A stretch of 62,140 nucleotides of DNA. Source: an uncultured Hyphomicrobiales bacterium. GTDB lineage: Bacteria; Bacteroidota; Ignavibacteria; Kapaibacteriales; UBA2268. Below, one piece after another: positions 1 to 62,140 of this stretch. Under the pieces are notes generated by a model. It was not told the origin of the DNA and searched no databases. It saw nothing but the letters and a program-made list of their open reading frames with translations. The stretch lies in NCBI GenBank assembly GCA_964454445.1, contig CAYVTD010000013.1:1-62140 (forward strand), in the 5' to 3' direction. Numbering within the stretch: the stretch's first letter is position 1; each line of letters begins with the position of its first letter. Both the position numbers and the translations under genes were made by a program.

Positions 1-2307
1 ATTAACCACTTGCCTGTTCTCTCAAGATATGCAGCTCCCTTCTATTATAGTGGTGATAATCTTGAAACATGGGCTTTGGAATCTGGTTGGGACTTCCAAA
101 ACTGGGACGGGGCTAGCGGTTACATAACAGCTGCTGAAGCAGCAACCAATCCTCCTAATTTTGGAACAAAATACACTGCTTATGAAGAAGGAGTAACAGC
201 ACCAACTTGGAATAAAAACAACGCCGATTGGGGTTATACTTCACTGAATTACACACCAGGTCAAGACCAAACTGCTTTTGATGGCACTCTTCAAGCAAAT
301 TCACTTTCCGCAATGGTTGGTGGTGATGTCAATCAAGACGGTCAAATTAATGCCGCTGACAGAGCGCTCGTCAGAATCAACGGGTCGAGCTATTCAGTAG
401 AATATGACATTACCGGCGATGGATATGTTAATGGTACTGATAGAAATATTGTGGACTTCAACAATAACAAGATATCTGCTCTGCCAGATGGAGTGCTTTC
501 TATGATGGCTGCAAATAATCCTGGCGTTATTGTTCCGAAAATAAACAGAAATAATCCACTTGAGGCAGTTCTCGATGAAGCTCCAGATATGTCTGACCGT
601 TTCAACCAAGCCGCTATTAGATACTTGAACGAAGGTGGCAAATATACTCATAATTCATTCGAGGATTTGAAGAAAAATCAAGTGCTTGGTGCTATGCAAT
701 ACAAAGTTTTTGCCGAGCCATCATTGCAAGGTGAATATGTAGATGTGGACTTCTTCATCCAAAATGAAGGCGACGAGTTTGCACCCGGTAACTGTACATT
801 CGCAGTGAAATTTGATAGAAGCTCGCTTCAATTCCTTGAATTGGTACTAAAACAAAACGTAATGTTTAGCAACAGAGCGGATATGGGCTATGCAAAAGTA
901 TATTCAGCTCCGACACAAATGACACAAAAGCCTATCTCAAGCGTAAGAACAGTTGAGATTGACTATGATGCTTATACACTTTACAAAGGCGCTAATGTAC
1001 CTTATACCAAAACATATCTTGGAACTTTGAGATTTAAAGTTACAAATGAATCTGAGAAATATGATTTCTCGTGGTTCAAATCATCGGTCGTTCACAGGAC
1101 AGATGGGAAAAACGTAACCGGCGACGGCGAATTTGTGCCTATCCAACCTATTATTGTTCCAAAAGCAACTGCTTTGAGAATACCCAATGGCGGTGAAATA
1201 TGGCGCTCCAACGCACTATATACAATTGCCTGGACAGTTCCTTCCAAGCCAATTATGAGTTTCATTGAATACTCAATCGACGATGGAAAGACCTGGAACA
1301 GAATTAACGATCAACCTTATGATCTCCAAAAAAGAGATTACAATTGGAGAGTTCCTTCATTGCGTTCGACAGAATGTCTTGTTAGATTAGTCGATGCTGC
1401 TACCTTAACTGAAATCGATAGAAGCGACAATTGGTTTGCTATCGTTCCTTCGCCAGCAGAAATTACCAGACCTGCCACACAAGATCCAGTGTATTTTGGT
1501 GGAAACAAGGATATGATTCGCTGGGATGTTGCCGAATCACAGATGGTTCGCTTTGAATTCTCAGAAAACGGTGATGGTAATTGGATTGCAGTGAGTGCTC
1601 CTGTTAGCAGCGATGCAAAGGAAATAGCCTGGACAATCCCAGTTGTTAACAGTAAAACAGCACGTGTTAGAATGATTAATATTGAAACTAACAACGTGGT
1701 AGCCATATCTACACCATTTAGGGTTCTTGCTGGTCGTCTTGACTTGACAAGCCCAAGGGTTAATGATGTTTTGACAATTGGCAAAAAGACAAACGTATGC
1801 TGGACTCACAACAATGTAACTAAATTCGACTTACAGTTTAGTGCCGATGGTGGTGCAAGCTGGGATGGCATTGAAAATGGTATTATTGCTCTAAAAGCAT
1901 GCTACGACTGGACAGTACCTTCAGTGAAGACACAAAAAGGGCTTGTTCGTGCAATTTGGAACAATGACCCCGATATGGAATACGACCGTACCGAATCATT
2001 CACTATCGATGGCTTCTTGTCAGTAAACGATATGAATGGTGACGGATTTGCGTTCTTCCCGCCTGTGCCTAACCCATTCGACGACCATACTCAGATTATC
2101 TTCCGCTTACCCTTCGATGAGAGAGTAACAATTACGGTTTATAATGCCGCTGGTGTGAGAGTAGCTCAGCTTGCAAGCGAAAAACCATTCGCTGCAGGTT
2201 TGCACACTTTGACTTTCGATGGAAGCGGTTTGTCCGACGGAATGTATTTCGTACATTTCAATGCTGGCTTTGTTAATCTGACAAGAGCAGTTGTAAGGGT
2301 CAAATAG
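1..2307 (+). CDS. Secreted protein with dockerin-like Ca-binding repeats and a T9SS C-terminal sorting domain. 5' partial; reading frame open to the window edge.
   Basis: The frame is open from nucleotide 1 and the TTG at 10 is unlikely to be the true start. The dockerin-type repeats are GDVNQDGQINAADRALV and DITGDGYVNGTDRNIV. The C-terminal ~80 aa (PNPFDDHTQIIFRLP...VTITVYNAAGVRV...GLHTLTFDGSGLSDGMYFVHF...VVRVK) match the type-A Por_Secre_tail pattern. Confidence 0.75.
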   Translation: MNHLPVLSRYAAPFYYSGDNLETWALESGWDFQNWDGASGYITAAEAATNPPNFGTKYTAYEEGVTAPTWNKNNADWGYTSLNYTPGQDQTAFDGTLQANSLSAMVGGDVNQDGQINAADRALVRINGSSYSVEYDITGDGYVNGTDRNIVDFNNNKISALPDGVLSMMAANNPGVIVPKINRNNPLEAVLDEAPDMSDRFNQAAIRYLNEGGKYTHNSFEDLKKNQVLGAMQYKVFAEPSLQGEYVDVDFFIQNEGDEFAPGNCTFAVKFDRSSLQFLELVLKQNVMFSNRADMGYAKVYSAPTQMTQKPISSVRTVEIDYDAYTLYKGANVPYTKTYLGTLRFKVTNESEKYDFSWFKSSVVHRTDGKNVTGDGEFVPIQPIIVPKATALRIPNGGEIWRSNALYTIAWTVPSKPIMSFIEYSIDDGKTWNRINDQPYDLQKRDYNWRVPSLRSTECLVRLVDAATLTEIDRSDNWFAIVPSPAEITRPATQDPVYFGGNKDMIRWDVAESQMVRFEFSENGDGNWIAVSAPVSSDAKEIAWTIPVVNSKTARVRMINIETNNVVAISTPFRVLAGRLDLTSPRVNDVLTIGKKTNVCWTHNNVTKFDLQFSADGGASWDGIENGIIALKACYDWTVPSVKTQKGLVRAIWNNDPDMEYDRTESFTIDGFLSVNDMNGDGFAFFPPVPNPFDDHTQIIFRLPFDERVTITVYNAAGVRVAQLASEKPFAAGLHTLTFDGSGLSDGMYFVHFNAGFVNLTRAVVRVK

Positions 2308-2363
2308 CATTCATTATCAGTTTATCAAGCTTAACTTGGTAAATAGATAATAGCAAAGAATAA

Positions 2364-2392
2364 GACGGTTTCTTCGGAAACCGTCTTTTTTT
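2364..2392 (+). terminator. Rho-independent terminator
   Basis: Perfect 9-bp stem GACGGTTTC / GAAACCGTC with a TTCG tetraloop, followed by a T7 run. It lies 57 bp downstream of the stop at 2307. Confidence 0.65.
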
Positions 2393-2574
2393 ATGGGAAA
2401 AAAGGAAAATGATTTGAATCCACGAACAAATTTAGATAAATCGTGCTGTTTATGATACAGTTAAAAATATGAAAAAATGTCACATAATCAAAGATAATTG
2501 CCAATTTAAAAGTTCTCGATTAAATACCCACCTATAAGAAAAAGCGCAAAACAACAAAATGTAAAAATCTGCAG

Positions 2575-3123
2575 CTAAAACCCGAAAATATTCCTGATTC
2601 TTTTGCATAAATCGATTAATTCGGTTTCGAGATAAGTGCCTTTCACGCCTGGAATTATGTAATCTTCAGTTTCTCTGACATATCTCTTTGCAAAATCAGG
2701 TGGGAAGCTGTCAGTATGGGTGTCGGTCAAGTTTGAGATTCTGTCGGCAGCTTTTAGTAATTTGCTGTTTTCGCTTCCAGAGTCCAAAATTCGTTTAAGA
2801 AATATGTTTTTTTCTTCGTTGTCAGGTTTTGTAACTTCGAAAACAAGCTTAAGCACTTCTTCGCCATCTTCTAAATCATTAATTTCTTGTGGGTCGGTGT
2901 TAGGTAGTTCTTCGAAAAGATCGTGGATCAAGCTTGCTTTCAATAGAACTGGATCATAGACATATTTGTGGTCAATCAAAATAGCCAGGGTATCCATCTG
3001 ATGCCTAAACATATTCGAGCAGCCGCCTAAAGTCTTTCGTTTCAGTCTTATAAGGGCAGTTGCTTTTTGTATGTAGGGAGCAAGCCTCATTTCCATGAGG
3101 GCTTCCATTTGTGAGTTTACCAT
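2575..3123 (-). CDS. HD-domain phosphohydrolase (YfbR-like 5'-deoxynucleotidase family)
   Basis: H...H (FRHQMDTLAILIDH), an HD motif (SLIHDLFE) and a later acidic motif (KAADRISNLTD), consistent with the HD superfamily. Confidence 0.5.
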   Translation of the reverse strand: MVNSQMEALMEMRLAPYIQKATALIRLKRKTLGGCSNMFRHQMDTLAILIDHKYVYDPVLLKASLIHDLFEELPNTDPQEINDLEDGEEVLKLVFEVTKPDNEEKNIFLKRILDSGSENSKLLKAADRISNLTDTHTDSFPPDFAKRYVRETEDYIIPGVKGTYLETELIDLCKRIRNIFGF

Positions 3124-3534
3124 CGAGAAATCTCCAATTATTGAAAAAACCTAAAAAACTATTGAAGTAATTTCTATAAATTTATTATAAAATCATTCAA
3201 CAGCCTATATGCAAAAATACATTACTTTTAAGCAATTCATTTATTAAAATCAGTTCCGATGTAATCATTGAGTTGCTTGAAAAAATATTGCAAAATACAT
3301 ACCGTTTTTTAATTTTAATGTTATTTTAACAATGTCGATTTTATCTTCAAAACGAATAACTGAACAAGAATTATTAACTTTTTAAGCGAGTGCAAATAAA
3401 ATGTCAAATGAAATATATCAGCAACACTTTTATGAAAAGTGAAAATTTAATTACTAATCAAATTAATATACTTTTTAACCGTTTTAATACTTTTAAACTA
3501 AAAATAATTTTTTTAATTATTATCATAAAGAAAA

Positions 3535-3837
3535 ATGAAAAAAGAAGAAATTACTGCCTTGATTTATGGAATAATTGACGAAATAAATACAAAATTACCA
3601 AAAAAGAAACAATTAGCGAAACACCCTGAAGAGTCATTGTTTGGTCAAGAGGGCAAGCTCGATTCCCTTGGTTTGGTTAATATGATTGTTGCTGTTGAAG
3701 AACGTTTAGACGAGGAATTTGGATTAGCTATTACGATAGCCGATGAAAAAGCTATGTCTATGCATAACAGCCCTTTTCGGACAGTTGGATCTTTAATTGA
3801 TTATATCGTACAAATCTTAGAGGAAGTCAATGAATGA
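3535..3837 (+). CDS. Acyl carrier protein-like (phosphopantetheine attachment site)
   Basis: 100 aa with a GKLDSLGLVNMIVAVEE motif containing the DSL serine typical of ACP/PCP. Start has AAAGAAAAATG and the stop overlaps the next gene. Confidence 0.65.
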   Translation: MKKEEITALIYGIIDEINTKLPKKKQLAKHPEESLFGQEGKLDSLGLVNMIVAVEERLDEEFGLAITIADEKAMSMHNSPFRTVGSLIDYIVQILEEVNE

Positions 3838-4534
3838 CCAGCAGCAAGTGATGCTTATAACAGGAACTCGTAAAGGAATTGGTAAGTATCTGACAGATTA
3901 TTATCTCGAAAAAGGATATTTTGTGTATGGGTGCAGCCGAACAGAAGCAGGATTCCCAAATGAAAATTATAAACATTTCTCTTTAGATGTTGCAGATGAA
4001 AGCAAAGTTAAAGCCTTATTCTCCTTTATTCGGAAGAATCATGGTAAATTAGATGTTCTTGTCAATAATGCTGGCATTGCATCAATGAATCATTTTTTGC
4101 TTACTCCTTTGAAAACACTACACAAAATATACGAGACTAATGTTTTTGGCACTTTTCTTTTTTGCAGGGAAGCCGCGAAGTTAATGATAAAAGCCGGCAA
4201 GGGAAGAATAGTTAATTTTGCAACTGTTGCCACTCCCTTAAAACTCGAAGGTGAAGCCGCTTATGCCTCGTCAAAGGCGGCTATTGAGACGCTAACCCGT
4301 GTTCTAGCTCGTGAACTTGCTGACAATGGTATTACTGTTAATGCAATAGGTCCCACTCCCATCGAAACTGACCTTATTCGCTCCGTTCCCAAGGATAAAA
4401 TGGATGCACTAATACAGATGCAAGCTATTAAAAGATTGGGAATTTTCCGTGATGTCTCGAATGTTATAGATTTTTTCATCAAACCGGAGAGTGATTTTAT
4501 AACTAGTCAGATTATTTTTTTAGGCGGTGTCTGA
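3830..4534 (+). CDS. Short-chain dehydrogenase/reductase (3-oxoacyl-ACP reductase-like)
   Basis: N-terminal Rossmann motif TGTRKGIG, then NNAG, and the catalytic YASSK (YxxxK). Its ATG overlaps the ACP stop (ATGAATGA). Confidence 0.85.
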   Translation: MNDQQQVMLITGTRKGIGKYLTDYYLEKGYFVYGCSRTEAGFPNENYKHFSLDVADESKVKALFSFIRKNHGKLDVLVNNAGIASMNHFLLTPLKTLHKIYETNVFGTFLFCREAAKLMIKAGKGRIVNFATVATPLKLEGEAAYASSKAAIETLTRVLARELADNGITVNAIGPTPIETDLIRSVPKDKMDALIQMQAIKRLGIFRDVSNVIDFFIKPESDFITSQIIFLGGV

Positions 4535-5883
4535 TGAATATTGATTTTTTAATAAGCAGATTTGAATTAAACGAGGAAAAGATAGCTTTTATTTACCAGA
4601 ATGAGCAGTTTACATTCAAATGGCTGCTTGATAATATTAATAGGTGGAAGTCAATTATTAAAGCTGAGCAAATCAAAAAAGGGACAAATGTAGCCATTGA
4701 ATCAACTTATGCTCCTTATGCTATTGCCCTGTTGCTTGCTTTGATTCAATCAAATACTATTATTATTCCGTTTCCACCAACATTAAATACGAAACGAGAT
4801 GAATATTTTAAAATAGCAGAAGTAGAATGTGTTATTAAAATTGAGGAATCTCAAGATTTCCAGATTAAATTTGTTGATAGACTATCATTTAATCCTTTAT
4901 TTGAAGTATTAAAGAAAAAAGATACTTCTGGATTAATATTATTTTCATCTGGCTCAAGTGGGAACAGCAAAGCAATTTTACATGATTTAAATAAATTGCT
5001 ACAAAAATATAAAAAACCAGGAAAAGATCTATCGACTCTTGCCTTTATGTTATATGACCATATAGGCGGTATAGATACATTGTTTTATTCATTATCAAAT
5101 GCAAGTAAATTGGTACTTACAAATGGCCGGCAACCCAAAGATATTTGCCAGGCAGTTTTTGAAAACAAAATTGAAGTTTTGCCAGTTACTCCTACTTTCC
5201 TCAATTTACTTCTTATGAGTGAAGCTTATAAAGATTTTGATTTGTCTTCTTTGAAATACATCACTTATGGCACTGAGCCAATGCCGGAAATAACTTTGAA
5301 AAGAATTAATGAGATTTTTCCAGATGTGAGGTTATTGCAAAAATTTGGTACTACTGAAGTAGGGACACTTCGCTCAAAATCGAAAGAATCAACATCAACT
5401 TGGGTCAAAATCGGGGGCGAAGGCTATGAAACAAGAATAGTCGATGATTTGTTGCAGATCAAGGCGGATTCTGCTATGGTTGGTTATCTTAACGCTGAAA
5501 GTCCTTTTACTGATGATGGATGGTTTATCACCGGGGATCAGGTTGAAACAGATGGCGAGTTTTATAGAATTTTAGGCAGGAAATCTGAAATAATAAATGT
5601 TGGAGGCGAAAAAGTGTATCCAGCCGAAGTCGAGAATATTATTTTAGAAGTCGAAAACGTTGTCGATTGTAGAGTTTACGGTGAGCAAAGTTTGATTATG
5701 GGGAACATTGTTTGTGCTGATATTAGTTTATCTGATTTATCTTTAGAAAAATCAAGCATGAAAACTGCTATAAAGGATTATTGTTCGAAATATCTCGAAC
5801 CATATAAGGTGCCTGTAAAAATCAAGTTTACTCAAAAAGAACTGCATACTGAAAGATTTAAAAAGAAAAGAGCGAATAAATGA
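4534..5883 (+). CDS. Adenylate-forming enzyme (acyl-CoA / acyl-ACP synthetase family), short form
   Basis: AMP-binding P-loop-like FSSGSSGNSKAIL, YGTEP, and a GDQVETDGEFYRILGRKSEIINVGGEKVYPAEVE C-terminal motif. Its start overlaps the SDR stop by 1 nt (TGATG). Confidence 0.8.
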   Translation: MNIDFLISRFELNEEKIAFIYQNEQFTFKWLLDNINRWKSIIKAEQIKKGTNVAIESTYAPYAIALLLALIQSNTIIIPFPPTLNTKRDEYFKIAEVECVIKIEESQDFQIKFVDRLSFNPLFEVLKKKDTSGLILFSSGSSGNSKAILHDLNKLLQKYKKPGKDLSTLAFMLYDHIGGIDTLFYSLSNASKLVLTNGRQPKDICQAVFENKIEVLPVTPTFLNLLLMSEAYKDFDLSSLKYITYGTEPMPEITLKRINEIFPDVRLLQKFGTTEVGTLRSKSKESTSTWVKIGGEGYETRIVDDLLQIKADSAMVGYLNAESPFTDDGWFITGDQVETDGEFYRILGRKSEIINVGGEKVYPAEVENIILEVENVVDCRVYGEQSLIMGNIVCADISLSDLSLEKSSMKTAIKDYCSKYLEPYKVPVKIKFTQKELHTERFKKKRANK

Positions 5884-6767
5884 TAAAAAGTTATGTAAAA
5901 AAAGTTTTACCTGAAACTTTAAAAAACAGAATTATTCAGTATAAAAGCGAAGTTTTAAAAAAACAAGTTTTGACTTTACCATTAATAAATGAAAAAGATT
6001 TTGAGTGTATAATTATCAATTCATTAGGGATAAAATCTGGAGATATCGTATTCGTTCACAGTTCAGTCGATAAGATGAATCTTGGCTTTCCTTTCTATAA
6101 CATCATTAATGTCTTACAAAACATAATCGGGGAAAATGGAACTTTGGTCTTTCCAACTTATAATAATATACCATCTTATGAGTTTTTAAAAAGTGGAAGT
6201 GTTTTTAATATAAAAAAGACGCCGGGCTTTACTGGTGTTTTAAATGAGTTTGCAAGAAGAAAGAAAGGAGCTATAAGGAGCTTGCATCCAACAAAATCTG
6301 TTGTTGCAATTGGAAAACTTGCGGAAGAACTTACAAAGGATCATCATTTATCCCCTTATTCTTATGATATGTGCAGTCCATATTACAAAATTGTAACTAA
6401 TAATGCAAAGGTTATTGGAATTGGGGTTAAGACTACTTATTTATCAATGGTACATGCAGTTGACGATTATATGAAAGCCGATTTTCCTGTTAATCCATAT
6501 CATCTTGAACTATTTCATTCGAGATGTATTGATTATAACAATAATGAGGTGATAGTTGATGCTTATGCCCATGATATGAAAAAAATGAATTTTTCTTTGC
6601 CGGATTATATCCATGAGAACATTCCGGATAATATTTGTAAAGATGTGCAAGAACTTAAAACGGATTTTTTTATTGCAGACGCTAAATTGTTGTTTGACAA
6701 GATGCTTGAATTAGCAAAAAATGGTATTACTATATATTCAAAAAAATTCTACAAACCAGGATATTAA
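5880..6767 (+). CDS. AAC(3)-family N-acetyltransferase-like protein (Antibiotic_NAT fold)
   Basis: LGIKSGDIVFVHSSVDKMNLGF...GENGTLVFPTYN, FTGVLNEFARRK and SMVHAVDD follow the conserved layout of aminoglycoside 3-N-acetyltransferases. ATGA overlap with the upstream ligase gene. Confidence 0.7.
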   Translation: MIKSYVKKVLPETLKNRIIQYKSEVLKKQVLTLPLINEKDFECIIINSLGIKSGDIVFVHSSVDKMNLGFPFYNIINVLQNIIGENGTLVFPTYNNIPSYEFLKSGSVFNIKKTPGFTGVLNEFARRKKGAIRSLHPTKSVVAIGKLAEELTKDHHLSPYSYDMCSPYYKIVTNNAKVIGIGVKTTYLSMVHAVDDYMKADFPVNPYHLELFHSRCIDYNNNEVIVDAYAHDMKKMNFSLPDYIHENIPDNICKDVQELKTDFFIADAKLLFDKMLELAKNGITIYSKKFYKPGY

Positions 6768-6770
6768 CTT

Positions 6771-7931
6771 ATGAAGCTTGGATTAGCGATTACTAACGAT
6801 TGGGAGCTTTTTGGAGACGGATCGGGCGATTTTTTTGAGATACAGCACGAGCCAATGCGCGAGATGCTCAAATTGTTTAAGGAGCATCAGAGAAAATTTA
6901 CGATTATGGCAGAAGTCGGGCAGCAGTTTGCCCACCGCGAGCTTGGACGTAAAGAAAAATGGGCGAGAGACATAGTCTATGCTTGGGAGAACTTGTTGCG
7001 CGATACCATAAGGCAGCGCTCAGATGTGCAACTTCATTTCCATCCGCAATGGTTAAAATGTAGTTTCAACGAGGGCAAATGGCAACTGAACATGGATTAT
7101 TACAAGCTTGAATCTCTCGATGAAATAACTATGAGGAAGGCTTTACTCAAGGGAAAAAGATACCTCGAGAGTTTGCTCAGACCTGTCTATAATAAATACA
7201 AATGTGTTGTGTTTCGTGCAGGTGGCTTTTGCATACAGCCATCTGAAATTCCTCTTAATTTATTGAAGCAAATTGGCATTGCTGCCGACACTTCGGTTGT
7301 GCCTGGTGCATATAGCAAAGATTTCTACGATTTCCGGAAGTCGTTTTCGAATGTTATGCCTTGGAACGCCGATTATAAAGAAGTAACCCACCCAAGTGGG
7401 GACAACAAAGCAGTGCTTGAATTGCCAATTTATACAAAGAAGGTCATAGATTCACAGATATTAAAGAAATTTACCCCTGATTTATATTATAAGTCGAAAT
7501 TTGATATTGCCCCTCCTGCCGAGGAAATGGAATGGCAAAAAGAAAAAAGACGAATAAGAGACGAACGTTATCCTGTGGCGCAGCGATATTATAAAAAGAA
7601 CGAAAAGAAAAACTTTAGCTGGTTGAAAAATGCCATTCTTGCCGAAAGATACATTCCATTAAATTACGACGATCTGCCTGCTTCGCTTTTTGTGAGTATC
7701 CTCGAAGAAATCTTCGATGATCCAGCGCTAGCCCGCTTCAAGGATATGGATATAAGCTTTCCAGTTATTGCCATTGGACACATCAAGGATATCCACAACG
7801 TCGATAATTTACGATGGATTATTGAAAAAATTGAGCAGAAATTTGACGACAAAGTAGAGTTCTGGTCTCTTCGCGATTTGGTCTTTTATTGGCGCAAGCA
7901 AATGCGCGATTTGCAAGACGATTGGGAATAA
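6771..7931 (+). CDS. Hypothetical protein, last gene of the ACP cassette (possibly a deacetylase/hydrolase-like fold; not recognised)
   Basis: Long ORF in the same tightly packed operon. No motif I can assign with confidence (DWE and HFHPQW are possible metal-binding motifs). Confidence 0.45.
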   Translation: MKLGLAITNDWELFGDGSGDFFEIQHEPMREMLKLFKEHQRKFTIMAEVGQQFAHRELGRKEKWARDIVYAWENLLRDTIRQRSDVQLHFHPQWLKCSFNEGKWQLNMDYYKLESLDEITMRKALLKGKRYLESLLRPVYNKYKCVVFRAGGFCIQPSEIPLNLLKQIGIAADTSVVPGAYSKDFYDFRKSFSNVMPWNADYKEVTHPSGDNKAVLELPIYTKKVIDSQILKKFTPDLYYKSKFDIAPPAEEMEWQKEKRRIRDERYPVAQRYYKKNEKKNFSWLKNAILAERYIPLNYDDLPASLFVSILEEIFDDPALARFKDMDISFPVIAIGHIKDIHNVDNLRWIIEKIEQKFDDKVEFWSLRDLVFYWRKQMRDLQDDWE

Positions 7932-8172
7932 ACTGCCGGGCTTTGCAATTAGTCGTTTCCAAGCAAAACAGGTGTCCATAAAAAAAAATAGTAATGCTAA
8001 AGCAATTGTGCCACCATTGCCACTGGTGGGCATTAGTATTTATGGTAAGTCGTAAATTTCATATAAACTTCTATAAAATTATTGACAATCTTCATTCCTT
8101 ATTTTAAAAGTTTTAGATTAAAATGCCGAAAAGCCTTATTTTTGCTTAAGAGTAATAGATATAAAGTGATAA

Positions 8173-8928
8173 ATGCAAATATTAGTATTAAAAATACAAT
8201 ATGATGGAACGGATTATGCAGGCTGGCAGATACAAAGCAATGCAAATACAGTGCAGCAAGAAATCGAAAAAGCATTAAAGAAAATATGTTCCTACGATTT
8301 GCGAATTACTGCCGCGGGCAGGACTGACGCTGGTGTGCATGCACGTTGTATGGTGGCTCATTCCAATTTGGGCAGAGGTTTTCCGGTGAAAAAAGAAAAG
8401 GTACATATTGCTATAAATTCATATTTACCACCAGATATTAGGATTTTGCAGGCAAACATTGTCGATTTCGCGTTTCATTCGCGTTTTGATGCCATAGCCC
8501 GCGAATATTCATATAGTATTTATAAAAAAGATGATGTTTTTTTAAGGAGATTAGCTTGGCAAGTGAAATATCCATTTAGCCCGGCACGATTAAACGAAGC
8601 AGCTGCGGTTTTCATTGGAAAGAATGATTTTACCACTTTTTCAAAACAAAATGATGATACACTGAGCTATGTTTGCAATGTTGAGCGTTGCGATTGGCAA
8701 AAAGAGGCGGGAATTTGGAGATTACACATCAAGGCAGATCGTTTTGTTTATGGCATGGTGCGTTCTCTTGTGGGGGCTATGATCGAATCTGCCAGAGGCA
8801 AACTATCGGCAAGAGATTTGCGGCAGTTTCTTGTTAAAAAGGATAGAAATCTTGCTCCAGCTCTTGCGCCAGCGAGGGGACTTATCTTTGAACAGGCTTA
8901 TTATCCAGAGGATTTAAAAATTTTTTAA
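8173..8928 (+). CDS. truA: tRNA pseudouridine(38-40) synthase TruA
   Basis: Conserved N-terminus YDGTDYAGWQIQ, and AAGRTDAGVHA with the catalytic Asp. Confidence 0.9.
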   Translation: MQILVLKIQYDGTDYAGWQIQSNANTVQQEIEKALKKICSYDLRITAAGRTDAGVHARCMVAHSNLGRGFPVKKEKVHIAINSYLPPDIRILQANIVDFAFHSRFDAIAREYSYSIYKKDDVFLRRLAWQVKYPFSPARLNEAAAVFIGKNDFTTFSKQNDDTLSYVCNVERCDWQKEAGIWRLHIKADRFVYGMVRSLVGAMIESARGKLSARDLRQFLVKKDRNLAPALAPARGLIFEQAYYPEDLKIF

Positions 8929-9011
8929 AAAATATAATAAAGATAAGAAAAAAATCATTTTTTTGGGTAGTATTATGTTAGATTATTTGTTAAGTTGTAG
9001 ATAATGTAACT

Positions 9012-11180
9012 ATGATAGGATTAATAATGAAAAATTTTCTTTTTTTTGTTTTACTTATAATTATAATATTCGCACCTGCATTATCTGAAGATAACGTACT
9101 TGATAGCCGCTATGGCATTTATGGTGCATTCAATTTCAATTTTCATTCTGCAGATTTCAACAAACTCAGAGATATACCAAATTGCTGTCCTCAATTTGAA
9201 AACGGCTCGGGAACAGGCTTGAATATTGGTGCTTTATATGAAGTGCCGCTAAGCAAGCAGCTTCTGCTTGGTTTTCGTTTTGGTTATATGACTCTTGATG
9301 GCGAATTGACGAATACTGAATCTACTTTAGTTATAGTCAATAGACGACTAGCAAGCGGCGAATTTACGCACACAATGATAGGTAAGTTTTCCAATATTGG
9401 CATAGAGCCATATTTTTCCTATCAGCTTTTTAATTATTTTTTTCTAGGTGTTGGTCTTCGTTTCGGAGCCAATCTGACAGCAACATACAACCAAAAGGAA
9501 GAAATTACAAAGCCTGCAAGCGTTGGTACATTTGCAGATTCACTTGGAAATGACACTTATAGCAGAACAAGAAATGTCCGCTCAGGAGATATTCCCGATG
9601 CTGTTTCTCCAATTAACCATTTGATATTTAGAGCGAATTACGATTTGCCACTTAATAAAGACAGATCTATGCTGTTGTCGCCTGAAATGGCTTTCTATGT
9701 TAGTTTAAACGAATTTGTCAAGGAAACAAGTTGGAAGGTCGGCACTCTTAGTTTGGGCTTGTCTATAAAGTATTCTCCGAAGTCTTTTCAAAAGAAAATC
9801 GAAGAGTTCAAGGAGGATATCATTATTGACACGATTCACATCGCCTCAGAAAACGTAAAGTCAGAGGAAATTGTCATTGGAAAGCAATTAAAGAGAACAA
9901 TAGTAAAAGAAACAGACGGTAAAATCGAAACAACAGACTTCATAAAAAGAACTGACACACTTCTCTATCCAAAAACTTATGAACTATCTGGCGATATTTT
10001 TCTTTTTGGAGTTGATAAAGATGGCCAAGAGATAGACAATCCCTTGTTTAAAATCGAAGAATTTGCATCGAACCGCTATCATCCATTGCTCAATTATATT
10101 TTCTTCGATGAGAATTCGTCAAATATTCCAGCGAGATATGTGCGCTTGAATGCGCAAGAAACAGATAATTTTTTTATTGATAGTCTTTATAATGAAACGA
10201 CTATTGAAGTTTATTTTCAATTACTTAACATTATCGGAAAGCGATTGGCGGAAAATGCAGATGCTAAACTAACAATAATTGGTTGCAATTCGGATATTGG
10301 CTTGGAAAAAGGGAATTCAGGATTATCTCTCAAACGAGCCGAGGCAGTAAAATCGTATTTGGTTGATGTATGGAAAATAAATGCAACCAGGTTGGAAGTT
10401 AAATCGAGGATTTTACCGGAAAAAGCATCATTTCCAGTTGAAGAAGAGGACAAGGCATCTGAAAATAGGCGGGTAGAGTTATATTCCGATAATTTCAAAG
10501 TTCTCGAGCCTGTCGTAATCGAAACAATCACTCGAACAGCAAATCCGCCAGTTGTCCGCTTCAAGCTAACAGCCAAGTCGGATACCGGTTTGGAAAAATG
10601 GAGAATTTATGCTACACAAACAAATATGGATAAAGACGAAAATTTTGAAAAAGTTGGCTCAGAGACTCTACCTGAAAAGGTGGATTGGCATCTTGAATCT
10701 TTTCAAAAATATATGCCTAGATATGCCCAACCAATTATTTATTCGCTCGATTTAACAGATAGAACTGGTAAAAATGAAAAAGTTGAAAAATCGTCGTCAG
10801 ATATGAATATCATATCAATAAAGCAAAAACGCATTCAAAAGATCGACGATTATGAAATCGAAAACTACAGTTTGATTCTATTTGATTTCGATAAAGCTGA
10901 TATCGAAGAAGGTAATAAAAGAGTCATTAACTTTATTTTAAGTAAAATAAAAGCATCTTCTCAGATTGAAATAAAAGGATATACTGACCGAACCGGCGAC
11001 GACGCATACAATAAACGGCTCTCGGGACGACGTGCGCAAGCTGCAAAAGCCGCCTTGAAACGACAAGATGCCATTTCGCTGGGTATTGGAGAGGATGTTT
11101 TGCTTTATGACAATGATCTGCCAGAGGGACGATTCTATTGCCGAACAGTCGAGGTAACAATAAAAACAAAAGTTGAATAG
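9012..11180 (+). CDS. OmpA-family outer-membrane protein with two OmpA_C-like peptidoglycan-binding domains
   Basis: Signal peptide. N-terminal region is beta-strand rich. The internal OmpA-like motif is LSLKRAEAVKSYL...NRRVELY and the C-terminal one is YTDRTGDDAYNKRLSGRRAQAAKAAL. The start could also be the ATG at 9027. Confidence 0.75.
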   Translation: MIGLIMKNFLFFVLLIIIIFAPALSEDNVLDSRYGIYGAFNFNFHSADFNKLRDIPNCCPQFENGSGTGLNIGALYEVPLSKQLLLGFRFGYMTLDGELTNTESTLVIVNRRLASGEFTHTMIGKFSNIGIEPYFSYQLFNYFFLGVGLRFGANLTATYNQKEEITKPASVGTFADSLGNDTYSRTRNVRSGDIPDAVSPINHLIFRANYDLPLNKDRSMLLSPEMAFYVSLNEFVKETSWKVGTLSLGLSIKYSPKSFQKKIEEFKEDIIIDTIHIASENVKSEEIVIGKQLKRTIVKETDGKIETTDFIKRTDTLLYPKTYELSGDIFLFGVDKDGQEIDNPLFKIEEFASNRYHPLLNYIFFDENSSNIPARYVRLNAQETDNFFIDSLYNETTIEVYFQLLNIIGKRLAENADAKLTIIGCNSDIGLEKGNSGLSLKRAEAVKSYLVDVWKINATRLEVKSRILPEKASFPVEEEDKASENRRVELYSDNFKVLEPVVIETITRTANPPVVRFKLTAKSDTGLEKWRIYATQTNMDKDENFEKVGSETLPEKVDWHLESFQKYMPRYAQPIIYSLDLTDRTGKNEKVEKSSSDMNIISIKQKRIQKIDDYEIENYSLILFDFDKADIEEGNKRVINFILSKIKASSQIEIKGYTDRTGDDAYNKRLSGRRAQAAKAALKRQDAISLGIGEDVLLYDNDLPEGRFYCRTVEVTIKTKVE

Positions 11181-11195
11181 GATCTTAAAATTTTA

Positions 11196-12182
11196 ATGAA
11201 AAAAAAGAAAACTCAAATAAAAGATTATCTATCCTCAGGTGGGAAAATGCTGTTGTCCAAATCTTTTTTGGTGGCATTTTTCTTTGCCATTGCCTTGTGG
11301 GCATTTAATACAATGAACGACACTTATATAGTAACGTATTCTATTCCCTTGAGCATCAAAGTACCAAAGAACAGGGCTATCGAAGGGGTGGTACCTGAAA
11401 AGATTCCGGTGAAATTACGTGGACAAGGCTGGAACTTGTTTTTTATAATGAACTTCAACAACACAGCTCGATGCGAAATTGACTTAAGCAAAACAGATAT
11501 TGCCGATTTTAAATATCATTTAACATATAGCGATATTTTATCTGGTGTCCAAGATATGGTCAATGTCGAGGCAGTCGATGTGGGAGGGAAACTTTTCGAC
11601 CTTAGTATTGGCAAAATGGTAGAGAAAAAAATCCCGGTAATACCTGATGCTGATATAAAGACAAGGCGTATGCTTATGCTTGCAGGCATTGTCAAATCGC
11701 TCCCTGATAGCATCATTATACGAGGTAATAAAAAAGTGGTTGACTCTATCAATAGTTGGTTTACCGAAAAAATCGAACTCAGAGATGTTTATAAACCATT
11801 TAATCAAAAAGTTCTCTTGGTTAAACCACTGCCGGTTGTTACATTAAGTGTTACCGAAGTAAAAGTTTATGCTGACATCCAACAAACAGCCGAGATGTGT
11901 ATTTACGATGTGCCGATTACTGTCAGAGGAGGACGGCTGCCAAGAAACAATATATTATTACCTGAAAAAATAACGGTTTACCTTCGCGGTGGAGCTAAAG
12001 ATTTTGCTGAATATGGCTATTTAAACCTTCAGAGTTCAATCTCTGCATCAATAAATTATGCCGATTTAAACAACGACTCTGTTCAGTATACAATCCCGAA
12101 AGTCAAGGCACCAATTCAGTTTACGGTTATAAAAACAGAACCTGAACAGATTGCCCCGGTAAGAATAATTAGTCAGAATTAA
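11196..12182 (+). CDS. YbbR-like repeat membrane protein (CdaR-like architecture)
   Basis: N-terminal TM helix, then repeated PEKIPVKLRGQGW / PEKITVYLRGG-type segments typical of YbbR domains. Confidence 0.45.
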   Translation: MKKKKTQIKDYLSSGGKMLLSKSFLVAFFFAIALWAFNTMNDTYIVTYSIPLSIKVPKNRAIEGVVPEKIPVKLRGQGWNLFFIMNFNNTARCEIDLSKTDIADFKYHLTYSDILSGVQDMVNVEAVDVGGKLFDLSIGKMVEKKIPVIPDADIKTRRMLMLAGIVKSLPDSIIIRGNKKVVDSINSWFTEKIELRDVYKPFNQKVLLVKPLPVVTLSVTEVKVYADIQQTAEMCIYDVPITVRGGRLPRNNILLPEKITVYLRGGAKDFAEYGYLNLQSSISASINYADLNNDSVQYTIPKVKAPIQFTVIKTEPEQIAPVRIISQN

Positions 12183-12191
12183 AAATTTTGC

Positions 12192-12542
12192 TTATTGATG
12201 ATCTTTGGGATTCTCACCATACTGGTTTTCGCCAGGCTTGCTGTCCATAACAAATAATATCAATAACACCAAAGCACCCAAAAAAGGAACAAGACCTATT
12301 AACATTAGCCAACCGGACTGACCAATATCATGCAATCTACGGACACCAACGGCTAATCCCGGTATTAAAACAGCCAATCCATATAAAATGCTTAATATTC
12401 CGAAGAGCCCGAGCAGAGTGTCGATAACTCCGAGTATTAATCCTATGATCAAGTTAAACAAGGCAAAAAACCAGAATTCGCTGCGCCTCGAACGTCCCTC
12501 GAATTGAGCATATTTCTTTAATGCAAGTAGATACCAATTCAT
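12192..12542 (-). CDS. DUF805-family inner-membrane protein
   Basis: RSEFWFF...GVRRLHDIG motif, with flanking TM helices characteristic of DUF805 (YhaH/YhaI-like). Confidence 0.8.
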   Translation of the reverse strand: MNWYLLALKKYAQFEGRSRRSEFWFFALFNLIIGLILGVIDTLLGLFGILSILYGLAVLIPGLAVGVRRLHDIGQSGWLMLIGLVPFLGALVLLILFVMDSKPGENQYGENPKDHQ

Positions 12543-12853
12543 AATTTATCCTCCAATTAGTGAAAAAAGGTGAATTCAAACAAAAAGAAACACATATGCT
12601 TTATTATAAAATAAATTTCAAAAAAGATTTAAGTAAATTACAAAAATACAATCGACAAAACAAAGAATTTATTATATTGGCATTATATTTTTTTATAAGC
12701 CCGCAAAACAAACTCTAATTAGATAGTTATGAAAAAAAAGTAAATATATTAAATTTTTTATTCAAATACTTCAAATAGTTTTAGTATTTTAAAAAGTTTG
12801 TAAATGTCAAAAACAGAGAAAGAGTTTATATCTAAACGTTGAGAGGAGATTTT

Positions 12854-14902
12854 ATGGTTGAGGAGAAACGCTTTGTTCCTTTTGTTCCCGCTGAATCGAA
12901 TATGCCGGAGTTTACGATTAAAGCATTAGTAATCGGTTTAGTACTATGTGTTATACTAGGTGCAGCAAATGCCTATCTAGGACTGAAAGCAGGTATGACC
13001 ATTGCAGCTACTTATCCCGCGGCTGTTATTGGTATGGCTTTGCTTAAAGTTTTCAAGGGATCAATTCTTGAAGAGAACTTTACAAGAACAGTAGGCTCTA
13101 TCGGCGAATCAGTAGCCGCAGGGGCAGTGTTCACATTGCCGGCATTCTTTATATCAGGGATATGGCCCGAGTTTTATACAACTGGAAATTATATTATTTC
13201 CAGCTTGATAATGCTGACTGGTGGCGTTCTTGGTATAATGTTCGTGGCATTACTAAGGCGAGTAATGGTCGAAGACAAAGATTTGCCATTCCCGGAATCT
13301 GTAGCAGCTGCAGAAATACATAAAACAGGCCGATCGGCTGGTGGCAATTCAAAATTTTTATTTTATGCAATGGCTTTTGGCGGTTTGGTCAAGGCGCTTG
13401 GCGAGTTCAAGTTTTTTGCATTTACTTGGGAAAAATTTGTCGCTTTCGGTAAAAACGTAATCGGCTTGACAGGCACCAGTACTACTGCGGCAACCCAGGG
13501 AGGTATGCTACTTAGCTCACCCGGTTTGAAGCCGGCTTATATAGGTGTAGGTTATATTATCGGACCTCGACTTGCATCTCTTAATTTTAGCGGTGGTATC
13601 TTGGCTTGGGGGCTTCTAACTCCTATTTTGCTCTATTTTATTGCTCCATACCTGAATTTGGAAGCCGCAATTCAAGCATTGATGGCAGGAGCGGATCACA
13701 AATCTCTAGAGGAAGCAACAGAGATAATCTGGACACGTGCTGCTTATGATGTTTGGAAATTTATTGTTCGTCCAATAGCCATCGGTGGTATGCTCGTTGG
13801 CACTGCATTTACGCTATGGAAAATGAGAAAAAGCTTGTTTGCAGGTATTGCCCGCTCTGTTAGCGATGTTAAAAAAGCCGCAACAGGCGAATCAACAACT
13901 GCAAGAACAGATAAAGATATTAGTTTCAATTGGATACTTATCGGTATTCTTGGAGTTGCGTTAGCTACATTCTTAATAACGTTCCTTATTTTTAAAACGG
14001 AATTTTATGTAGCTCTGGTTGCATCGATTGTTATGATTATAGCCGGATTTTTCTTCGGAGCAGTTTCCGGTTATTTAGTAGGTATTATTGGCTCGTCTAA
14101 CAATCCAATATCAGGATTAACAATATCGACAGTAGTTGTAACTGCCCTTCTTATGTTAATACTTGGAGCAACAGGTATAGAAGGAATAGCAGCAACTCTC
14201 GCAGTAGCGGCAATAGTATGTGTTTCAGCTGCTGTTGCTGGCGAGATGCTCCAAGATTTGAAAGCAGGGCATATACTCGGTGGAACTCCTTGGAGAATGC
14301 AAATTGGAGATATTTTTGGGGTTGTTGTTGCTTCTGCTGTTATGTTCATTCCATTATTTATCCTACACGAAGGCGATATTATGTCGGGCGGAACTGGCTT
14401 TGGTGGCAAGGAGCTCCCTGCTCCACAAGCGAGTTTGATGGCATTATTATCGCAAGGCATTATCGGCGGCGAAATGGCTTGGCCCCTCATAATTGTCGGT
14501 ATGCTAATGGGTGCCGGATTCATTCTTATGCAAGTAAAAAGCCCAATGCTTGTGTCGATAGGTATGTATTTGCCGTTGGAAACAACATTCGCCATTTTCA
14601 TCGGAGGCGTAATAAAGGGTATCCTAGAGAGATTTCAAGAAAGAGCAAAACATAACGAAGCCCAAAAAGCAAGAACCGAAAATATTGGCGTGTTACTTGC
14701 TTCTGGTTTGATAGCCGGAGAGGCGCTCGTAGGGCTGCTGTTTGCTGGTTTGGCATTTGGTGAGATACAGATGTGGAGTTTCCCATATCCTTCGTTTATC
14801 ACTAGTTTATTTATATTTGTGCTCATTGGTTGGATATTGGTCAAGCTTCCATTATCCAAAGCTGGTAGGGCAGATGAACCAGCTCCGCCAAAAGCCATGT
14901 AA
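12854..14902 (+). CDS. OPT-family oligopeptide transporter
   Basis: About 16 predicted TM segments and a long Gly-rich polytopic layout typical of OPT transporters. The ATG at 12854 is preferred over the upstream TTG because of the GAGAGGAG Shine-Dalgarno 7 nt upstream. Confidence 0.85.
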   Translation: MVEEKRFVPFVPAESNMPEFTIKALVIGLVLCVILGAANAYLGLKAGMTIAATYPAAVIGMALLKVFKGSILEENFTRTVGSIGESVAAGAVFTLPAFFISGIWPEFYTTGNYIISSLIMLTGGVLGIMFVALLRRVMVEDKDLPFPESVAAAEIHKTGRSAGGNSKFLFYAMAFGGLVKALGEFKFFAFTWEKFVAFGKNVIGLTGTSTTAATQGGMLLSSPGLKPAYIGVGYIIGPRLASLNFSGGILAWGLLTPILLYFIAPYLNLEAAIQALMAGADHKSLEEATEIIWTRAAYDVWKFIVRPIAIGGMLVGTAFTLWKMRKSLFAGIARSVSDVKKAATGESTTARTDKDISFNWILIGILGVALATFLITFLIFKTEFYVALVASIVMIIAGFFFGAVSGYLVGIIGSSNNPISGLTISTVVVTALLMLILGATGIEGIAATLAVAAIVCVSAAVAGEMLQDLKAGHILGGTPWRMQIGDIFGVVVASAVMFIPLFILHEGDIMSGGTGFGGKELPAPQASLMALLSQGIIGGEMAWPLIIVGMLMGAGFILMQVKSPMLVSIGMYLPLETTFAIFIGGVIKGILERFQERAKHNEAQKARTENIGVLLASGLIAGEALVGLLFAGLAFGEIQMWSFPYPSFITSLFIFVLIGWILVKLPLSKAGRADEPAPPKAM

Positions 14903-15238
14903 GAAATATCAACTATTGAGTCTTTTGTGAAATTTCTATTAGAAAGCAGTTGTGAAATCTATAAAAAAAGTTAAAAAGTAATTTATAAAGATTTGTATAA
15001 TGTATAATATATATTATTTTGTAGTAAAAACCATTGCAAATTGTTAATCGAAAATTCTACAAGAAAATCATAGTTAATGTTATTTTTTTTTAGATTTTAT
15101 TGTTTTAAGTTGTATATTAGTAAATATGTTTGAACAAAACAAGATTTTTTACTTTTTTTAGGAAAAAAACAGGTTTTGTTTAAAAAATAAAAAAGTATTG
15201 AAAATAAATCATTTTACATTAATTAAGGATGAAGTAAT

Positions 15239-17731
15239 ATGTCAAAAGGCGGCGGCGCAGGAAAAGTGTACTTTGTTCTCTATCTTGCTGTTGTTCTTGA
15301 GCTTTTGATTATTATCGTCGAGCGTGACGAAGCTGAAGAACACCTGTTGAAAAAGCAAAAAGAGACAATGAGGATTGTTGAAAGTATTCTCCAACAATTA
15401 CAATCAGGTTCGGGTACTGAAGGTATCAATACTCGACCACAAGACGAAATAACTTTTCTCCCTGAGGGTTTTAACTCACAGCAAGAATTAAATGTTGATA
15501 TTAAACAATATAGGAAATACATTGTCGAAGTTGGTGTAACAGATATAACTAATGAGTTAAAATGGGACAAGAACTCAGGCGAATCTCAAACAGATTTCAC
15601 CGTGCGACTGAAAAAACTAGTTAAACTTGCCAATGTTCAAGAGATTGAATATCAATTATTCTTCAATGATAGCGATGATCCAAATAATGCTCCAGCATTT
15701 ATTTCTGAAGATACAATAAAGAAAAATAGAATAGATTTCACAAAAATGACTGCCGGTGATGAAGTTTATGCGTGGGATGGCACTCCTTGGAAATTCTTGG
15801 GGCTAAGGAAGCTTGTCCTCGATGATGGATTAACCTATAACAATCTGTTAAAGAATCATAGTATCGAAAATCTTACTTCTGATATGATTGTTCCAGAATA
15901 TCCATTAAACAAACGGATAACTATTGGCCCAAATTTCGCGCCTAAAGACATTGATACTAACTTTATATTCCACTATACTGGTGATTTAGATAGTCTTGCT
16001 GATAATAAAATTATTAGCTCATCAACCTCGAAGAAAAGGTCATTCTTTGTTTATTTCGAACCACCACGCCAAGCCGGCTGGTACAAATTGAGATTTGCTT
16101 CGCAAACTAACAGAATTTTAGGTGTCAAATCTGATGCCAATTACGAAGAACTGCCTGAAAACACAACTGTAAATATTGGTACTGTCCAGCTTACAGTAAA
16201 GGATTTAAGGAAGGTTATGAAAGAGCTTACGTCTACTCTTGAAAAATATCGTGATTTTCTCCCCGATTTTGAGGCATTCGCCAGGGACAAAGACGTAGAA
16301 AAATTTAATATGGGTTTAGTAAAATGCAAATCGATGACAGATAAAAGGGAAGAAACGAATACCGAATCTAAGGAAATGCAAAGTAAAATTGATCTCTATG
16401 GCTATATTGCCAAACTTCTTGCTCCTGGTCAATCGATTAACTTTGATCAAAACCGTGGTTCGATTGAGTTTAATATTCGCGTTACAACTCTGAATATGCC
16501 GCCAACAAAACCAAGTGTTTCTGGTCTTCCAAGCTACATTGCTTGTTTCGACAAGTTGCCGCCAGTATTCGAATTTGAAATAGGTCCTTTCCAGGGAGTA
16601 GATAAAAATAAGGTTTTTGGTAGGGTGCTTAATTCTAAAGGCGTTGAAGTAGCAAAAATAAATTGCACTTTGTCGTCTCAACAGTCTGTCGTGGCAAGTG
16701 CTTCCTCAGAAATCGGGAAATCACGAAAATACATTGGCACCGTCGATAGGGTTCTTGATGTTGCAGAAAAGAACTATATTATTGAGATTACTCATAATAT
16801 GGGATCTCAGAAAGCCGCAATTGATTCGGCAGATCTCGAGATATTTCCTTCGAAGATTGTAAATGAAGCCGATGTAATGAATAACTTTTCCGGGAAATAT
16901 AGTAACTCATATTATGGCGAGAAAGTTAATGTGTCGTTCAAGCCAGCATCGGGAAACAAACTAATTCCCGAACAATTTAGAACTTATCTTTTTACAGATC
17001 AAGAAACACAGCCAGTGCCACAAAGAGGTTTTTCAAACAGTGTGAACTGCGATGCGAAGTCGAATAACATAACATTGAGATTTACTTGGGTTCAGCCATT
17101 TACAAATACCGAGATTGACTTGTATCCTCAGGTCTCTGAACCAATTAAGCAAAGGCCCCCAAGAATAAATCAAAACAATAAAAACAAATCAATAACCGGA
17201 CCAGAGAATAGGATTTTAGTTGTTGTTTCTGGTATTATCATACCTGGCAGTTCTACGGGTAGCGCCGATAAACCTAAATCTGAAGTTGTTGTTGATAAAA
17301 CTATTAAAGTCAATACAGATAATCTTCTTAATGTAAAATCCTCAACAGCTTCGCCTGTAAGAGTAATAGAAGAAGGAGACGATAAATACAAGTTCTCATT
17401 CGAGTTGAGTGTCAAAATGGCTGATATGAAAAACTCAATAGATGGCAATTTAAGTTTTGGAGTTTCTGCTTATTCAATTAATCCTGTAAATAACAAATCA
17501 TCGGATAGAGAAACTGTTACAGTTACAATCCCAATGGATGATTTTTCACCCGATGGATTAGGTAGCTCCGGAGGCAGTTCTGGAGTTCCGGGCGGTAGAG
17601 GTTTACCTTCAAGAGGTAGTGGCGGCGGGACCCCACCACCTCCAGGCGGCGGTAGTGGCGGCGGAAGTGGGACCCCACCACCTCCAGGCGGTGGTAGTGG
17701 CGGCGGGACCCCACCACCAAGAGGAAGATAA
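15239..17731 (+). CDS. Large inner-membrane-anchored periplasmic protein with a GldM/PorM-like N-terminal TM motif (assignment tentative) and a Gly/Pro-rich repetitive C-terminal tail
   Basis: Short cytoplasmic N-terminus (MSKGGGAGK) and one TM helix VYFVLYLAVVLELLIII (compare GldM/PorM MINLMYLVFIAMLAL). A helical segment follows, then a large beta-rich periplasmic region. The tail is GGGTPPPPGGGSGGG repeats. AGGA Shine-Dalgarno upstream and a 335-bp AT-rich upstream region. Confidence 0.4.
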   Translation: MSKGGGAGKVYFVLYLAVVLELLIIIVERDEAEEHLLKKQKETMRIVESILQQLQSGSGTEGINTRPQDEITFLPEGFNSQQELNVDIKQYRKYIVEVGVTDITNELKWDKNSGESQTDFTVRLKKLVKLANVQEIEYQLFFNDSDDPNNAPAFISEDTIKKNRIDFTKMTAGDEVYAWDGTPWKFLGLRKLVLDDGLTYNNLLKNHSIENLTSDMIVPEYPLNKRITIGPNFAPKDIDTNFIFHYTGDLDSLADNKIISSSTSKKRSFFVYFEPPRQAGWYKLRFASQTNRILGVKSDANYEELPENTTVNIGTVQLTVKDLRKVMKELTSTLEKYRDFLPDFEAFARDKDVEKFNMGLVKCKSMTDKREETNTESKEMQSKIDLYGYIAKLLAPGQSINFDQNRGSIEFNIRVTTLNMPPTKPSVSGLPSYIACFDKLPPVFEFEIGPFQGVDKNKVFGRVLNSKGVEVAKINCTLSSQQSVVASASSEIGKSRKYIGTVDRVLDVAEKNYIIEITHNMGSQKAAIDSADLEIFPSKIVNEADVMNNFSGKYSNSYYGEKVNVSFKPASGNKLIPEQFRTYLFTDQETQPVPQRGFSNSVNCDAKSNNITLRFTWVQPFTNTEIDLYPQVSEPIKQRPPRINQNNKNKSITGPENRILVVVSGIIIPGSSTGSADKPKSEVVVDKTIKVNTDNLLNVKSSTASPVRVIEEGDDKYKFSFELSVKMADMKNSIDGNLSFGVSAYSINPVNNKSSDRETVTVTIPMDDFSPDGLGSSGGSSGVPGGRGLPSRGSGGGTPPPPGGGSGGGSGTPPPPGGGSGGGTPPPRGR
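17617..17722 (+). repeat. GC-rich ~42-bp tandem repeat (about 2.5 copies), in frame, encoding GGSGGG(S)GTPPPPGG
   Basis: ggtagtggcggcgg(aagtgg)gaccccaccacctccaggcgg recurs three times. It is strikingly GC-rich within an AT-rich genome and forms the C-terminus of the 830-aa protein. Confidence 0.8.
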
Positions 17732-17817
17732 TTATTATTATGCTAATGAAGAACTAAAAAAATTGACGATATAATTTAAAAATAATAATTTTTTATAGTA
17801 ATAGGGAAAGAATTATA

Positions 17818-19617
17818 ATGAGAGGGAAAAGAATAAGGTTAATTATCTCCATAGCTGCCTTGCTGATTTTTTCTCAATCTGCTCCACCATTAAAAGCTAA
17901 TGACGCTATAAATGACCCCGAAATCGAGCGGATTTTGAGAAGCTTTAAAAATTATCGCTTCAGCAATGTGTCTTTGTATGCTTATGATGAGATATCAATG
18001 CCTTTCGAGCAACTAAAAAAAGCTGTCGAATCGTTTTCAAATACTAGAAAAGGTGGCGCTACAGCAGTAACAGACGAGACAGTCAAAAATGCCTGCACTA
18101 GTCTTAGTGCTTCGGCAGGCAGAGATATTTGTCTTGAGATTGAATCTGCTATAAAAGGTGGGCAAAGCTGCCAGCAGGTGTTTAATAGCTTTAGCCAGCA
18201 AGGTATTGCTCTTAATCAAAATGAATTTGAAACCGCTTGTAGTTTTTACGATGAACAAATAAACAAGCGTTCAAATGAAGTAGTAATGCGACATGCTTAT
18301 ATCGTTACTTCAAGGCCTACTAAACAAGGGGACAATCCAAGTGAAATATATGCTTTGATTGTATCATATAATAGAAAAGATGGTTTGGAAGATAATCTTG
18401 AATCTGCTAACGCAGAAGAAATTTTTACAAAATATAGATTAAAGAATATTAAGCTTGACCCCGGAGAATTCGAAGGTGCTACCAGCTTCTATGAACTAAT
18501 TGAAAGATCACTACTCCAAGGATTAGTAACTAATAGCACACCAGATATGCAAGGTATTGGTTTCTATGATTTTACTCCACGAAGCAACAATATGACTAAT
18601 ACCCTTGAAATTGACCCAGCTACTATTCAAACTTATGACCTTCAGAAATATGTTATGCTTTCTGAAGGCAGTACTTATTTTAGTGAGAATTTCAATCAAC
18701 TTATACTTAGCCCAGATTTAATATCTTGGAAAAAATACAAGGATGTGAGTTGGTATCATGCCGAATATACCGACGAGAATGGGCAAGTTGTGAAATATCA
18801 AGCATATCCATCAAATTTTAATTTACCGGATATAGGCTTAGAAATCAGTTATGGCATAAATGACATCAATATCCCATCTTTTTGGAGCGAGCGAATTACT
18901 GCTTCAGCATTATGGCAAAGCGTAAAATTAGGCATTATTCTTCCTACTGCAGGCTACTCAAGCATAATGAAAGATGCTTTCGATCAAGACAGGACCTTGA
19001 CCAATGCCGGATTTGGTATTGCTGGAGAACTCGATTTTCCAATAGGTTTAGTAAAAAATAGTGGCGTTTTCCATATTAGTGCTGCTTTGAACTTCGGTGA
19101 TGCCGTTATTGCTGACTACAAGAATAGACCTAAAGATCCTTTGCTGATAGATAGTTCTTATTTTATACGTGGTGCAGATTTTTATGACTATCTCATAAGG
19201 GGAAATGCAACTGTACACTATACTTTTGGGCTGGCAATCGACCAAGATTATTGGATGCGTTTCCATATGGGCATATCGTATTACAATGTAGAGTATTGGT
19301 TTAATGATATTAAAACAGATCCAGTAACACAAGTGCAAAAGTTCAAATACATAGAATATAAAGATGAAAGTATTGTAGGGATTTCCGGTAAATTGGAGTT
19401 TATGTCCACAAACACAACCACACCTTTTGGTCTATCGTTATCCTATTTTGATGCAGCACTCGGAGCTAACGTATGGATGCAGATACCAATTGTTGAAAAC
19501 ACTTTTGCTTTGAAATTAGAAGGTAATGGTTACTTTGCTGCATTCCGAGATAATTTGCATAACTGGGAACGTAATAGCGTGTTTATACCGATGTTAAGGT
19601 TTATGGTTTACTTTTAG
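17818..19617 (+). CDS. Outer-membrane protein: periplasmic N-terminal domain plus C-terminal beta-barrel (paralog A)
   Basis: Signal peptide. The C-terminal half has amphipathic beta-strand periodicity (GFGIAGELDF, ATVHYTFGLAI, FGLSLSYFDAAL) and a terminal aromatic ...MLRFMVYF typical of OMP barrels. Confidence 0.55.
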   Translation: MRGKRIRLIISIAALLIFSQSAPPLKANDAINDPEIERILRSFKNYRFSNVSLYAYDEISMPFEQLKKAVESFSNTRKGGATAVTDETVKNACTSLSASAGRDICLEIESAIKGGQSCQQVFNSFSQQGIALNQNEFETACSFYDEQINKRSNEVVMRHAYIVTSRPTKQGDNPSEIYALIVSYNRKDGLEDNLESANAEEIFTKYRLKNIKLDPGEFEGATSFYELIERSLLQGLVTNSTPDMQGIGFYDFTPRSNNMTNTLEIDPATIQTYDLQKYVMLSEGSTYFSENFNQLILSPDLISWKKYKDVSWYHAEYTDENGQVVKYQAYPSNFNLPDIGLEISYGINDINIPSFWSERITASALWQSVKLGIILPTAGYSSIMKDAFDQDRTLTNAGFGIAGELDFPIGLVKNSGVFHISAALNFGDAVIADYKNRPKDPLLIDSSYFIRGADFYDYLIRGNATVHYTFGLAIDQDYWMRFHMGISYYNVEYWFNDIKTDPVTQVQKFKYIEYKDESIVGISGKLEFMSTNTTTPFGLSLSYFDAALGANVWMQIPIVENTFALKLEGNGYFAAFRDNLHNWERNSVFIPMLRFMVYF

Positions 19618-19664
19618 TGGAAATAATTTTTGAATAATCAGTAGGAAAATAAAAGGCATACAAA

Positions 19665-21179
19665 ATGATGAAAAAAATCAAAATAACAGTTTTATTAGTA
19701 GCGTTTTTCCTCATCGGATTGAGCAATATTCAAGCTCAGTATTTTCAACCTGAACAGGAAAAACTGCAAACAATAAAGGATTTATCAACTCTTGATTCTA
19801 GTATAAGCAGGTATTTCCCGAGATGGAAGGTTTGTGAAGATAATTTAAAAGTTTCAATTTATCAGGCATTTGTGCTTAGTGGCGCAGATAAAGAGCTACT
19901 CGATATGCAAGACATTAGGATACTTGCCGCGCCGAGGCCAATAGGCAGCAATATACCTTTTACTATTTTATTAATTGAATGTGGCAAAGCTTCGATGAAT
20001 TCTGTTGAAGTCGAACGCAATCTTGGTGGTAGGTTAATAGGCTTTATTGCCGGACAATATCCCTATATCCAATATACAAAAACTCCTGGTATGGCACTTA
20101 GGAACGAATATATTGATAATAGAGACTATTGTTACGAAACAATACCAGCAGATATTCCTGTCAATGAGAGCCAAATGACAGCTATTCAAGGTTATCTCGA
20201 ACCAATCAATGTTCACCATGCCTTTACTGTGTCTTTATTTGAACAGAGTTTGAAAATTGGCAATACTGGATTTTGGCTTAAGGCAACTATGGGTAACGAT
20301 GAGATTGGTTATCCATTCTGGTCATCAGGCGAAGCAGGGATTACCTTGTCAAGACCTTTATATGTAAACGAGAATCCTAAATATAAACGAATGTTTCCAT
20401 ATCTTATTAATGCTCATATAGGAGCCGGTTACAGAATCTCTAGCGGTGTTGGCAATGATAGCGAAATACTTGGCTGGATAAAACAGAGGAAATTGAATTC
20501 TGGTCCTTATGGAAAATTGCATGCCGGTTTCGATATTAGTTTGCCACAACATCCATTTTTTGGTCTTAGTGCAAATGCTATACTTCCTTTTGAATCTTTG
20601 AAAACCAAGAGTATAGATGAATCTGACTATACTTATTATTCTATTGTTAATCCAAAAACGGGATTGCCAAGAGTAACTCCCAGCATTTATTTCCCAAGTG
20701 AAGTCGCTGAGTTTTATAATACAGTAGCTCCAGTATTAACATCTTCAGGGCAGGTTGCATTTTTTTATTATTGGATGCCAAATATGAATAATCCTGAAAA
20801 CTTTTTTAGGGTTGACCTTGGCATTTGCTATACAGAAGTACAAGAGGTTGGTGCTTATAGAATATTTACTAATGAATATAAGGAATTTACTCAATCCTTC
20901 AATATGTCACCTGATTTGTTTGACGGATTAAAGATGTACCATCCGACAGAATTTGGTGACTGGTTCTTTTTTAAATTGCAATATAGGAATCAAGCAGCTT
21001 TTCCATTTGGTATGAGTTTGCAATATTCTAACCAAATGCTCTTGGGCAGAGTCTATATCCCACTACTTGGCGATTGGCTTTACCTTGATGCAAAATATGC
21101 AACTCCTCTAAGAGGTGTTCGTCCTTATGAAAACCAAAGTTTCTATGTGATTTCTCCTTTGCTTAGGATTACGATCTAA
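19665..21179 (+). CDS. Outer-membrane protein: periplasmic N-terminal domain plus C-terminal beta-barrel (paralog B)
   Basis: Signal peptide and the same architecture as the upstream gene. The C-terminus SFYVISPLLRITI aligns with NSVFIPMLRFMVYF of paralog A, and both share an internal FWS-containing motif. Confidence 0.55.
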   Translation: MMKKIKITVLLVAFFLIGLSNIQAQYFQPEQEKLQTIKDLSTLDSSISRYFPRWKVCEDNLKVSIYQAFVLSGADKELLDMQDIRILAAPRPIGSNIPFTILLIECGKASMNSVEVERNLGGRLIGFIAGQYPYIQYTKTPGMALRNEYIDNRDYCYETIPADIPVNESQMTAIQGYLEPINVHHAFTVSLFEQSLKIGNTGFWLKATMGNDEIGYPFWSSGEAGITLSRPLYVNENPKYKRMFPYLINAHIGAGYRISSGVGNDSEILGWIKQRKLNSGPYGKLHAGFDISLPQHPFFGLSANAILPFESLKTKSIDESDYTYYSIVNPKTGLPRVTPSIYFPSEVAEFYNTVAPVLTSSGQVAFFYYWMPNMNNPENFFRVDLGICYTEVQEVGAYRIFTNEYKEFTQSFNMSPDLFDGLKMYHPTEFGDWFFFKLQYRNQAAFPFGMSLQYSNQMLLGRVYIPLLGDWLYLDAKYATPLRGVRPYENQSFYVISPLLRITI

Positions 21180-21196
21180 TTGGGATTGATTTATAA

Positions 21197-21243
21197 AATA
21201 CTCCCTATAACAACTGTATGCCTTGTTGGGGAGTATTTTTTTT
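21197..21243 (+). terminator. Rho-independent terminator (long stem-loop with inner helix)
   Basis: AATACTCCC ... GGGGAGTATT outer stem, with an AACAA/TTGTT inner stem, followed by a T8 run. It lies 18 bp after the stop at 21179. Confidence 0.55.
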
Positions 21244-21263
21244 AACATTGGCGTATTGACAAA

Positions 21264-22598
21264 ATGAAACGAACTCTTTTTATTATTATCTTTTCTTTGC
21301 TTTTTTTAGCTAAAGCTTTTTCCATCGAAGGAACTGTTGATGCCGATTCGCTCGACAGAGCTTTGAAATTAGCTCAAGAAGCTAAAATTCAAGCTGTTCA
21401 AAAGGAAATTGAAATAACTATAAGAAATGTTGATATTTCAAAATTTCCTGAGATTAATGTTATTATCGAGGCATTTAACAATTTAGGACAACCCTTGGAT
21501 TCATTAAGCCCTCAAAGCTTGACTGTATTGGAAAATGGCGTAGTGAAAAAGATAATTTCTGTAAAAAGGCTTTCTACAAATGAACGTGTTCCCGTAGACT
21601 TTGTCTTTTTAATTGACAAAACAGGTACGATGCAAAACTATATGAACTCTGTTATGAGCAATATTACTAGCTTTGCCACATCGCTGATGGCTCGAGGTAT
21701 TGATTATCAGATTGGACTTATTTTGTTTACTGACACTGTGGACGAGATCTATCAACCATCAAATAACGTTCTATCTTTTCTTAATTGGTTACGTCCTGTA
21801 AAAGCCACTGGTGGACACGATATCAAAGAGAATGCTTTAGAAGCTTTAGAAGCAGTCACACGTGATATAAAATTCCGTCCATCTGCTAATAAGGTCGTTG
21901 TTTTAATAACTGATGCCCCTTATCATCAAAAGGGCGATAAGGGAGGATATGGGATTACCGACCAGACAACAAGTTCAATAATTGATTTACTTGTTAAGAA
22001 TGAAGTGCGCGTTTTTGCCATTGTGCCACCGGGTTTAAAAGAGTATCTAACTATAAGTGAAAGTACTCGTGGAAAGATGTATAACATAGATTATCCATTC
22101 GCAACTGTTCTAGATAATTTCTCAAATCAGCTTACTAATCTTTTTGCTTTAAAATATCTTACTGAACTCGAAGCCATACCGGATTCGATTGATATCTCGC
22201 TTATTAACGAACAAAAGCAAGAGCTTGTCAGGAAAACTATCCCCATTGTTGAATTAGGAAGAAAACTTATAATCGAGAATTTGCTTTATGAAACCAACAG
22301 TGCCTTGCTAGCAGATTCTATACCTGAACTTAATGTTTTATATGAATTTATGAACAACAAGAAAAACGTTAAGATACTTGTCGAAGGGCATACTGATTCA
22401 AGGGGTAGCCACGCTATTAATGATGTGCTATCGTTGAGACGCGCAGAAAGTGTAAAAGAATATCTTGTTAAAAAAGGCGTAAACCCCGACAGAATTGCAA
22501 CTATCGGATATGGTAAACGCAAGCCCATTGCAAGTAATAATACTGCTTTTGGAATGAAGCTTAACCGTAGAACTGAGATAGTAATTGTTGCAAAATAA
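21264..22598 (+). CDS. Periplasmic vWA-domain protein with C-terminal OmpA_C-like peptidoglycan-binding domain
   Basis: Signal peptide. The vWA region has a MIDAS-like DKTGT...VVVLITDAPYH. The C-terminus VEGHTDSRGSHAINDVLSLRRAESVKEYL...NRRTEIVIV is a classical OmpA domain. Confidence 0.75.
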   Translation: MKRTLFIIIFSLLFLAKAFSIEGTVDADSLDRALKLAQEAKIQAVQKEIEITIRNVDISKFPEINVIIEAFNNLGQPLDSLSPQSLTVLENGVVKKIISVKRLSTNERVPVDFVFLIDKTGTMQNYMNSVMSNITSFATSLMARGIDYQIGLILFTDTVDEIYQPSNNVLSFLNWLRPVKATGGHDIKENALEALEAVTRDIKFRPSANKVVVLITDAPYHQKGDKGGYGITDQTTSSIIDLLVKNEVRVFAIVPPGLKEYLTISESTRGKMYNIDYPFATVLDNFSNQLTNLFALKYLTELEAIPDSIDISLINEQKQELVRKTIPIVELGRKLIIENLLYETNSALLADSIPELNVLYEFMNNKKNVKILVEGHTDSRGSHAINDVLSLRRAESVKEYLVKKGVNPDRIATIGYGKRKPIASNNTAFGMKLNRRTEIVIVAK

Positions 22599-22608
22599 TA
22601 TTTTTTTC

Positions 22609-24093
22609 TTAGCTTACTCTTTCACGCTCTTTAATTATGTAATCGAAGAGTTCCTGAACGAAATCAGAGACAAGACAGTATTTCTCTGGTTCCACTTTAA
22701 CACCGTTTAAATACAGAAATCGGACATAATCACCTTGCTCATCGATTTCAGGTATGATACCTACAAAGAAAAATCCCAATTTCTCTGCTTCTTTATACAT
22801 TGTAGCAGTATCCGGATGCGACATTGGAAGGTCGAGAAAGTTAATCTCGATTTTCTTTTCGATGAGTTCTGCAAGTCTATGCTTGAGCATTGCAGAAAAA
22901 TCATATCCATAATTGATGACACAAATATATGACATTTGTATTGATTCAATGATTTTCAAATTAGCTTCTGTGATTTCAGGAATTATCAGTTTGCCACTTG
23001 CAACACCATAAGTTCTATTAAAATTGTTTCTTTTATATATCTTATCAATTATTGTCTGGTGTCTGTGTGGGATATAGACGATGCGATTTGGTTCGGGATT
23101 AGTCCTAAGATAAAAGAATACTACGGATTGGCGAAAAGGGACGGCACCCTCATCTTGAATCTTTTTAAAATTCATAGAATCAGGAATAAAACACAATAGA
23201 AAGCCAGTTTCATAAGCTCCTATGGAAAGATTGCCTTTTTGGGTGTATGGGTGAACTGTTACGGCTTCGCTATAAACCCCGTAAAGGCCAACTTGCTGAG
23301 CATATTCGACCATAAAGCTTTTCATTCTTTTAAACAAATTATGTCCTCGATAACGTGGATCGACAACTGCCTGACCAGAATCTGCCACTTTTGCTCCAAT
23401 TGATGGATATGCCAGAGCAAGATGCCCAACAATTTCTTTTGTATTTTTATCAATGGAAATTACCGATTTAACGATACCACTTTCCAAGTTTTCACGAATT
23501 TTATCGGGGTAATATATTGAATCAAGAGCATAAGAATAACCATAGCTGCGGTAAACACATCTTGCCATAGCAGTAGCATCATCAGGAGTCATAAAACGAA
23601 GTTCGATATCCGCACTTTCGAGCCTGGTTTTGTCCATTTCTTTCAATTCTTTTTTCTCTTGCTCGGTAAGTGTATCGCTGATGATTTTGTAAGGAATATT
23701 TTTGATTAATTCAACACATTTACCATTTTTGCCGAGATTTAAAAAAGTAACTTCGTCGGTCATTCCCCGGATAAGTTTTATTCCCATACCTTCTGACTTG
23801 CCTTGTTCGACTTGCCGGAAATCGACAGGAAGTCCTTTGTCAAAAACTAGCAAGACAACTTGGTTGGGCCGTCTTTCTAAAACAATGTCGAGTTCTCCTT
23901 TTTCATCGGGATCGAAAGCGTGTTCTATTACATTAAGTGATGCTTCCTCGAGTGCAAGCCGCATGCGGAGAGTGTCTTTTTTATCGAAACCGATGATTTT
24001 TAGCATACTTTCGAAGAAATCCAGAGCCGGTCCGAGAGCCTGGGTCTCTGCAGGTATTGATAATTGAGCTAAAGGTTTGTTTATATCAGGCAT
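22609..24093 (-). CDS. Fusion protein: RsbW/SpoIIAB-like HATPase_c (anti-sigma-factor kinase-like) N-terminus plus tandem GNAT acetyltransferase-like domains
   Basis: N-box-like EEASLNVIEHAF and G-box-like SEGMGIKLIRGMTDE in the first ~140 aa. It is followed by GNAT motif-A-like VDPRYRGHNLFKRM and a second GNAT-like repeat. Confidence 0.55.
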   Translation of the reverse strand: MPDINKPLAQLSIPAETQALGPALDFFESMLKIIGFDKKDTLRMRLALEEASLNVIEHAFDPDEKGELDIVLERRPNQVVLLVFDKGLPVDFRQVEQGKSEGMGIKLIRGMTDEVTFLNLGKNGKCVELIKNIPYKIISDTLTEQEKKELKEMDKTRLESADIELRFMTPDDATAMARCVYRSYGYSYALDSIYYPDKIRENLESGIVKSVISIDKNTKEIVGHLALAYPSIGAKVADSGQAVVDPRYRGHNLFKRMKSFMVEYAQQVGLYGVYSEAVTVHPYTQKGNLSIGAYETGFLLCFIPDSMNFKKIQDEGAVPFRQSVVFFYLRTNPEPNRIVYIPHRHQTIIDKIYKRNNFNRTYGVASGKLIIPEITEANLKIIESIQMSYICVINYGYDFSAMLKHRLAELIEKKIEINFLDLPMSHPDTATMYKEAEKLGFFFVGIIPEIDEQGDYVRFLYLNGVKVEPEKYCLVSDFVQELFDYIIKERERVS

Positions 24094-24173
24094 TAGAATT
24101 GTTTTATTACTATAACAAAAAAATTCAATGCAATTTACTGAGAATGAAGATAAAATGAAAAGAAAATTTTTAA

Positions 24174-24776
24174 TTATTTTACAACATCGCAGTTAGCTAA
24201 AGGCAGATAAATAGACTTAGGATAACGACGGGCAAGGAGATCAAACATCTCTTTGGCTTGCTGCTTTTTGCCGGAAACACAATGCAGTTGACCAAGACGA
24301 ACAATCACTTTTTCCATAATGGCATCAGGGATATTGCTTTTATACAGGTCGTTCAATATTGATTGGGCAGGATTTAGTTTATTCTCTAATATAAGACATT
24401 CGCTTAGATAGAACAATGATTCATACCGCAAGGAATCGGTTTTTGCAAAGGTTTCAGAAAGATGGCGAAACTCCGGGCAAGCTGAAGAATATAATTCTTT
24501 ATCGAAATCCACAGAAGCTAAAGCGAATTGATTTACCAAATTATTCTTTGAGCTTTGAGGCGATGGTTCAATAATTATCGTAGTAGTGTCGGAAAATCTT
24601 GATTTTGCTGATTGTTTGGTCTGATCATCTTTACTGCTCCTGACAGAAGCTGGTTTATTTGATGCAACCTTACTTGACTGTTGAGATTTTGATTGTTTTG
24701 ACCCAGTTCTAACAGAAGAGCAACCGGAAAAAACAAGTAAAACAGCTAAGATAACAATTATTAATAGATTTTTCAT
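24174..24776 (-). CDS. Lipoprotein with Ser/Gln-rich linker and C-terminal TPR-like helical domain
   Basis: Lipobox LVFSGC, a low-complexity SKQSKSQQSSK region, and a TPR-like helical C-terminus. Confidence 0.45.
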   Translation of the reverse strand: MKNLLIIVILAVLLVFSGCSSVRTGSKQSKSQQSSKVASNKPASVRSSKDDQTKQSAKSRFSDTTTIIIEPSPQSSKNNLVNQFALASVDFDKELYSSACPEFRHLSETFAKTDSLRYESLFYLSECLILENKLNPAQSILNDLYKSNIPDAIMEKVIVRLGQLHCVSGKKQQAKEMFDLLARRYPKSIYLPLANCDVVK

Positions 24777-24786
24777 ATAATCCTAA

Positions 24787-24819
24787 AGAAAAAGCTAATA
24801 TTCTTTTATTAGCTATTTT
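24787..24819 (-). terminator. Rho-independent terminator for the minus-strand lipoprotein gene
   Basis: Perfect 8-bp stem AGCTAATA / TATTAGCT with a 6-nt loop. Read on the minus strand, the hairpin is followed by a T5 run. It is about 50 bp past the gene end at 24869. Confidence 0.55.
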
Positions 24820-24868
24820 ACAAGCAAAATTGAAGCCATTTTTTCTTTATTTAAAATATACTTCGAAT

Positions 24869-25915
24869 TTACAAAGGATATGCCAAAACAGAATTAGCAG
24901 GTAATAAAACGCGTCTTTTTTCTTCAGCTGTGGACTGGTCTGCAATTTTTGCAAAAATCTTACCGATTTCTTCGACCGTAATAATTAGTTCTTGTTTTTT
25001 GTCATTATATATTATCTGTTTATAATTAGCTCTGCCGGCAAGGGATATACCGCTAAATGATTTAGCATTAAAGCGTAAAAGATAATCTTTGGTGGCAACA
25101 AACGAAAGGCTATTGACAGTTGTAGCGTGAGAAATTGGGTTTTGCTCGACAGGATTAATGGTTGCAAAACCGATATCTTTTGTGCTAATGATGTTTGATG
25201 ATAGCACATCAAAGGAAGTGGCAACAGAGGCAGTTTTTGTTGGCGAGTCGTCGATTTTTCCGGTGCCAATGGATACACAGACAACTTTTTTCCCACTATC
25301 AGCTACTGATAGAAAAGCAGGACGGTCTGCTACAGTTATTGAATGAATCTCCTCATTCGAGCGTGAATCGACAATAGAAACTGTGTTTTGAAATGTGTTT
25401 GCAGTAAATATCTGATTGCCTGAACATTCTATGGCGCAAGCCTTGCCGCTAATAGTTACAGAACCACTAATCTGAAAATTTGTTAAATCGAGGCAAGAGA
25501 GAGATTCGTCGTTTTCATGGGCAATATAGGCGGTTGTAGCATTTGCAAAACAAATATCACTTGGTATTTTTTTGCTATCTGTGAAATCGATTAGAGATAC
25601 TCTATTCAGATTATCGGCTGAAAACACTTCAATTTTGAGCTCTTGCGGGATGACGAAAAAGAAAAGATTACCAAAATGCTTAATTCTTTTTACAGGGTAG
25701 TTATAGCTTGTCTCTGCTTTCTCGAGGAAAAGGTCATTAATTTCTATGCTGCCATCAACGACTTTTATTACTTTTACAAGTGGTTGAGCCCCGCCCACAA
25801 CGACAAATAATCTGTCTCTATTCACAGTATTATCAATGTTTGGGGCATCTTCGTTGCAAGAGACAAGAAAAAACGAAAAGAAGAGCATAATTAGCAATAC
25901 ATTTAATTTTTTCAT
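24869..25915 (-). CDS. Hypothetical lipoprotein (beta-rich, possibly beta-propeller)
   Basis: Start at 25915 gives MKKLNVLLIMLFFSFFLVSC, a classical lipoprotein signal. No recognisable catalytic motif. Confidence 0.5.
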   Translation of the reverse strand: MKKLNVLLIMLFFSFFLVSCNEDAPNIDNTVNRDRLFVVVGGAQPLVKVIKVVDGSIEINDLFLEKAETSYNYPVKRIKHFGNLFFFVIPQELKIEVFSADNLNRVSLIDFTDSKKIPSDICFANATTAYIAHENDESLSCLDLTNFQISGSVTISGKACAIECSGNQIFTANTFQNTVSIVDSRSNEEIHSITVADRPAFLSVADSGKKVVCVSIGTGKIDDSPTKTASVATSFDVLSSNIISTKDIGFATINPVEQNPISHATTVNSLSFVATKDYLLRFNAKSFSGISLAGRANYKQIIYNDKKQELIITVEEIGKIFAKIADQSTAEEKRRVLLPANSVLAYPL

Positions 25916-26065
25916 AACAACACACCACATAATTCTACAATATACTTATTTAATTATAGAAGTATTTTCAGGATTAATATTTTGCTTTGAACGAAAGAAA
26001 TCAACGAGAAAGTTCAATCCCTCTTTCTGTCTAAAACGGAAATAGTTGTAATGACTTTTTTTGCG

Positions 26066-26210
26066 TAAACCTTGAGGCTATCTCAAAAGGATTATTTTTT
26101 ATATAATTTGTCAGGCAAGGATGTCTAACCCCCTAGAAACAACTGGATTTGGTAGCATAAACATCCTTGTTTGTTCGGGACAATATTGGTTATGAGACAG
26201 CCTCAGGTTT
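26066..26210. other. Nested inverted-repeat element: candidate structured RNA, inverton or MITE-like element
   Basis: Outer 17-bp near-perfect inverted repeat AAACCTTGAGGCTATCTC (26066-26084) / GAGACAGCCTCAGGTTT (26194-26210). It encloses an inner perfect 9-bp inverted repeat CAAGGATGT (26116-26124) / ACATCCTTG (26161-26169). It lies in the 375-bp non-coding gap upstream of the lipoprotein gene. Confidence 0.25.
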
Positions 26211-26305
26211 TATCTTTTTCAGGTTAACTTGTTTAAAAATAAACTTATTAATGTTATCTTTGTCATTAGCGGCTATTATTCTATTTTGGACAAATGTGAT
26301 AGAAA

Positions 26306-27148
26306 CTAAAATTTTTCAATTATTTTCTTAATTAGCAAATTAAGGACTGGTTCCGCAGAATTTGCTGTTGCAATTATTTCATCTAAACTAACTGGTTTGA
26401 GTGAATCTGGGTAACATTCATCGGTAATAATCGACAAGCCTAGAACTTCCATGCCGGAATGATTGGCGGCAATGTTCTCTGGGACGGTGCTCATACCCAC
26501 GACATCTGCACCAATAGTGCGTAAGAAACGGTATTCTGCTCTTGTTTCGAGATTCGGACCAGGCAAGGCAACGTAAACGCCTTTATGTAGTTTTATATGA
26601 TTTTCCATAGAGGTTTTCTCAGCTATTTCAATAAGGCGTTTTGACCACGGTTGACTCATATCTGGGATGCGGGGACCAAGCATTTCTTCATTTGTTCCAA
26701 TCAGCGGGTTGCCTCCTAATAAATTAATGTGATCGTCTATAAGCATTATCGAGCCTTTTTTAAAATAGGGGTTAAGCGAGCCACAGGCGTTTGAAATCAG
26801 CAGTGTTTTTGCTCCTAGTGCCTTCATTACTCTTATCGGAAATGTAATTTGGCGCATAGTATAGCCTTCATAGTAATGAAAGCGTCCTTGCATGGCTACT
26901 ATTTGTTTGCCGGAGATTGCACCGAAGATTAATTTGCCGGAATGCGATTCAACTGTTGAAATTGGAAAATGAGGAATATCTGTATAATCAATTGAACATT
27001 CGATATTGATGTCTTTAACCAGCCCACCGAGTCCAGTGCCAAGCACAATGCCAATTTCAGGCGAGGATTGGGTTATTTTGCGGATATACTCTTCTGCTTC
27101 GCTAATTTGAGTAATCAGTTCGCTATTCTTTTTCATAATAAACAACAT
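26306..27148 (-). CDS. Purine nucleoside phosphorylase (PNP/MTAP family)
   Basis: GIVLGTGLGGL, VVGMSTVPE and the conserved C-terminal region. The ATG at 27136 is an alternative start. Confidence 0.8.
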   Translation of the reverse strand: MLFIMKKNSELITQISEAEEYIRKITQSSPEIGIVLGTGLGGLVKDINIECSIDYTDIPHFPISTVESHSGKLIFGAISGKQIVAMQGRFHYYEGYTMRQITFPIRVMKALGAKTLLISNACGSLNPYFKKGSIMLIDDHINLLGGNPLIGTNEEMLGPRIPDMSQPWSKRLIEIAEKTSMENHIKLHKGVYVALPGPNLETRAEYRFLRTIGADVVGMSTVPENIAANHSGMEVLGLSIITDECYPDSLKPVSLDEIIATANSAEPVLNLLIKKIIEKF

Positions 27149-27265
27149 AAAAAGTTTAACAAAATGGAATAAGAATAAAAGAGTGTCCGTTTGTTTTGTC
27201 TGACACTCTAAAGATTTAAAAAAATATAGTAAGTAAAATTTTATGCTTATTTGTCCGGATCAAGA

Positions 27266-28873
27266 TCATTTGTCATTATCGATATTTTTGTTCTTTAAAC
27301 TACTTAAGATATCTATTCCAGTTGCATTTTCGAGCATTTCGACCATTGAAATGACAGAAGCAGGAAGCTGTGTAAGCAATTTCGGGATTTGTCCTCCATT
27401 GCCAGAGCCGGAATCGATAACGCTGAGTTTGTCGATATTAACGCCTTGGACAGTGTCGGAAAGCTTTTGGACTAGATCTGGCAACATATTGAGCATAAAG
27501 ACCTTTTCGCCGTTGCCCTGAGCATTCAAGAAAGCCTGAATAGTCTGGTTGAGGACAAAAATCTTGGCATCTCCATCAGCAAGTATTGAAGCAGCCTTAC
27601 CTTTTGCTTCGAGTTCGAGAGCTTCTTTTCTTGCCTTGGCAGGCTCGATGACGTCAGCAGCAAGTTTCTTCTTTTGTAACTCGATACGCTCTTGTTCCAC
27701 CTCTTGTTCGAATACGACTTGCGCTTTTTGTCCTGAGACCACAGCTTCTTTTTCTTTTATAATAGCGTTTTTTTCGAGTTCAGCTTTGGTTATTCTGAGT
27801 TTGTTATTCTCGATTTCGATATTAGTACCTGCTTGTGCATTAGCAACTTTGATGTTTTTCTCGGCTTCGATTTTAGTTTGTTCTATTTGCTGTTTCGCAA
27901 TGGCATTAGCTTTCTCAGCCCGAGCCAAAGAAGCCGCTTCTTGTTCGCGGGCTTCAGCAGTTTTTTGAGCTTTTGCAATGGCAACGTTCTGCTCGGAATT
28001 AACTTGAGCAGTTTCTATTTCTTGTTTAGCTTCAGCTCTAGCTTTTTCGGCTCTTTGATTGGCGTTTGCTTCTGCTTCAAGTGTTATAGCTGTTTGAGTG
28101 GATTTAGCGATGGCAATATTCTGGTCGGCTTCGATTTTAGCTCTTTCTATTTCTTGTTTAGCTTTAGCTTTAGCTTTTTCAGCTTTTTCGATAGCGCTTG
28201 CTTCAGCTTCTTCAGCTTCGGCTTGCCTGTTTGCTTCTGCTTTGCGTGCTGAAGCAAGGACTTCGGCTGTTTTCATCCTGCCGATTGAATTCAGATAGCC
28301 TCTTTCGTCAGAAATATTTGTAATTTTCAAAGTATCAAGCTGGATGCCAAGTTTTTGTAAATCGACCTCTGCTTCTTCCATAAGCACTTCAGCAAACTTC
28401 ATTCTGTCTTCATTGACCTCTTCTGGGGTAAGCGAGGCAAGCACACCTCTTAAGTTTCCTTCCAATGTTTCTTTTGCAATTTTTTGGATTTCTTGCTCAC
28501 TCATATTTAAAAATCTTTCGACTGCATTACCAAATTGTGGTTCTTTCGAATCGATTTTTATATTTGCTATGGCATCGACAGCCAGAGGAATACCTCCTTT
28601 CGAGTAAGCATTTGTAACTGCGAGTTCGATTGGAATGGTTTCCAGAGACATTCGCGAGGCTTTTTCGACTAAAGGCATGCGCAATGCTCTTCCGCCACGG
28701 ATGATTCTATAACCTACGACTTCGCCGCCAGGTAATGTACGTTTCCTCCCCGACAAAATGATAACTTCATTTGGATGAGAAATCAACAAAAGCTTGCTTA
28801 TTGTTACCAAGATGATAATTAAAGCAAGTACGCCAAGCACCACTATGGTAACTATAAATTGACCAATCATCAT
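27266..28873 (-). CDS. Flotillin-like SPFH/band-7 protein
   Basis: N-terminal TM helix, SPFH domain, and a long C-terminal Ala/Glu/Lys coiled-coil with EA-repeats (AEAEEAEA, AKAEAKQEIE). Confidence 0.85.
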   Translation of the reverse strand: MMIGQFIVTIVVLGVLALIIILVTISKLLLISHPNEVIILSGRKRTLPGGEVVGYRIIRGGRALRMPLVEKASRMSLETIPIELAVTNAYSKGGIPLAVDAIANIKIDSKEPQFGNAVERFLNMSEQEIQKIAKETLEGNLRGVLASLTPEEVNEDRMKFAEVLMEEAEVDLQKLGIQLDTLKITNISDERGYLNSIGRMKTAEVLASARKAEANRQAEAEEAEASAIEKAEKAKAKAKQEIERAKIEADQNIAIAKSTQTAITLEAEANANQRAEKARAEAKQEIETAQVNSEQNVAIAKAQKTAEAREQEAASLARAEKANAIAKQQIEQTKIEAEKNIKVANAQAGTNIEIENNKLRITKAELEKNAIIKEKEAVVSGQKAQVVFEQEVEQERIELQKKKLAADVIEPAKARKEALELEAKGKAASILADGDAKIFVLNQTIQAFLNAQGNGEKVFMLNMLPDLVQKLSDTVQGVNIDKLSVIDSGSGNGGQIPKLLTQLPASVISMVEMLENATGIDILSSLKNKNIDNDK

Positions 28874-28898
28874 AACTCCTTGTTATAAAAAAACATAA

Positions 28899-29627
28899 TT
28901 ATAGAATGTATTCGTCGATGTATAAAATATTATTTCTTATGTCGATTATTAGCACTTCTTCGCGGGCATTGATTTCATCTCTTTTAGAAATCGAAGAAAG
29001 CCTTGCCAGCATTTCAAATTTTTCAGAGCCAGCGTTTACAAATACTTTTCCATTCTTTGCTTTACTAACTTTTATCGTAACTATTGCTGATTTACCTTTT
29101 AGCGAGTATATATCGATGCTTTTACCTGTTTCGCTTGCTTTAAAATATTTCATAAACTTATAGCCAGAAACCCAAGCAAATGAACCAAGAGCGAGTGAAC
29201 CAATCAATCCCAAAAAAAATGGTATTGCAAGCAAATCAAGAACAACGCCGGTCAAGCCAAAAAAGGCGCTAAAAAAAACAAAATTTCTAAATGATACGAA
29301 ACTGACAGCAGAGCCAGTATCGTGAACTATATGTTGTTGTATGTCAGAATGGGAAGTTGTTATGTCAGAATGAATATCGGAAACATCGGAATGAATATCA
29401 GAAATATCGGAATGAATATCAGAAATATCGGAATGAATATCAGAAGTAAAATCGTGTGCATCAAGAGCAGTATCAGTACCTAAATCGCCAATATTCAAAT
29501 GATGGTCTATATGAGAATCGCTGTGGTCACCTCCAAATAAAATACTGAATGCTAGCAAGGAGCCACCAAATATTAGCGAGGCAAGATAGATGTAAAACAT
29601 TTTATTACTTTGCGATTGTTTAACCAA
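28899..29627 (-). CDS. NfeD-like membrane protein (flotillin-associated) with an internal DIHSDIS tandem repeat
   Basis: TM helices flank an acidic repeat region. The C-terminal OB-fold-like region is GKSAIVTIKV...GKVFVNAGSEKFEM. It lies immediately upstream of the flotillin gene, as in yuaF-yuaG operons. The ATG at 29600 (MFYIYL) is an alternative start. Confidence 0.7.
   Translation of the reverse strand: MVKQSQSNKMFYIYLASLIFGGSLLAFSILFGGDHSDSHIDHHLNIGDLGTDTALDAHDFTSDIHSDISDIHSDISDIHSDVSDIHSDITTSHSDIQQHIVHDTGSAVSFVSFRNFVFFSAFFGLTGVVLDLLAIPFFLGLIGSLALGSFAWVSGYKFMKYFKASETGKSIDIYSLKGKSAIVTIKVSKAKNGKVFVNAGSEKFEMLARLSSISKRDEINAREEVLIIDIRNNILYIDEYIL
29362..29447 (-). repeat. 21-bp tandem repeat (about 4 copies), in frame, encoding (S)DIHSDI(S)
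   Basis: cggaatgaatatcagaaatat repeated with minor variation. Translated it gives DIHSDISDIHSDISDIHSDVSDIHSDI. Confidence 0.8.
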
Positions 29628-29858
29628 TAAATATAGTTATTTTTTTCAATTAAATCAAAATATTTTTTTAAGATTAATAATTAAATTAATCCGAATTTTT
29701 TAAATAAATTAGTATTAATTAAGAATAAAAATTAATAAAAATTAGCAAAAAATCCACTATTTTTGAAAATGAAATGCAAATAAAACAAGATAAATAATTG
29801 ACAATTAATTGTAAGAATGGATAATATCGGAGATGTATAAATTTTAGACATTAAAACT

Positions 29859-30707
29859 ATGAAATTAAAGTTGCAACCGTTTATGAAAGAATATCGTAAT
29901 ATTTTGTTTTATTTATTATTTACAATAATTTTTCTTCCGAACTCATCTTTTATTGGAAAAGCTGGTATTCTACCGTTTTATTCGATAGAAAGCGCCATTG
30001 GAGCTGTACAAATTAATCCATTAAAAAGAATTTCAAATCCAGCAATCACGGCATATTACAACGATTATTCACTGAATTTATCATATTCGCCTTCGGTATT
30101 TGGTCTGAAAGAACTATCACCAGCTTCGCTTCTGGTATTAATGCCATTTTCTGATGCGATAAAAGGGTCTGCAAAAGTGGACTATGTCGGCAATAACCTT
30201 TATTCTGAGTTCACTTTCAATGCAAGTGGATCTTATTCAATAAATGAAAAGATACATTTGGGTGTTTCGGCTTGCAACTCTCGATTGCAAATCCAGAAAT
30301 ATCATGATGAGTCGATTTTTATGCTCAATCTTGGCGGCGTATTTGAAGTTAATGATGTATTATCGACAGGATTCTCGTTATCTAATTTAAACCGGGCATC
30401 TTTCGAAGGAGGGGATAAATCAATCGGGCAAAAAGCGGTTTTTGGTGCTTCGATCCACCCAAAAGAAAACTTATTTTTTGATATTGATATGGTTATTTTG
30501 CTCGAAAGAAGCTCGGGTATTGCTTTCGCGTGCCGTTATGATGTGTCGGATTTAGCTTCTATTCGCCTGGCATATCTGAGTAATCCTGCTGGCTTTGAAG
30601 CAGGGATAAAAATAAATCCAACAGGAAATTTCAGTATAATCAGCGAATTTAATTATCATAGTTTTCTTGGCTTTTCTTCTGATTTTGGTATTTCTATCCA
30701 CTTGTAA
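29859..30707 (+). CDS. Small hypothetical outer-membrane beta-barrel-like protein
   Basis: N-terminal hydrophobic segment, alternating-hydrophobic beta-strand pattern throughout, and C-terminal GFSSDFGISIHL. The stop overlaps the next ATG by 1 nt. Confidence 0.45.
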   Translation: MKLKLQPFMKEYRNILFYLLFTIIFLPNSSFIGKAGILPFYSIESAIGAVQINPLKRISNPAITAYYNDYSLNLSYSPSVFGLKELSPASLLVLMPFSDAIKGSAKVDYVGNNLYSEFTFNASGSYSINEKIHLGVSACNSRLQIQKYHDESIFMLNLGGVFEVNDVLSTGFSLSNLNRASFEGGDKSIGQKAVFGASIHPKENLFFDIDMVILLERSSGIAFACRYDVSDLASIRLAYLSNPAGFEAGIKINPTGNFSIISEFNYHSFLGFSSDFGISIHL

Positions 30708-32650
30708 TGAAAACCATAGTTTTTTTTATATTTTTATTAAGTCAATTAGCTGTCGCAGCTGACTTTGTTGGTTATGAAGATCTCGAAAATCTTTTTGAAC
30801 GCGTGGCTCGCGACAACGAAACGGTCCCATCGCTCGAAGAAATTGAATTTCTAGTTAAAAATCCAATAATTCTAAGCAAGACAAGCCCCGAAGATCTTTT
30901 AATTATTCCAGGATTTTCATTATTGTTAACTCAGCGAATCGTTGATTTAGTGCAAACGCATAATATTACCAGTTATGATAGTTTAAAAGATAGCTTGGGC
31001 TTGACTAATGAACAATTAGTTCTTTTGCGGCTTTGCACAAGATTTGTAATTGAAAAGAATCTAAGAAAAGATAGTTTTTATTACAGGTTGCGTAGTTCTT
31101 CCATTACCTCGCCTACAAATATGAGTTTAAAGGATAGCAAGACTGGCTCGAAGCCGTCAATTTACAATCGTGCTGAGTTTTATTCCAGATACGTCAATTG
31201 TTCGGCAATTTTCAATAAAGATGCTTTCGAGCAGAGCTTGACAGATTATTATAGTGGCTGGTTGGATGCTAACATAGCAGGTTTTAATCTTATTCTTGGA
31301 GATTTTTATATCGAAAGCGGTATGGGATCGGTTTTATGGGGCAATTATGGTTTGATGAAAGGTAGCGAAGTGATTGCACCCGTTCTTCAAAGAGGGCAAG
31401 GAGCAAAACCTTTTCGTTCAACAATAGAAAACCTCAATTTCAGAGGCCTCTGCCTTTCAAAAAATGTGGAATTCGACCCTTTGAATGTGCTAAAATCTCG
31501 TTTTTGGATATCTGCAGCACCCAAATCTGCTAATATTGATGAAGGTGGGTTTGTTACATCAATTTATCAAACTGGGCTTTATCGAACTGAAACAGAAGCA
31601 AGAAAATATCACACTTTAAACGAAAAAGGTTTTGGCGCAAACCTTGAATGGTTGATGCCGCTGTTTACCATTGGAGCGAATGCTTTTTCGCTTGATTATG
31701 ACAAAGAAACCATAAGCCAATCTAAATCAGTTTTCAATGGAAGAAGTGGTTTGCTTGGTTCAATATATGGTTTCGCTGATTTTCATAACACTTCGATTGG
31801 GTTCGAGATAGCCAAAGACGCCAAAAACAGTCTTGGAATAAAATCCAGTTTAGCGTATTACCAGAAAGATTATGAATTTGGTTTTCATTTTCGGCATTTT
31901 CCTTCGGAGTATCGTGATCCATACTCATATAATTTTGGGGAATCATCATCATTGGCAAACGAAACAGGTTTCTATTCGGGGTTTAGATGGAAAAGTATTA
32001 AAAATATTGATTTGAAGGTATTTATTGACATTAATAGAGGGACAGAAGCAGGTTTTAACCTTGATGCTCCAGTTCGTGATATCGATATTTTTACTGAAAT
32101 GGATTGGAGGATTAACTCGTATAATACGGTAATATTGCGCTTAAAAAATGAAGAAAAAACTGATGCGGTGAAGAATAGTTCGAATAGAAACATTACTATT
32201 CAAAAAACACGAAGAATTATTAGATTAGAGCATATTGCAAATATATCTTCAAAGGTTTCACTTCGTTTTCGGGGGGAGTGTTGTTTTACTGATTATGATT
32301 TTGCAAAAAAGAATGAGCAGGGCTGGGCAGGATTTTCAGAAATCAGGTATTCGTTAAATTCAAATATTGCGATAGGTGCCAGGTATTCTCTATTTGATAC
32401 TGGGAGTTACGACGAGGCGATATGGCAATATGAATCTTTCATACCAGGCTCAATGTTGTCAGTACCATTATACGGTTCGGGTATGAGGATGAACTTGTTT
32501 TTTTCTGCTAGAGTGTTTGAAAATCTTAGGATATGGGGGAGATATTATGAAACAGTGAAAAACAATACTAATAAATCCGGCAATGGATTAACAGAAGTTC
32601 TGGGAAACAGCGACAAAAGGGTCTCTTTTCAACTTGATATTAATTTTTAA
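30707..32650 (+). CDS. Outer-membrane beta-barrel protein with N-terminal ComEA-like helix-hairpin-helix domain
   Basis: Signal peptide ending LAVAA. Tandem HhH motifs LLIIPGFSLLLTQRIVDLV and SLGLTNEQLVLL resemble ComEA. The remainder is beta-rich and ends in ...VSFQLDINF (terminal Phe). Confidence 0.55.
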   Translation: MKTIVFFIFLLSQLAVAADFVGYEDLENLFERVARDNETVPSLEEIEFLVKNPIILSKTSPEDLLIIPGFSLLLTQRIVDLVQTHNITSYDSLKDSLGLTNEQLVLLRLCTRFVIEKNLRKDSFYYRLRSSSITSPTNMSLKDSKTGSKPSIYNRAEFYSRYVNCSAIFNKDAFEQSLTDYYSGWLDANIAGFNLILGDFYIESGMGSVLWGNYGLMKGSEVIAPVLQRGQGAKPFRSTIENLNFRGLCLSKNVEFDPLNVLKSRFWISAAPKSANIDEGGFVTSIYQTGLYRTETEARKYHTLNEKGFGANLEWLMPLFTIGANAFSLDYDKETISQSKSVFNGRSGLLGSIYGFADFHNTSIGFEIAKDAKNSLGIKSSLAYYQKDYEFGFHFRHFPSEYRDPYSYNFGESSSLANETGFYSGFRWKSIKNIDLKVFIDINRGTEAGFNLDAPVRDIDIFTEMDWRINSYNTVILRLKNEEKTDAVKNSSNRNITIQKTRRIIRLEHIANISSKVSLRFRGECCFTDYDFAKKNEQGWAGFSEIRYSLNSNIAIGARYSLFDTGSYDEAIWQYESFIPGSMLSVPLYGSGMRMNLFFSARVFENLRIWGRYYETVKNNTNKSGNGLTEVLGNSDKRVSFQLDINF

Positions 32651-33209
32651 GATGAGGAGAAGGATCCGCCACTTTTAATTTTCCATTTAAAAAATATGTT
32701 GGGTCAATTAAAGACGAAGGTTTTTCTTTGCCGAAGTAATTACCGCTTTGATAAGGTTTTACTTCGATAATTGGTGCTTTGTAAAGCTCTAAATGCAGCA
32801 TACTTGGATTGCCTTTATGGACGAGTTCTCTGATGTAAAAAGGAGAATCCGGACCAATTACATCTGTATTAAGAGCAGAACCGACCTTGCCAACAAGTTC
32901 ACCAGATTCGACGTAATCACCAATAGTAACAACAATTTCCTGCAATTCAGCATATTTATACATTACTTTTTCTTTTGTCTTGATAACTATGTAATATGTT
33001 TTTTTCCAAAAACTGCTATTCTCCGGGTCAGTGAACACACCTGCGTCGATTATATATCCGGATTCAATGGCAAGCACTTTCGAGCCTTCGGGAGCGTAAA
33101 TATCCACTCCGCAATGTCTTCTGTCGTCGCGATCTTCCCAAAAACACCCAGGTTCGCCTTTCTCAGGTATTTGTTTTGAGTAGCTTTGTGGTACGGGCCA
33201 TTGTTTCAT
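32640..33209 (-). CDS. M23 peptidase-like protein (LytM fold) with degenerate second His motif; no signal peptide seen
   Basis: HxxxD motif RHCGVD is present, but the usual HxH is replaced by LHLE in SMLHLELY. No N-terminal hydrophobic signal. Confidence 0.55.
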   Translation of the reverse strand: MKQWPVPQSYSKQIPEKGEPGCFWEDRDDRRHCGVDIYAPEGSKVLAIESGYIIDAGVFTDPENSSFWKKTYYIVIKTKEKVMYKYAELQEIVVTIGDYVESGELVGKVGSALNTDVIGPDSPFYIRELVHKGNPSMLHLELYKAPIIEVKPYQSGNYFGKEKPSSLIDPTYFLNGKLKVADPSPHLKN

Positions 33210-33235
33210 AAAAATTGATTGTTCTTTATATGTTA

Positions 33236-34045
33236 TTATTTTCTAGCAGACAAGCCATTTTTTTGTTTATAGTATTGCTTGATAGCCTTAAGAAAACCAT
33301 TGCCAATCGGTTTGGATAGTGGGTTGTTTTCAGCCAAGCGTTCAGGATGCCATTGCACAGCAATTAAAAACGGCTTTCCTTCTGCTTCTTTCCACTCGTA
33401 CGCCTCTATCAAGCCATCTTGCGACATTGCTGTAACTTTGAAGTCATCGGCAAGATGCTCAACTGCTTGATGATGGTTGCTGTTTACAATATCATTTGTA
33501 ACCCCTGACAATCGATTGAGCAAAGAGCCAGGCAAGACTTGTACGCTATGTTTGCAATTTACAACATCTTTACACCTGTGGACAATATCTTTTCCAAAAT
33601 CTTCAGGTATATCGACAATAAGAGAACCACCATAAGCTACATTTAAAATCTGTTCGCCTCTGCATATTGCTAAAATCGGTAATTTCATTTGTTTGGCTAT
33701 TTTTATCAAAGAAAACTCCAGTGTATCGCGTCGATAATCAATTTCACAGCGAACCGAGTCATATCCTTTACCGTAATTAGATGGAGCTACGTCGGGTCCG
33801 CCGCTTATTATTAGTCCAGAGCATTCTTTGATGATGGCTTCAGCTTCTTTCAAGTCGAGATGATATAAATCGATAGCTTCGACATCGGAATCGAGCGATT
33901 CTATCCATTTGGCATATTGTTCGTAACCCTCAGAGCCAGCACTTTTGGAAATGCCTATTTTTATCGGCTCTTTGCAAGCTAAGAACAATGATGAAATTAG
34001 TGCTATAAATAGCAAAAATCTAAGGGACTTAAAAGATATTCTCAT
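33236..34045 (-). CDS. Class-I glutamine amidotransferase-like / peptidase C26 (gamma-glutamyl hydrolase, PuuD-like) with lipoprotein signal
   Basis: Catalytic Cys context LAICRGEQILN, and His in VQWHPE. Start at 34045 gives MRISFKSLRFLLFIALISSLFLAC (lipobox). Confidence 0.7.
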   Translation of the reverse strand: MRISFKSLRFLLFIALISSLFLACKEPIKIGISKSAGSEGYEQYAKWIESLDSDVEAIDLYHLDLKEAEAIIKECSGLIISGGPDVAPSNYGKGYDSVRCEIDYRRDTLEFSLIKIAKQMKLPILAICRGEQILNVAYGGSLIVDIPEDFGKDIVHRCKDVVNCKHSVQVLPGSLLNRLSGVTNDIVNSNHHQAVEHLADDFKVTAMSQDGLIEAYEWKEAEGKPFLIAVQWHPERLAENNPLSKPIGNGFLKAIKQYYKQKNGLSARK

Positions 34046-34197
34046 ATTCAATAATAAAATTATAAAAGTGGCTGTTATAATACATTTAAATAACAAAAAA
34101 AACTTGAATTTGTTTATAGACTTTATTATTAAATCTTAATAGTTAATATTCATTACTGTTGGTAGTCGAATTTGCTATAATTATTAACAAAAAGTAA

Positions 34198-35238
34198 TCA
34201 AAGAACTAATTTTTGGAGTTTGTCAATTAATAATTCCCTATTTTTTGATATTTCTGTATTAATTGGCATTACAATACATTTAAGTTTATTCTCTTGAAAA
34301 AAAGGGGCAAATTTAATTAGTTTTACAGCATCTTTTTCAGTAGTAATAAAAAATGGTTTTGCCGGGTAAGTGCCAATTCCCATCAGTTCTGTAATATATT
34401 CGTCGATTTTTTGTATATCTTTGATTTTATAGAAATAATGGTCAGAAAAAGTAAAATGGTTAATCACATTTATATCTGATTTGTGCAAAGTATCTTTAAA
34501 ACGTTGAGGATTGGCAATACCAGATACTGCTATTGCTCCTATTTTTAAAAAAGTCATTTCTTCTAAAGATAGCGCTTCCCCGTCAATAATATGATAAGGA
34601 GTTCCTGTTGTAGTAGTCATCTGGACAAGCAATTGATCTTGCCGGATATAAGGAAAGATTTCTGCTTCTGCAACATTATCATGTATAACAATAAGCGAAG
34701 CTCTGCTTAAATTTTCAAAGGGTTCGCGCAAGAGTCCTGAAGGGATTAAATTTTTATGGTCAATAGTGTTTCTGTCGATGATAATAATATCCAAATCCCT
34801 TTTTAGAATACGATGCTGAAATCCGTCGTCAACTATTATGCAATCGATGTTAAACTTTTGTGATAAAGTAATAGCGCTAGCATATTTTTTTGAATTTGAG
34901 ACTATGGGAACAGTCGGAATCTGCTTTGCCATCATTAGCATTTCGTCACCGGCAGTATCTGCATCGGCTAAAATGCTTTTTCCATCAGAAACAATGATTT
35001 CTCCTCTAGATTTCTTTTTATATCCTCTGCCGACAACCGCAGGTTTTTTCCCCATAGCAAGCAATTCTTTGGCAATTAGCACCGTAAGAGGTGTCTTGCC
35101 ACTGCCTCCAACGGTAAGATTGCCAATGCTAATTACTGGCAAGGGAACTGAATATGAAGAATAAGTCTTATTGTCGTATTTCTTGTTGCGGAATTTAACA
35201 AAAAAATTGTAGATTTTAGAAATTAATACCAATAGCAT
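34198..35238 (-). CDS. lpxK: Tetraacyldisaccharide 4'-kinase
   Basis: P-loop ISIGNLTVGGSGKTP and the overall LpxK layout. Confidence 0.85.
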   Translation of the reverse strand: MLLVLISKIYNFFVKFRNKKYDNKTYSSYSVPLPVISIGNLTVGGSGKTPLTVLIAKELLAMGKKPAVVGRGYKKKSRGEIIVSDGKSILADADTAGDEMLMMAKQIPTVPIVSNSKKYASAITLSQKFNIDCIIVDDGFQHRILKRDLDIIIIDRNTIDHKNLIPSGLLREPFENLSRASLIVIHDNVAEAEIFPYIRQDQLLVQMTTTTGTPYHIIDGEALSLEEMTFLKIGAIAVSGIANPQRFKDTLHKSDINVINHFTFSDHYFYKIKDIQKIDEYITELMGIGTYPAKPFFITTEKDAVKLIKFAPFFQENKLKCIVMPINTEISKNRELLIDKLQKLVL

Positions 35239-35265
35239 TATTGTGTTTAAAAGAGTCTTTTCGCA

Positions 35266-35667
35266 TTACAAATATTTTCTTATTACATCAAGGAATTCTT
35301 TGATGATTATCGGTTTAGTTATGAAATCATCGCAACCTATTTCATTTGCTTTTTGTCTATCGCTGAAATAAATAAGAGCAGTTTGGACGATGATAATGAT
35401 GTCTGGGCGCTTTTTCTTGATAATTTCTGCTGCTGACAGCCCATCCATAACAGGCATTTTAATATCCATAAGAATAATTGAAATCTCAGGATTTTCATCG
35501 ACTGCATCAATTGCCAATTGCCCATTAGTAACCTTGATTAACTTAAGATTCGTTTTGCGAAGAGCTTTGACTAATAGCTCAGAACTATTGGCATCGTCTT
35601 CGACAATCAAGAGTGTTTTCTCTGATGTTATGTCTTTACCGGTACCCAAGTATGCAAACTTTTTCAT
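35266..35667 (-). CDS. Single-domain response regulator (CheY-like receiver)
   Basis: LLIVEDD ... ILMDIKMPVMDG with the phospho-acceptor Asp. 133 aa and no output domain. Confidence 0.8.
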   Translation of the reverse strand: MKKFAYLGTGKDITSEKTLLIVEDDANSSELLVKALRKTNLKLIKVTNGQLAIDAVDENPEISIILMDIKMPVMDGLSAAEIIKKKRPDIIIIVQTALIYFSDRQKANEIGCDDFITKPIIIKEFLDVIRKYL

Positions 35668-35703
35668 TTGTAAAAAGTTAATTATAATTAATCAAAGCAA
35701 AAT

Positions 35704-36318
35704 CTATGCCTTAATCTTATTTTTCTTTTTAAATAAATCTGGAAAAAGTGATTCTTCGATTATTTCACACCAAATATGTCCTATTAAAATGTGCGATTCT
35801 TGTATTCTAGCTGTTACATTCGAGGGAACAACGACAGCATCATCGCATAGTTCAAGGATTTTGCCGCCGTTTCCACCGAGCAAGCCAATAGTGAGCATTC
35901 CCAGCTTTTTTGCTTGTTTCATTGCTCGGAACACATTTTCGGAATTGCCGCTTGTGCTAATGCCGACAAGAGTATCTTTTTTCAAGCCATAAGCTTCCAC
36001 AGCCCTTGCAAAAACATTCTCGAAGCCCAAATCATTAGCACCGGCAGTTATTAAAGAAGTATCTACTGTGAGGGCAATTGCAGGCAAAGCTTTGCGATTG
36101 ACATTGCTCCGAAAGCGGATAACGAATTCAGCTGCGAGATGCTGGCTGTCGGCAGCGCTACCGCCATTGCCACATAAGAGAATTTTCCCCCCATTGCCAA
36201 GCACTTGAGCAAGTTTTATCGAAGTTGAATATATCTGGTCAGCGCAATCGGACATTAATCGAGTTTTAACGGTAATGCTTTCTGCAATAATATCGGATAT
36301 ATGGTTTAAAATGGCCAT
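35704..36318 (-). CDS. gmhA: Phosphoheptose (D-sedoheptulose-7-phosphate) isomerase
   Basis: SIS domain with CGNGGSAADSQHLAAEF and TIGLLGGNGG. Confidence 0.85.
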   Translation of the reverse strand: MAILNHISDIIAESITVKTRLMSDCADQIYSTSIKLAQVLGNGGKILLCGNGGSAADSQHLAAEFVIRFRSNVNRKALPAIALTVDTSLITAGANDLGFENVFARAVEAYGLKKDTLVGISTSGNSENVFRAMKQAKKLGMLTIGLLGGNGGKILELCDDAVVVPSNVTARIQESHILIGHIWCEIIEESLFPDLFKKKNKIKA

Positions 36319-36395
36319 AGACTAGCTCCAAGTTTTTTCTTATTAAGTATTTTTTTGTTTTTTTTATTAAAAAAATTCAGTTGTTTGAAAGATTT

Positions 36396-36989
36396 TTATA
36401 TATTGGCGAGTTCTCGCTTTAAAATTGCGAGCAATTCGGTTCTCCCCAAGCCAGAACGAGAGGAATAAGGAAGAACTTCGACAATATACCGGCAATTTTG
36501 GACAAGATGCTCGATTTGTTTCTTTCGTTCATCAATATTTTTTTGTGATAGTTTATCGCATTTTGTTAAAATAATAATATATTTTCTATCGATATTTTCA
36601 AGAGTTTCGATAAGGGCAAGGTCGTTATCCATAGGATCGTGTCGGCTATCAACAAGGCAACAAACAAGTTTTAGATTTATTCTGTTTTCGAGGTAAGCCA
36701 GATTAAGCTCCTTCCATTTCAAGCGCTCTTTTTTCCCAATGGCGGCATAACCAAAGCCGGGAAGATCGGCAAAACTCCATTTGTTTTCAACAAGAAAGAA
36801 ATTGATTTGCTGTGTTTTCCCAGGTGTCGAACTTGTGAAAGCAAGATTCTTTCTATTTACAATGCTATTGAGCAGCGAAGACTTGCCTACATTGGAGCGT
36901 CCGGCAAAAGCTACTTCAGGCAAATTGACAGCAGGGAAAGCTCCTGCTTCAATTACTCCAATTGAAAACTCAGCATTAAGGTTTTTCAT
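36396..36989 (-). CDS. engB: Ribosome-biogenesis GTPase YihA/EngB
   Basis: G1 GRSNVGKSS and G3 DLPGFGYA, with a characteristic length of about 200 aa. Confidence 0.85.
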   Translation of the reverse strand: MKNLNAEFSIGVIEAGAFPAVNLPEVAFAGRSNVGKSSLLNSIVNRKNLAFTSSTPGKTQQINFFLVENKWSFADLPGFGYAAIGKKERLKWKELNLAYLENRINLKLVCCLVDSRHDPMDNDLALIETLENIDRKYIIILTKCDKLSQKNIDERKKQIEHLVQNCRYIVEVLPYSSRSGLGRTELLAILKRELANI

Positions 36990-37142
36990 CGAATATTTAA
37001 CAGAAAAATCAGCCTTTATAAAAAAAATTGAGAATCTTAATTTACTTAAAGCGAATATACTCTAAAATATTATTAATACCAAAAAAAATAAGTTTAATTG
37101 CTATTTCGTTTCTATATATTTATTGTTTTCAGTTGGAAAAAT

Positions 37143-38594
37143 ATGATAAGATTACATAATTCGCTGTCAAGAAAAGTCGAAGATTTCATTCCTTTGGAAG
37201 ATAATTTGGTCAGAATATATTCTTGCGGTCCTACTGTCTATAATTATGCACATATCGGCAATATGCGTGCTTTTTTGTTTGCTGATTTATTGCAAAGAGT
37301 GTTGCGAATTGTTGGTGCTTACAAAGTTAAATGGGTGATGAACATAACCAATATTGATGATAAGACAATTCGCGATAGCGCTCCTGGCAGCAGGCAATGG
37401 CTAGATGCTATGGGTGATCAGACTCAAGATTTGAAAGAGAATCTGAAGAGCTTTACTGATTATTTCGAAAAATCGTTTATAGAAGATATAAGCAAGCTTG
37501 GCATCGAGCTAGATCATTTTTTTGCAATGCCACGTGCAACAGAATTCATTGAAAGTATGAAAGTGCTTGTTAAAAGGATTGTCGATAACGGCTATGGCTA
37601 TATATCGGGCGATTCCGTCTATTTTGATGTCAAGGAATGGCGTAAGCAACATACTTACGGGCGCCTTTTCAAGATAGATTTCGACAATTTCCGCACCGGT
37701 GAGCGAATTGATGCCGACCAATACGAGCGCGACCAAGTTAGTGATTTTGTGTTATGGAAGGGGAAAAAGGAAGGCGAACCCTTCTGGGAGTTCGAACTAA
37801 ATGGTAAAAGAGTTGATGGCCGCCCTGGCTGGCATATCGAATGTTCTTGTATGGAGCAAGACTTGTTGGGCTTGCCGTTTGATATCCACACTGGGGGTGT
37901 CGATTTGAAATTTCCTCATCACGAAGATGAGATTGCCCAAAGCCACGCCGGTTATGGTATAGACCCCACAGTCTATTGGATGCACAATGAATTTTTGGAG
38001 GTAGAAGGCAGCAAGATGAGCAAAACTTTAGGTAATTTCTTTACTTTAAGGGAGCTAATTGAAAAAGGAATTGATCCGCTCGATGTTCGTTTTGCTATGT
38101 TTTCGGTACATTACGGCTCAAAATATAATTTTACTTTTAGTGGTTTGGAAGCTGCTCGCAAAGCACGATTTAGGATTCAAGATTATATTTATGACTTATT
38201 TAATAATGTTAATGGGAATCGTTCAATAGCTGTCGAAAGCGATTTAAAAGTAAAAATATATGATCAATTAGCTAATGATTTGCACACTCCAAAAGCGCTT
38301 GGGGAAATATTTACTTTTATCAATCAAAATCCTGCTACTGAATTAAATAGCGATTCGAAGAAAGCACTTATTTCTCTTTTTAACGAGCTTAACGGCATAT
38401 TTAATGTCTGGTCAATTAACGAAAGAAAAGAGGAAAGGCAAGAAATACCTGAAAACATCATAGAACTTGCTGAAAATCGGCTGGCTGCAAAAAAGGCACG
38501 GGATTTCGCCTTGTCTGACTCTCTTCGAAATGAGATAATTGCTTTAGGATACTCGATTAAAGATACTAAAGATTCTTACGAAATTACTAAATAA
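37143..38594 (+). CDS. cysS: Cysteine--tRNA ligase
   Basis: HIGN (YAHIGNMRA) and KMSKT motifs (KMSKTLGN). The start was moved to the ATG at 37143 (MIRLHN), because the upstream extension is a hydrophobic artefact. Confidence 0.9.
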   Translation: MIRLHNSLSRKVEDFIPLEDNLVRIYSCGPTVYNYAHIGNMRAFLFADLLQRVLRIVGAYKVKWVMNITNIDDKTIRDSAPGSRQWLDAMGDQTQDLKENLKSFTDYFEKSFIEDISKLGIELDHFFAMPRATEFIESMKVLVKRIVDNGYGYISGDSVYFDVKEWRKQHTYGRLFKIDFDNFRTGERIDADQYERDQVSDFVLWKGKKEGEPFWEFELNGKRVDGRPGWHIECSCMEQDLLGLPFDIHTGGVDLKFPHHEDEIAQSHAGYGIDPTVYWMHNEFLEVEGSKMSKTLGNFFTLRELIEKGIDPLDVRFAMFSVHYGSKYNFTFSGLEAARKARFRIQDYIYDLFNNVNGNRSIAVESDLKVKIYDQLANDLHTPKALGEIFTFINQNPATELNSDSKKALISLFNELNGIFNVWSINERKEERQEIPENIIELAENRLAAKKARDFALSDSLRNEIIALGYSIKDTKDSYEITK

Positions 38595-38674
38595 ATGAAT
38601 ACTATTGGAAAAATGATAAAATTATTGTAAATTGCTTTTTTTTAATTGAAAATGGAATAAAAATAGATTAGTTT

Positions 38675-39634
38675 ATGCTTGAAAAAAAAATTCGCGTTTT
38701 GATAGTTGATGATCAAGCATTGGTTCTTGATATTCTAGCAAGGGGATTAGCAAAAGACCCATCAATATTAGTAGTAGGCACAGCGACAGATGGTCAGCTT
38801 GCACTTAATCAGATAGACCGAGTAAATCCGGATGTAATAATTCTCGACCTTGAGATGCCACGTATGAACGGGATACAGTTTTTGCATCATCTTATGCCTG
38901 TAAATCCGATTCCAACAATAGTTTTGAGTGCTTTAACCCAGAATAATTCGAAGGTTACCGTAGATGCTTTCGAGGCGGGTGCTTTCGATTTTCTTGCAAA
39001 ACCAAGCGGTGGAGCACGAGCTTTGTCTGATTTGTTAAATCAATTATGGACAAAAATCAAAATTGCTGCAACTCAAGATAGAAGGCAGCTAAAAAAGAGT
39101 AATCTTGGCAAGTCTTTGCCTTCCAATGCTCTCGACAGAAAGGCAGTAACAAATAAAAGCATTCTTGGAATGGGGGCTTATGAAACATCAAATGACCCTG
39201 GAAAAGATTTGAAAATCTATGCTCTAGGTTCTTGTGTCGGGCTAGCTATGTTTTGTCAAGGAATGCCTGCTGTAAGTCTTGCTCATATAGTCTTGCCTGC
39301 ATCAAAATCGGATACTGACAAAGCCCAAAAACTACCGGGTTATTTTGCTGATACTGCGGTTGATGTTATGGTTATGGGAATGCTGCAAAAAGGTTGTCCA
39401 AAGCAAGCTTTGTATGCCAAAATGGCTGGTGGGGCAAAAACGAACGTCGATATCGGCGATTATTTTGGTATTGGGCAACGCAACGCTGTTGCAGTGAAAG
39501 CAGCATTGATAAAACAGGGGATAAAAGTAGTAGCAAGCGACCTTGGAGGCGAAATATCTAGAACTGTTACTATATCGGCTGGTAAAAGCAATATGAGGCT
39601 TTACCATCCTGACAAGGGAGATTGGGATTTATAG
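38675..39634 (+). CDS. Receiver domain fused to a CheD-like chemoreceptor glutamine deamidase domain
   Basis: N-terminal REC domain VLIVDDQ...ILDLEMPRMNG. The C-terminus has IYALGSCVGLAMF and AHIVLP (CheD Cys/His) and GGAKTN...GQRNAVAVKAAL...DLGGEISRTV, matching CheD. Confidence 0.65.
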   Translation: MLEKKIRVLIVDDQALVLDILARGLAKDPSILVVGTATDGQLALNQIDRVNPDVIILDLEMPRMNGIQFLHHLMPVNPIPTIVLSALTQNNSKVTVDAFEAGAFDFLAKPSGGARALSDLLNQLWTKIKIAATQDRRQLKKSNLGKSLPSNALDRKAVTNKSILGMGAYETSNDPGKDLKIYALGSCVGLAMFCQGMPAVSLAHIVLPASKSDTDKAQKLPGYFADTAVDVMVMGMLQKGCPKQALYAKMAGGAKTNVDIGDYFGIGQRNAVAVKAALIKQGIKVVASDLGGEISRTVTISAGKSNMRLYHPDKGDWDL

Positions 39635-39680
39635 CAATTTTGAGTTTTCTATGATTTATTATTAATCTATATGTTAAATT

Positions 39681-40049
39681 ATGAGTGAGTTATTAGAAGG
39701 GCAGATTATGGCACCCGAAGATATTAAACGCTTGGCAAAAGCAATTTTTTTAGAAATGGATGCTATGTATTCAGCGGACATTGCTCCCAAGTGGGAAAGA
39801 GGATCTATCTTTTTCATTCCTGAGGATTCTACACAAAAAGACCACGAGATACCCATACAAAAGATTTTGCACAAGATAGTGATGATGCGCGACAATTTGC
39901 GAATGCTCGAAATGCAGATTAACAGCAACGACAAGCTGACAGAAGGAGAAAAAGTGAAGTTTCAGGGCTATATCTCTCGATGCTATGGTTCGATGACTTC
40001 TTTTAATTTCCTGTTTAGGAACCCTGAAGACAAGTTTGCTTCGAAATGA
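39681..40049 (+). CDS. Hypothetical small protein
   Basis: 122-codon ORF with no recognisable motif. Coding status is supported only by length and position. Confidence 0.35.
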   Translation: MSELLEGQIMAPEDIKRLAKAIFLEMDAMYSADIAPKWERGSIFFIPEDSTQKDHEIPIQKILHKIVMMRDNLRMLEMQINSNDKLTEGEKVKFQGYISRCYGSMTSFNFLFRNPEDKFASK

Positions 40050-40268
40050 TTTAATTTATAGCTTGTTTTATTTGATTCTTTTTGTTTGTTACATAGAAAC
40101 TACTTGTGGTTATCCATTGCCAATCTAAAAAAGACTCAGATTTTTTTTAACGCTAATCCCTTAATTTTTCATATTATTATTTATTGCTTGCTTATCTACA
40201 AAAAAAGTATTATTTTGAAATGGCACAGATGTTGCTATTTTCTTTGCGAACAAAACTAAGGTATAATT

Positions 40269-41231
40269 TTGATAAAAAAATTTATGTCTGCAAAAAGCGA
40301 TTACACAATCATTGGCATTGACGGCGGAGGCACAAAAACTCGTGGAATTATATATAAAAACAAAAAAATAATAGCAAAATCAAACGCAGGAACCACCCGC
40401 ATTGGAGCTGTGGGAGTAGGCGAATCTTGTGAGCGGCTTTTAAATGTAATCGGTGATCTATGCGAAAAGGCAAATATAGATTCCGAAGAAATCGATGTTG
40501 TTGTCATTGGACAGGCAGGTGTCTGGCTCGATGAAGAGAAAAAGCGTTCTACACAACTTTTGAAAACATTGGCACGTTCTCAGAAAATGACTTTAAACGA
40601 CCTCATTGTTACAAGCGATGCCGAACTTGCCGTTGAAGGAGCTTTCGACGGGAAAAACGGCATTGTGCTTATTGTTGGCACAGGCTCAATTGCCATAGGG
40701 CGCCTGGGCAAAAATAAATATATTCGTTCGGGCGGTTGGGGTATTGAACTCGACGACGAAGGCAGTGGCGCTTGGATTGGCAAGGAAGGGCTGACTGCTG
40801 CAGTGCGAGGCATCGATGGTAGAGACATTCATACTGCTTTTACTGATGCTCTTGCCGAGCTTTTCACCACGATAGACTTAAAGAATCCGAGGACTATTGT
40901 CAAAGCTTATGCTGAAAGAAATTTTGAATACCAAATGCTAACGCCCACGGTGATGAAGTGTGCCGAAGATGGCGACAAAAAATGCCTTGATATTATCGAC
41001 AGGGCTGCTTTTCATCTAACTGAACTGCTCGAAGCACTCCTTAAACAATTTTCTATTCAGCAAGTGCCGGTTGCACTTATGGGAGGCATAATCGAAGCAG
41101 ACACTTTGCTTGCAAGAATGCTTATCGAAAGGGTGAAAAGCCATCCAAGGATAAAATACACTCAACCAAAAGGGAATGCAATCGAAGGAGCAATTAGAAT
41201 GGGTGAGGCACTTTTAGAAATAGTTGAATAG
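40269..41231 (+). CDS. BadF/BadG/BcrA/BcrD-type ATPase (N-acetylglucosamine kinase-like, ASKHA fold)
   Basis: IIGIDGGGTKTRG phosphate-1 motif, IVGTGSIAIG and the GGI region typical of this family. Confidence 0.7.
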   Translation: MIKKFMSAKSDYTIIGIDGGGTKTRGIIYKNKKIIAKSNAGTTRIGAVGVGESCERLLNVIGDLCEKANIDSEEIDVVVIGQAGVWLDEEKKRSTQLLKTLARSQKMTLNDLIVTSDAELAVEGAFDGKNGIVLIVGTGSIAIGRLGKNKYIRSGGWGIELDDEGSGAWIGKEGLTAAVRGIDGRDIHTAFTDALAELFTTIDLKNPRTIVKAYAERNFEYQMLTPTVMKCAEDGDKKCLDIIDRAAFHLTELLEALLKQFSIQQVPVALMGGIIEADTLLARMLIERVKSHPRIKYTQPKGNAIEGAIRMGEALLEIVE

Positions 41232-41276
41232 GTTGAATTTGAATAAGAATCTTTTAAGGCGAGCAAACAATAATTA

Positions 41277-42776
41277 TTAATCATATATAAAATACTCGCT
41301 TTTTTTACCCCGTTTATCTACAGCTCTTGCTCGAAATCGAAAGGGTTGATCATCTTTCAAAGGAGTTAACATAAAAAACTGCTTATTACTATTACGTTTT
41401 AAGTTATCAGATTGAATATTTGGGAAATACTCCTGCCATTTTGCATTACCGATTATTTCAATATCAGTTACTAAATTCTTTTCACCTCTGTATAATCCTT
41501 GCGAAACAATTTCAAACGTGATTAACCGAGCGCTTTTTTCATTGAAATTAGCAATCGAGGGAGGTGGCAAGGGCATAATTTTTATGGGATAAGTCTGCCC
41601 GATCTTTTTTCCATTAACATATCTTTCTATGGACACGGTTTTGTCGATAAGATCAGTATTGGGCGTATATTCGAAAGTCGAACCTTGCCGACTTGTAAGG
41701 ATTATATTGTTGTCCACAGTAAGCACAACTTTTACATCTTGTCCGGGTAAAGAGGGGAGCTTTGGATCGATGGTATAAGTGTTGTCAGGATACATTTCTG
41801 CGTCGTAATCTGGCTTGAAAAGAGGTTCTGGGATTATGCTAAAGTCAGTCATTACTTCCCGTTTATCATATTTTCTCGTAAGTTTAAGCTTGACGTTTGT
41901 TCTACCTGATGATGGGGTAGTGCCACTAAGTTTTATTTCATTGGCTGTAATGCCAGAAATATAGGCATTCCCGGCACCTGAAACGGCTAATTCGGGCAAT
42001 TCGGCAAGGTCTTTCTGCGGGTTTAGTCCAATGACAATTATTCGGTTTTCCCATTGTTGATTGGCAATGCTTCTCAAGGGTGAATGGACTGTATAAAGCG
42101 ACATATCCCCAGTATAAAATTCAGAATTAGTTCTTAAGTCTGCTTTTGTGGAATTAGCTTTCGCAGAATCGGCGGCCAAATCGACATTGTCGGAAGGCAA
42201 ATAAATAACATTACCTGGTCGATTAACATAAACAGCGAGACGAAATTGAGCCTTCTTGACTATTGTCGGCAGAGTCGAGCTACCGGTTTTTTCTAGCAAG
42301 CTGTCCGACAAGTTGGTAGGATTAGCCCTTGCTGTAACGTTTACGATGTAGTTTTTATTCCTTCTTTCGTAAATGGGAGGTTTCCAATAGAACTTAACGA
42401 GATTGTTATCTAAGTTATGAGTTATATTGAAATCGCTCGATTCATAATCTTTGTCTGTTTCAAGCATTATACTGTTGTTAGTTTCCTCGTCGGTTATTGT
42501 AAAGAGCATCTTTACATTTTTGACTGCGCCAGAATAATGAATTGTGTTTTCGGCATCAAATTCAGAGATCCTTACACCCGAAGAATCGATATATAGGCGA
42601 CAGCTCAGGGAGGGTTTAACAGGATTAATAATAAAGCCGGCACTAGTTTCGTCGAAAGCATCTTTATTGCCTTTTTTGTCATTATGCAAATCAGGCAATA
42701 TTAGAATCAAGGCAGCCAAATAGAGGATAAAATAAACCTCTACCGGACCGCGTTTTTTTATTAATGTCCTGCTCAT
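41277..42776 (-). CDS. Inner-membrane-anchored periplasmic protein with GldM/PorM-like N-terminal TM motif (paralog of 15239..17731; tentative)
   Basis: MSRTLIKKRGPVEVYFILYLAALILIL shares the VYF(V/I)LYLA core with the 830-aa protein. One TM helix is followed by about 470 aa of beta-rich (Ig-like?) periplasmic sequence. Encoded 54 bp downstream of the GldL-like gene. Confidence 0.4.
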   Translation of the reverse strand: MSRTLIKKRGPVEVYFILYLAALILILPDLHNDKKGNKDAFDETSAGFIINPVKPSLSCRLYIDSSGVRISEFDAENTIHYSGAVKNVKMLFTITDEETNNSIMLETDKDYESSDFNITHNLDNNLVKFYWKPPIYERRNKNYIVNVTARANPTNLSDSLLEKTGSSTLPTIVKKAQFRLAVYVNRPGNVIYLPSDNVDLAADSAKANSTKADLRTNSEFYTGDMSLYTVHSPLRSIANQQWENRIIVIGLNPQKDLAELPELAVSGAGNAYISGITANEIKLSGTTPSSGRTNVKLKLTRKYDKREVMTDFSIIPEPLFKPDYDAEMYPDNTYTIDPKLPSLPGQDVKVVLTVDNNIILTSRQGSTFEYTPNTDLIDKTVSIERYVNGKKIGQTYPIKIMPLPPPSIANFNEKSARLITFEIVSQGLYRGEKNLVTDIEIIGNAKWQEYFPNIQSDNLKRNSNKQFFMLTPLKDDQPFRFRARAVDKRGKKSEYFIYD

Positions 42777-42830
42777 CGTTAATAGATTTTTACATAAAAA
42801 TCAATATTTCTATGAAATAAAGTGCATCAA

Positions 42831-43613
42831 TCACTCGATTTTACTCGAGATTAGTTTTTCAAGCTCTTGTTTTACAGCTAATTGGATTTCTTCGCGTTTT
42901 ATTTTTTCAGCAGCTTTGTTCAATTCGTTTACAGTATGATTTAATTGTGAAAGCGCCTCGTTAGTTAATTTCATTGTTTCGAGCATCTCGGGATTGGGCG
43001 ACACAGCGTCGGAGGCAGATTTGGCAATAAGTTGCAAAGCATCATTAGTTCGGCTCTGGGTAGAGGCAATGATGCTGAAATTTTCGTTGATACGCTCAAT
43101 CTGAATTATTGCTCCGGCAAGGTCTTTTGCAATTTCACCAATCTCGAGCAAAAGCTCGGCGGCATTTTCGCGTTCATTGTCCTTGTCTTTATCTGAAAAA
43201 TCGTCTTTTGGTGTGAAAAACATCACAACAAACATAAAAAACAGCAAGCAGGATTCGAGTGCCAAAGCGGCGATTATTGCTGTGTCGCTGATACTATTGC
43301 TAAATCTTCTGACACCTATTAATAATAGCAAGATTGATGCACCGAAATAAACGAATGAGTTAATGGAAGAGAAATAAAACCGATTTAGGATTTCTTCCAT
43401 CCACAAACCGGTGCCTCGAAAAAAGCCTAATGGATGCAGTACGCTGACATTTCTATTAAGATAAGGGCTCAGATCTCTTTCGTGAACGCTAATTTTCCAG
43501 CATTGGATCAAAGTGCTGAAGGCACTGTATTGCCTGCTGTAACGGAGCTCCTTGAAAATTTCATTGATAAGCGTCCTGCCTTGCATAGAGGATAAAGTAT
43601 CGATTTTGTCCAT
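42831..43613 (-). CDS. GldL/PorL-like membrane protein (two TM helices plus cytoplasmic coiled-coil domain; tentative)
   Basis: TM1 FVYFGASILLLLIGV and TM2 AIIAALALESCLLFFMFVVMFF contain a membrane-embedded Glu. A helical domain rich in A/E/L/K follows. The ATG at 43613 avoids overlap with the upstream gene (the track start at 43691 overlaps by 64 bp). Confidence 0.4.
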   Translation of the reverse strand: MDKIDTLSSMQGRTLINEIFKELRYSRQYSAFSTLIQCWKISVHERDLSPYLNRNVSVLHPLGFFRGTGLWMEEILNRFYFSSINSFVYFGASILLLLIGVRRFSNSISDTAIIAALALESCLLFFMFVVMFFTPKDDFSDKDKDNERENAAELLLEIGEIAKDLAGAIIQIERINENFSIIASTQSRTNDALQLIAKSASDAVSPNPEMLETMKLTNEALSQLNHTVNELNKAAEKIKREEIQLAVKQELEKLISSKIE

Positions 43614-43627
43614 AAATTTTTCGTTTG

Positions 43628-44707
43628 TTAAGTCTTTGTTTTTAATAAAACGATAAGTCCAAAAATAAAGAATAAAATGTTTGCTAGCCATCCAGTCAGC
43701 ATTTCATCTAATCCGGCAGAAAAGCCAATGGTTTGGCTTATTTTTGTAAAAACCAGATATAGAAAAGAGATAATCATAGCGGCGCCGATTTGAATTGCAA
43801 GACCTCCTTTTTTTCTAACTGAAGCAAAAGGCACTCCGAACAAAATTACAATAAAATTTGCGAATGGAAAGGCATAATTGCCATGATACTCTATTTGCTG
43901 CCTGCGTATATCTTTGCCGCCCATCTTTAATAGCTCTATATACTGTTTAATTTCATCGAAATTCATTTCGCTGGGCGATCGTTTTAACTGAATTATTTTG
44001 TTGTGTGTTATATTAAGAGAAATTTCGAGGGAATCGAACCTGTCCGAGCTTATTTTGCTGTTATTGATGTAGCGAATAATGCCTGAGCGGGCAATCCATT
44101 TATGTTTGTCATCTGACCAAATAAGCCTGTCTGTTTCAATTCTTTGACTTATTCTTGGTTGTTTCTCGGAAGTATAATCTTCAATAGTAACGCGAGTTGC
44201 TGACTTAGTTCTTTCGTCGTAATATTGCATTATTACGTTTCTCAAGGGTTTATCGCGGAAATAAATATTATAAAGCCCCATACCGCTAGAGCTTTTTCCG
44301 AGATATACTCTCTCAAGCTCGATTTTTCGCTCGTTTGCCTTAGGTACTATCCAACCGTTAAAATAAAGTTGGGCAAAACTTAAAACGATGCTGAACAAAA
44401 CAAGAGGTATCATTAGCCGGTAAAGGCTCAAACCTCCTGATTTCATTGCAGTTATTTCGTTCATTGTAGAAAGCTTGCCAATAGTGAACAAAGTAGCAAG
44501 CAACATCGCTACGGGCGTCATAATTGACAATATATATGGGAAAAAATTAATATAATATTCGACTATTTCTAAAATACCCGCATTGTGGTCGATGAAATCG
44601 TCGAGTGTTTCCATCAGATTGACTATTAAAAAGATTAGGCACAGAGCTATTAATGAGAATAATAATGTCGAAATTAATTGTCGTAATATATATCTATCAA
44701 TTAGCAT
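43628..44707 (-). CDS. LptF/LptG-family LPS export permease (YjgP/YjgQ)
   Basis: N-terminal MLIDRYILRQL signature and six TM segments with a large periplasmic beta-jellyroll insert. Only one copy is in the window. Confidence 0.85.
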   Translation of the reverse strand: MLIDRYILRQLISTLLFSLIALCLIFLIVNLMETLDDFIDHNAGILEIVEYYINFFPYILSIMTPVAMLLATLFTIGKLSTMNEITAMKSGGLSLYRLMIPLVLFSIVLSFAQLYFNGWIVPKANERKIELERVYLGKSSSGMGLYNIYFRDKPLRNVIMQYYDERTKSATRVTIEDYTSEKQPRISQRIETDRLIWSDDKHKWIARSGIIRYINNSKISSDRFDSLEISLNITHNKIIQLKRSPSEMNFDEIKQYIELLKMGGKDIRRQQIEYHGNYAFPFANFIVILFGVPFASVRKKGGLAIQIGAAMIISFLYLVFTKISQTIGFSAGLDEMLTGWLANILFFIFGLIVLLKTKT

Positions 44708-44725
44708 TGTTTTGTTGATTGTTAC

Positions 44726-47017
44726 TTATATGCTGATAATTTCAATATTCCAATTAATGACGTTTTTCTCTGTATCTACTTTTATTACCTTGGCATTTTG
44801 CAAATAACCATAAGAATCGGAATAGGGATAATTATCTAAAGTCAAAGTGGCTCCATTTGCGGAAAGCTCGATTATTGAAGTGTTACGCTTTATAACAGCT
44901 TTTTTTTGATTTAATTCTATTTCACATAAAGCTAGTGGGTGTAAATGGAAAGAAACAGTTTTTTTACCTTTCTGCTCGAGGGAGTCTTCTCCGGAGATAT
45001 GATTGAGCTTGAACTCAATCTTTCGTGTATGTGCAACTCCAAAACCGCGATGCTCGCCGACGAAAAAGCTATTTCCTGTTTGCAAATGTCTAGCCTTTGT
45101 CCTGTCTTTTACTATCCAAAACAAATCGTCTTTGTCGCGGCTATTCCACAAGTTTTGCTCTTCATCGTCAAAACCAAGAGTATTGTGCATTTTTACAGAG
45201 CGGAAGAGATTTCGCTTTTCGTGGATAGCAGTGTAAAGATATGTGCCTGGATCAACAAAAATTGCTTTACCACCGCAAGTCAAGCACAAAGACAACTGGT
45301 CGTTGTGCGAATGTCCGCCTTTACCCTTTTGCCCAATACTGCCACACCTGACGTAAGCCCGATAGTAATGACAATCATAAATAAACAAGCCGAAATCTGG
45401 TAATTCAATTGCTTTAGGTTGATTTATGTTTGTGTTTTCTTGAATTTCTTGACGGTCAAAAAGCTTTAAGTCTTTTTTTTGAAGTGAAGTAAGGTAGGAT
45501 TGATTATTAATACTGCTTCCATAAAATAAAGAGATAAACTCTGAAATAGATTGTTTGCCAGTAGTGTTTTTTTTAATAAACTTACCTGCTTCAGTGAATT
45601 TGATATTTTCTTTGAAATTTAAGTAATCTGCAATAGTTTTTTTGTCAGTAAACGAATAAGGAAGTTGAAGCATCAGGAAAAAGCCCCCATCATTGTCGCC
45701 GATTTGAGCTGTTTCTGAGTTTACATCTAAAATGGCTTCAGAAAACTCAATTATTTTTTTAAATTTTGAATAAAAAGTTTCTGACAATAATATTTTTTTT
45801 GTTGCTAAATCAATTTCAAATCTTTGCTTGCTCTTTGGCAGTAATTTCTTTTTTCCTTGCCAGCTTTTTTTGTCATAATGGTCTAATGAAAGGGTTTTTT
45901 CTTCAGGTAAAGCATTAATAATATAAACACACCACATCAGAGTTTCACAAGCAAAAAGGTGGTAGCTCGATGATGCCTCGAAATTGCCGCCATCGTCGAG
46001 GAACTGATATTCTATTTCGTTGTTTAACTCCTGCAGGACAAACGACAAAGTACTTGTGGATTCGCAATTAGTCGGCAGATAAGCAGTAAGGAAGAGCAAT
46101 CCAGCCAAGTTAAGCAAATAATGGTTGCCGCGCATACCGCTGGACCATTCGAGGTTATCAATTATGAATTTTTTATGATCGCGGAGCGAAGCTATGAATA
46201 ATCTCCTGAAAACTTTGTCTTCTGAAAAACCTAATTCGCAAAACAAGTCATAAGCAACTAACCAGTTGATAGCTCTAAGTGATACATCCATAGCGGTCAT
46301 CCATTGCACTCCGAATCGAGGTGGATTAGAAGAAATAAAGCACAATACTTGATTTTTAAATTCTTTATAATAATCCGTCGGGTTGCGGAAGCCCTCAAAG
46401 CCTCTGAGCGAACAAGCAGCGGCATAAGCAAAATAGGGGAGATGCTGCATTCTGCCGAGTTCCCAAGGCACTCTTATATCAGCTCCCAAAAGATGCCCAT
46501 ATTGAATATCTTTGTGCCAAATGCTTTCCTTCCATCGGTAACCTGACTTAAAGTCGAGTTGCCAATCAATAGGCTTGTAATTTGCGTCGATTAGCAAGTA
46601 GATCTCTTGGGATTTTTTGAAATTATTTGATGAAAGGTGGGATTGCAGCCATTTTTTTCTGTCAAAAATGTTTTCTTCAAAACTGTATTTATAGTCCTCT
46701 ATGCCATAAGCTCTCATTCCTGGGTAAACTCTTATCCATCCCGAACCAAATAAATTGAAGTAATGCTCATAAAATAAATCACTTAATTCCTTGATCAAAG
46801 GAGCATTTTCTTTTAAAAACTCGTCTGAAGGGATTGTAACGTAAGAAAAAGGAAAATCCTCTGAAGTTTCTGAAGGTTCTGAATAAGTGGAGGCTCGCAT
46901 ATCTGACATTTTTGCTATGGAGTTGGCATAATTTTTATAAGCCCAAGCCCAAAGTTTCTTAAATGCAATATTTGGCGAAAGCCGTAGCCCCTTTGATATG
47001 AGATTAAGTATCTCCAA
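44726..47017 (-). CDS. Heparinase II/III-family protein (no signal peptide)
   Basis: C-terminal GGHSHNDQLS motif and an alginate-lyase-like (alpha/alpha toroid) N-terminal region. Confidence 0.65.
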   Translation of the reverse strand: MEILNLISKGLRLSPNIAFKKLWAWAYKNYANSIAKMSDMRASTYSEPSETSEDFPFSYVTIPSDEFLKENAPLIKELSDLFYEHYFNLFGSGWIRVYPGMRAYGIEDYKYSFEENIFDRKKWLQSHLSSNNFKKSQEIYLLIDANYKPIDWQLDFKSGYRWKESIWHKDIQYGHLLGADIRVPWELGRMQHLPYFAYAAACSLRGFEGFRNPTDYYKEFKNQVLCFISSNPPRFGVQWMTAMDVSLRAINWLVAYDLFCELGFSEDKVFRRLFIASLRDHKKFIIDNLEWSSGMRGNHYLLNLAGLLFLTAYLPTNCESTSTLSFVLQELNNEIEYQFLDDGGNFEASSSYHLFACETLMWCVYIINALPEEKTLSLDHYDKKSWQGKKKLLPKSKQRFEIDLATKKILLSETFYSKFKKIIEFSEAILDVNSETAQIGDNDGGFFLMLQLPYSFTDKKTIADYLNFKENIKFTEAGKFIKKNTTGKQSISEFISLFYGSSINNQSYLTSLQKKDLKLFDRQEIQENTNINQPKAIELPDFGLFIYDCHYYRAYVRCGSIGQKGKGGHSHNDQLSLCLTCGGKAIFVDPGTYLYTAIHEKRNLFRSVKMHNTLGFDDEEQNLWNSRDKDDLFWIVKDRTKARHLQTGNSFFVGEHRGFGVAHTRKIEFKLNHISGEDSLEQKGKKTVSFHLHPLALCEIELNQKKAVIKRNTSIIELSANGATLTLDNYPYSDSYGYLQNAKVIKVDTEKNVINWNIEIISI

Positions 47018-47168
47018 ACAAAATCATCATTTTTGTTTGACAAATTGTTTATAATAGAAAAACGAATATATTGAAAATTTTGAACATAATTAAAATTTAT
47101 TTCACTTTGATTAGTCTAATAATTATTATAGTTGTATTTAATATTTTTTTTATTTTTTAGGAATTGAA

Positions 47169-47366
47169 ATGAGTTTGGAAAAATCAAAATCGACTAAATA
47201 TGACGATTACGAAGTGCTTATCAGAAGACGTGGCGAAAGCGAATATGCCTCATATTGTCCCCAGCTTAATTTTATGATTAAAGGCACTGAGCACGAAGAA
47301 GTTGCCGATAAAATGAAAGCTTACATCGAAAATTATATCGAAGAAATAAAGGTAATGCAGAATTAA
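47169..47366 (+). CDS. HicB-like / UPF0150-family small protein (antitoxin-like fold), apparently orphan
   Basis: YASYCPQLNFMIKGTEHEEVADKMKAYIENYIEE resembles the HicB N-terminal RNase-H-like fold. No HicA-like ORF is adjacent. Confidence 0.45.
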   Translation: MSLEKSKSTKYDDYEVLIRRRGESEYASYCPQLNFMIKGTEHEEVADKMKAYIENYIEEIKVMQN

Positions 47367-47375
47367 AACAATATA

Positions 47376-49085
47376 ATGTATCTTCCAACAACAATCGAAG
47401 AGTTAGATAGGCTTGGCTGGGTGAAGCCAGATATAATTCTTGTTTCAGGAGATACTTACATCGATTCACCTTACGACGGGGTTGCAGCTTTAGGCAAGTT
47501 CCTTTTATCAAAGGGATTTAAGGTCGCTGTAATTGCCCAGCCTGATGTTTCTAATCAATCAAATCTACTAAATTCCGTTCCTGATATTGCCCGATTAGGA
47601 GAACCTTCACTTTTCTGGGGTGTTAGCGCCGGTTGTGTCGATTCGATGGTTGCTAATTACACAGCCTTAAATAAGAAAAAGAGAAGCGACGACTTAACCC
47701 CAGGCAATATTAACAACAGGAGACCTAATAGAGCCACTATCGTTTATTGCAATGAAATCCGAAGATATTTCAAGAACACGAAACCAATTATTTTAGGAGG
47801 AATTGAGGCTAGCCTAAGGCGAATAGCCCATTACGATTATTGGTCGGATTCAGTTAGGCGCTCTATTTTATTTGATGCTAAAGCAGATTATCTTGTTTAT
47901 GGAGAAGGCGAGCGTACTATCCTTGAAGTAGCTGAAAAATTGAGAGATAACAAAAATCTTTACGAACAAAAAGGTCTTTGTTATATCTCTAATACTCCGA
48001 TTCCGAATTATATTGATATTCCGTCTTTCGAAGAAGTTGCTAAAGATAAAAAGGCATTTAACGTTATGTTTACTGAATTTTACAAGAATAACGACCCCAA
48101 AAATGCTAAAGGATTATTTCAAAAGAATGGTGAAAGATTCTTGGTGCAAAACCCACCAAATGACTATATCGAGGGAAAAGATCTTGATGCTCTATTTGAT
48201 TTGGGTTATGAATATGATGTCCATCCATTTTATAAAAGTCAGGGAAAAATAAAAGCACTTGAAACTATATCTTTCTCTATCATTTCGCATAGAGGTTGCT
48301 ATGGAGAATGTAATTTTTGTAGTATTACTGTCCATCAAGGGCGTAAAGTAAGGAGCAGAAGCGAAGAATCGATTTTAAAAGAAGCTGAATATTTCACTAA
48401 GAACAGAAATTTCAAAGGAATAATAAAAGATATTGGAGGGGCAACGGCAAATATGTATGGCAACGTATGCGCTGTGCAAAATAAGAGTGGTAGTTGCAAG
48501 AATAAAAGATGTGTTTTCCCGGTTTTGTGTAAAAAAATGGATATTAATCACAATGAATTGATAACTGTTTTGCAAAAGCTTGCTGCATTGCCAGGGGTGA
48601 AAAAGGTAATAACAGGCAGTGGGATTCGATACGATCTGGTAGTTGCAGATAAAGCAAACGGCAGGAGATATTTGGAAGATGTGATTGAGAAACATCTATC
48701 AGGTCAGATGAAAATTGCTCCCGAGCACACAGACGAAGAAGTTTTAAGCATAATGGGGAAACCGCAAGTCGCTTCTTTAAAGCAGTTTAAAGAAGAATTT
48801 TTTAGGATAACCAAGAAATATGGCAAGAAACAATTTCTTACTTATTATATTATTGCAGCACACCCGGGCTGCCACGAAAAGAATATGAAGAATCTCTCTG
48901 ATTATATGCACAAGGAATTGAATATCAATCCTGAGCAAGTCCAGGTTTTTACCCCGACACCATCGACATATTCAACAGCTATGTATTTTACGGGGATAAA
49001 CCCTTTGACAGGCAAGGAAGTTTTTTCTGAAAAAAGTTTTAAGAAAAAAAATATTCAGAAACAGATTGTCGTCGGAAAGAAATGA
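47376..49085 (+). CDS. ygiQ: YgiQ-family radical SAM protein (UPF0313)
   Basis: CxxxCxxC motif CYGECNFCS and the conserved N-terminal domain typical of YgiQ. Confidence 0.85.
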   Translation: MYLPTTIEELDRLGWVKPDIILVSGDTYIDSPYDGVAALGKFLLSKGFKVAVIAQPDVSNQSNLLNSVPDIARLGEPSLFWGVSAGCVDSMVANYTALNKKKRSDDLTPGNINNRRPNRATIVYCNEIRRYFKNTKPIILGGIEASLRRIAHYDYWSDSVRRSILFDAKADYLVYGEGERTILEVAEKLRDNKNLYEQKGLCYISNTPIPNYIDIPSFEEVAKDKKAFNVMFTEFYKNNDPKNAKGLFQKNGERFLVQNPPNDYIEGKDLDALFDLGYEYDVHPFYKSQGKIKALETISFSIISHRGCYGECNFCSITVHQGRKVRSRSEESILKEAEYFTKNRNFKGIIKDIGGATANMYGNVCAVQNKSGSCKNKRCVFPVLCKKMDINHNELITVLQKLAALPGVKKVITGSGIRYDLVVADKANGRRYLEDVIEKHLSGQMKIAPEHTDEEVLSIMGKPQVASLKQFKEEFFRITKKYGKKQFLTYYIIAAHPGCHEKNMKNLSDYMHKELNINPEQVQVFTPTPSTYSTAMYFTGINPLTGKEVFSEKSFKKKNIQKQIVVGKK

Positions 49086-49165
49086 AACGAATCAAACGAA
49101 TATTCATAATACTTGCTTTTTCTTTATTTTTTGCAGTAAGCGCAGTAGATGAAGATAAAATAAAA

Positions 49166-49192
49166 AACCGGCGGATTACACCGGTTGTTTTT
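49166..49192. terminator. Probable bidirectional terminator hairpin between convergent genes
   Basis: A-run, then AACCGG stem, loop, CCGGTT stem, then a T-run. It lies between the convergent ygiQ (+) and the 49285..50016 gene (-), and inside the doubtful 64-codon ORF 49082..49276. Confidence 0.4.
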
Positions 49193-49284
49193 ACTATCGA
49201 AAACGTTCCGCAATATGGCAGGAGGATACCGATGAAAAGGCATTACCAGCCAGATTACCTGATAAGATTGATTTAATTTTCGTT

Positions 49285-50016
49285 TTAGCGAGAAATACTA
49301 AAAGTTCCTTTATTTACAATGTTTTTCTGGCGGCTGATGATGTAATAATAAACACCGGCAGAAAAATCTCTTGTTTTCAATGTCAATACATCACCATTTA
49401 TCTGATAATTGGCATTATCAATTCTGTTGGCGTGAGAATTATAGACTTCGATGTCCAATCCAGATAAATCTGAAATAGAAGGAAGTGATATATTTATATA
49501 ATCGTTAGCAGGATTGGGGAATACAGGCGCACTCGATTGGGTGGTTAATTCTAAAACGGAAGTGGTGCCTACGTTGTATGAGCACTCGTAAGCCACATAA
49601 TCGTCTTCGTTAACCATAAAGTAAAACTTGACTTTCGATGTGCCGAATTTCCCGTTTGGATAAAGATGCACGAACAATTCTAATCCGTTTTCTGCTGTGG
49701 TCGATTCTCCAGGTTCCAGAGAAAACACTTCATCAGGTCGGTCGTAAATGGTAACAGGCGGAAAGAACTGACGGCACTCGAAATTGAAGCATGGGCTGAG
49801 AGTGTGCCCATCGACTAGACTAATTGTCTCGATTTTGATATAAATTGTTACTTTATGGTTGCTAATGTTTTTCACATCGCCATAAGAAACAAGCTCGTTG
49901 GTTAAGGTGCCGCTTACAATTTCGTCTCCACGAATTAGCTCGAGGCTTTGTGATTTTGCATTAAAAGATGCAAGAATAAATAGAAGGCAGATTGTATATA
50001 GTAGATTTTTCATCAT
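49285..50016 (-). CDS. Small secreted protein with T9SS C-terminal sorting domain
   Basis: Signal peptide. The C-terminus FPNPANDYINISLP...LDIEVYNSHANRI...SAGVYYYIISRQ...KGTFSI matches Por_Secre_tail. Confidence 0.7.
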   Translation of the reverse strand: MMKNLLYTICLLFILASFNAKSQSLELIRGDEIVSGTLTNELVSYGDVKNISNHKVTIYIKIETISLVDGHTLSPCFNFECRQFFPPVTIYDRPDEVFSLEPGESTTAENGLELFVHLYPNGKFGTSKVKFYFMVNEDDYVAYECSYNVGTTSVLELTTQSSAPVFPNPANDYINISLPSISDLSGLDIEVYNSHANRIDNANYQINGDVLTLKTRDFSAGVYYYIISRQKNIVNKGTFSISR

Positions 50017-50103
50017 TTTATATCCCGTTAGTTTATAAATTATTTATTTGTAAAACTTTGAACATATATAGACACATTGAAATCGTAAAAAGTTACAAAA
50101 ACC

Positions 50104-50874
50104 TTATAAATGTTTGTTTAAAATATATGGATTTGCCTGATCTGTTGGCGTAATGGTAATATCTTGAATCATAACGTGAGCAGGTCGAGTGGCGACAAAT
50201 AATGCTACATCGGCAATATCATAGCCTGAAAGAGGTGTATAACCCTTATACACTGCGGTAGCTTTTTCTTTATCGCCTTTGAAACGAACAAGTGCGAACT
50301 CAGTTTCGACAAGTCCAGGATCGATATTGCAAACCCTGACGCCAGTACCATTGAGGTCGATAGCCATAGCTTCGGAGAGTGCCTTGACTGCTGATTTTGT
50401 GGCACAATACACATTTCCCATCGGATAGGCCATTTTTCCAGCAATGGAAGCAATATTGATAACCAGACCGGAGCCTTTTTCTACCATTCCAGGCAAAAAA
50501 TATCTGGTAGTGTATAACAATCCCTTGATGTTTGTATCAATCATTGTTTCCCAGTCATCTATGTTGCCGTCTTGAATTTTATCTAAGCCCTGCGCAAGGC
50601 CAGCGTTATTGATTAGAATGTTAAGATTTTTCCAATTATTGGGCATCGAATCGAATAATTGCTTTAATTGTTTTCTATCACGTACATCACATTCGAGGGA
50701 AAGTACCTCAGCGCCAAATTTACTTAGAAGTTCGCTAGCAAGAGCTTTAAGCTCTTTTTCGCGTCGGGCAAGGAGAACTAATCTTGCACCAGCTTCGGCA
50801 AAAATTTCGGCACAAGCTCTGCCAATACCCGCAGTTGCACCTGTTATCAGAATGGTTTTACGTTTTAACTTCAT
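50104..50874 (-). CDS. SDR-family NADP-dependent oxidoreductase (YdfG-like)
   Basis: TGATAGIG and YCATK (YxxxK) motifs. Confidence 0.85.
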   Translation of the reverse strand: MKLKRKTILITGATAGIGRACAEIFAEAGARLVLLARREKELKALASELLSKFGAEVLSLECDVRDRKQLKQLFDSMPNNWKNLNILINNAGLAQGLDKIQDGNIDDWETMIDTNIKGLLYTTRYFLPGMVEKGSGLVINIASIAGKMAYPMGNVYCATKSAVKALSEAMAIDLNGTGVRVCNIDPGLVETEFALVRFKGDKEKATAVYKGYTPLSGYDIADVALFVATRPAHVMIQDITITPTDQANPYILNKHL

Positions 50875-50896
50875 TGTTACCTCATAAATGTTTCAT

Positions 50897-51481
50897 TTAT
50901 CTAGGGATATTTTTCTCATAATCCCTTTTTCTTAATTTGTCAAGATTTTTCAATGCATCGCTCTTGCAGCCTCTTTCGGTTGTGCCAATGCGTACTTCCC
51001 AAGTGCCATCTTGACGCGGCGTCCACACTATTTGTTCATAACGAAGATTTTCTGGGACGAATATACTAGTCAAAGCAGGGCTTGCCACAACATATATTTG
51101 ACAAAGTTTTTTAAAATTTATTGCAATTTTGTCGGTTTTATATGCAAGCTGTAGATTGTATCCGTCTAATGTAGATTCATAGATAATAAAAGTAGATTCC
51201 GGGTCGATACCATCGTAGATAAAGTTGACAGTTTGACCTGTGGCAACGGAGAATTTCTCACCAACTTTTGAAAATGTAATTATGGCATCAGGTTTCTCGG
51301 CTTCTGTATAGCCCGCAATGGGTGAAGAACCATCTGAAGGTATGGTTACGGTTTTTGTTAGTTCAATTTTTGGTTCTTCATCTTTAATTTTAGTTGTTTG
51401 CTTCGATTGTTCTTCTGCTTGGTAAGAAACACATGAAAAAAGCAAGGTTGCCAATAATATTACAAACAAGTAATTTCTCAT
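50897..51481 (-). CDS. Hypothetical lipoprotein
   Basis: Lipobox LLFSC. No recognisable domain. Confidence 0.45.
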   Translation of the reverse strand: MRNYLFVILLATLLFSCVSYQAEEQSKQTTKIKDEEPKIELTKTVTIPSDGSSPIAGYTEAEKPDAIITFSKVGEKFSVATGQTVNFIYDGIDPESTFIIYESTLDGYNLQLAYKTDKIAINFKKLCQIYVVASPALTSIFVPENLRYEQIVWTPRQDGTWEVRIGTTERGCKSDALKNLDKLRKRDYEKNIPR

Positions 51482-51516
51482 AGATATTTCATTTTAAATT
51501 AATTTAACAAGATGTT

Positions 51517-54120
51517 TTATTTCACAACATAGGGTCGTTTGTCGATGTTAAGAGTTCTAGGCACCCAAAGCAAACCAGTAATCTGGTCAATTGCCTCATC
51601 TGGGGTTGGATAGCAACCATAGCGGAGACGAAGTGTTCTATTGCCAAACATATCAAAGATCTCAACTAAATGAGCTTCTTTTAACCCGGAATCTTGAATT
51701 GTTTTTAATGCAGCATTAGCCTCTTCTGCTGTTGTGTAAGAATAAAACTCCAGAGAATAGCAACTTTTCGAAGCATCTGATTGAGGAGGTGTAATTTCAC
51801 TTTTTTCTGTCGGTGGCAAAGGCTTGCTTGCGACCTGGTTTTCGTTAAAAGCTGGTTCGATAGGTTTAGCTGCAGGGCTATCGCCAGGTTTTGAAGCAAT
51901 GCCAAATGTAGATTGCCGTTTTTCATTTGTAACACTACTTTGAACCGTAGCAGATTCTTTGTTTAACTGACCGGGATCATCAATTTTTGGTGTTTCTTTT
52001 ATTGTTTGTTTTTGAGTTGTTTTAATCTCCTTGATTATGCCTTTTTTCAGGCGTTTGTGGCTGGCAATTTCATCGGGTCTGAGGATATCGAGATAAATTT
52101 CAATTCTTCTACTTTGAGGGTCATCGCGCAGATTTCTTTCTTTAAACCCGTCTTTGTCGATACCGAAACCTTCAACGTCGAGAATTACTCTGTTATTATC
52201 TCTAAGTTGCGCATAAATTGGCGAACGCTTAATCATTTCAGCATCAAATGTTTCAAAAGTGAAATGAGCTCTCAGTTTCGATAAAAGAACATTACCTTCT
52301 TCGCCATCGTCAGGCAGACGGATTCGTTTCCCGTCGTCGTTCCAACTCTTAGCGAACATATCTATGCCATTAGAAATTTTAACAGGATTGCCATCGGCAT
52401 CTATACCAACAACAATATTTTTCCCCGGGTATTTTCTTTTATAACGCGATCCGGGTCTGTATGGATGTTCATTTCCAGCAGAAAGACCGCGTGGATCGGT
52501 ATATCCATGGACAGTTACTTTTAAATACAGAGTATCTCTACAAAAATCTTGGAATAATGGGAGAATTTTTTCAAGTGGTTGAAACAGCTTTTCTGAAAAA
52601 CTCTGGTCAATTCTTTTTGCTGCTTTAATATAATCATGAGATGTCGAATCGACAAAACCAGTTTCATTGAAATATCCTTCTGCTTCCCGCTGACGAAACT
52701 TATCTAAGTTTTCACTTGTATTTGGCTCCCAATATCCTGTAATAAAATAGGGCAGAGTATCGGTCGAGATGAAAACTATTGGTTGAAACTCGATTTTTTG
52801 TCTTGTAATCTGAACATCTCTATAATAAATGGTGTCGAGTCCAAAAGGGGCTTTTGTGAAAACTTCGAGCGTGCTTGGTCCTTCGATTTTATTTTGATAG
52901 CATTCTTCTTCGACAAATTTTGAGAATTTAATAACGTAAGTTTTATCGGGATCAACATCGATTGGTGAGCCGGATTTTGCATCAATAGTTGCTCCTGTGG
53001 CTCGCTCTTCAATAGTTAATGGTAAGCCGGTCTTTATAGTAGCAGGAAGTATTTCGATGCCATTGGCATCTAATATTCTTTCGCTCACGTTTACTTGCAA
53101 TCGAATTTTCGATTTTGGCAATGAAAAGGCAAAGATATTCCTTTTATCAAGGTCGGCGGAGCGGTTTGATGTTAAAAAAATTGAATGTCTATCTGGAGTA
53201 ATAAATGGGAATTCGTCGTCTGCTTCAGAATTATAATTAATATATGAAGGGAAATCGAGTCCATATTTTTTTGCATCTGCTCTTATTGCATCATCAAGTT
53301 TAACAGGTTTAGAAGGCTGTTGAAGTCCTAAATAGATTTGATAATCAGCTCGGAAAATGTCTTTGCCCGAGCTGCCTTTTGTGTTTTTGTCGAAATCCCA
53401 ATTACTCGAAAAATAGAATTTGCCATCGGTACCGCAATGTGGCGAAAATTCGTCTCCTGGTGAATTGACATTAGGAACAGCTAGAGGTTTGCCCCAATTT
53501 CCTTCAGCATCTCTTATAGAATACCAGATGTCTAAGCCACCCGAGCCGCCATTTCTATTGGAAACGAAATAAAGTGTTTTGCCATCTTGCGAGAAAGCCG
53601 GCTGCGAATCCCAAGCGTCAGGATCGTTGATCTCATTTAATGGGCGCGGTGTCGAATAACCATCGCTTCTTTTAGTCATTTCCCAAAGGTCCAACAGATA
53701 GGAAGTGCCTTCGTTATTGCCCGAAGAGAGGTCTCGTTCCGCAGCAAAGATAATACGGTCTGCGAAGATGGCTTGAGTTCCGCGAATATATCCACTAATT
53801 CTTCCACTTTCGTCACTTAACTGAATTGCTTGGGACCAACCGGTGTTAATAGGTTTTCCTTCTTTTCTGTATGATGCAGGGCGGATTGAATAGAAAAATT
53901 CGGCGTTCAAGGCTGTTCGCACAGTTTTTGGAACGGGACGGGAGCTTGTGAAAATTAATGTGTCATGATCAGCACCATATATCATATATGAACCATAATC
54001 TTCATATTTTGAGTTCACTTTATTGTCGAGCATTCCACCTTCCAATTTTTCTTTTTCGGCTAATAATAGCGAACTTGCAAGAAAAAATGGAATTATTATT
54101 ATAAAAAACAATCTTTTCAT
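51517..54120 (-). CDS. Multidomain envelope protein: PD40/TolB-like beta-propeller repeats, an OmpA_C-like domain with a large insertion, and a C-terminal SPOR domain
   Basis: Signal peptide. PD40-like repeats (LDIWYSIRDAEGNWGKP, GDEFSPHCGTDGKFYFSS). OmpA-like TVHGYTDPRG ... PQSRRIEIYL split by about 100 aa. The SPOR-like C-terminus is YSLEFYSYTTAEEANAALKTIQDSG...LRLRYGCY. Confidence 0.6.
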   Translation of the reverse strand: MKRLFFIIIIPFFLASSLLLAEKEKLEGGMLDNKVNSKYEDYGSYMIYGADHDTLIFTSSRPVPKTVRTALNAEFFYSIRPASYRKEGKPINTGWSQAIQLSDESGRISGYIRGTQAIFADRIIFAAERDLSSGNNEGTSYLLDLWEMTKRSDGYSTPRPLNEINDPDAWDSQPAFSQDGKTLYFVSNRNGGSGGLDIWYSIRDAEGNWGKPLAVPNVNSPGDEFSPHCGTDGKFYFSSNWDFDKNTKGSSGKDIFRADYQIYLGLQQPSKPVKLDDAIRADAKKYGLDFPSYINYNSEADDEFPFITPDRHSIFLTSNRSADLDKRNIFAFSLPKSKIRLQVNVSERILDANGIEILPATIKTGLPLTIEERATGATIDAKSGSPIDVDPDKTYVIKFSKFVEEECYQNKIEGPSTLEVFTKAPFGLDTIYYRDVQITRQKIEFQPIVFISTDTLPYFITGYWEPNTSENLDKFRQREAEGYFNETGFVDSTSHDYIKAAKRIDQSFSEKLFQPLEKILPLFQDFCRDTLYLKVTVHGYTDPRGLSAGNEHPYRPGSRYKRKYPGKNIVVGIDADGNPVKISNGIDMFAKSWNDDGKRIRLPDDGEEGNVLLSKLRAHFTFETFDAEMIKRSPIYAQLRDNNRVILDVEGFGIDKDGFKERNLRDDPQSRRIEIYLDILRPDEIASHKRLKKGIIKEIKTTQKQTIKETPKIDDPGQLNKESATVQSSVTNEKRQSTFGIASKPGDSPAAKPIEPAFNENQVASKPLPPTEKSEITPPQSDASKSCYSLEFYSYTTAEEANAALKTIQDSGLKEAHLVEIFDMFGNRTLRLRYGCYPTPDEAIDQITGLLWVPRTLNIDKRPYVVK

Positions 54121-54140
54121 TGTATTTCTCTCCTATTTTG

Positions 54141-56234
54141 TTAAGGAATAAAAATTGGATATATAGCCCTGAATTCTATTCCAGATTGCTTGCTTGATGT
54201 TGATTCTGTTCCGTTATCGACACGTCTTATGTAAAGCAAAGAATAAGTAATGGCATTAAACTTAAAAGCGATAATATCACCGACATTTAAATTTGTAATT
54301 GGATTTGATGAATAGCCGGTCGAGTAGCCAGGATCAGCTGCAAAGAGGGTTACAATGCTTGAAACATTTGAAAAGTCAGCCTCAGGGACATTATTGCGCC
54401 AGACTTTCATACCGATACTGTTATCAACTAATTTTAATATTGGTGCCTGAGGAGGAATGGCTGATGCTAATGTATCGTTTACATCAACAAAAATATGCCC
54501 AACCCGTGGAGGATATTCGCCATAAGTGCCGTTAATGAAGTGGTTTATGGTTCTTGCATCTTTACCAAAGTAATATACTTCATTTTCAGGGGTAAGTCTT
54601 AATGGTGTTCGCTGGCTATATGCTCGCAAATTAATAATTGGACTAATTTCTGGAAAGACGGTTACCACAGAGGCAATATTAACTTCTTGCAAACAACTAC
54701 CACTTTGCAAACGGAGCCGGATAGTAAAGGCGCTGTCTGAAACTCTGCCAGTATTGCCTCTGGCAGCCACTATCTGCTGCATCGTTTGTAAAGAAGGTGC
54801 AGTGAATGTTACATTGATTTTTGCTGAATCACCCGGTGCAAGCGTTATTCGTGTTGGAGTAACTTTGTAGTAAGAGCCTGCATAGTTGTCTTGTGGTATT
54901 ATTGATGCATTGATTGTAACTTCGCTGCAGGCACTATCGGGGTTAAAAACGGTATATTGTTCACTTGCAACGGAGACAAAAGGTGGATCCACATTTATTA
55001 TTGAAACGAAAACCCTGTTGTCTTTGCGGTTCGACAATGTATCTCGTGGTATTGGCGAATTAAAAATGCGCAGAGGATAATCAGTAAATCCAAGATATGG
55101 GCAAGTGTTGGAGCATCCCTGACCGCTAAAAATAACTAAATATGGGCAATTGTTTTGAGTGCCTTCAGGGTGAATGTTAAGTGATAATGTGTCGGCATTA
55201 GTCAAGGCATGAGTTGCTGAGAATCGTGCTCTGATTGTTAGCATTGCACCCGGGGCAAGCGTTTGTGGAAAGGTAGGCGACAAAATTGTCCAACCATCAT
55301 TGCCATCAAAGCTGTTACGAGAGATTACGACAGTGCAGGCAAGGGTATTAGTAAAAACTACTTCAGTATGTTCGACACTTGAACCGACAGGAACACTTTC
55401 CGGCAATATTACTCTGTATAGGGTTTCCAATTCGCTACATTCACAGCCTGGTTCGATAACGTCTGCTTGTAGTCTTAAAACAAAAGTGCCTTGATTGTTG
55501 CCACAACTCAGAGTTAAGTTGATAGTCTCACGGAAAGCAGCAGCATTGACAGTAGTTACTGCAAAACAAATTGATAGAGTCGTACCTGGTGGCACAACAA
55601 CAGGGTTAGTGCTTACTGGTGTTGAGCCAAGATATACAGATTGGACAGAAAAAGGTGCAGGCACTGATGGTATGGCTACTGTAATAGGCTCTGTCGTAGA
55701 GGAATTGGTCATGCTCCAGCATTTTTCGTATTTGTTTATTCCTTTTGGAGTATTCTGTTTTAATCCGGGAGAGCCGTTTTCGTCGATGAAAACAATAGTT
55801 TCACTACCATTTAAATTATTGCATTGCACATTTGAAACAACAGTAGTATCGAAAACAAAAACGAGTAAAGTATCCTTGCAAAGTAAAACATAGTTTTTGC
55901 TTTGTATTTGATTGTTGTAATTTGCAATAAAGCTTAGATTTCGTCCAGCAAGAGGGGCAAGGAGCGAAAAATTAGCAGCACCATTTTGGTTAGTTGTTTG
56001 TGTTGAGATGGCATTAGCGGCCCCTGCATCAAAAACACTAACCTGCACTCCAGACAAAGGTATCTTTACTCCATTTTGTATATTTACTTGAAACGCCTGA
56101 ACAATAACATTTCTTTCCTTGCTATCTTCGGGGGCAGTTGTCTCCATACATCCCCAAAATGCCGTTGATATTGCAAGAAGCAATGCACAGCTAAGCATTA
56201 TCGGCATTATCAGCTTGTTTTTTATTTTTTTCAT
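54141..56234 (-). CDS. Large hypothetical secreted/lipoprotein, Ser/Thr/Val-rich (Ig-like beta domains?)
   Basis: Hydrophobic signal with a Cys (AFWGC). Beta-rich and low-complexity composition. No catalytic motif. Confidence 0.45.
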   Translation of the reverse strand: MKKIKNKLIMPIMLSCALLLAISTAFWGCMETTAPEDSKERNVIVQAFQVNIQNGVKIPLSGVQVSVFDAGAANAISTQTTNQNGAANFSLLAPLAGRNLSFIANYNNQIQSKNYVLLCKDTLLVFVFDTTVVSNVQCNNLNGSETIVFIDENGSPGLKQNTPKGINKYEKCWSMTNSSTTEPITVAIPSVPAPFSVQSVYLGSTPVSTNPVVVPPGTTLSICFAVTTVNAAAFRETINLTLSCGNNQGTFVLRLQADVIEPGCECSELETLYRVILPESVPVGSSVEHTEVVFTNTLACTVVISRNSFDGNDGWTILSPTFPQTLAPGAMLTIRARFSATHALTNADTLSLNIHPEGTQNNCPYLVIFSGQGCSNTCPYLGFTDYPLRIFNSPIPRDTLSNRKDNRVFVSIINVDPPFVSVASEQYTVFNPDSACSEVTINASIIPQDNYAGSYYKVTPTRITLAPGDSAKINVTFTAPSLQTMQQIVAARGNTGRVSDSAFTIRLRLQSGSCLQEVNIASVVTVFPEISPIINLRAYSQRTPLRLTPENEVYYFGKDARTINHFINGTYGEYPPRVGHIFVDVNDTLASAIPPQAPILKLVDNSIGMKVWRNNVPEADFSNVSSIVTLFAADPGYSTGYSSNPITNLNVGDIIAFKFNAITYSLLYIRRVDNGTESTSSKQSGIEFRAIYPIFIP

Positions 56235-56279
56235 AATTAATATTTAGATTTATGATACATAATTTTCTATTTTTTAAGC

Positions 56280-57332
56280 TTAGAATGTAAGACCAAAGCG
56301 CAAAAGAAGAACTGTCGATTTTCTAAAAGGGTTGCGGTCTTCATCGGCAATTGATGGGCAGCACTCTATCGGAGGTAAAGGAAGATTCATCCCCCGTAAA
56401 CCCAAATCTATTGAGAAATCCACATCACAGTTGATTGCCCAATCATGTCCAATGCCAAATCCGTAAAAATACCTTTGGAAATCCATACTTGAGCCAAATA
56501 AAGGTGCATCTGTCTGAAAGTCAAGAGGTAAACCAGCATTAGCATAAAAATAGAAAGAGTTGCAATTTTCAGAGAATTTTGCCGGGAATTGATTGAAAGT
56601 GTATCTTAGATGAAGCCCAACCGGAACAAATAATGAGCCATCGACGGGCCAAATACCTGTTATAACACCCATCTGAAAATGTTTTGTCTTGTCGATGAAA
56701 GAAACATTCCACAGCCCTACTACTTCAAAGCCAAGCACTATCGAAGAGCCTCCTCTGTCGAAGCCAATGAAAGATGATTTATATACATCTTGTCCTGTAG
56801 AGCTTGGATAGACGGCGCTGTCTTTGCTCCCCCGGTATCCAATAGCACCACGGATTTCAAATTTATCGAAGAACCATAACCCATCTCTAACCCTGCAGCA
56901 GCCCTTGATTTCGGGCAAGTCCTTATGGGTTATTTCTAAAGGGGGCTGCAAGGGATCGCTCACGTAAGTAATTCTTTTTACCCTGGTAAGTGGCACTTCA
57001 TACTCTGGAGGTTCTTCGCCTATCGAGCAAGGGATTGATTTCACACGTATTCTTGCCGAGCGGTCTTCTGTTTCAGGGATGAAAAACGGTTTTTCAGATG
57101 ACTTGATAGAGTTGAGTTTTACGTCAGGGTTACATTTGTTGGTAATCGGAGTTTGCGATTCTTCCAACTCGACATTCCATGTTATTACTTGTTCCTTAGT
57201 TGATGAACAAGAGCTAAACCACAGGGAGAGAAGCGCTAGCATGAGCAGAAGCACAGGAAATCTAAGTGGTATTAAAGATATTTTACATGTTTCCTTTTGC
57301 GATAGTTCGCGGCTGGGAAGTTCTTTTCTCAT
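56280..57332 (-). CDS. Hypothetical outer-membrane lipoprotein with C-terminal beta-barrel-like domain
   Basis: Lipobox LWFSSC. The C-terminal ~200 aa has amphipathic beta strands and ends ...LLLRFGLTF (terminal Phe). Confidence 0.45.
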   Translation of the reverse strand: MRKELPSRELSQKETCKISLIPLRFPVLLLMLALLSLWFSSCSSTKEQVITWNVELEESQTPITNKCNPDVKLNSIKSSEKPFFIPETEDRSARIRVKSIPCSIGEEPPEYEVPLTRVKRITYVSDPLQPPLEITHKDLPEIKGCCRVRDGLWFFDKFEIRGAIGYRGSKDSAVYPSSTGQDVYKSSFIGFDRGGSSIVLGFEVVGLWNVSFIDKTKHFQMGVITGIWPVDGSLFVPVGLHLRYTFNQFPAKFSENCNSFYFYANAGLPLDFQTDAPLFGSSMDFQRYFYGFGIGHDWAINCDVDFSIDLGLRGMNLPLPPIECCPSIADEDRNPFRKSTVLLLRFGLTF

Positions 57333-57539
57333 ATTTTTTTATGAATATTTGAACATATTTAATATAAAATTATGTTTTTTTTTTGAATTATCCAATAATT
57401 ATATTTATTATTTTCAATGACTATCTAAGATTAAAAAAAGTAATGATATTTACTAAATGAGCAATAATTAATAAGTTTTAAAGGAAATGGAAATAGTTAG
57501 TTTTAAAAATGTCCTTAAATATTGATTATTATTTCAACA

Positions 57540-58799
57540 TTAATGATTTTTCTCATAGACCTTACGTGCGCGTTCTTTGTATATTTTTTCTTTATCGTAA
57601 TTTCCAGATAATCCAAAAATCAAGCTCAGATTGACTAATGCGTCGTAATGGTTTGGTTCGAGATATAATGCTTTTTCGAAATACTCAGCAGCAAAATTTA
57701 CATCATTTATTGCATTGCAAAGCACTCCCATTAAATAAAATCCATTTGCATCACCGGGGAATTTTTTAATGTATAAACTACATTCTTCTTTTGCTTTGAT
57801 TATGCTGCCTGAATCGGCTAATCTCTGGATTTCATAAAGAGTGTCCTTTTCTTCGACAGTTTGAGTTAATGGCGGTGATAGTACTTCGTTTATTTTTTGG
57901 ATTTGCTTTGTTTCAGATTTTTCTTTTTTAATGGCAGGTCTCTGTTTTGGGTTAGGGTGAGTATGCGCTATTGCATTGAAAATAAATTCTTTCGTTTTTT
58001 TTATGTTATTGCTGTGGTTAGATTTTACCAAGGCAAACGAGCGTGGCTCTTTGACGCTAGAAAAACCTTGAGTTGTAAAGATAGGGATTTCTGTATGTCC
58101 GGCAAACAGTACTCCGTCGGGCTTAAGCAGCTGTCGAAGCTTGGTAATAGTTGCCAATCGGGCATCTTCATTTAAATAAATTAGTAAGTTTTTACAAAAA
58201 ATCACATCGTAATATTGATATTTTGATAGGAAATCCTCTTTTAAGATATTAGAATGAAAGAAATTTATTTGGTTTTTTATATTATTGTTAATAAAATAAT
58301 TACCTTCTTTTTCTTTGAAGTAATGATAAACAAAAGTCTCGATAAATGGACGAAATGAAGCTTTTCCGAAGCTCCCTTCTTTTGCTTTTTCAATATTCTT
58401 TTTACTTATATCAAGAGCATCTATACTAAATCTATCTGTAGGCAATCCTGCTTCAAACAATGAAATTGCAATGGAATATGGCTCTTCGCCCGTGGAGCAG
58501 GGAGCGGATAAAATCCGCACTTTTGCAGGATAGAGTAAACGCTTTGTAATAATGAACTTTTTTAGATAGTCGAACGGTCCCCTATCGCGAAAAAACCAAG
58601 TTTCGGGGACTGTTATTTCTTCTATTAATTGCTCAAATTCTTTCTCCCGGAGGACAAGTAATTCAGAATACTGCTGCTCTGACATTAAAAAATGGCTTGC
58701 AGCTCGACTGACGGCGGCTTCGATTGTCCTTCTTCCAATGGATTCAGGTGCCAAGCCGGTTTCTGTAGCGAGCAGTATTTCTATTTCGTTTATATCCAA
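57540..58799 (-). CDS. cheR: CheR-type protein-glutamate O-methyltransferase with C-terminal TPR repeats
   Basis: TWFFRD, LSAPCSTGEEPYSIAI and the SAM-binding region, followed by a TPR-like helical C-terminus. Confidence 0.8.
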   Translation of the reverse strand: MDINEIEILLATETGLAPESIGRRTIEAAVSRAASHFLMSEQQYSELLVLREKEFEQLIEEITVPETWFFRDRGPFDYLKKFIITKRLLYPAKVRILSAPCSTGEEPYSIAISLFEAGLPTDRFSIDALDISKKNIEKAKEGSFGKASFRPFIETFVYHYFKEKEGNYFINNNIKNQINFFHSNILKEDFLSKYQYYDVIFCKNLLIYLNEDARLATITKLRQLLKPDGVLFAGHTEIPIFTTQGFSSVKEPRSFALVKSNHSNNIKKTKEFIFNAIAHTHPNPKQRPAIKKEKSETKQIQKINEVLSPPLTQTVEEKDTLYEIQRLADSGSIIKAKEECSLYIKKFPGDANGFYLMGVLCNAINDVNFAAEYFEKALYLEPNHYDALVNLSLIFGLSGNYDKEKIYKERARKVYEKNH

Positions 58800-59008
58800 T
58801 GATATATGTAATAATTATTAAATGAATTATAACCATTGTATTTTGAGAAATTTATGATTAACAAAATTATTAAAAAGCTGAGAAAGTGCAAAAAATGTAT
58901 TGAAATTTTGATACAATATTAAATATTACTAAATTGATTTTAATAATTTTGCGATATAAATATTGAAATAAGGCATTAGTTCTCGTAATAATTTTAATAA
59001 TTTAAGAA

Positions 59009-61768
59009 ATGACTATCGACAGAGCAGAGCTACTTGATACATTAAGGGAAAGATTTGGTCATTCAGAATTTCGAAGTGGGCAGGAAGAGATAATACTGAA
59101 TGTTCTCGCATCGCAAGATACCCTAGTAGTTATGCCAACAGGAGGCGGTAAGTCATTATGCTACCAGTTGCCAGCTCTTTTTATGGAGGGTACTGCTATT
59201 GTAGTTTCTCCATTGATTGCATTGATGGCAGACCAGTGCTTAAGCTTGCAAAATAGGGGTATTCCTGCAGCTTTTATCAATTCGACAATGAGTTCCGACG
59301 AGATTAGTGAGACTGTTTTCAAATGTTATAACGGTTTTTATAAGCTTATTTACATAGCTCCAGAGCGCCTTGAAAACAATAGATTCATCGAGCAGATGAA
59401 AGGCTTTAATATTTCGTTTGTAGCTGTTGATGAGGCACATTGTATATCTGAATGGGGACATGATTTCCGTCCTTCATATTTAAAAATTACTAGTGTAATC
59501 GAGACAGTTGGACGCTTTCCAATCATTGCATTAACTGCTACGGCAACCCCGGAAGTGCAAGAAGATATTATAAAACAATTAAAATTAAGGGACCCGCAAA
59601 GCTTTATCAAAGGTTTTGACAGACCAAACCTAAGCTATATAACAGAGCTTTGCAGAGAAAAACTTGTTCGTATCAAAGAGATCTATGATGAAGACCCAAG
59701 CGGCTCAACGATTATCTATTGTGGCACTCGCAAGCGTGTCGATGAGATAAGCGAAGGTTTGCAAATGGCTAAGCTAAAAGTAGTTGCCTATCACGCTGGA
59801 ATGGAGGATTATCTTCGAAAACGTTCGCAAGATCAGTTCACTTCAGGCGAAGCAAAAATAATTGTTGCTACAAATGCTTTTGGGATGGGTGTTGATAAGC
59901 CTGATGTCAGGAATTTAATCCATATTGATTTTACAACTACTCTCGAAGAATATTATCAAGAGGCGGGCAGAGCTGGTAGAGATGGACTACCATCGAAATG
60001 TTATTTACTATTTAATAACTCAGATAAATATTTGCCTCGATATTTTATTAAAAATACTTTTCCAAATAAAGAAGATATTCGAGAAGTATATGATGCCTTA
60101 TACGACATTCATCAAACAGCAACAGGTAATATTCCAAACAAGCCAATATATCTCAACAGCTTCGAAATTGGCAATAAATTGAAAATTAGTCAGAGCATTG
60201 TCGAATCCTGTATGAAATTGTTTATTAGAGAGGGGATAATACGACGTGGGCAATCTTCTCCATCAGCCAAAATACAATTTCTTGCTGATAAAGACAGGAT
60301 TACACAGTATTTCGATAATTTGCCGCAAGAAAAAAAACGGGTTCTGGAAGCTTTTTTGCGCAGTGTGTCAAGAGAGGCATTTAGGAAATCCGTTAGTTTC
60401 GATTATTGGGGAATGAAACTAAAGCACAAAATCAGTGATGAAGATATTAATGATGCTGTTCGTAACTTCGAGTTTGCTCAAATTTTACATTTTGACCCTC
60501 CAGAAAAGGAAAATGGTATAGTAATTATAAAAGAGAGAATGGCATCAGACAAGATGCCTATTGATTTCAAGGAATTTTATAAACGCCGAAGTCGTGCTTA
60601 TGAAAAGCTTGGTTTAGTTTTTGGTTATGCAGAAACTTTTGAGTGCAAAAGGAACTACATTTTAAATTATTTTAACGAAACAGATGTCCGAGGGGCTTGC
60701 GGCAGGTGCAGTTCCTGTAATAGCAAGATACCGGCAAAAAAAACTCAACGAAATGATTATTTGTTGCACAAAGTTCTCGAAGGGGCTGCAGAAATCAGGG
60801 GGCTTTATGGAAGAAGGATTCTTGCATCAGTTCTTCAAGGGAAAAAAATAAAAAAAGTTACTAATTTTGGTTTGGAAAATTCTAGTATTTTTGCTATTGC
60901 CTCTAATTTTTCATTAAGCGAAATTAATGAACAAATCGATAATGCATTGGAAAGAAAACTGTTGATAATATCTGGTGGGCTTTTTCCGAAGGTTGTTATA
61001 AGCGAAAAAGGAAGACAGCTTTTGTTAGGATATAAATTAGATTATAAAAATGTTTTAATCGAAAAACCACTTAACAAAGGAAATGGCACTCAGCTAATTC
61101 CACAAAAAGAGGATAGAATATTAGAAAATCTCAATCAGCAAAAACTTTACGAAATTCTTAATACAATTAGACACGAAATTGCTTATAAAGAAGTTCAAAC
61201 ACCATTGTCTCTTGTTTCTGACCTAAGTTTGCGTAAGATGTCGGAATATATGCCTGTTACTCTTGAAGATATGGTCGAAGAAACAAATTGCAGCTATGAA
61301 TTTGCAAAAAATTTTGGAAAGAGATTTATAGAAGCCATATCATTATTTAAAAAAGAAGTATTGGAACATAAAACTAAAGAGTTACAAAAATTATCAAGAA
61401 CGATAATCAAAACAGAAAAAACACAAATAGAGGAAAACCCCATAATAAAACTTTCTGAAGAATCAATAAAAGCTATCGAACACAATAAATCTGGCTTCAC
61501 TCTTGCCCAATCAGCCCATTTATTAGGTATAAGCGAAGGAAAAACTGCTTTGTTATTGCAGGATTGCATAGAGAATGGATACGAAATAAGCATACGTAAC
61601 TACGTAACACGCGAGGATTTTACAAAAGTACATCTATTCATTAAATCACACCTATCTGCAACACTTAGCGAAATCAAAGACGCAACAAACATAAATTATG
61701 GTTTCCCTGTAATTAGAGTTTTAAGTGCTTATTCAAAGTACCACTTAAATAAAATAAAAAAACCATAA
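59009..61768 (+). CDS. recQ: ATP-dependent DNA helicase RecQ (long form with extra C-terminal HRDC/wHTH-like region)
   Basis: RSGQEEII, PTGGGKSLCYQLPA, DEAH box (VDEAHCISEWGHDFRP) and the zinc-binding 4-Cys region (CxxC...CxxC). 919 aa, against about 600-700 for canonical RecQ. Confidence 0.9.
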   Translation: MTIDRAELLDTLRERFGHSEFRSGQEEIILNVLASQDTLVVMPTGGGKSLCYQLPALFMEGTAIVVSPLIALMADQCLSLQNRGIPAAFINSTMSSDEISETVFKCYNGFYKLIYIAPERLENNRFIEQMKGFNISFVAVDEAHCISEWGHDFRPSYLKITSVIETVGRFPIIALTATATPEVQEDIIKQLKLRDPQSFIKGFDRPNLSYITELCREKLVRIKEIYDEDPSGSTIIYCGTRKRVDEISEGLQMAKLKVVAYHAGMEDYLRKRSQDQFTSGEAKIIVATNAFGMGVDKPDVRNLIHIDFTTTLEEYYQEAGRAGRDGLPSKCYLLFNNSDKYLPRYFIKNTFPNKEDIREVYDALYDIHQTATGNIPNKPIYLNSFEIGNKLKISQSIVESCMKLFIREGIIRRGQSSPSAKIQFLADKDRITQYFDNLPQEKKRVLEAFLRSVSREAFRKSVSFDYWGMKLKHKISDEDINDAVRNFEFAQILHFDPPEKENGIVIIKERMASDKMPIDFKEFYKRRSRAYEKLGLVFGYAETFECKRNYILNYFNETDVRGACGRCSSCNSKIPAKKTQRNDYLLHKVLEGAAEIRGLYGRRILASVLQGKKIKKVTNFGLENSSIFAIASNFSLSEINEQIDNALERKLLIISGGLFPKVVISEKGRQLLLGYKLDYKNVLIEKPLNKGNGTQLIPQKEDRILENLNQQKLYEILNTIRHEIAYKEVQTPLSLVSDLSLRKMSEYMPVTLEDMVEETNCSYEFAKNFGKRFIEAISLFKKEVLEHKTKELQKLSRTIIKTEKTQIEENPIIKLSEESIKAIEHNKSGFTLAQSAHLLGISEGKTALLLQDCIENGYEISIRNYVTREDFTKVHLFIKSHLSATLSEIKDATNINYGFPVIRVLSAYSKYHLNKIKKP

Positions 61769-62019
61769 TCTATAGTTATCCTAAAATTATAAACAACAAT
61801 CAATATATATTTTGAAATAATAAAAAAATAAAGAAACCTTATTTTTTTTTCAAATTATTTTCGTAAATTTTGTAACAAAACACAAATAATTTTGTTATTA
61901 TATTAAAATTTGGAAACATTATTAATAAAAAAATGAATTTATAGTGAAAAATTAATGACTATCAGTATTTTTTACCATACAAATGTGTTTTTTCTGCGTT
62001 AATAATTTGGAGGATCTTA

Positions 62020-62140
62020 TGAAAAAGCTATTTTTACTTTTATTTTGCTTTGTTTTTCTGACCTTTTTTTATGCGCCAGTTCAAGTGCAAGCACAGCAAA
62101 ACCAGGTGGATATAAAAAATATCCGGGAGACTTTGCCTAA
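62020..62140 (+). CDS. Start of a secreted protein (3' truncated by the window end)
   Basis: GGAGG Shine-Dalgarno 6 nt upstream of the ATG. MKKLFLLLFCFVFLTFFYAPVQVQAQ is a signal peptide. Confidence 0.4.

Follow-up and report, generated by a model that had tools for sequence, protein, structure and literature searches.

Two minus-strand genes, which we call A and B, lie 54 bp apart in the window, that is, the whole stretch of 62,140 nucleotides of DNA analysed here (Table 1). Their spacing, and the neighbours described in an earlier reading of the DNA (the sequence-only reading), agree with the open reading frame coordinates and the Pfam annotation: an LptF/LptG-family permease gene and a gene for a heparinase II/III-like protein lie upstream on the same strand, and a convergent gene for a BadF/BcrAD-type sugar kinase lies downstream. 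LpxK and further envelope genes are also found near the pair. In its long form the open reading frame of A begins at 43691 and overlaps that of the LptF/G gene by 64 bp. The ATG at 43613, the start preferred in the sequence-only reading, is located 14 nt past the LptG stop codon. It is the true start of A: homologs of A are nearly all 257-281 aa long and align from Met1 (n=120 among the matches listed). A is probably co-transcribed with the upstream LptF/G gene.

Table 1. Coordinates of the A/B pair, its transmembrane (TM) helices and related features in the window
Feature	Coordinates	Strand	Description	Basis
Protein A gene	42831..43613	(-)	260 aa; putative GldL-like subunit	homolog lengths and alignment; AF2 model; hhalign and HMM similarity to GldL hairpin
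TM1 of A	43302..43373	(-)	residues 81-104; near-invariant motif V-Y89-x-G91-A92-A	
TM2 of A	43218..43286	(-)	residues 110-132; motif G-x-x-x-E-A-L-x-L; Glu120 codon GAA at 43254-43256	
Protein B gene	41277..42776	(-)	499 aa; candidate periplasm-spanning subunit	
TM helix of B	42696..42743	(-)	motif V-E13-I-Y15-F16-x-L18-Y19-L-A-A-L; Glu13 codon at 42738-42740	
LptF/LptG-family LPS export permease gene	43628..44707	(-)	ends 14 nt before A	Pfam LptF_LptG 5.7e-79
Heparinase II/III-like protein gene	44726..47017	(-)	first gene of the same-strand run; context only	Pfam Hepar_II_III_N/C
830-aa B-prime paralog gene	15239..17731	(+)		TM motif; similarity via locus L100

The pair seen in the window recurs in related genomes, B being found directly after A in 76 of 80 species-level genomes (79/83 loci), most commonly with the two genes overlapping by 1, 4 or 11 nt. 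The same order is found in all the distant lineages sampled (L084-L088, L090-L096 and L100) that have downstream sequence to read. The distant partners mostly match the B profile with E-values of 1e-31 to 1e-49, the most divergent being those of L087 (7e-7) and L100 (7e-5). A and B are a conserved two-gene unit, distributed among Kapaibacteria/Ignavibacteria and their relatives, and the family is small, with about 105 clusters in a set of 1.8 billion representatives. In several lineages the operon reads A-B-C-D, where C and D, predicted outer-membrane barrels, are paralogous to each other, carry signal peptides and end in C-terminal aromatic residues. Neither resembles a Pfam or NCBIfam family, those of T9SS components among them. 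At the subset of loci with annotated neighbours, nothing like gldK or gldN was identified beside the pair, in line with what had been read from the window.

Protein A does contain two TM helices as described earlier, but these are not N-terminal, because a conserved domain of about 80 aa comes first (invariant residues G12, R13, W39, G63, G67, W71, E74, N77 and R78). The AF2 model (pLDDT 82.7) and the alignment together place an N-terminal domain at residues 1-60, an amphipathic helix at 63-79, the TM hairpin next and an antiparallel helical hairpin at 143-259. The helical C-terminal stretch expected from the sequence is thus present and spans about 120 aa, modelled as helices 143-204 and 208-259 with an invariant SPNP at the tip; this hairpin and the N-terminal domain are predicted to be cytoplasmic. 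TM2 (AIIAALALESCLLFFMFVVMFF) contains the membrane-embedded glutamate to which attention had been drawn. This residue, Glu120, is present in 32/32 close homologs, and 112 of the 113 superfamily cores have E at this position, the single exception being Gln. Other residues of the TM hairpin are nearly as constant in the same cores (Y89 in 109/113, G91 in 111/113, A92 in 112/113 and L124 in 111/113).

A fold search with A gave no informative match. The best PDB profile match for residues 143-259 was the chemoreceptor signalling hairpin 2ch7 (E 4e-6), and homologs of A are labelled 'methyl-accepting chemotaxis protein' by two sources. The long antiparallel helical hairpin with its conserved tip does recall an MCP signalling hairpin, but the 2ch7 match sits among designed coiled coils and looks like composition and heptad noise, curated thresholds yield no sensor, HAMP or MCPsignal domain for A (one homolog reaches E 0.067 with MCPsignal), and the SPNP motif is presumably unrelated to the MCP tip.

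The description of A as GldL/PorL-like has some support, from the TM hairpin. A matched no family in Pfam or NCBIfam at E<=1, including the GldL models (PF22827 GldL_N and TIGR03513), and none of 62 distant A relatives matched PF22827, which all true GldL fragments carry. With hhalign, the close A family scored 13% against the GldL hairpin and the A superfamily profile 53.7% (P 1.3e-4, score 25.7). The latter alignment is in register over the short TM hairpin, with Glu120 on GldL Glu49, the TM1 motif on GldL Y13 and G16-A17, and the TM2 motif on GldL G45...E49-A-L. Against the score of 25.7, the reversed profile gave 8.8, column shuffling a mean of 10.3 (maximum 16.8, 0/150 as high) and shuffling within segments a mean of 11.8 (maximum 23.2, 0/200 reaching it). 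When the A core HMM was run on a set of 5,298 sequences (about 5,200 of them decoy ORFs), the top match outside the family was GldL (7sax_C, E 9.7e-4, 49 aa ungapped with 'GLAxEALL') and the ranks that followed were mostly GldL sequences; in the reverse search, A proteins made up four of the top five matches of the GldL HMM among 4,537 ORFs. This similarity is weak, reproducible and above controls, and is suggestive of remote homology at a level under the usual standard of proof; over so short a TM hairpin, convergence is possible. A also departs from GldL in architecture: its 80-aa domain comes first, and the hairpin begins at residue 81 and not at the extreme N-terminus. TM2 is four residues longer in A, and the 'DWxxVYPEL' cage segment of GldL is not found in A, which reads 'TPxE...ELLxEIGEI' after TM2.

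Protein B begins with a basic N-terminus, followed by a single TM helix (residues 12-27, VEVYFILYLAALILIL) and a chain of beta-sandwich (Ig-like) domains at about 49-185, 226-317, 334-400 and 407-498, which as modelled would be long enough to cross the periplasm. E13, Y15, F16, L18 and Y19 are invariant across 70 distinct sequences, and the Glu13 position is E or D in distant lineages. The single N-terminal TM helix, the all-beta remainder (from residue 49) and the lack of a helical D1-like domain, all noted earlier, are reproduced in the AF2 model (pLDDT 76.7). In GldM, the D1 domain (residues 32-232) is helical and D2-D4 are all-beta (PMC5790014). The name GldM/PorM-like applies to B in the architectural sense only: B matched nothing in Pfam or NCBIfam, a PDB profile search returned no GldM or PorM (sole match YehD, E 0.05), hhalign of the two N-termini gave a probability of 0.65%, and profile searches and fold lists give no detectable relation of B to GldM, whether in sequence or in specific fold. 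The basic run ahead of the TM helix (R/K 7-10) and the invariant Tyr15 and Tyr19 have no statistically supported alignment to GldM Arg9/Tyr17.

We put at about even odds (probability roughly 0.5) that A and B together make up an inner-membrane complex not described before and built on the GldLM plan, a divergent ion-driven motor. Of the two-component motor proposed in the sequence-only reading, this retains the conserved pair, the TM2 Glu and the weak hairpin similarity to GldL, and leaves the relation to GldM at the level of architecture. A ring of A subunits, each giving a TM hairpin with buried Glu120 and Tyr89, would enclose the TM helices that a B dimer contributes, one from each subunit (with Glu13, Tyr15 and Tyr19), and we infer a 5:2 stoichiometry. 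Flow of ions, probably protons, through this protonatable cluster would shift B relative to A, perhaps in rotation, and the Ig-like chain of B, four to five domains long, would pass the movement across the periplasm to an outer-membrane partner, with the cytoplasmic N-terminal domain and helical hairpin of A anchoring or regulating the complex. A possible output is type IX secretion, for which these lineages carry cargo; another is an LptG-linked envelope process of a different kind.

The GldL/PorL-GldM/PorM systems (6YS8, 7SAT-7SAZ) are likewise two-gene units with the small subunit encoded first, found like A/B in FCB-group hosts with T9SS cargo, and the sizes are comparable (A 260 aa, GldL 215 and PorL 309; B 499 aa, GldM 513). 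A and GldL/PorL share the TM1 Tyr and GA motif, a basic loop residue, the TM2 Glu in 'G-x-x-x-E-A-L' and a cytoplasmic helical region beyond it, the 29 residues from GA to Glu in A being the spacing of short-loop GldL/PorL sequences. B and GldM are each about 500 aa long, with a basic N-terminus, one TM helix in which a Tyr is invariant, and all-beta domains in the periplasm. Conserved protonatable TM residues occur in both A (E120, Y89) and B (E13, Y15, Y19), and these polar residues mirror the functionally essential set of GldLM, in which GldL E49 and GldM Y17 are invariant, GldL Y13 is conserved and basic residues lie before the GldM TM helix and in the GldL loop (bioRxiv 10.1101/2020.05.11.089193). 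The charge logic differs, as GldM Arg9 is offered to GldL Glu49 whereas A and B each carry an acid: the invariant Glu of B (Asp in some lineages) lies at the cytoplasmic TM end, where GldM has Arg9 nearby and lacks that Glu. Unlike GldLM, A/B lies outside a gldKLMN/porKLMN operon, with LptG upstream and the sugar kinase downstream. The helical D1 of GldM, which contacts the GldL ring, is missing from B.

A ring combined with a bitopic subunit is also the logic of the MotAB, ExbBD, TolQR and ZorAB 5:2 stators, whose bitopic subunits carry an essential acid near the cytoplasmic TM end (MotB Asp32, ExbD Asp25, TolR Asp23), comparable in position to Glu13 (or Asp) of B. The ring subunits of those stators differ from A in having 3-4 TM helices and the Pfam MotA_ExbB domain, and the partners carry periplasmic domains of the OmpA-like or ExbD type; no match to these Pfam families or to the PADLOC Zorya models was obtained for A or B.

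That the pair serves specifically as the T9SS motor in Kapaibacteria/Ignavibacteria and related FCB lineages, functionally replacing GldL and GldM, with equivalents of the K/N rings encoded elsewhere, seems unlikely. T9SS cargo (Por_Secre_tail/CTD proteins) is encoded in the window and at loci L002, L043 and L096, but CTD proteins are abundant in these genomes and nearby ones therefore mean little. The sortase PorU directly downstream of A-B in L088 (NF033707, 452.7 bits) is a single case, and the 80 genome loci yielded no PorU close to the pair. The sizes of A and B do match those of GldL and GldM, and the report that T9SS profile searches find Bacteroidetes only whereas BLAST suggests Ignavibacteriae, Chlorobi and Fibrobacteres too (PMC5837995) would fit divergent core parts; on the other side stand the lack of T9SS likeness in C and D and the presence of two paralogous modules (A/B and A'/B') in one genome, gldLM being single. 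The frequent company of LptF/G could instead mean that A and B work with it as accessories of LPS export, for instance by bridging in the manner of LptC/LptA or by regulating LptB2FG. An LptF/G homolog is found upstream on the same strand at 42 of 80 loci, ending within about 300 bp of the A start in 36 of the 42; it overlaps A even in the distant, 64% GC locus L086 (identity to the window proteins 42% for LptG, 32% for A and 26% for B), and the gap is only 14 nt in the window, where LpxK and other envelope genes are close by. A heparinase II/III-like homolog is encoded upstream, in the same orientation, at 19/80 loci. We nevertheless judge such a role highly improbable: about half of the loci have no LptG neighbour and show unrelated genes there (Sua5 and GyrB in L002, ACIII and OEP in L001), the Ig-like sandwiches of B differ from the OstA/Lpt beta-jellyroll on which the Lpt bridge is built, no Lpt protein appears among the fold matches listed, and Lpt is ATP-driven and not known to have a membrane-Glu partner.

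The pair might also convert no energy and serve as a static scaffold or tether in the inner membrane, or else in signalling. B, anchored through its conserved TM helix, would then act in the periplasm as a spacer or an adhesin-like protein, and A would be its membrane chaperone or anchor, touching cytoplasmic partners through its coiled-coil hairpin. The Ig-like repeats of B are generic, the A hairpin scores against chemoreceptor hairpins, homologs of A bear the chemotaxis label mentioned above, and ion coupling is something we infer rather than observe directly. Those chemoreceptor matches look like composition and heptad noise, however, and lineages with 23-32% identity keep the Glu and Tyr residues of three TM helices almost absolutely, which would be difficult to account for in a passive anchor and is the signature of the known ion-driven stators. 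The GldL-register match also speaks against a passive role, and we regard this explanation as decidedly unlikely.

A GldLM-like motor would matter for several reasons. To our knowledge, force-transmitting, ion-driven motors that cross the periplasm belong to a handful of families only (MotAB, ExbBD/TolQR, AglRQS, ZorAB and GldLM). GldLM is regarded as a Bacteroidota speciality. If the reading is right, a distantly GldL-like family with a different shaft would show how the GldL hairpin was reused, and the pair would be a concrete candidate for the T9SS motor outside Bacteroidia. It lends itself to testing, since both membrane acids are invariant, the partners are defined and complete genomes are at hand, and its recurrent association with LptG, as well as with outer-membrane proteins in pairs, points to an undescribed envelope process. 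More tentatively, and less likely than not, A/B and A'/B' may constitute a new class of ion-driven periplasm-spanning motors that joined an ancestral GldL-like TM hairpin to an unrelated shaft, and that in Kapaibacteria/Ignavibacteria and allied FCB lineages either replaces GldLM in the T9SS or powers a trans-envelope machine with pairs of outer-membrane barrels (C/D; the 599- and 504-aa proteins).

The second module type, A'/B', is represented in the window by its B' protein, the 830-aa protein of Table 1; the window contains no A-type partner for it and no further A-like ORF. Its TM helix (KVYFVLYLAVVLELLIIIVERDEAEE) has Lys in place of Glu, plus a Glu inside the membrane. The paralogy with B that had been claimed for it appears in direct comparison only as the TM motif VYF[IV]LYLA (window-scale HMM E 0.047), and is supported indirectly through locus L100: the N-terminus of the 830-aa protein is 50-54% identical to two proteins encoded there (E 4e-10 and 4e-11), one of which, g3, shares homology over 193 aa with the L100 B protein (E 1e-14).

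The genes for protein A (260 aa) and protein B (499 aa), separated by 54 bp, close a four-gene run on the minus strand, after which comes a convergent gene for a BadF-type kinase. Seeing this pair among LPS genes without gldK or gldN, the sequence-only reading had called its products GldL/PorL-like and GldM/PorM-like. Its choice of the ATG at 43613 as the start of A is correct, because homologs (nearly all of the 120 listed are 257-281 aa long) align from the methionine encoded there, 14 nt past the LptG stop; the longest open reading frame of A extends as far as 43691, which puts 64 bp of it inside the LptG gene. A scan of the operon for promoters and terminators gave counts not above those in shuffles.

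Location of the genes and loci discussed in the text (window unless a locus is named)
Feature	Position	Strand	Remark
Por_Secre_tail protein	10-2307	(+)	T9SS C-terminal sorting domain
Four-gene cluster	15239-22598	(+)	830-aa B', 599-aa protein, 504-aa protein, VWA + OmpA_C protein
830-aa B' protein	15239-17731	(+)	
Protein B	41277-42776	(-)	last gene of the four-gene run
Protein A	42831-43613	(-)	third gene of the run
LptF/LptG-family permease	43628-44707	(-)	directly upstream of A
Heparinase II/III-like protein	44726-47017	(-)	first gene of the run
Por_Secre_tail protein	49285-50016	(-)	T9SS C-terminal sorting domain
C and D after the pair, L084	4008-6492		GC-rich/mid-GC lineages
C and D after the pair, L090	12197-14686		GC-rich/mid-GC lineages
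C and D after the pair, L096	5121-7507		GC-rich/mid-GC lineages
LptF/LptG permease, L086	4048-5130		overlaps A; distant lineage, 64% GC
A-B pair followed directly by PorU, L088	5381-10254		GCA_002405405.1
Five-gene locus, L100	6001-12715		GCA_964449305.1

The pair is conserved in related genomes. A pattern scan that took one genome for each GTDB species gave relatives of A in 157 of them, with titles that are nearly all those of Kapaibacteria, Ignavibacteria or 'Chlorobiota' MAGs. In 76 of the 80 loci used for neighbour analysis, a B homolog lies immediately 3' of A on the same strand, overlaps of 1, 4 or 11 nt being the commonest arrangement, and two of the four loci with no downstream B stop at a contig edge. 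The genes flanking the pair vary, and the pairing is therefore not mere frozen synteny. The other two, which carry A without B, have the RR of the A loop motif altered to NN or NR: in one (L077, 10795-12232) 1.4 kb is free of any ORF of at least 100 aa, possibly a decayed gene, and in the other (L078, 10888-12375) an unrelated secreted protein of 495 aa takes the place of B.

The family is a small one: when a profile of residues 1-142 of A was run against 1.84 billion cluster representatives, only 105 reached E<=1e-3, and 29 reached E<=1e-30. The weaker matches retain a helix-plus-hairpin core (VYxGAA...G-x-x-x-E-x-x-x-L...P) behind differing N-terminal parts, some with additional TM helices, and no genuine family, Pfam GldL_N included, is matched by any of them. 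Distant relatives, with 25-32% identity to A, are directly followed by a B homolog wherever downstream sequence existed (L084/L085, L086, L087, L088, L090-L096 and L100); most of these partners match the B profile with E values of 1e-31 to 1e-49, the most divergent being those of L087 (7e-7) and L100 (7e-5). Their TM motifs (RRRRTTVEVYFVLYL, QRVELYFVLYL, KRVEIFFLLYL, RRRRVDIYFVLYI, RRRRFDVFFILYL) always retain an acid, Glu or Asp, before the aromatic pair. One multi-TM relative (P0352, locus L089) is solitary, with no B partner.

Pfam and NCBIfam scans gave no genuine match for A and no family match for B. An alignment of 32 homologs and an AF2 model (pLDDT 82.7) divide A into a small conserved domain at the N-terminus (residues 1-60), an amphipathic helix at 63-79, a pair of TM helices at 81-104 and 110-132, and a helical hairpin that is long and antiparallel (143-204, 208-259) and whose SPNP tip is invariant. 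Contrary to the sequence-only reading, this places the TM helices away from the N-terminus, behind the conserved domain and the amphipathic helix. The glutamate which that reading had singled out in TM2 is kept: Glu120 is invariant in the close family, and in the wider superfamily 112 of the 113 sequences have Glu there, the sole exception being a Gln in the A protein of L100. Tyr89 (109/113), Gly91 (111/113), Ala92 (112/113) and Leu124 (111/113) are similarly conserved. Protein B starts with a basic segment and a single TM helix and is beta-strand from there on, in domains at about 49-185, 226-317, 334-400 and 407-498 (AF2, pLDDT 76.7). Across 70 distinct sequences, Glu13, Tyr15, Phe16, Leu18 and Tyr19 are invariant within its TM motif, V-E-I-Y-F-x-L-Y-L-A-A-L; a TM helix so strongly conserved is more than an anchor.

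How closely A is related to GldL was examined with hhalign. Against the TM regions of five GldL/PorL chains with PDB structures, the close A family gave a probability of 13%, in a register that places G91-A92 over GldL G16-A17 and Glu120 over Glu49. When the superfamily core (113 sequences) was set against 118 N-termini of GldL, the register was unchanged and the probability rose to 53.7% (P 1.3e-4, score 25.7), the GldL profile being low in diversity since the homolog search from the GldL N-terminus yielded only close Flavobacteriia fragments. A reversed GldL profile scored 8.8, and 150 full column shuffles had a mean of 10.3 and a maximum of 16.8. In the 200 shuffles that permuted columns only inside each TM or loop segment, so that the hydrophobic layout of the hairpin was retained, the mean was 11.8 and the maximum 23.2 (0/200 attained the real score). 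A HMMER search of 5,298 natural decoy sequences with the core model had the GldL chain 7sax_C as its top non-family match (E 9.7e-4), aligned without gaps over 49 residues ('..GA......G..(K/R)......GLAxEALL..'), and GldL occupied most of the next 40 ranks, yet makes up 2% of the decoy set. In the reverse search, of 4,537 ORFs from related genomes with a GldL model, A proteins took four of the top five places, with non-significant E values (0.15-0.6). The spacing from GA to Glu in A, 29 residues, is that of the short-loop GldL/PorL chains. A PDB profile match of full-length A to 7sax_C (E 0.015) was not counted, because it is confined to the helical tail, and coiled-coil matches dominate. On sequence grounds, then, the hairpin of A is probably a remote homolog of the GldL hairpin, or else a very specific convergence; 'GldL-like' can be defended in that sense, and A is not a member of the curated GldL family.

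For B, the only likeness to GldM that we found is architectural, and 'GldM-like' describes no more than that: when its first 140 residues were compared by hhalign with the N-termini of four GldM/PorM proteins, the probability was 0.65%. In GldM a helical D1 (residues 32-232) follows the TM helix and precedes the all-beta D2-D4 (233-320, 321-405 and 406-513) (PMC5790014), whereas B has beta domains throughout. The limits of its last three domains resemble those of D2-D4, which is weak evidence since any Ig-like domain has about 90 residues. In the membrane core of GldLM, the residues that matter for function are the invariant GldL E49 and GldM Y17, the conserved GldL Y13 and GldM R9, and K27 and H30 of the loop (bioRxiv 10.1101/2020.05.11.089193). 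Judged by position, the counterparts would be E120, Y89 and the loop residues R102/R103 in A and, not proven by alignment, Y19 and the basic run in B. Glu13 of B is an extra invariant acid beyond this set, and would by its position stand where the bitopic subunits MotB, ExbD and TolR have their essential Asp.

The finding is real and beyond chance, and the interpretation in the sequence-only reading was half right. The best-supported reading makes A and B an inner-membrane motor of a divergent GldLM-like kind, not described before, in which A subunits would form an ion-conducting ring and B a shaft spanning the periplasm. The data show that the genes are paired, that the acids and tyrosines in the membrane are invariant, how the two proteins are built and that A resembles GldL in register; we infer a 5:2 assembly, ion coupling and an output at the outer membrane. 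In the literature searched on GldLM and T9SS parts in Ignavibacteria and Kapabacteria we found no account of this pair, and there is a fair chance that it is more distinct than a variant of a known system type. A Zorya-like defence system was also considered and rejected, as no PADLOC model matched and the genomic position of the pair is a conserved, housekeeping one.

As to what such a motor would drive, it is attractive to suppose that the pair powers type IX secretion. The window encodes two Por_Secre_tail proteins, and the host organism therefore has type IX cargo; profile searches did not identify T9SS cores outside Bacteroidia (PMC5837995); and in L088, a distant locus, the T9SS sortase PorU directly follows B (452.7 bits against NF033707, exceeding its curated cut-off), a single case, as none turned up beside the pair in the 80 loci from Kapaibacteria/Ignavibacteria. 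Other neighbours could point to a different envelope process. In 42 of the 80 loci a homolog of the window LptG, a recurring link of the pair to LPS export, stands 5' of A and shares its strand, ending within about 300 bp of the A start in 36 of them and further upstream in the other six. The operon is extended to A-B-C-D in GC-rich and mid-GC lineages; C and D, which are 385-440 aa long and paralogous to each other (E 1e-19 within L096), are presumed to be outer-membrane barrels because they have signal peptides, aromatic residues at the C-terminus and no family match. A heparinase-like gene lies further 5' in 19/80 loci, and an OEP-RDD-MFP-ABC-FtsX/MacB cluster lies 3' in about 25.

A second, paralogous type of module (A'/B') is seen in L100, where five genes on the same strand run A-B-B'-A'-B'. 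Here B has Asp in place of Glu, the first B-like protein (g3, N-terminus KKYQVYFFLYLAVICELLIVIVERDDAE) is homologous to B over 193 residues (E 1e-14), the A-like protein is of the distant type with additional N-terminal TM helices, and the fifth gene encodes a second B-like protein. The 830-aa protein of the window shares its N-terminal module with these B-like proteins (50-54% identity over 46 residues, E 4e-10 and 4e-11), and since g3 is homologous to L100 B, the paralogy to protein B that the sequence-only reading suspected from the TM motif is borne out and the 830-aa protein is a B' ('B-prime'). Its TM helix resembles that of B, with Lys for Glu and a Glu within the helix, and its N-terminus has no similarity to GldM. 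The 599-aa and 504-aa proteins encoded in the same cluster have signal peptides and barrel-like C-termini, with no Pfam match; their homology to C and D is not supported (hhalign 1-8%, and a lone blastp match of the C-terminal 53 aa, E 6e-4). The cluster looks like a second trans-envelope system, for which we found no A-type partner in the window. In a small ORF at 12192-12545 (-), two hydrophobic segments flank a 'GVRRLHD...SGW' loop that matches the A profile in its loop (window-scale E 0.0056); judged by eye this looks like a DUF805-type 'RRLHD' motif, and the ORF is probably unrelated. The window also carries two chemotaxis genes, one for a response-regulator protein with a C-terminal half that is CheD-like by eye (38675-39634, (+)) and the second for a CheR methyltransferase with TPR repeats (57540-58799, (-)).
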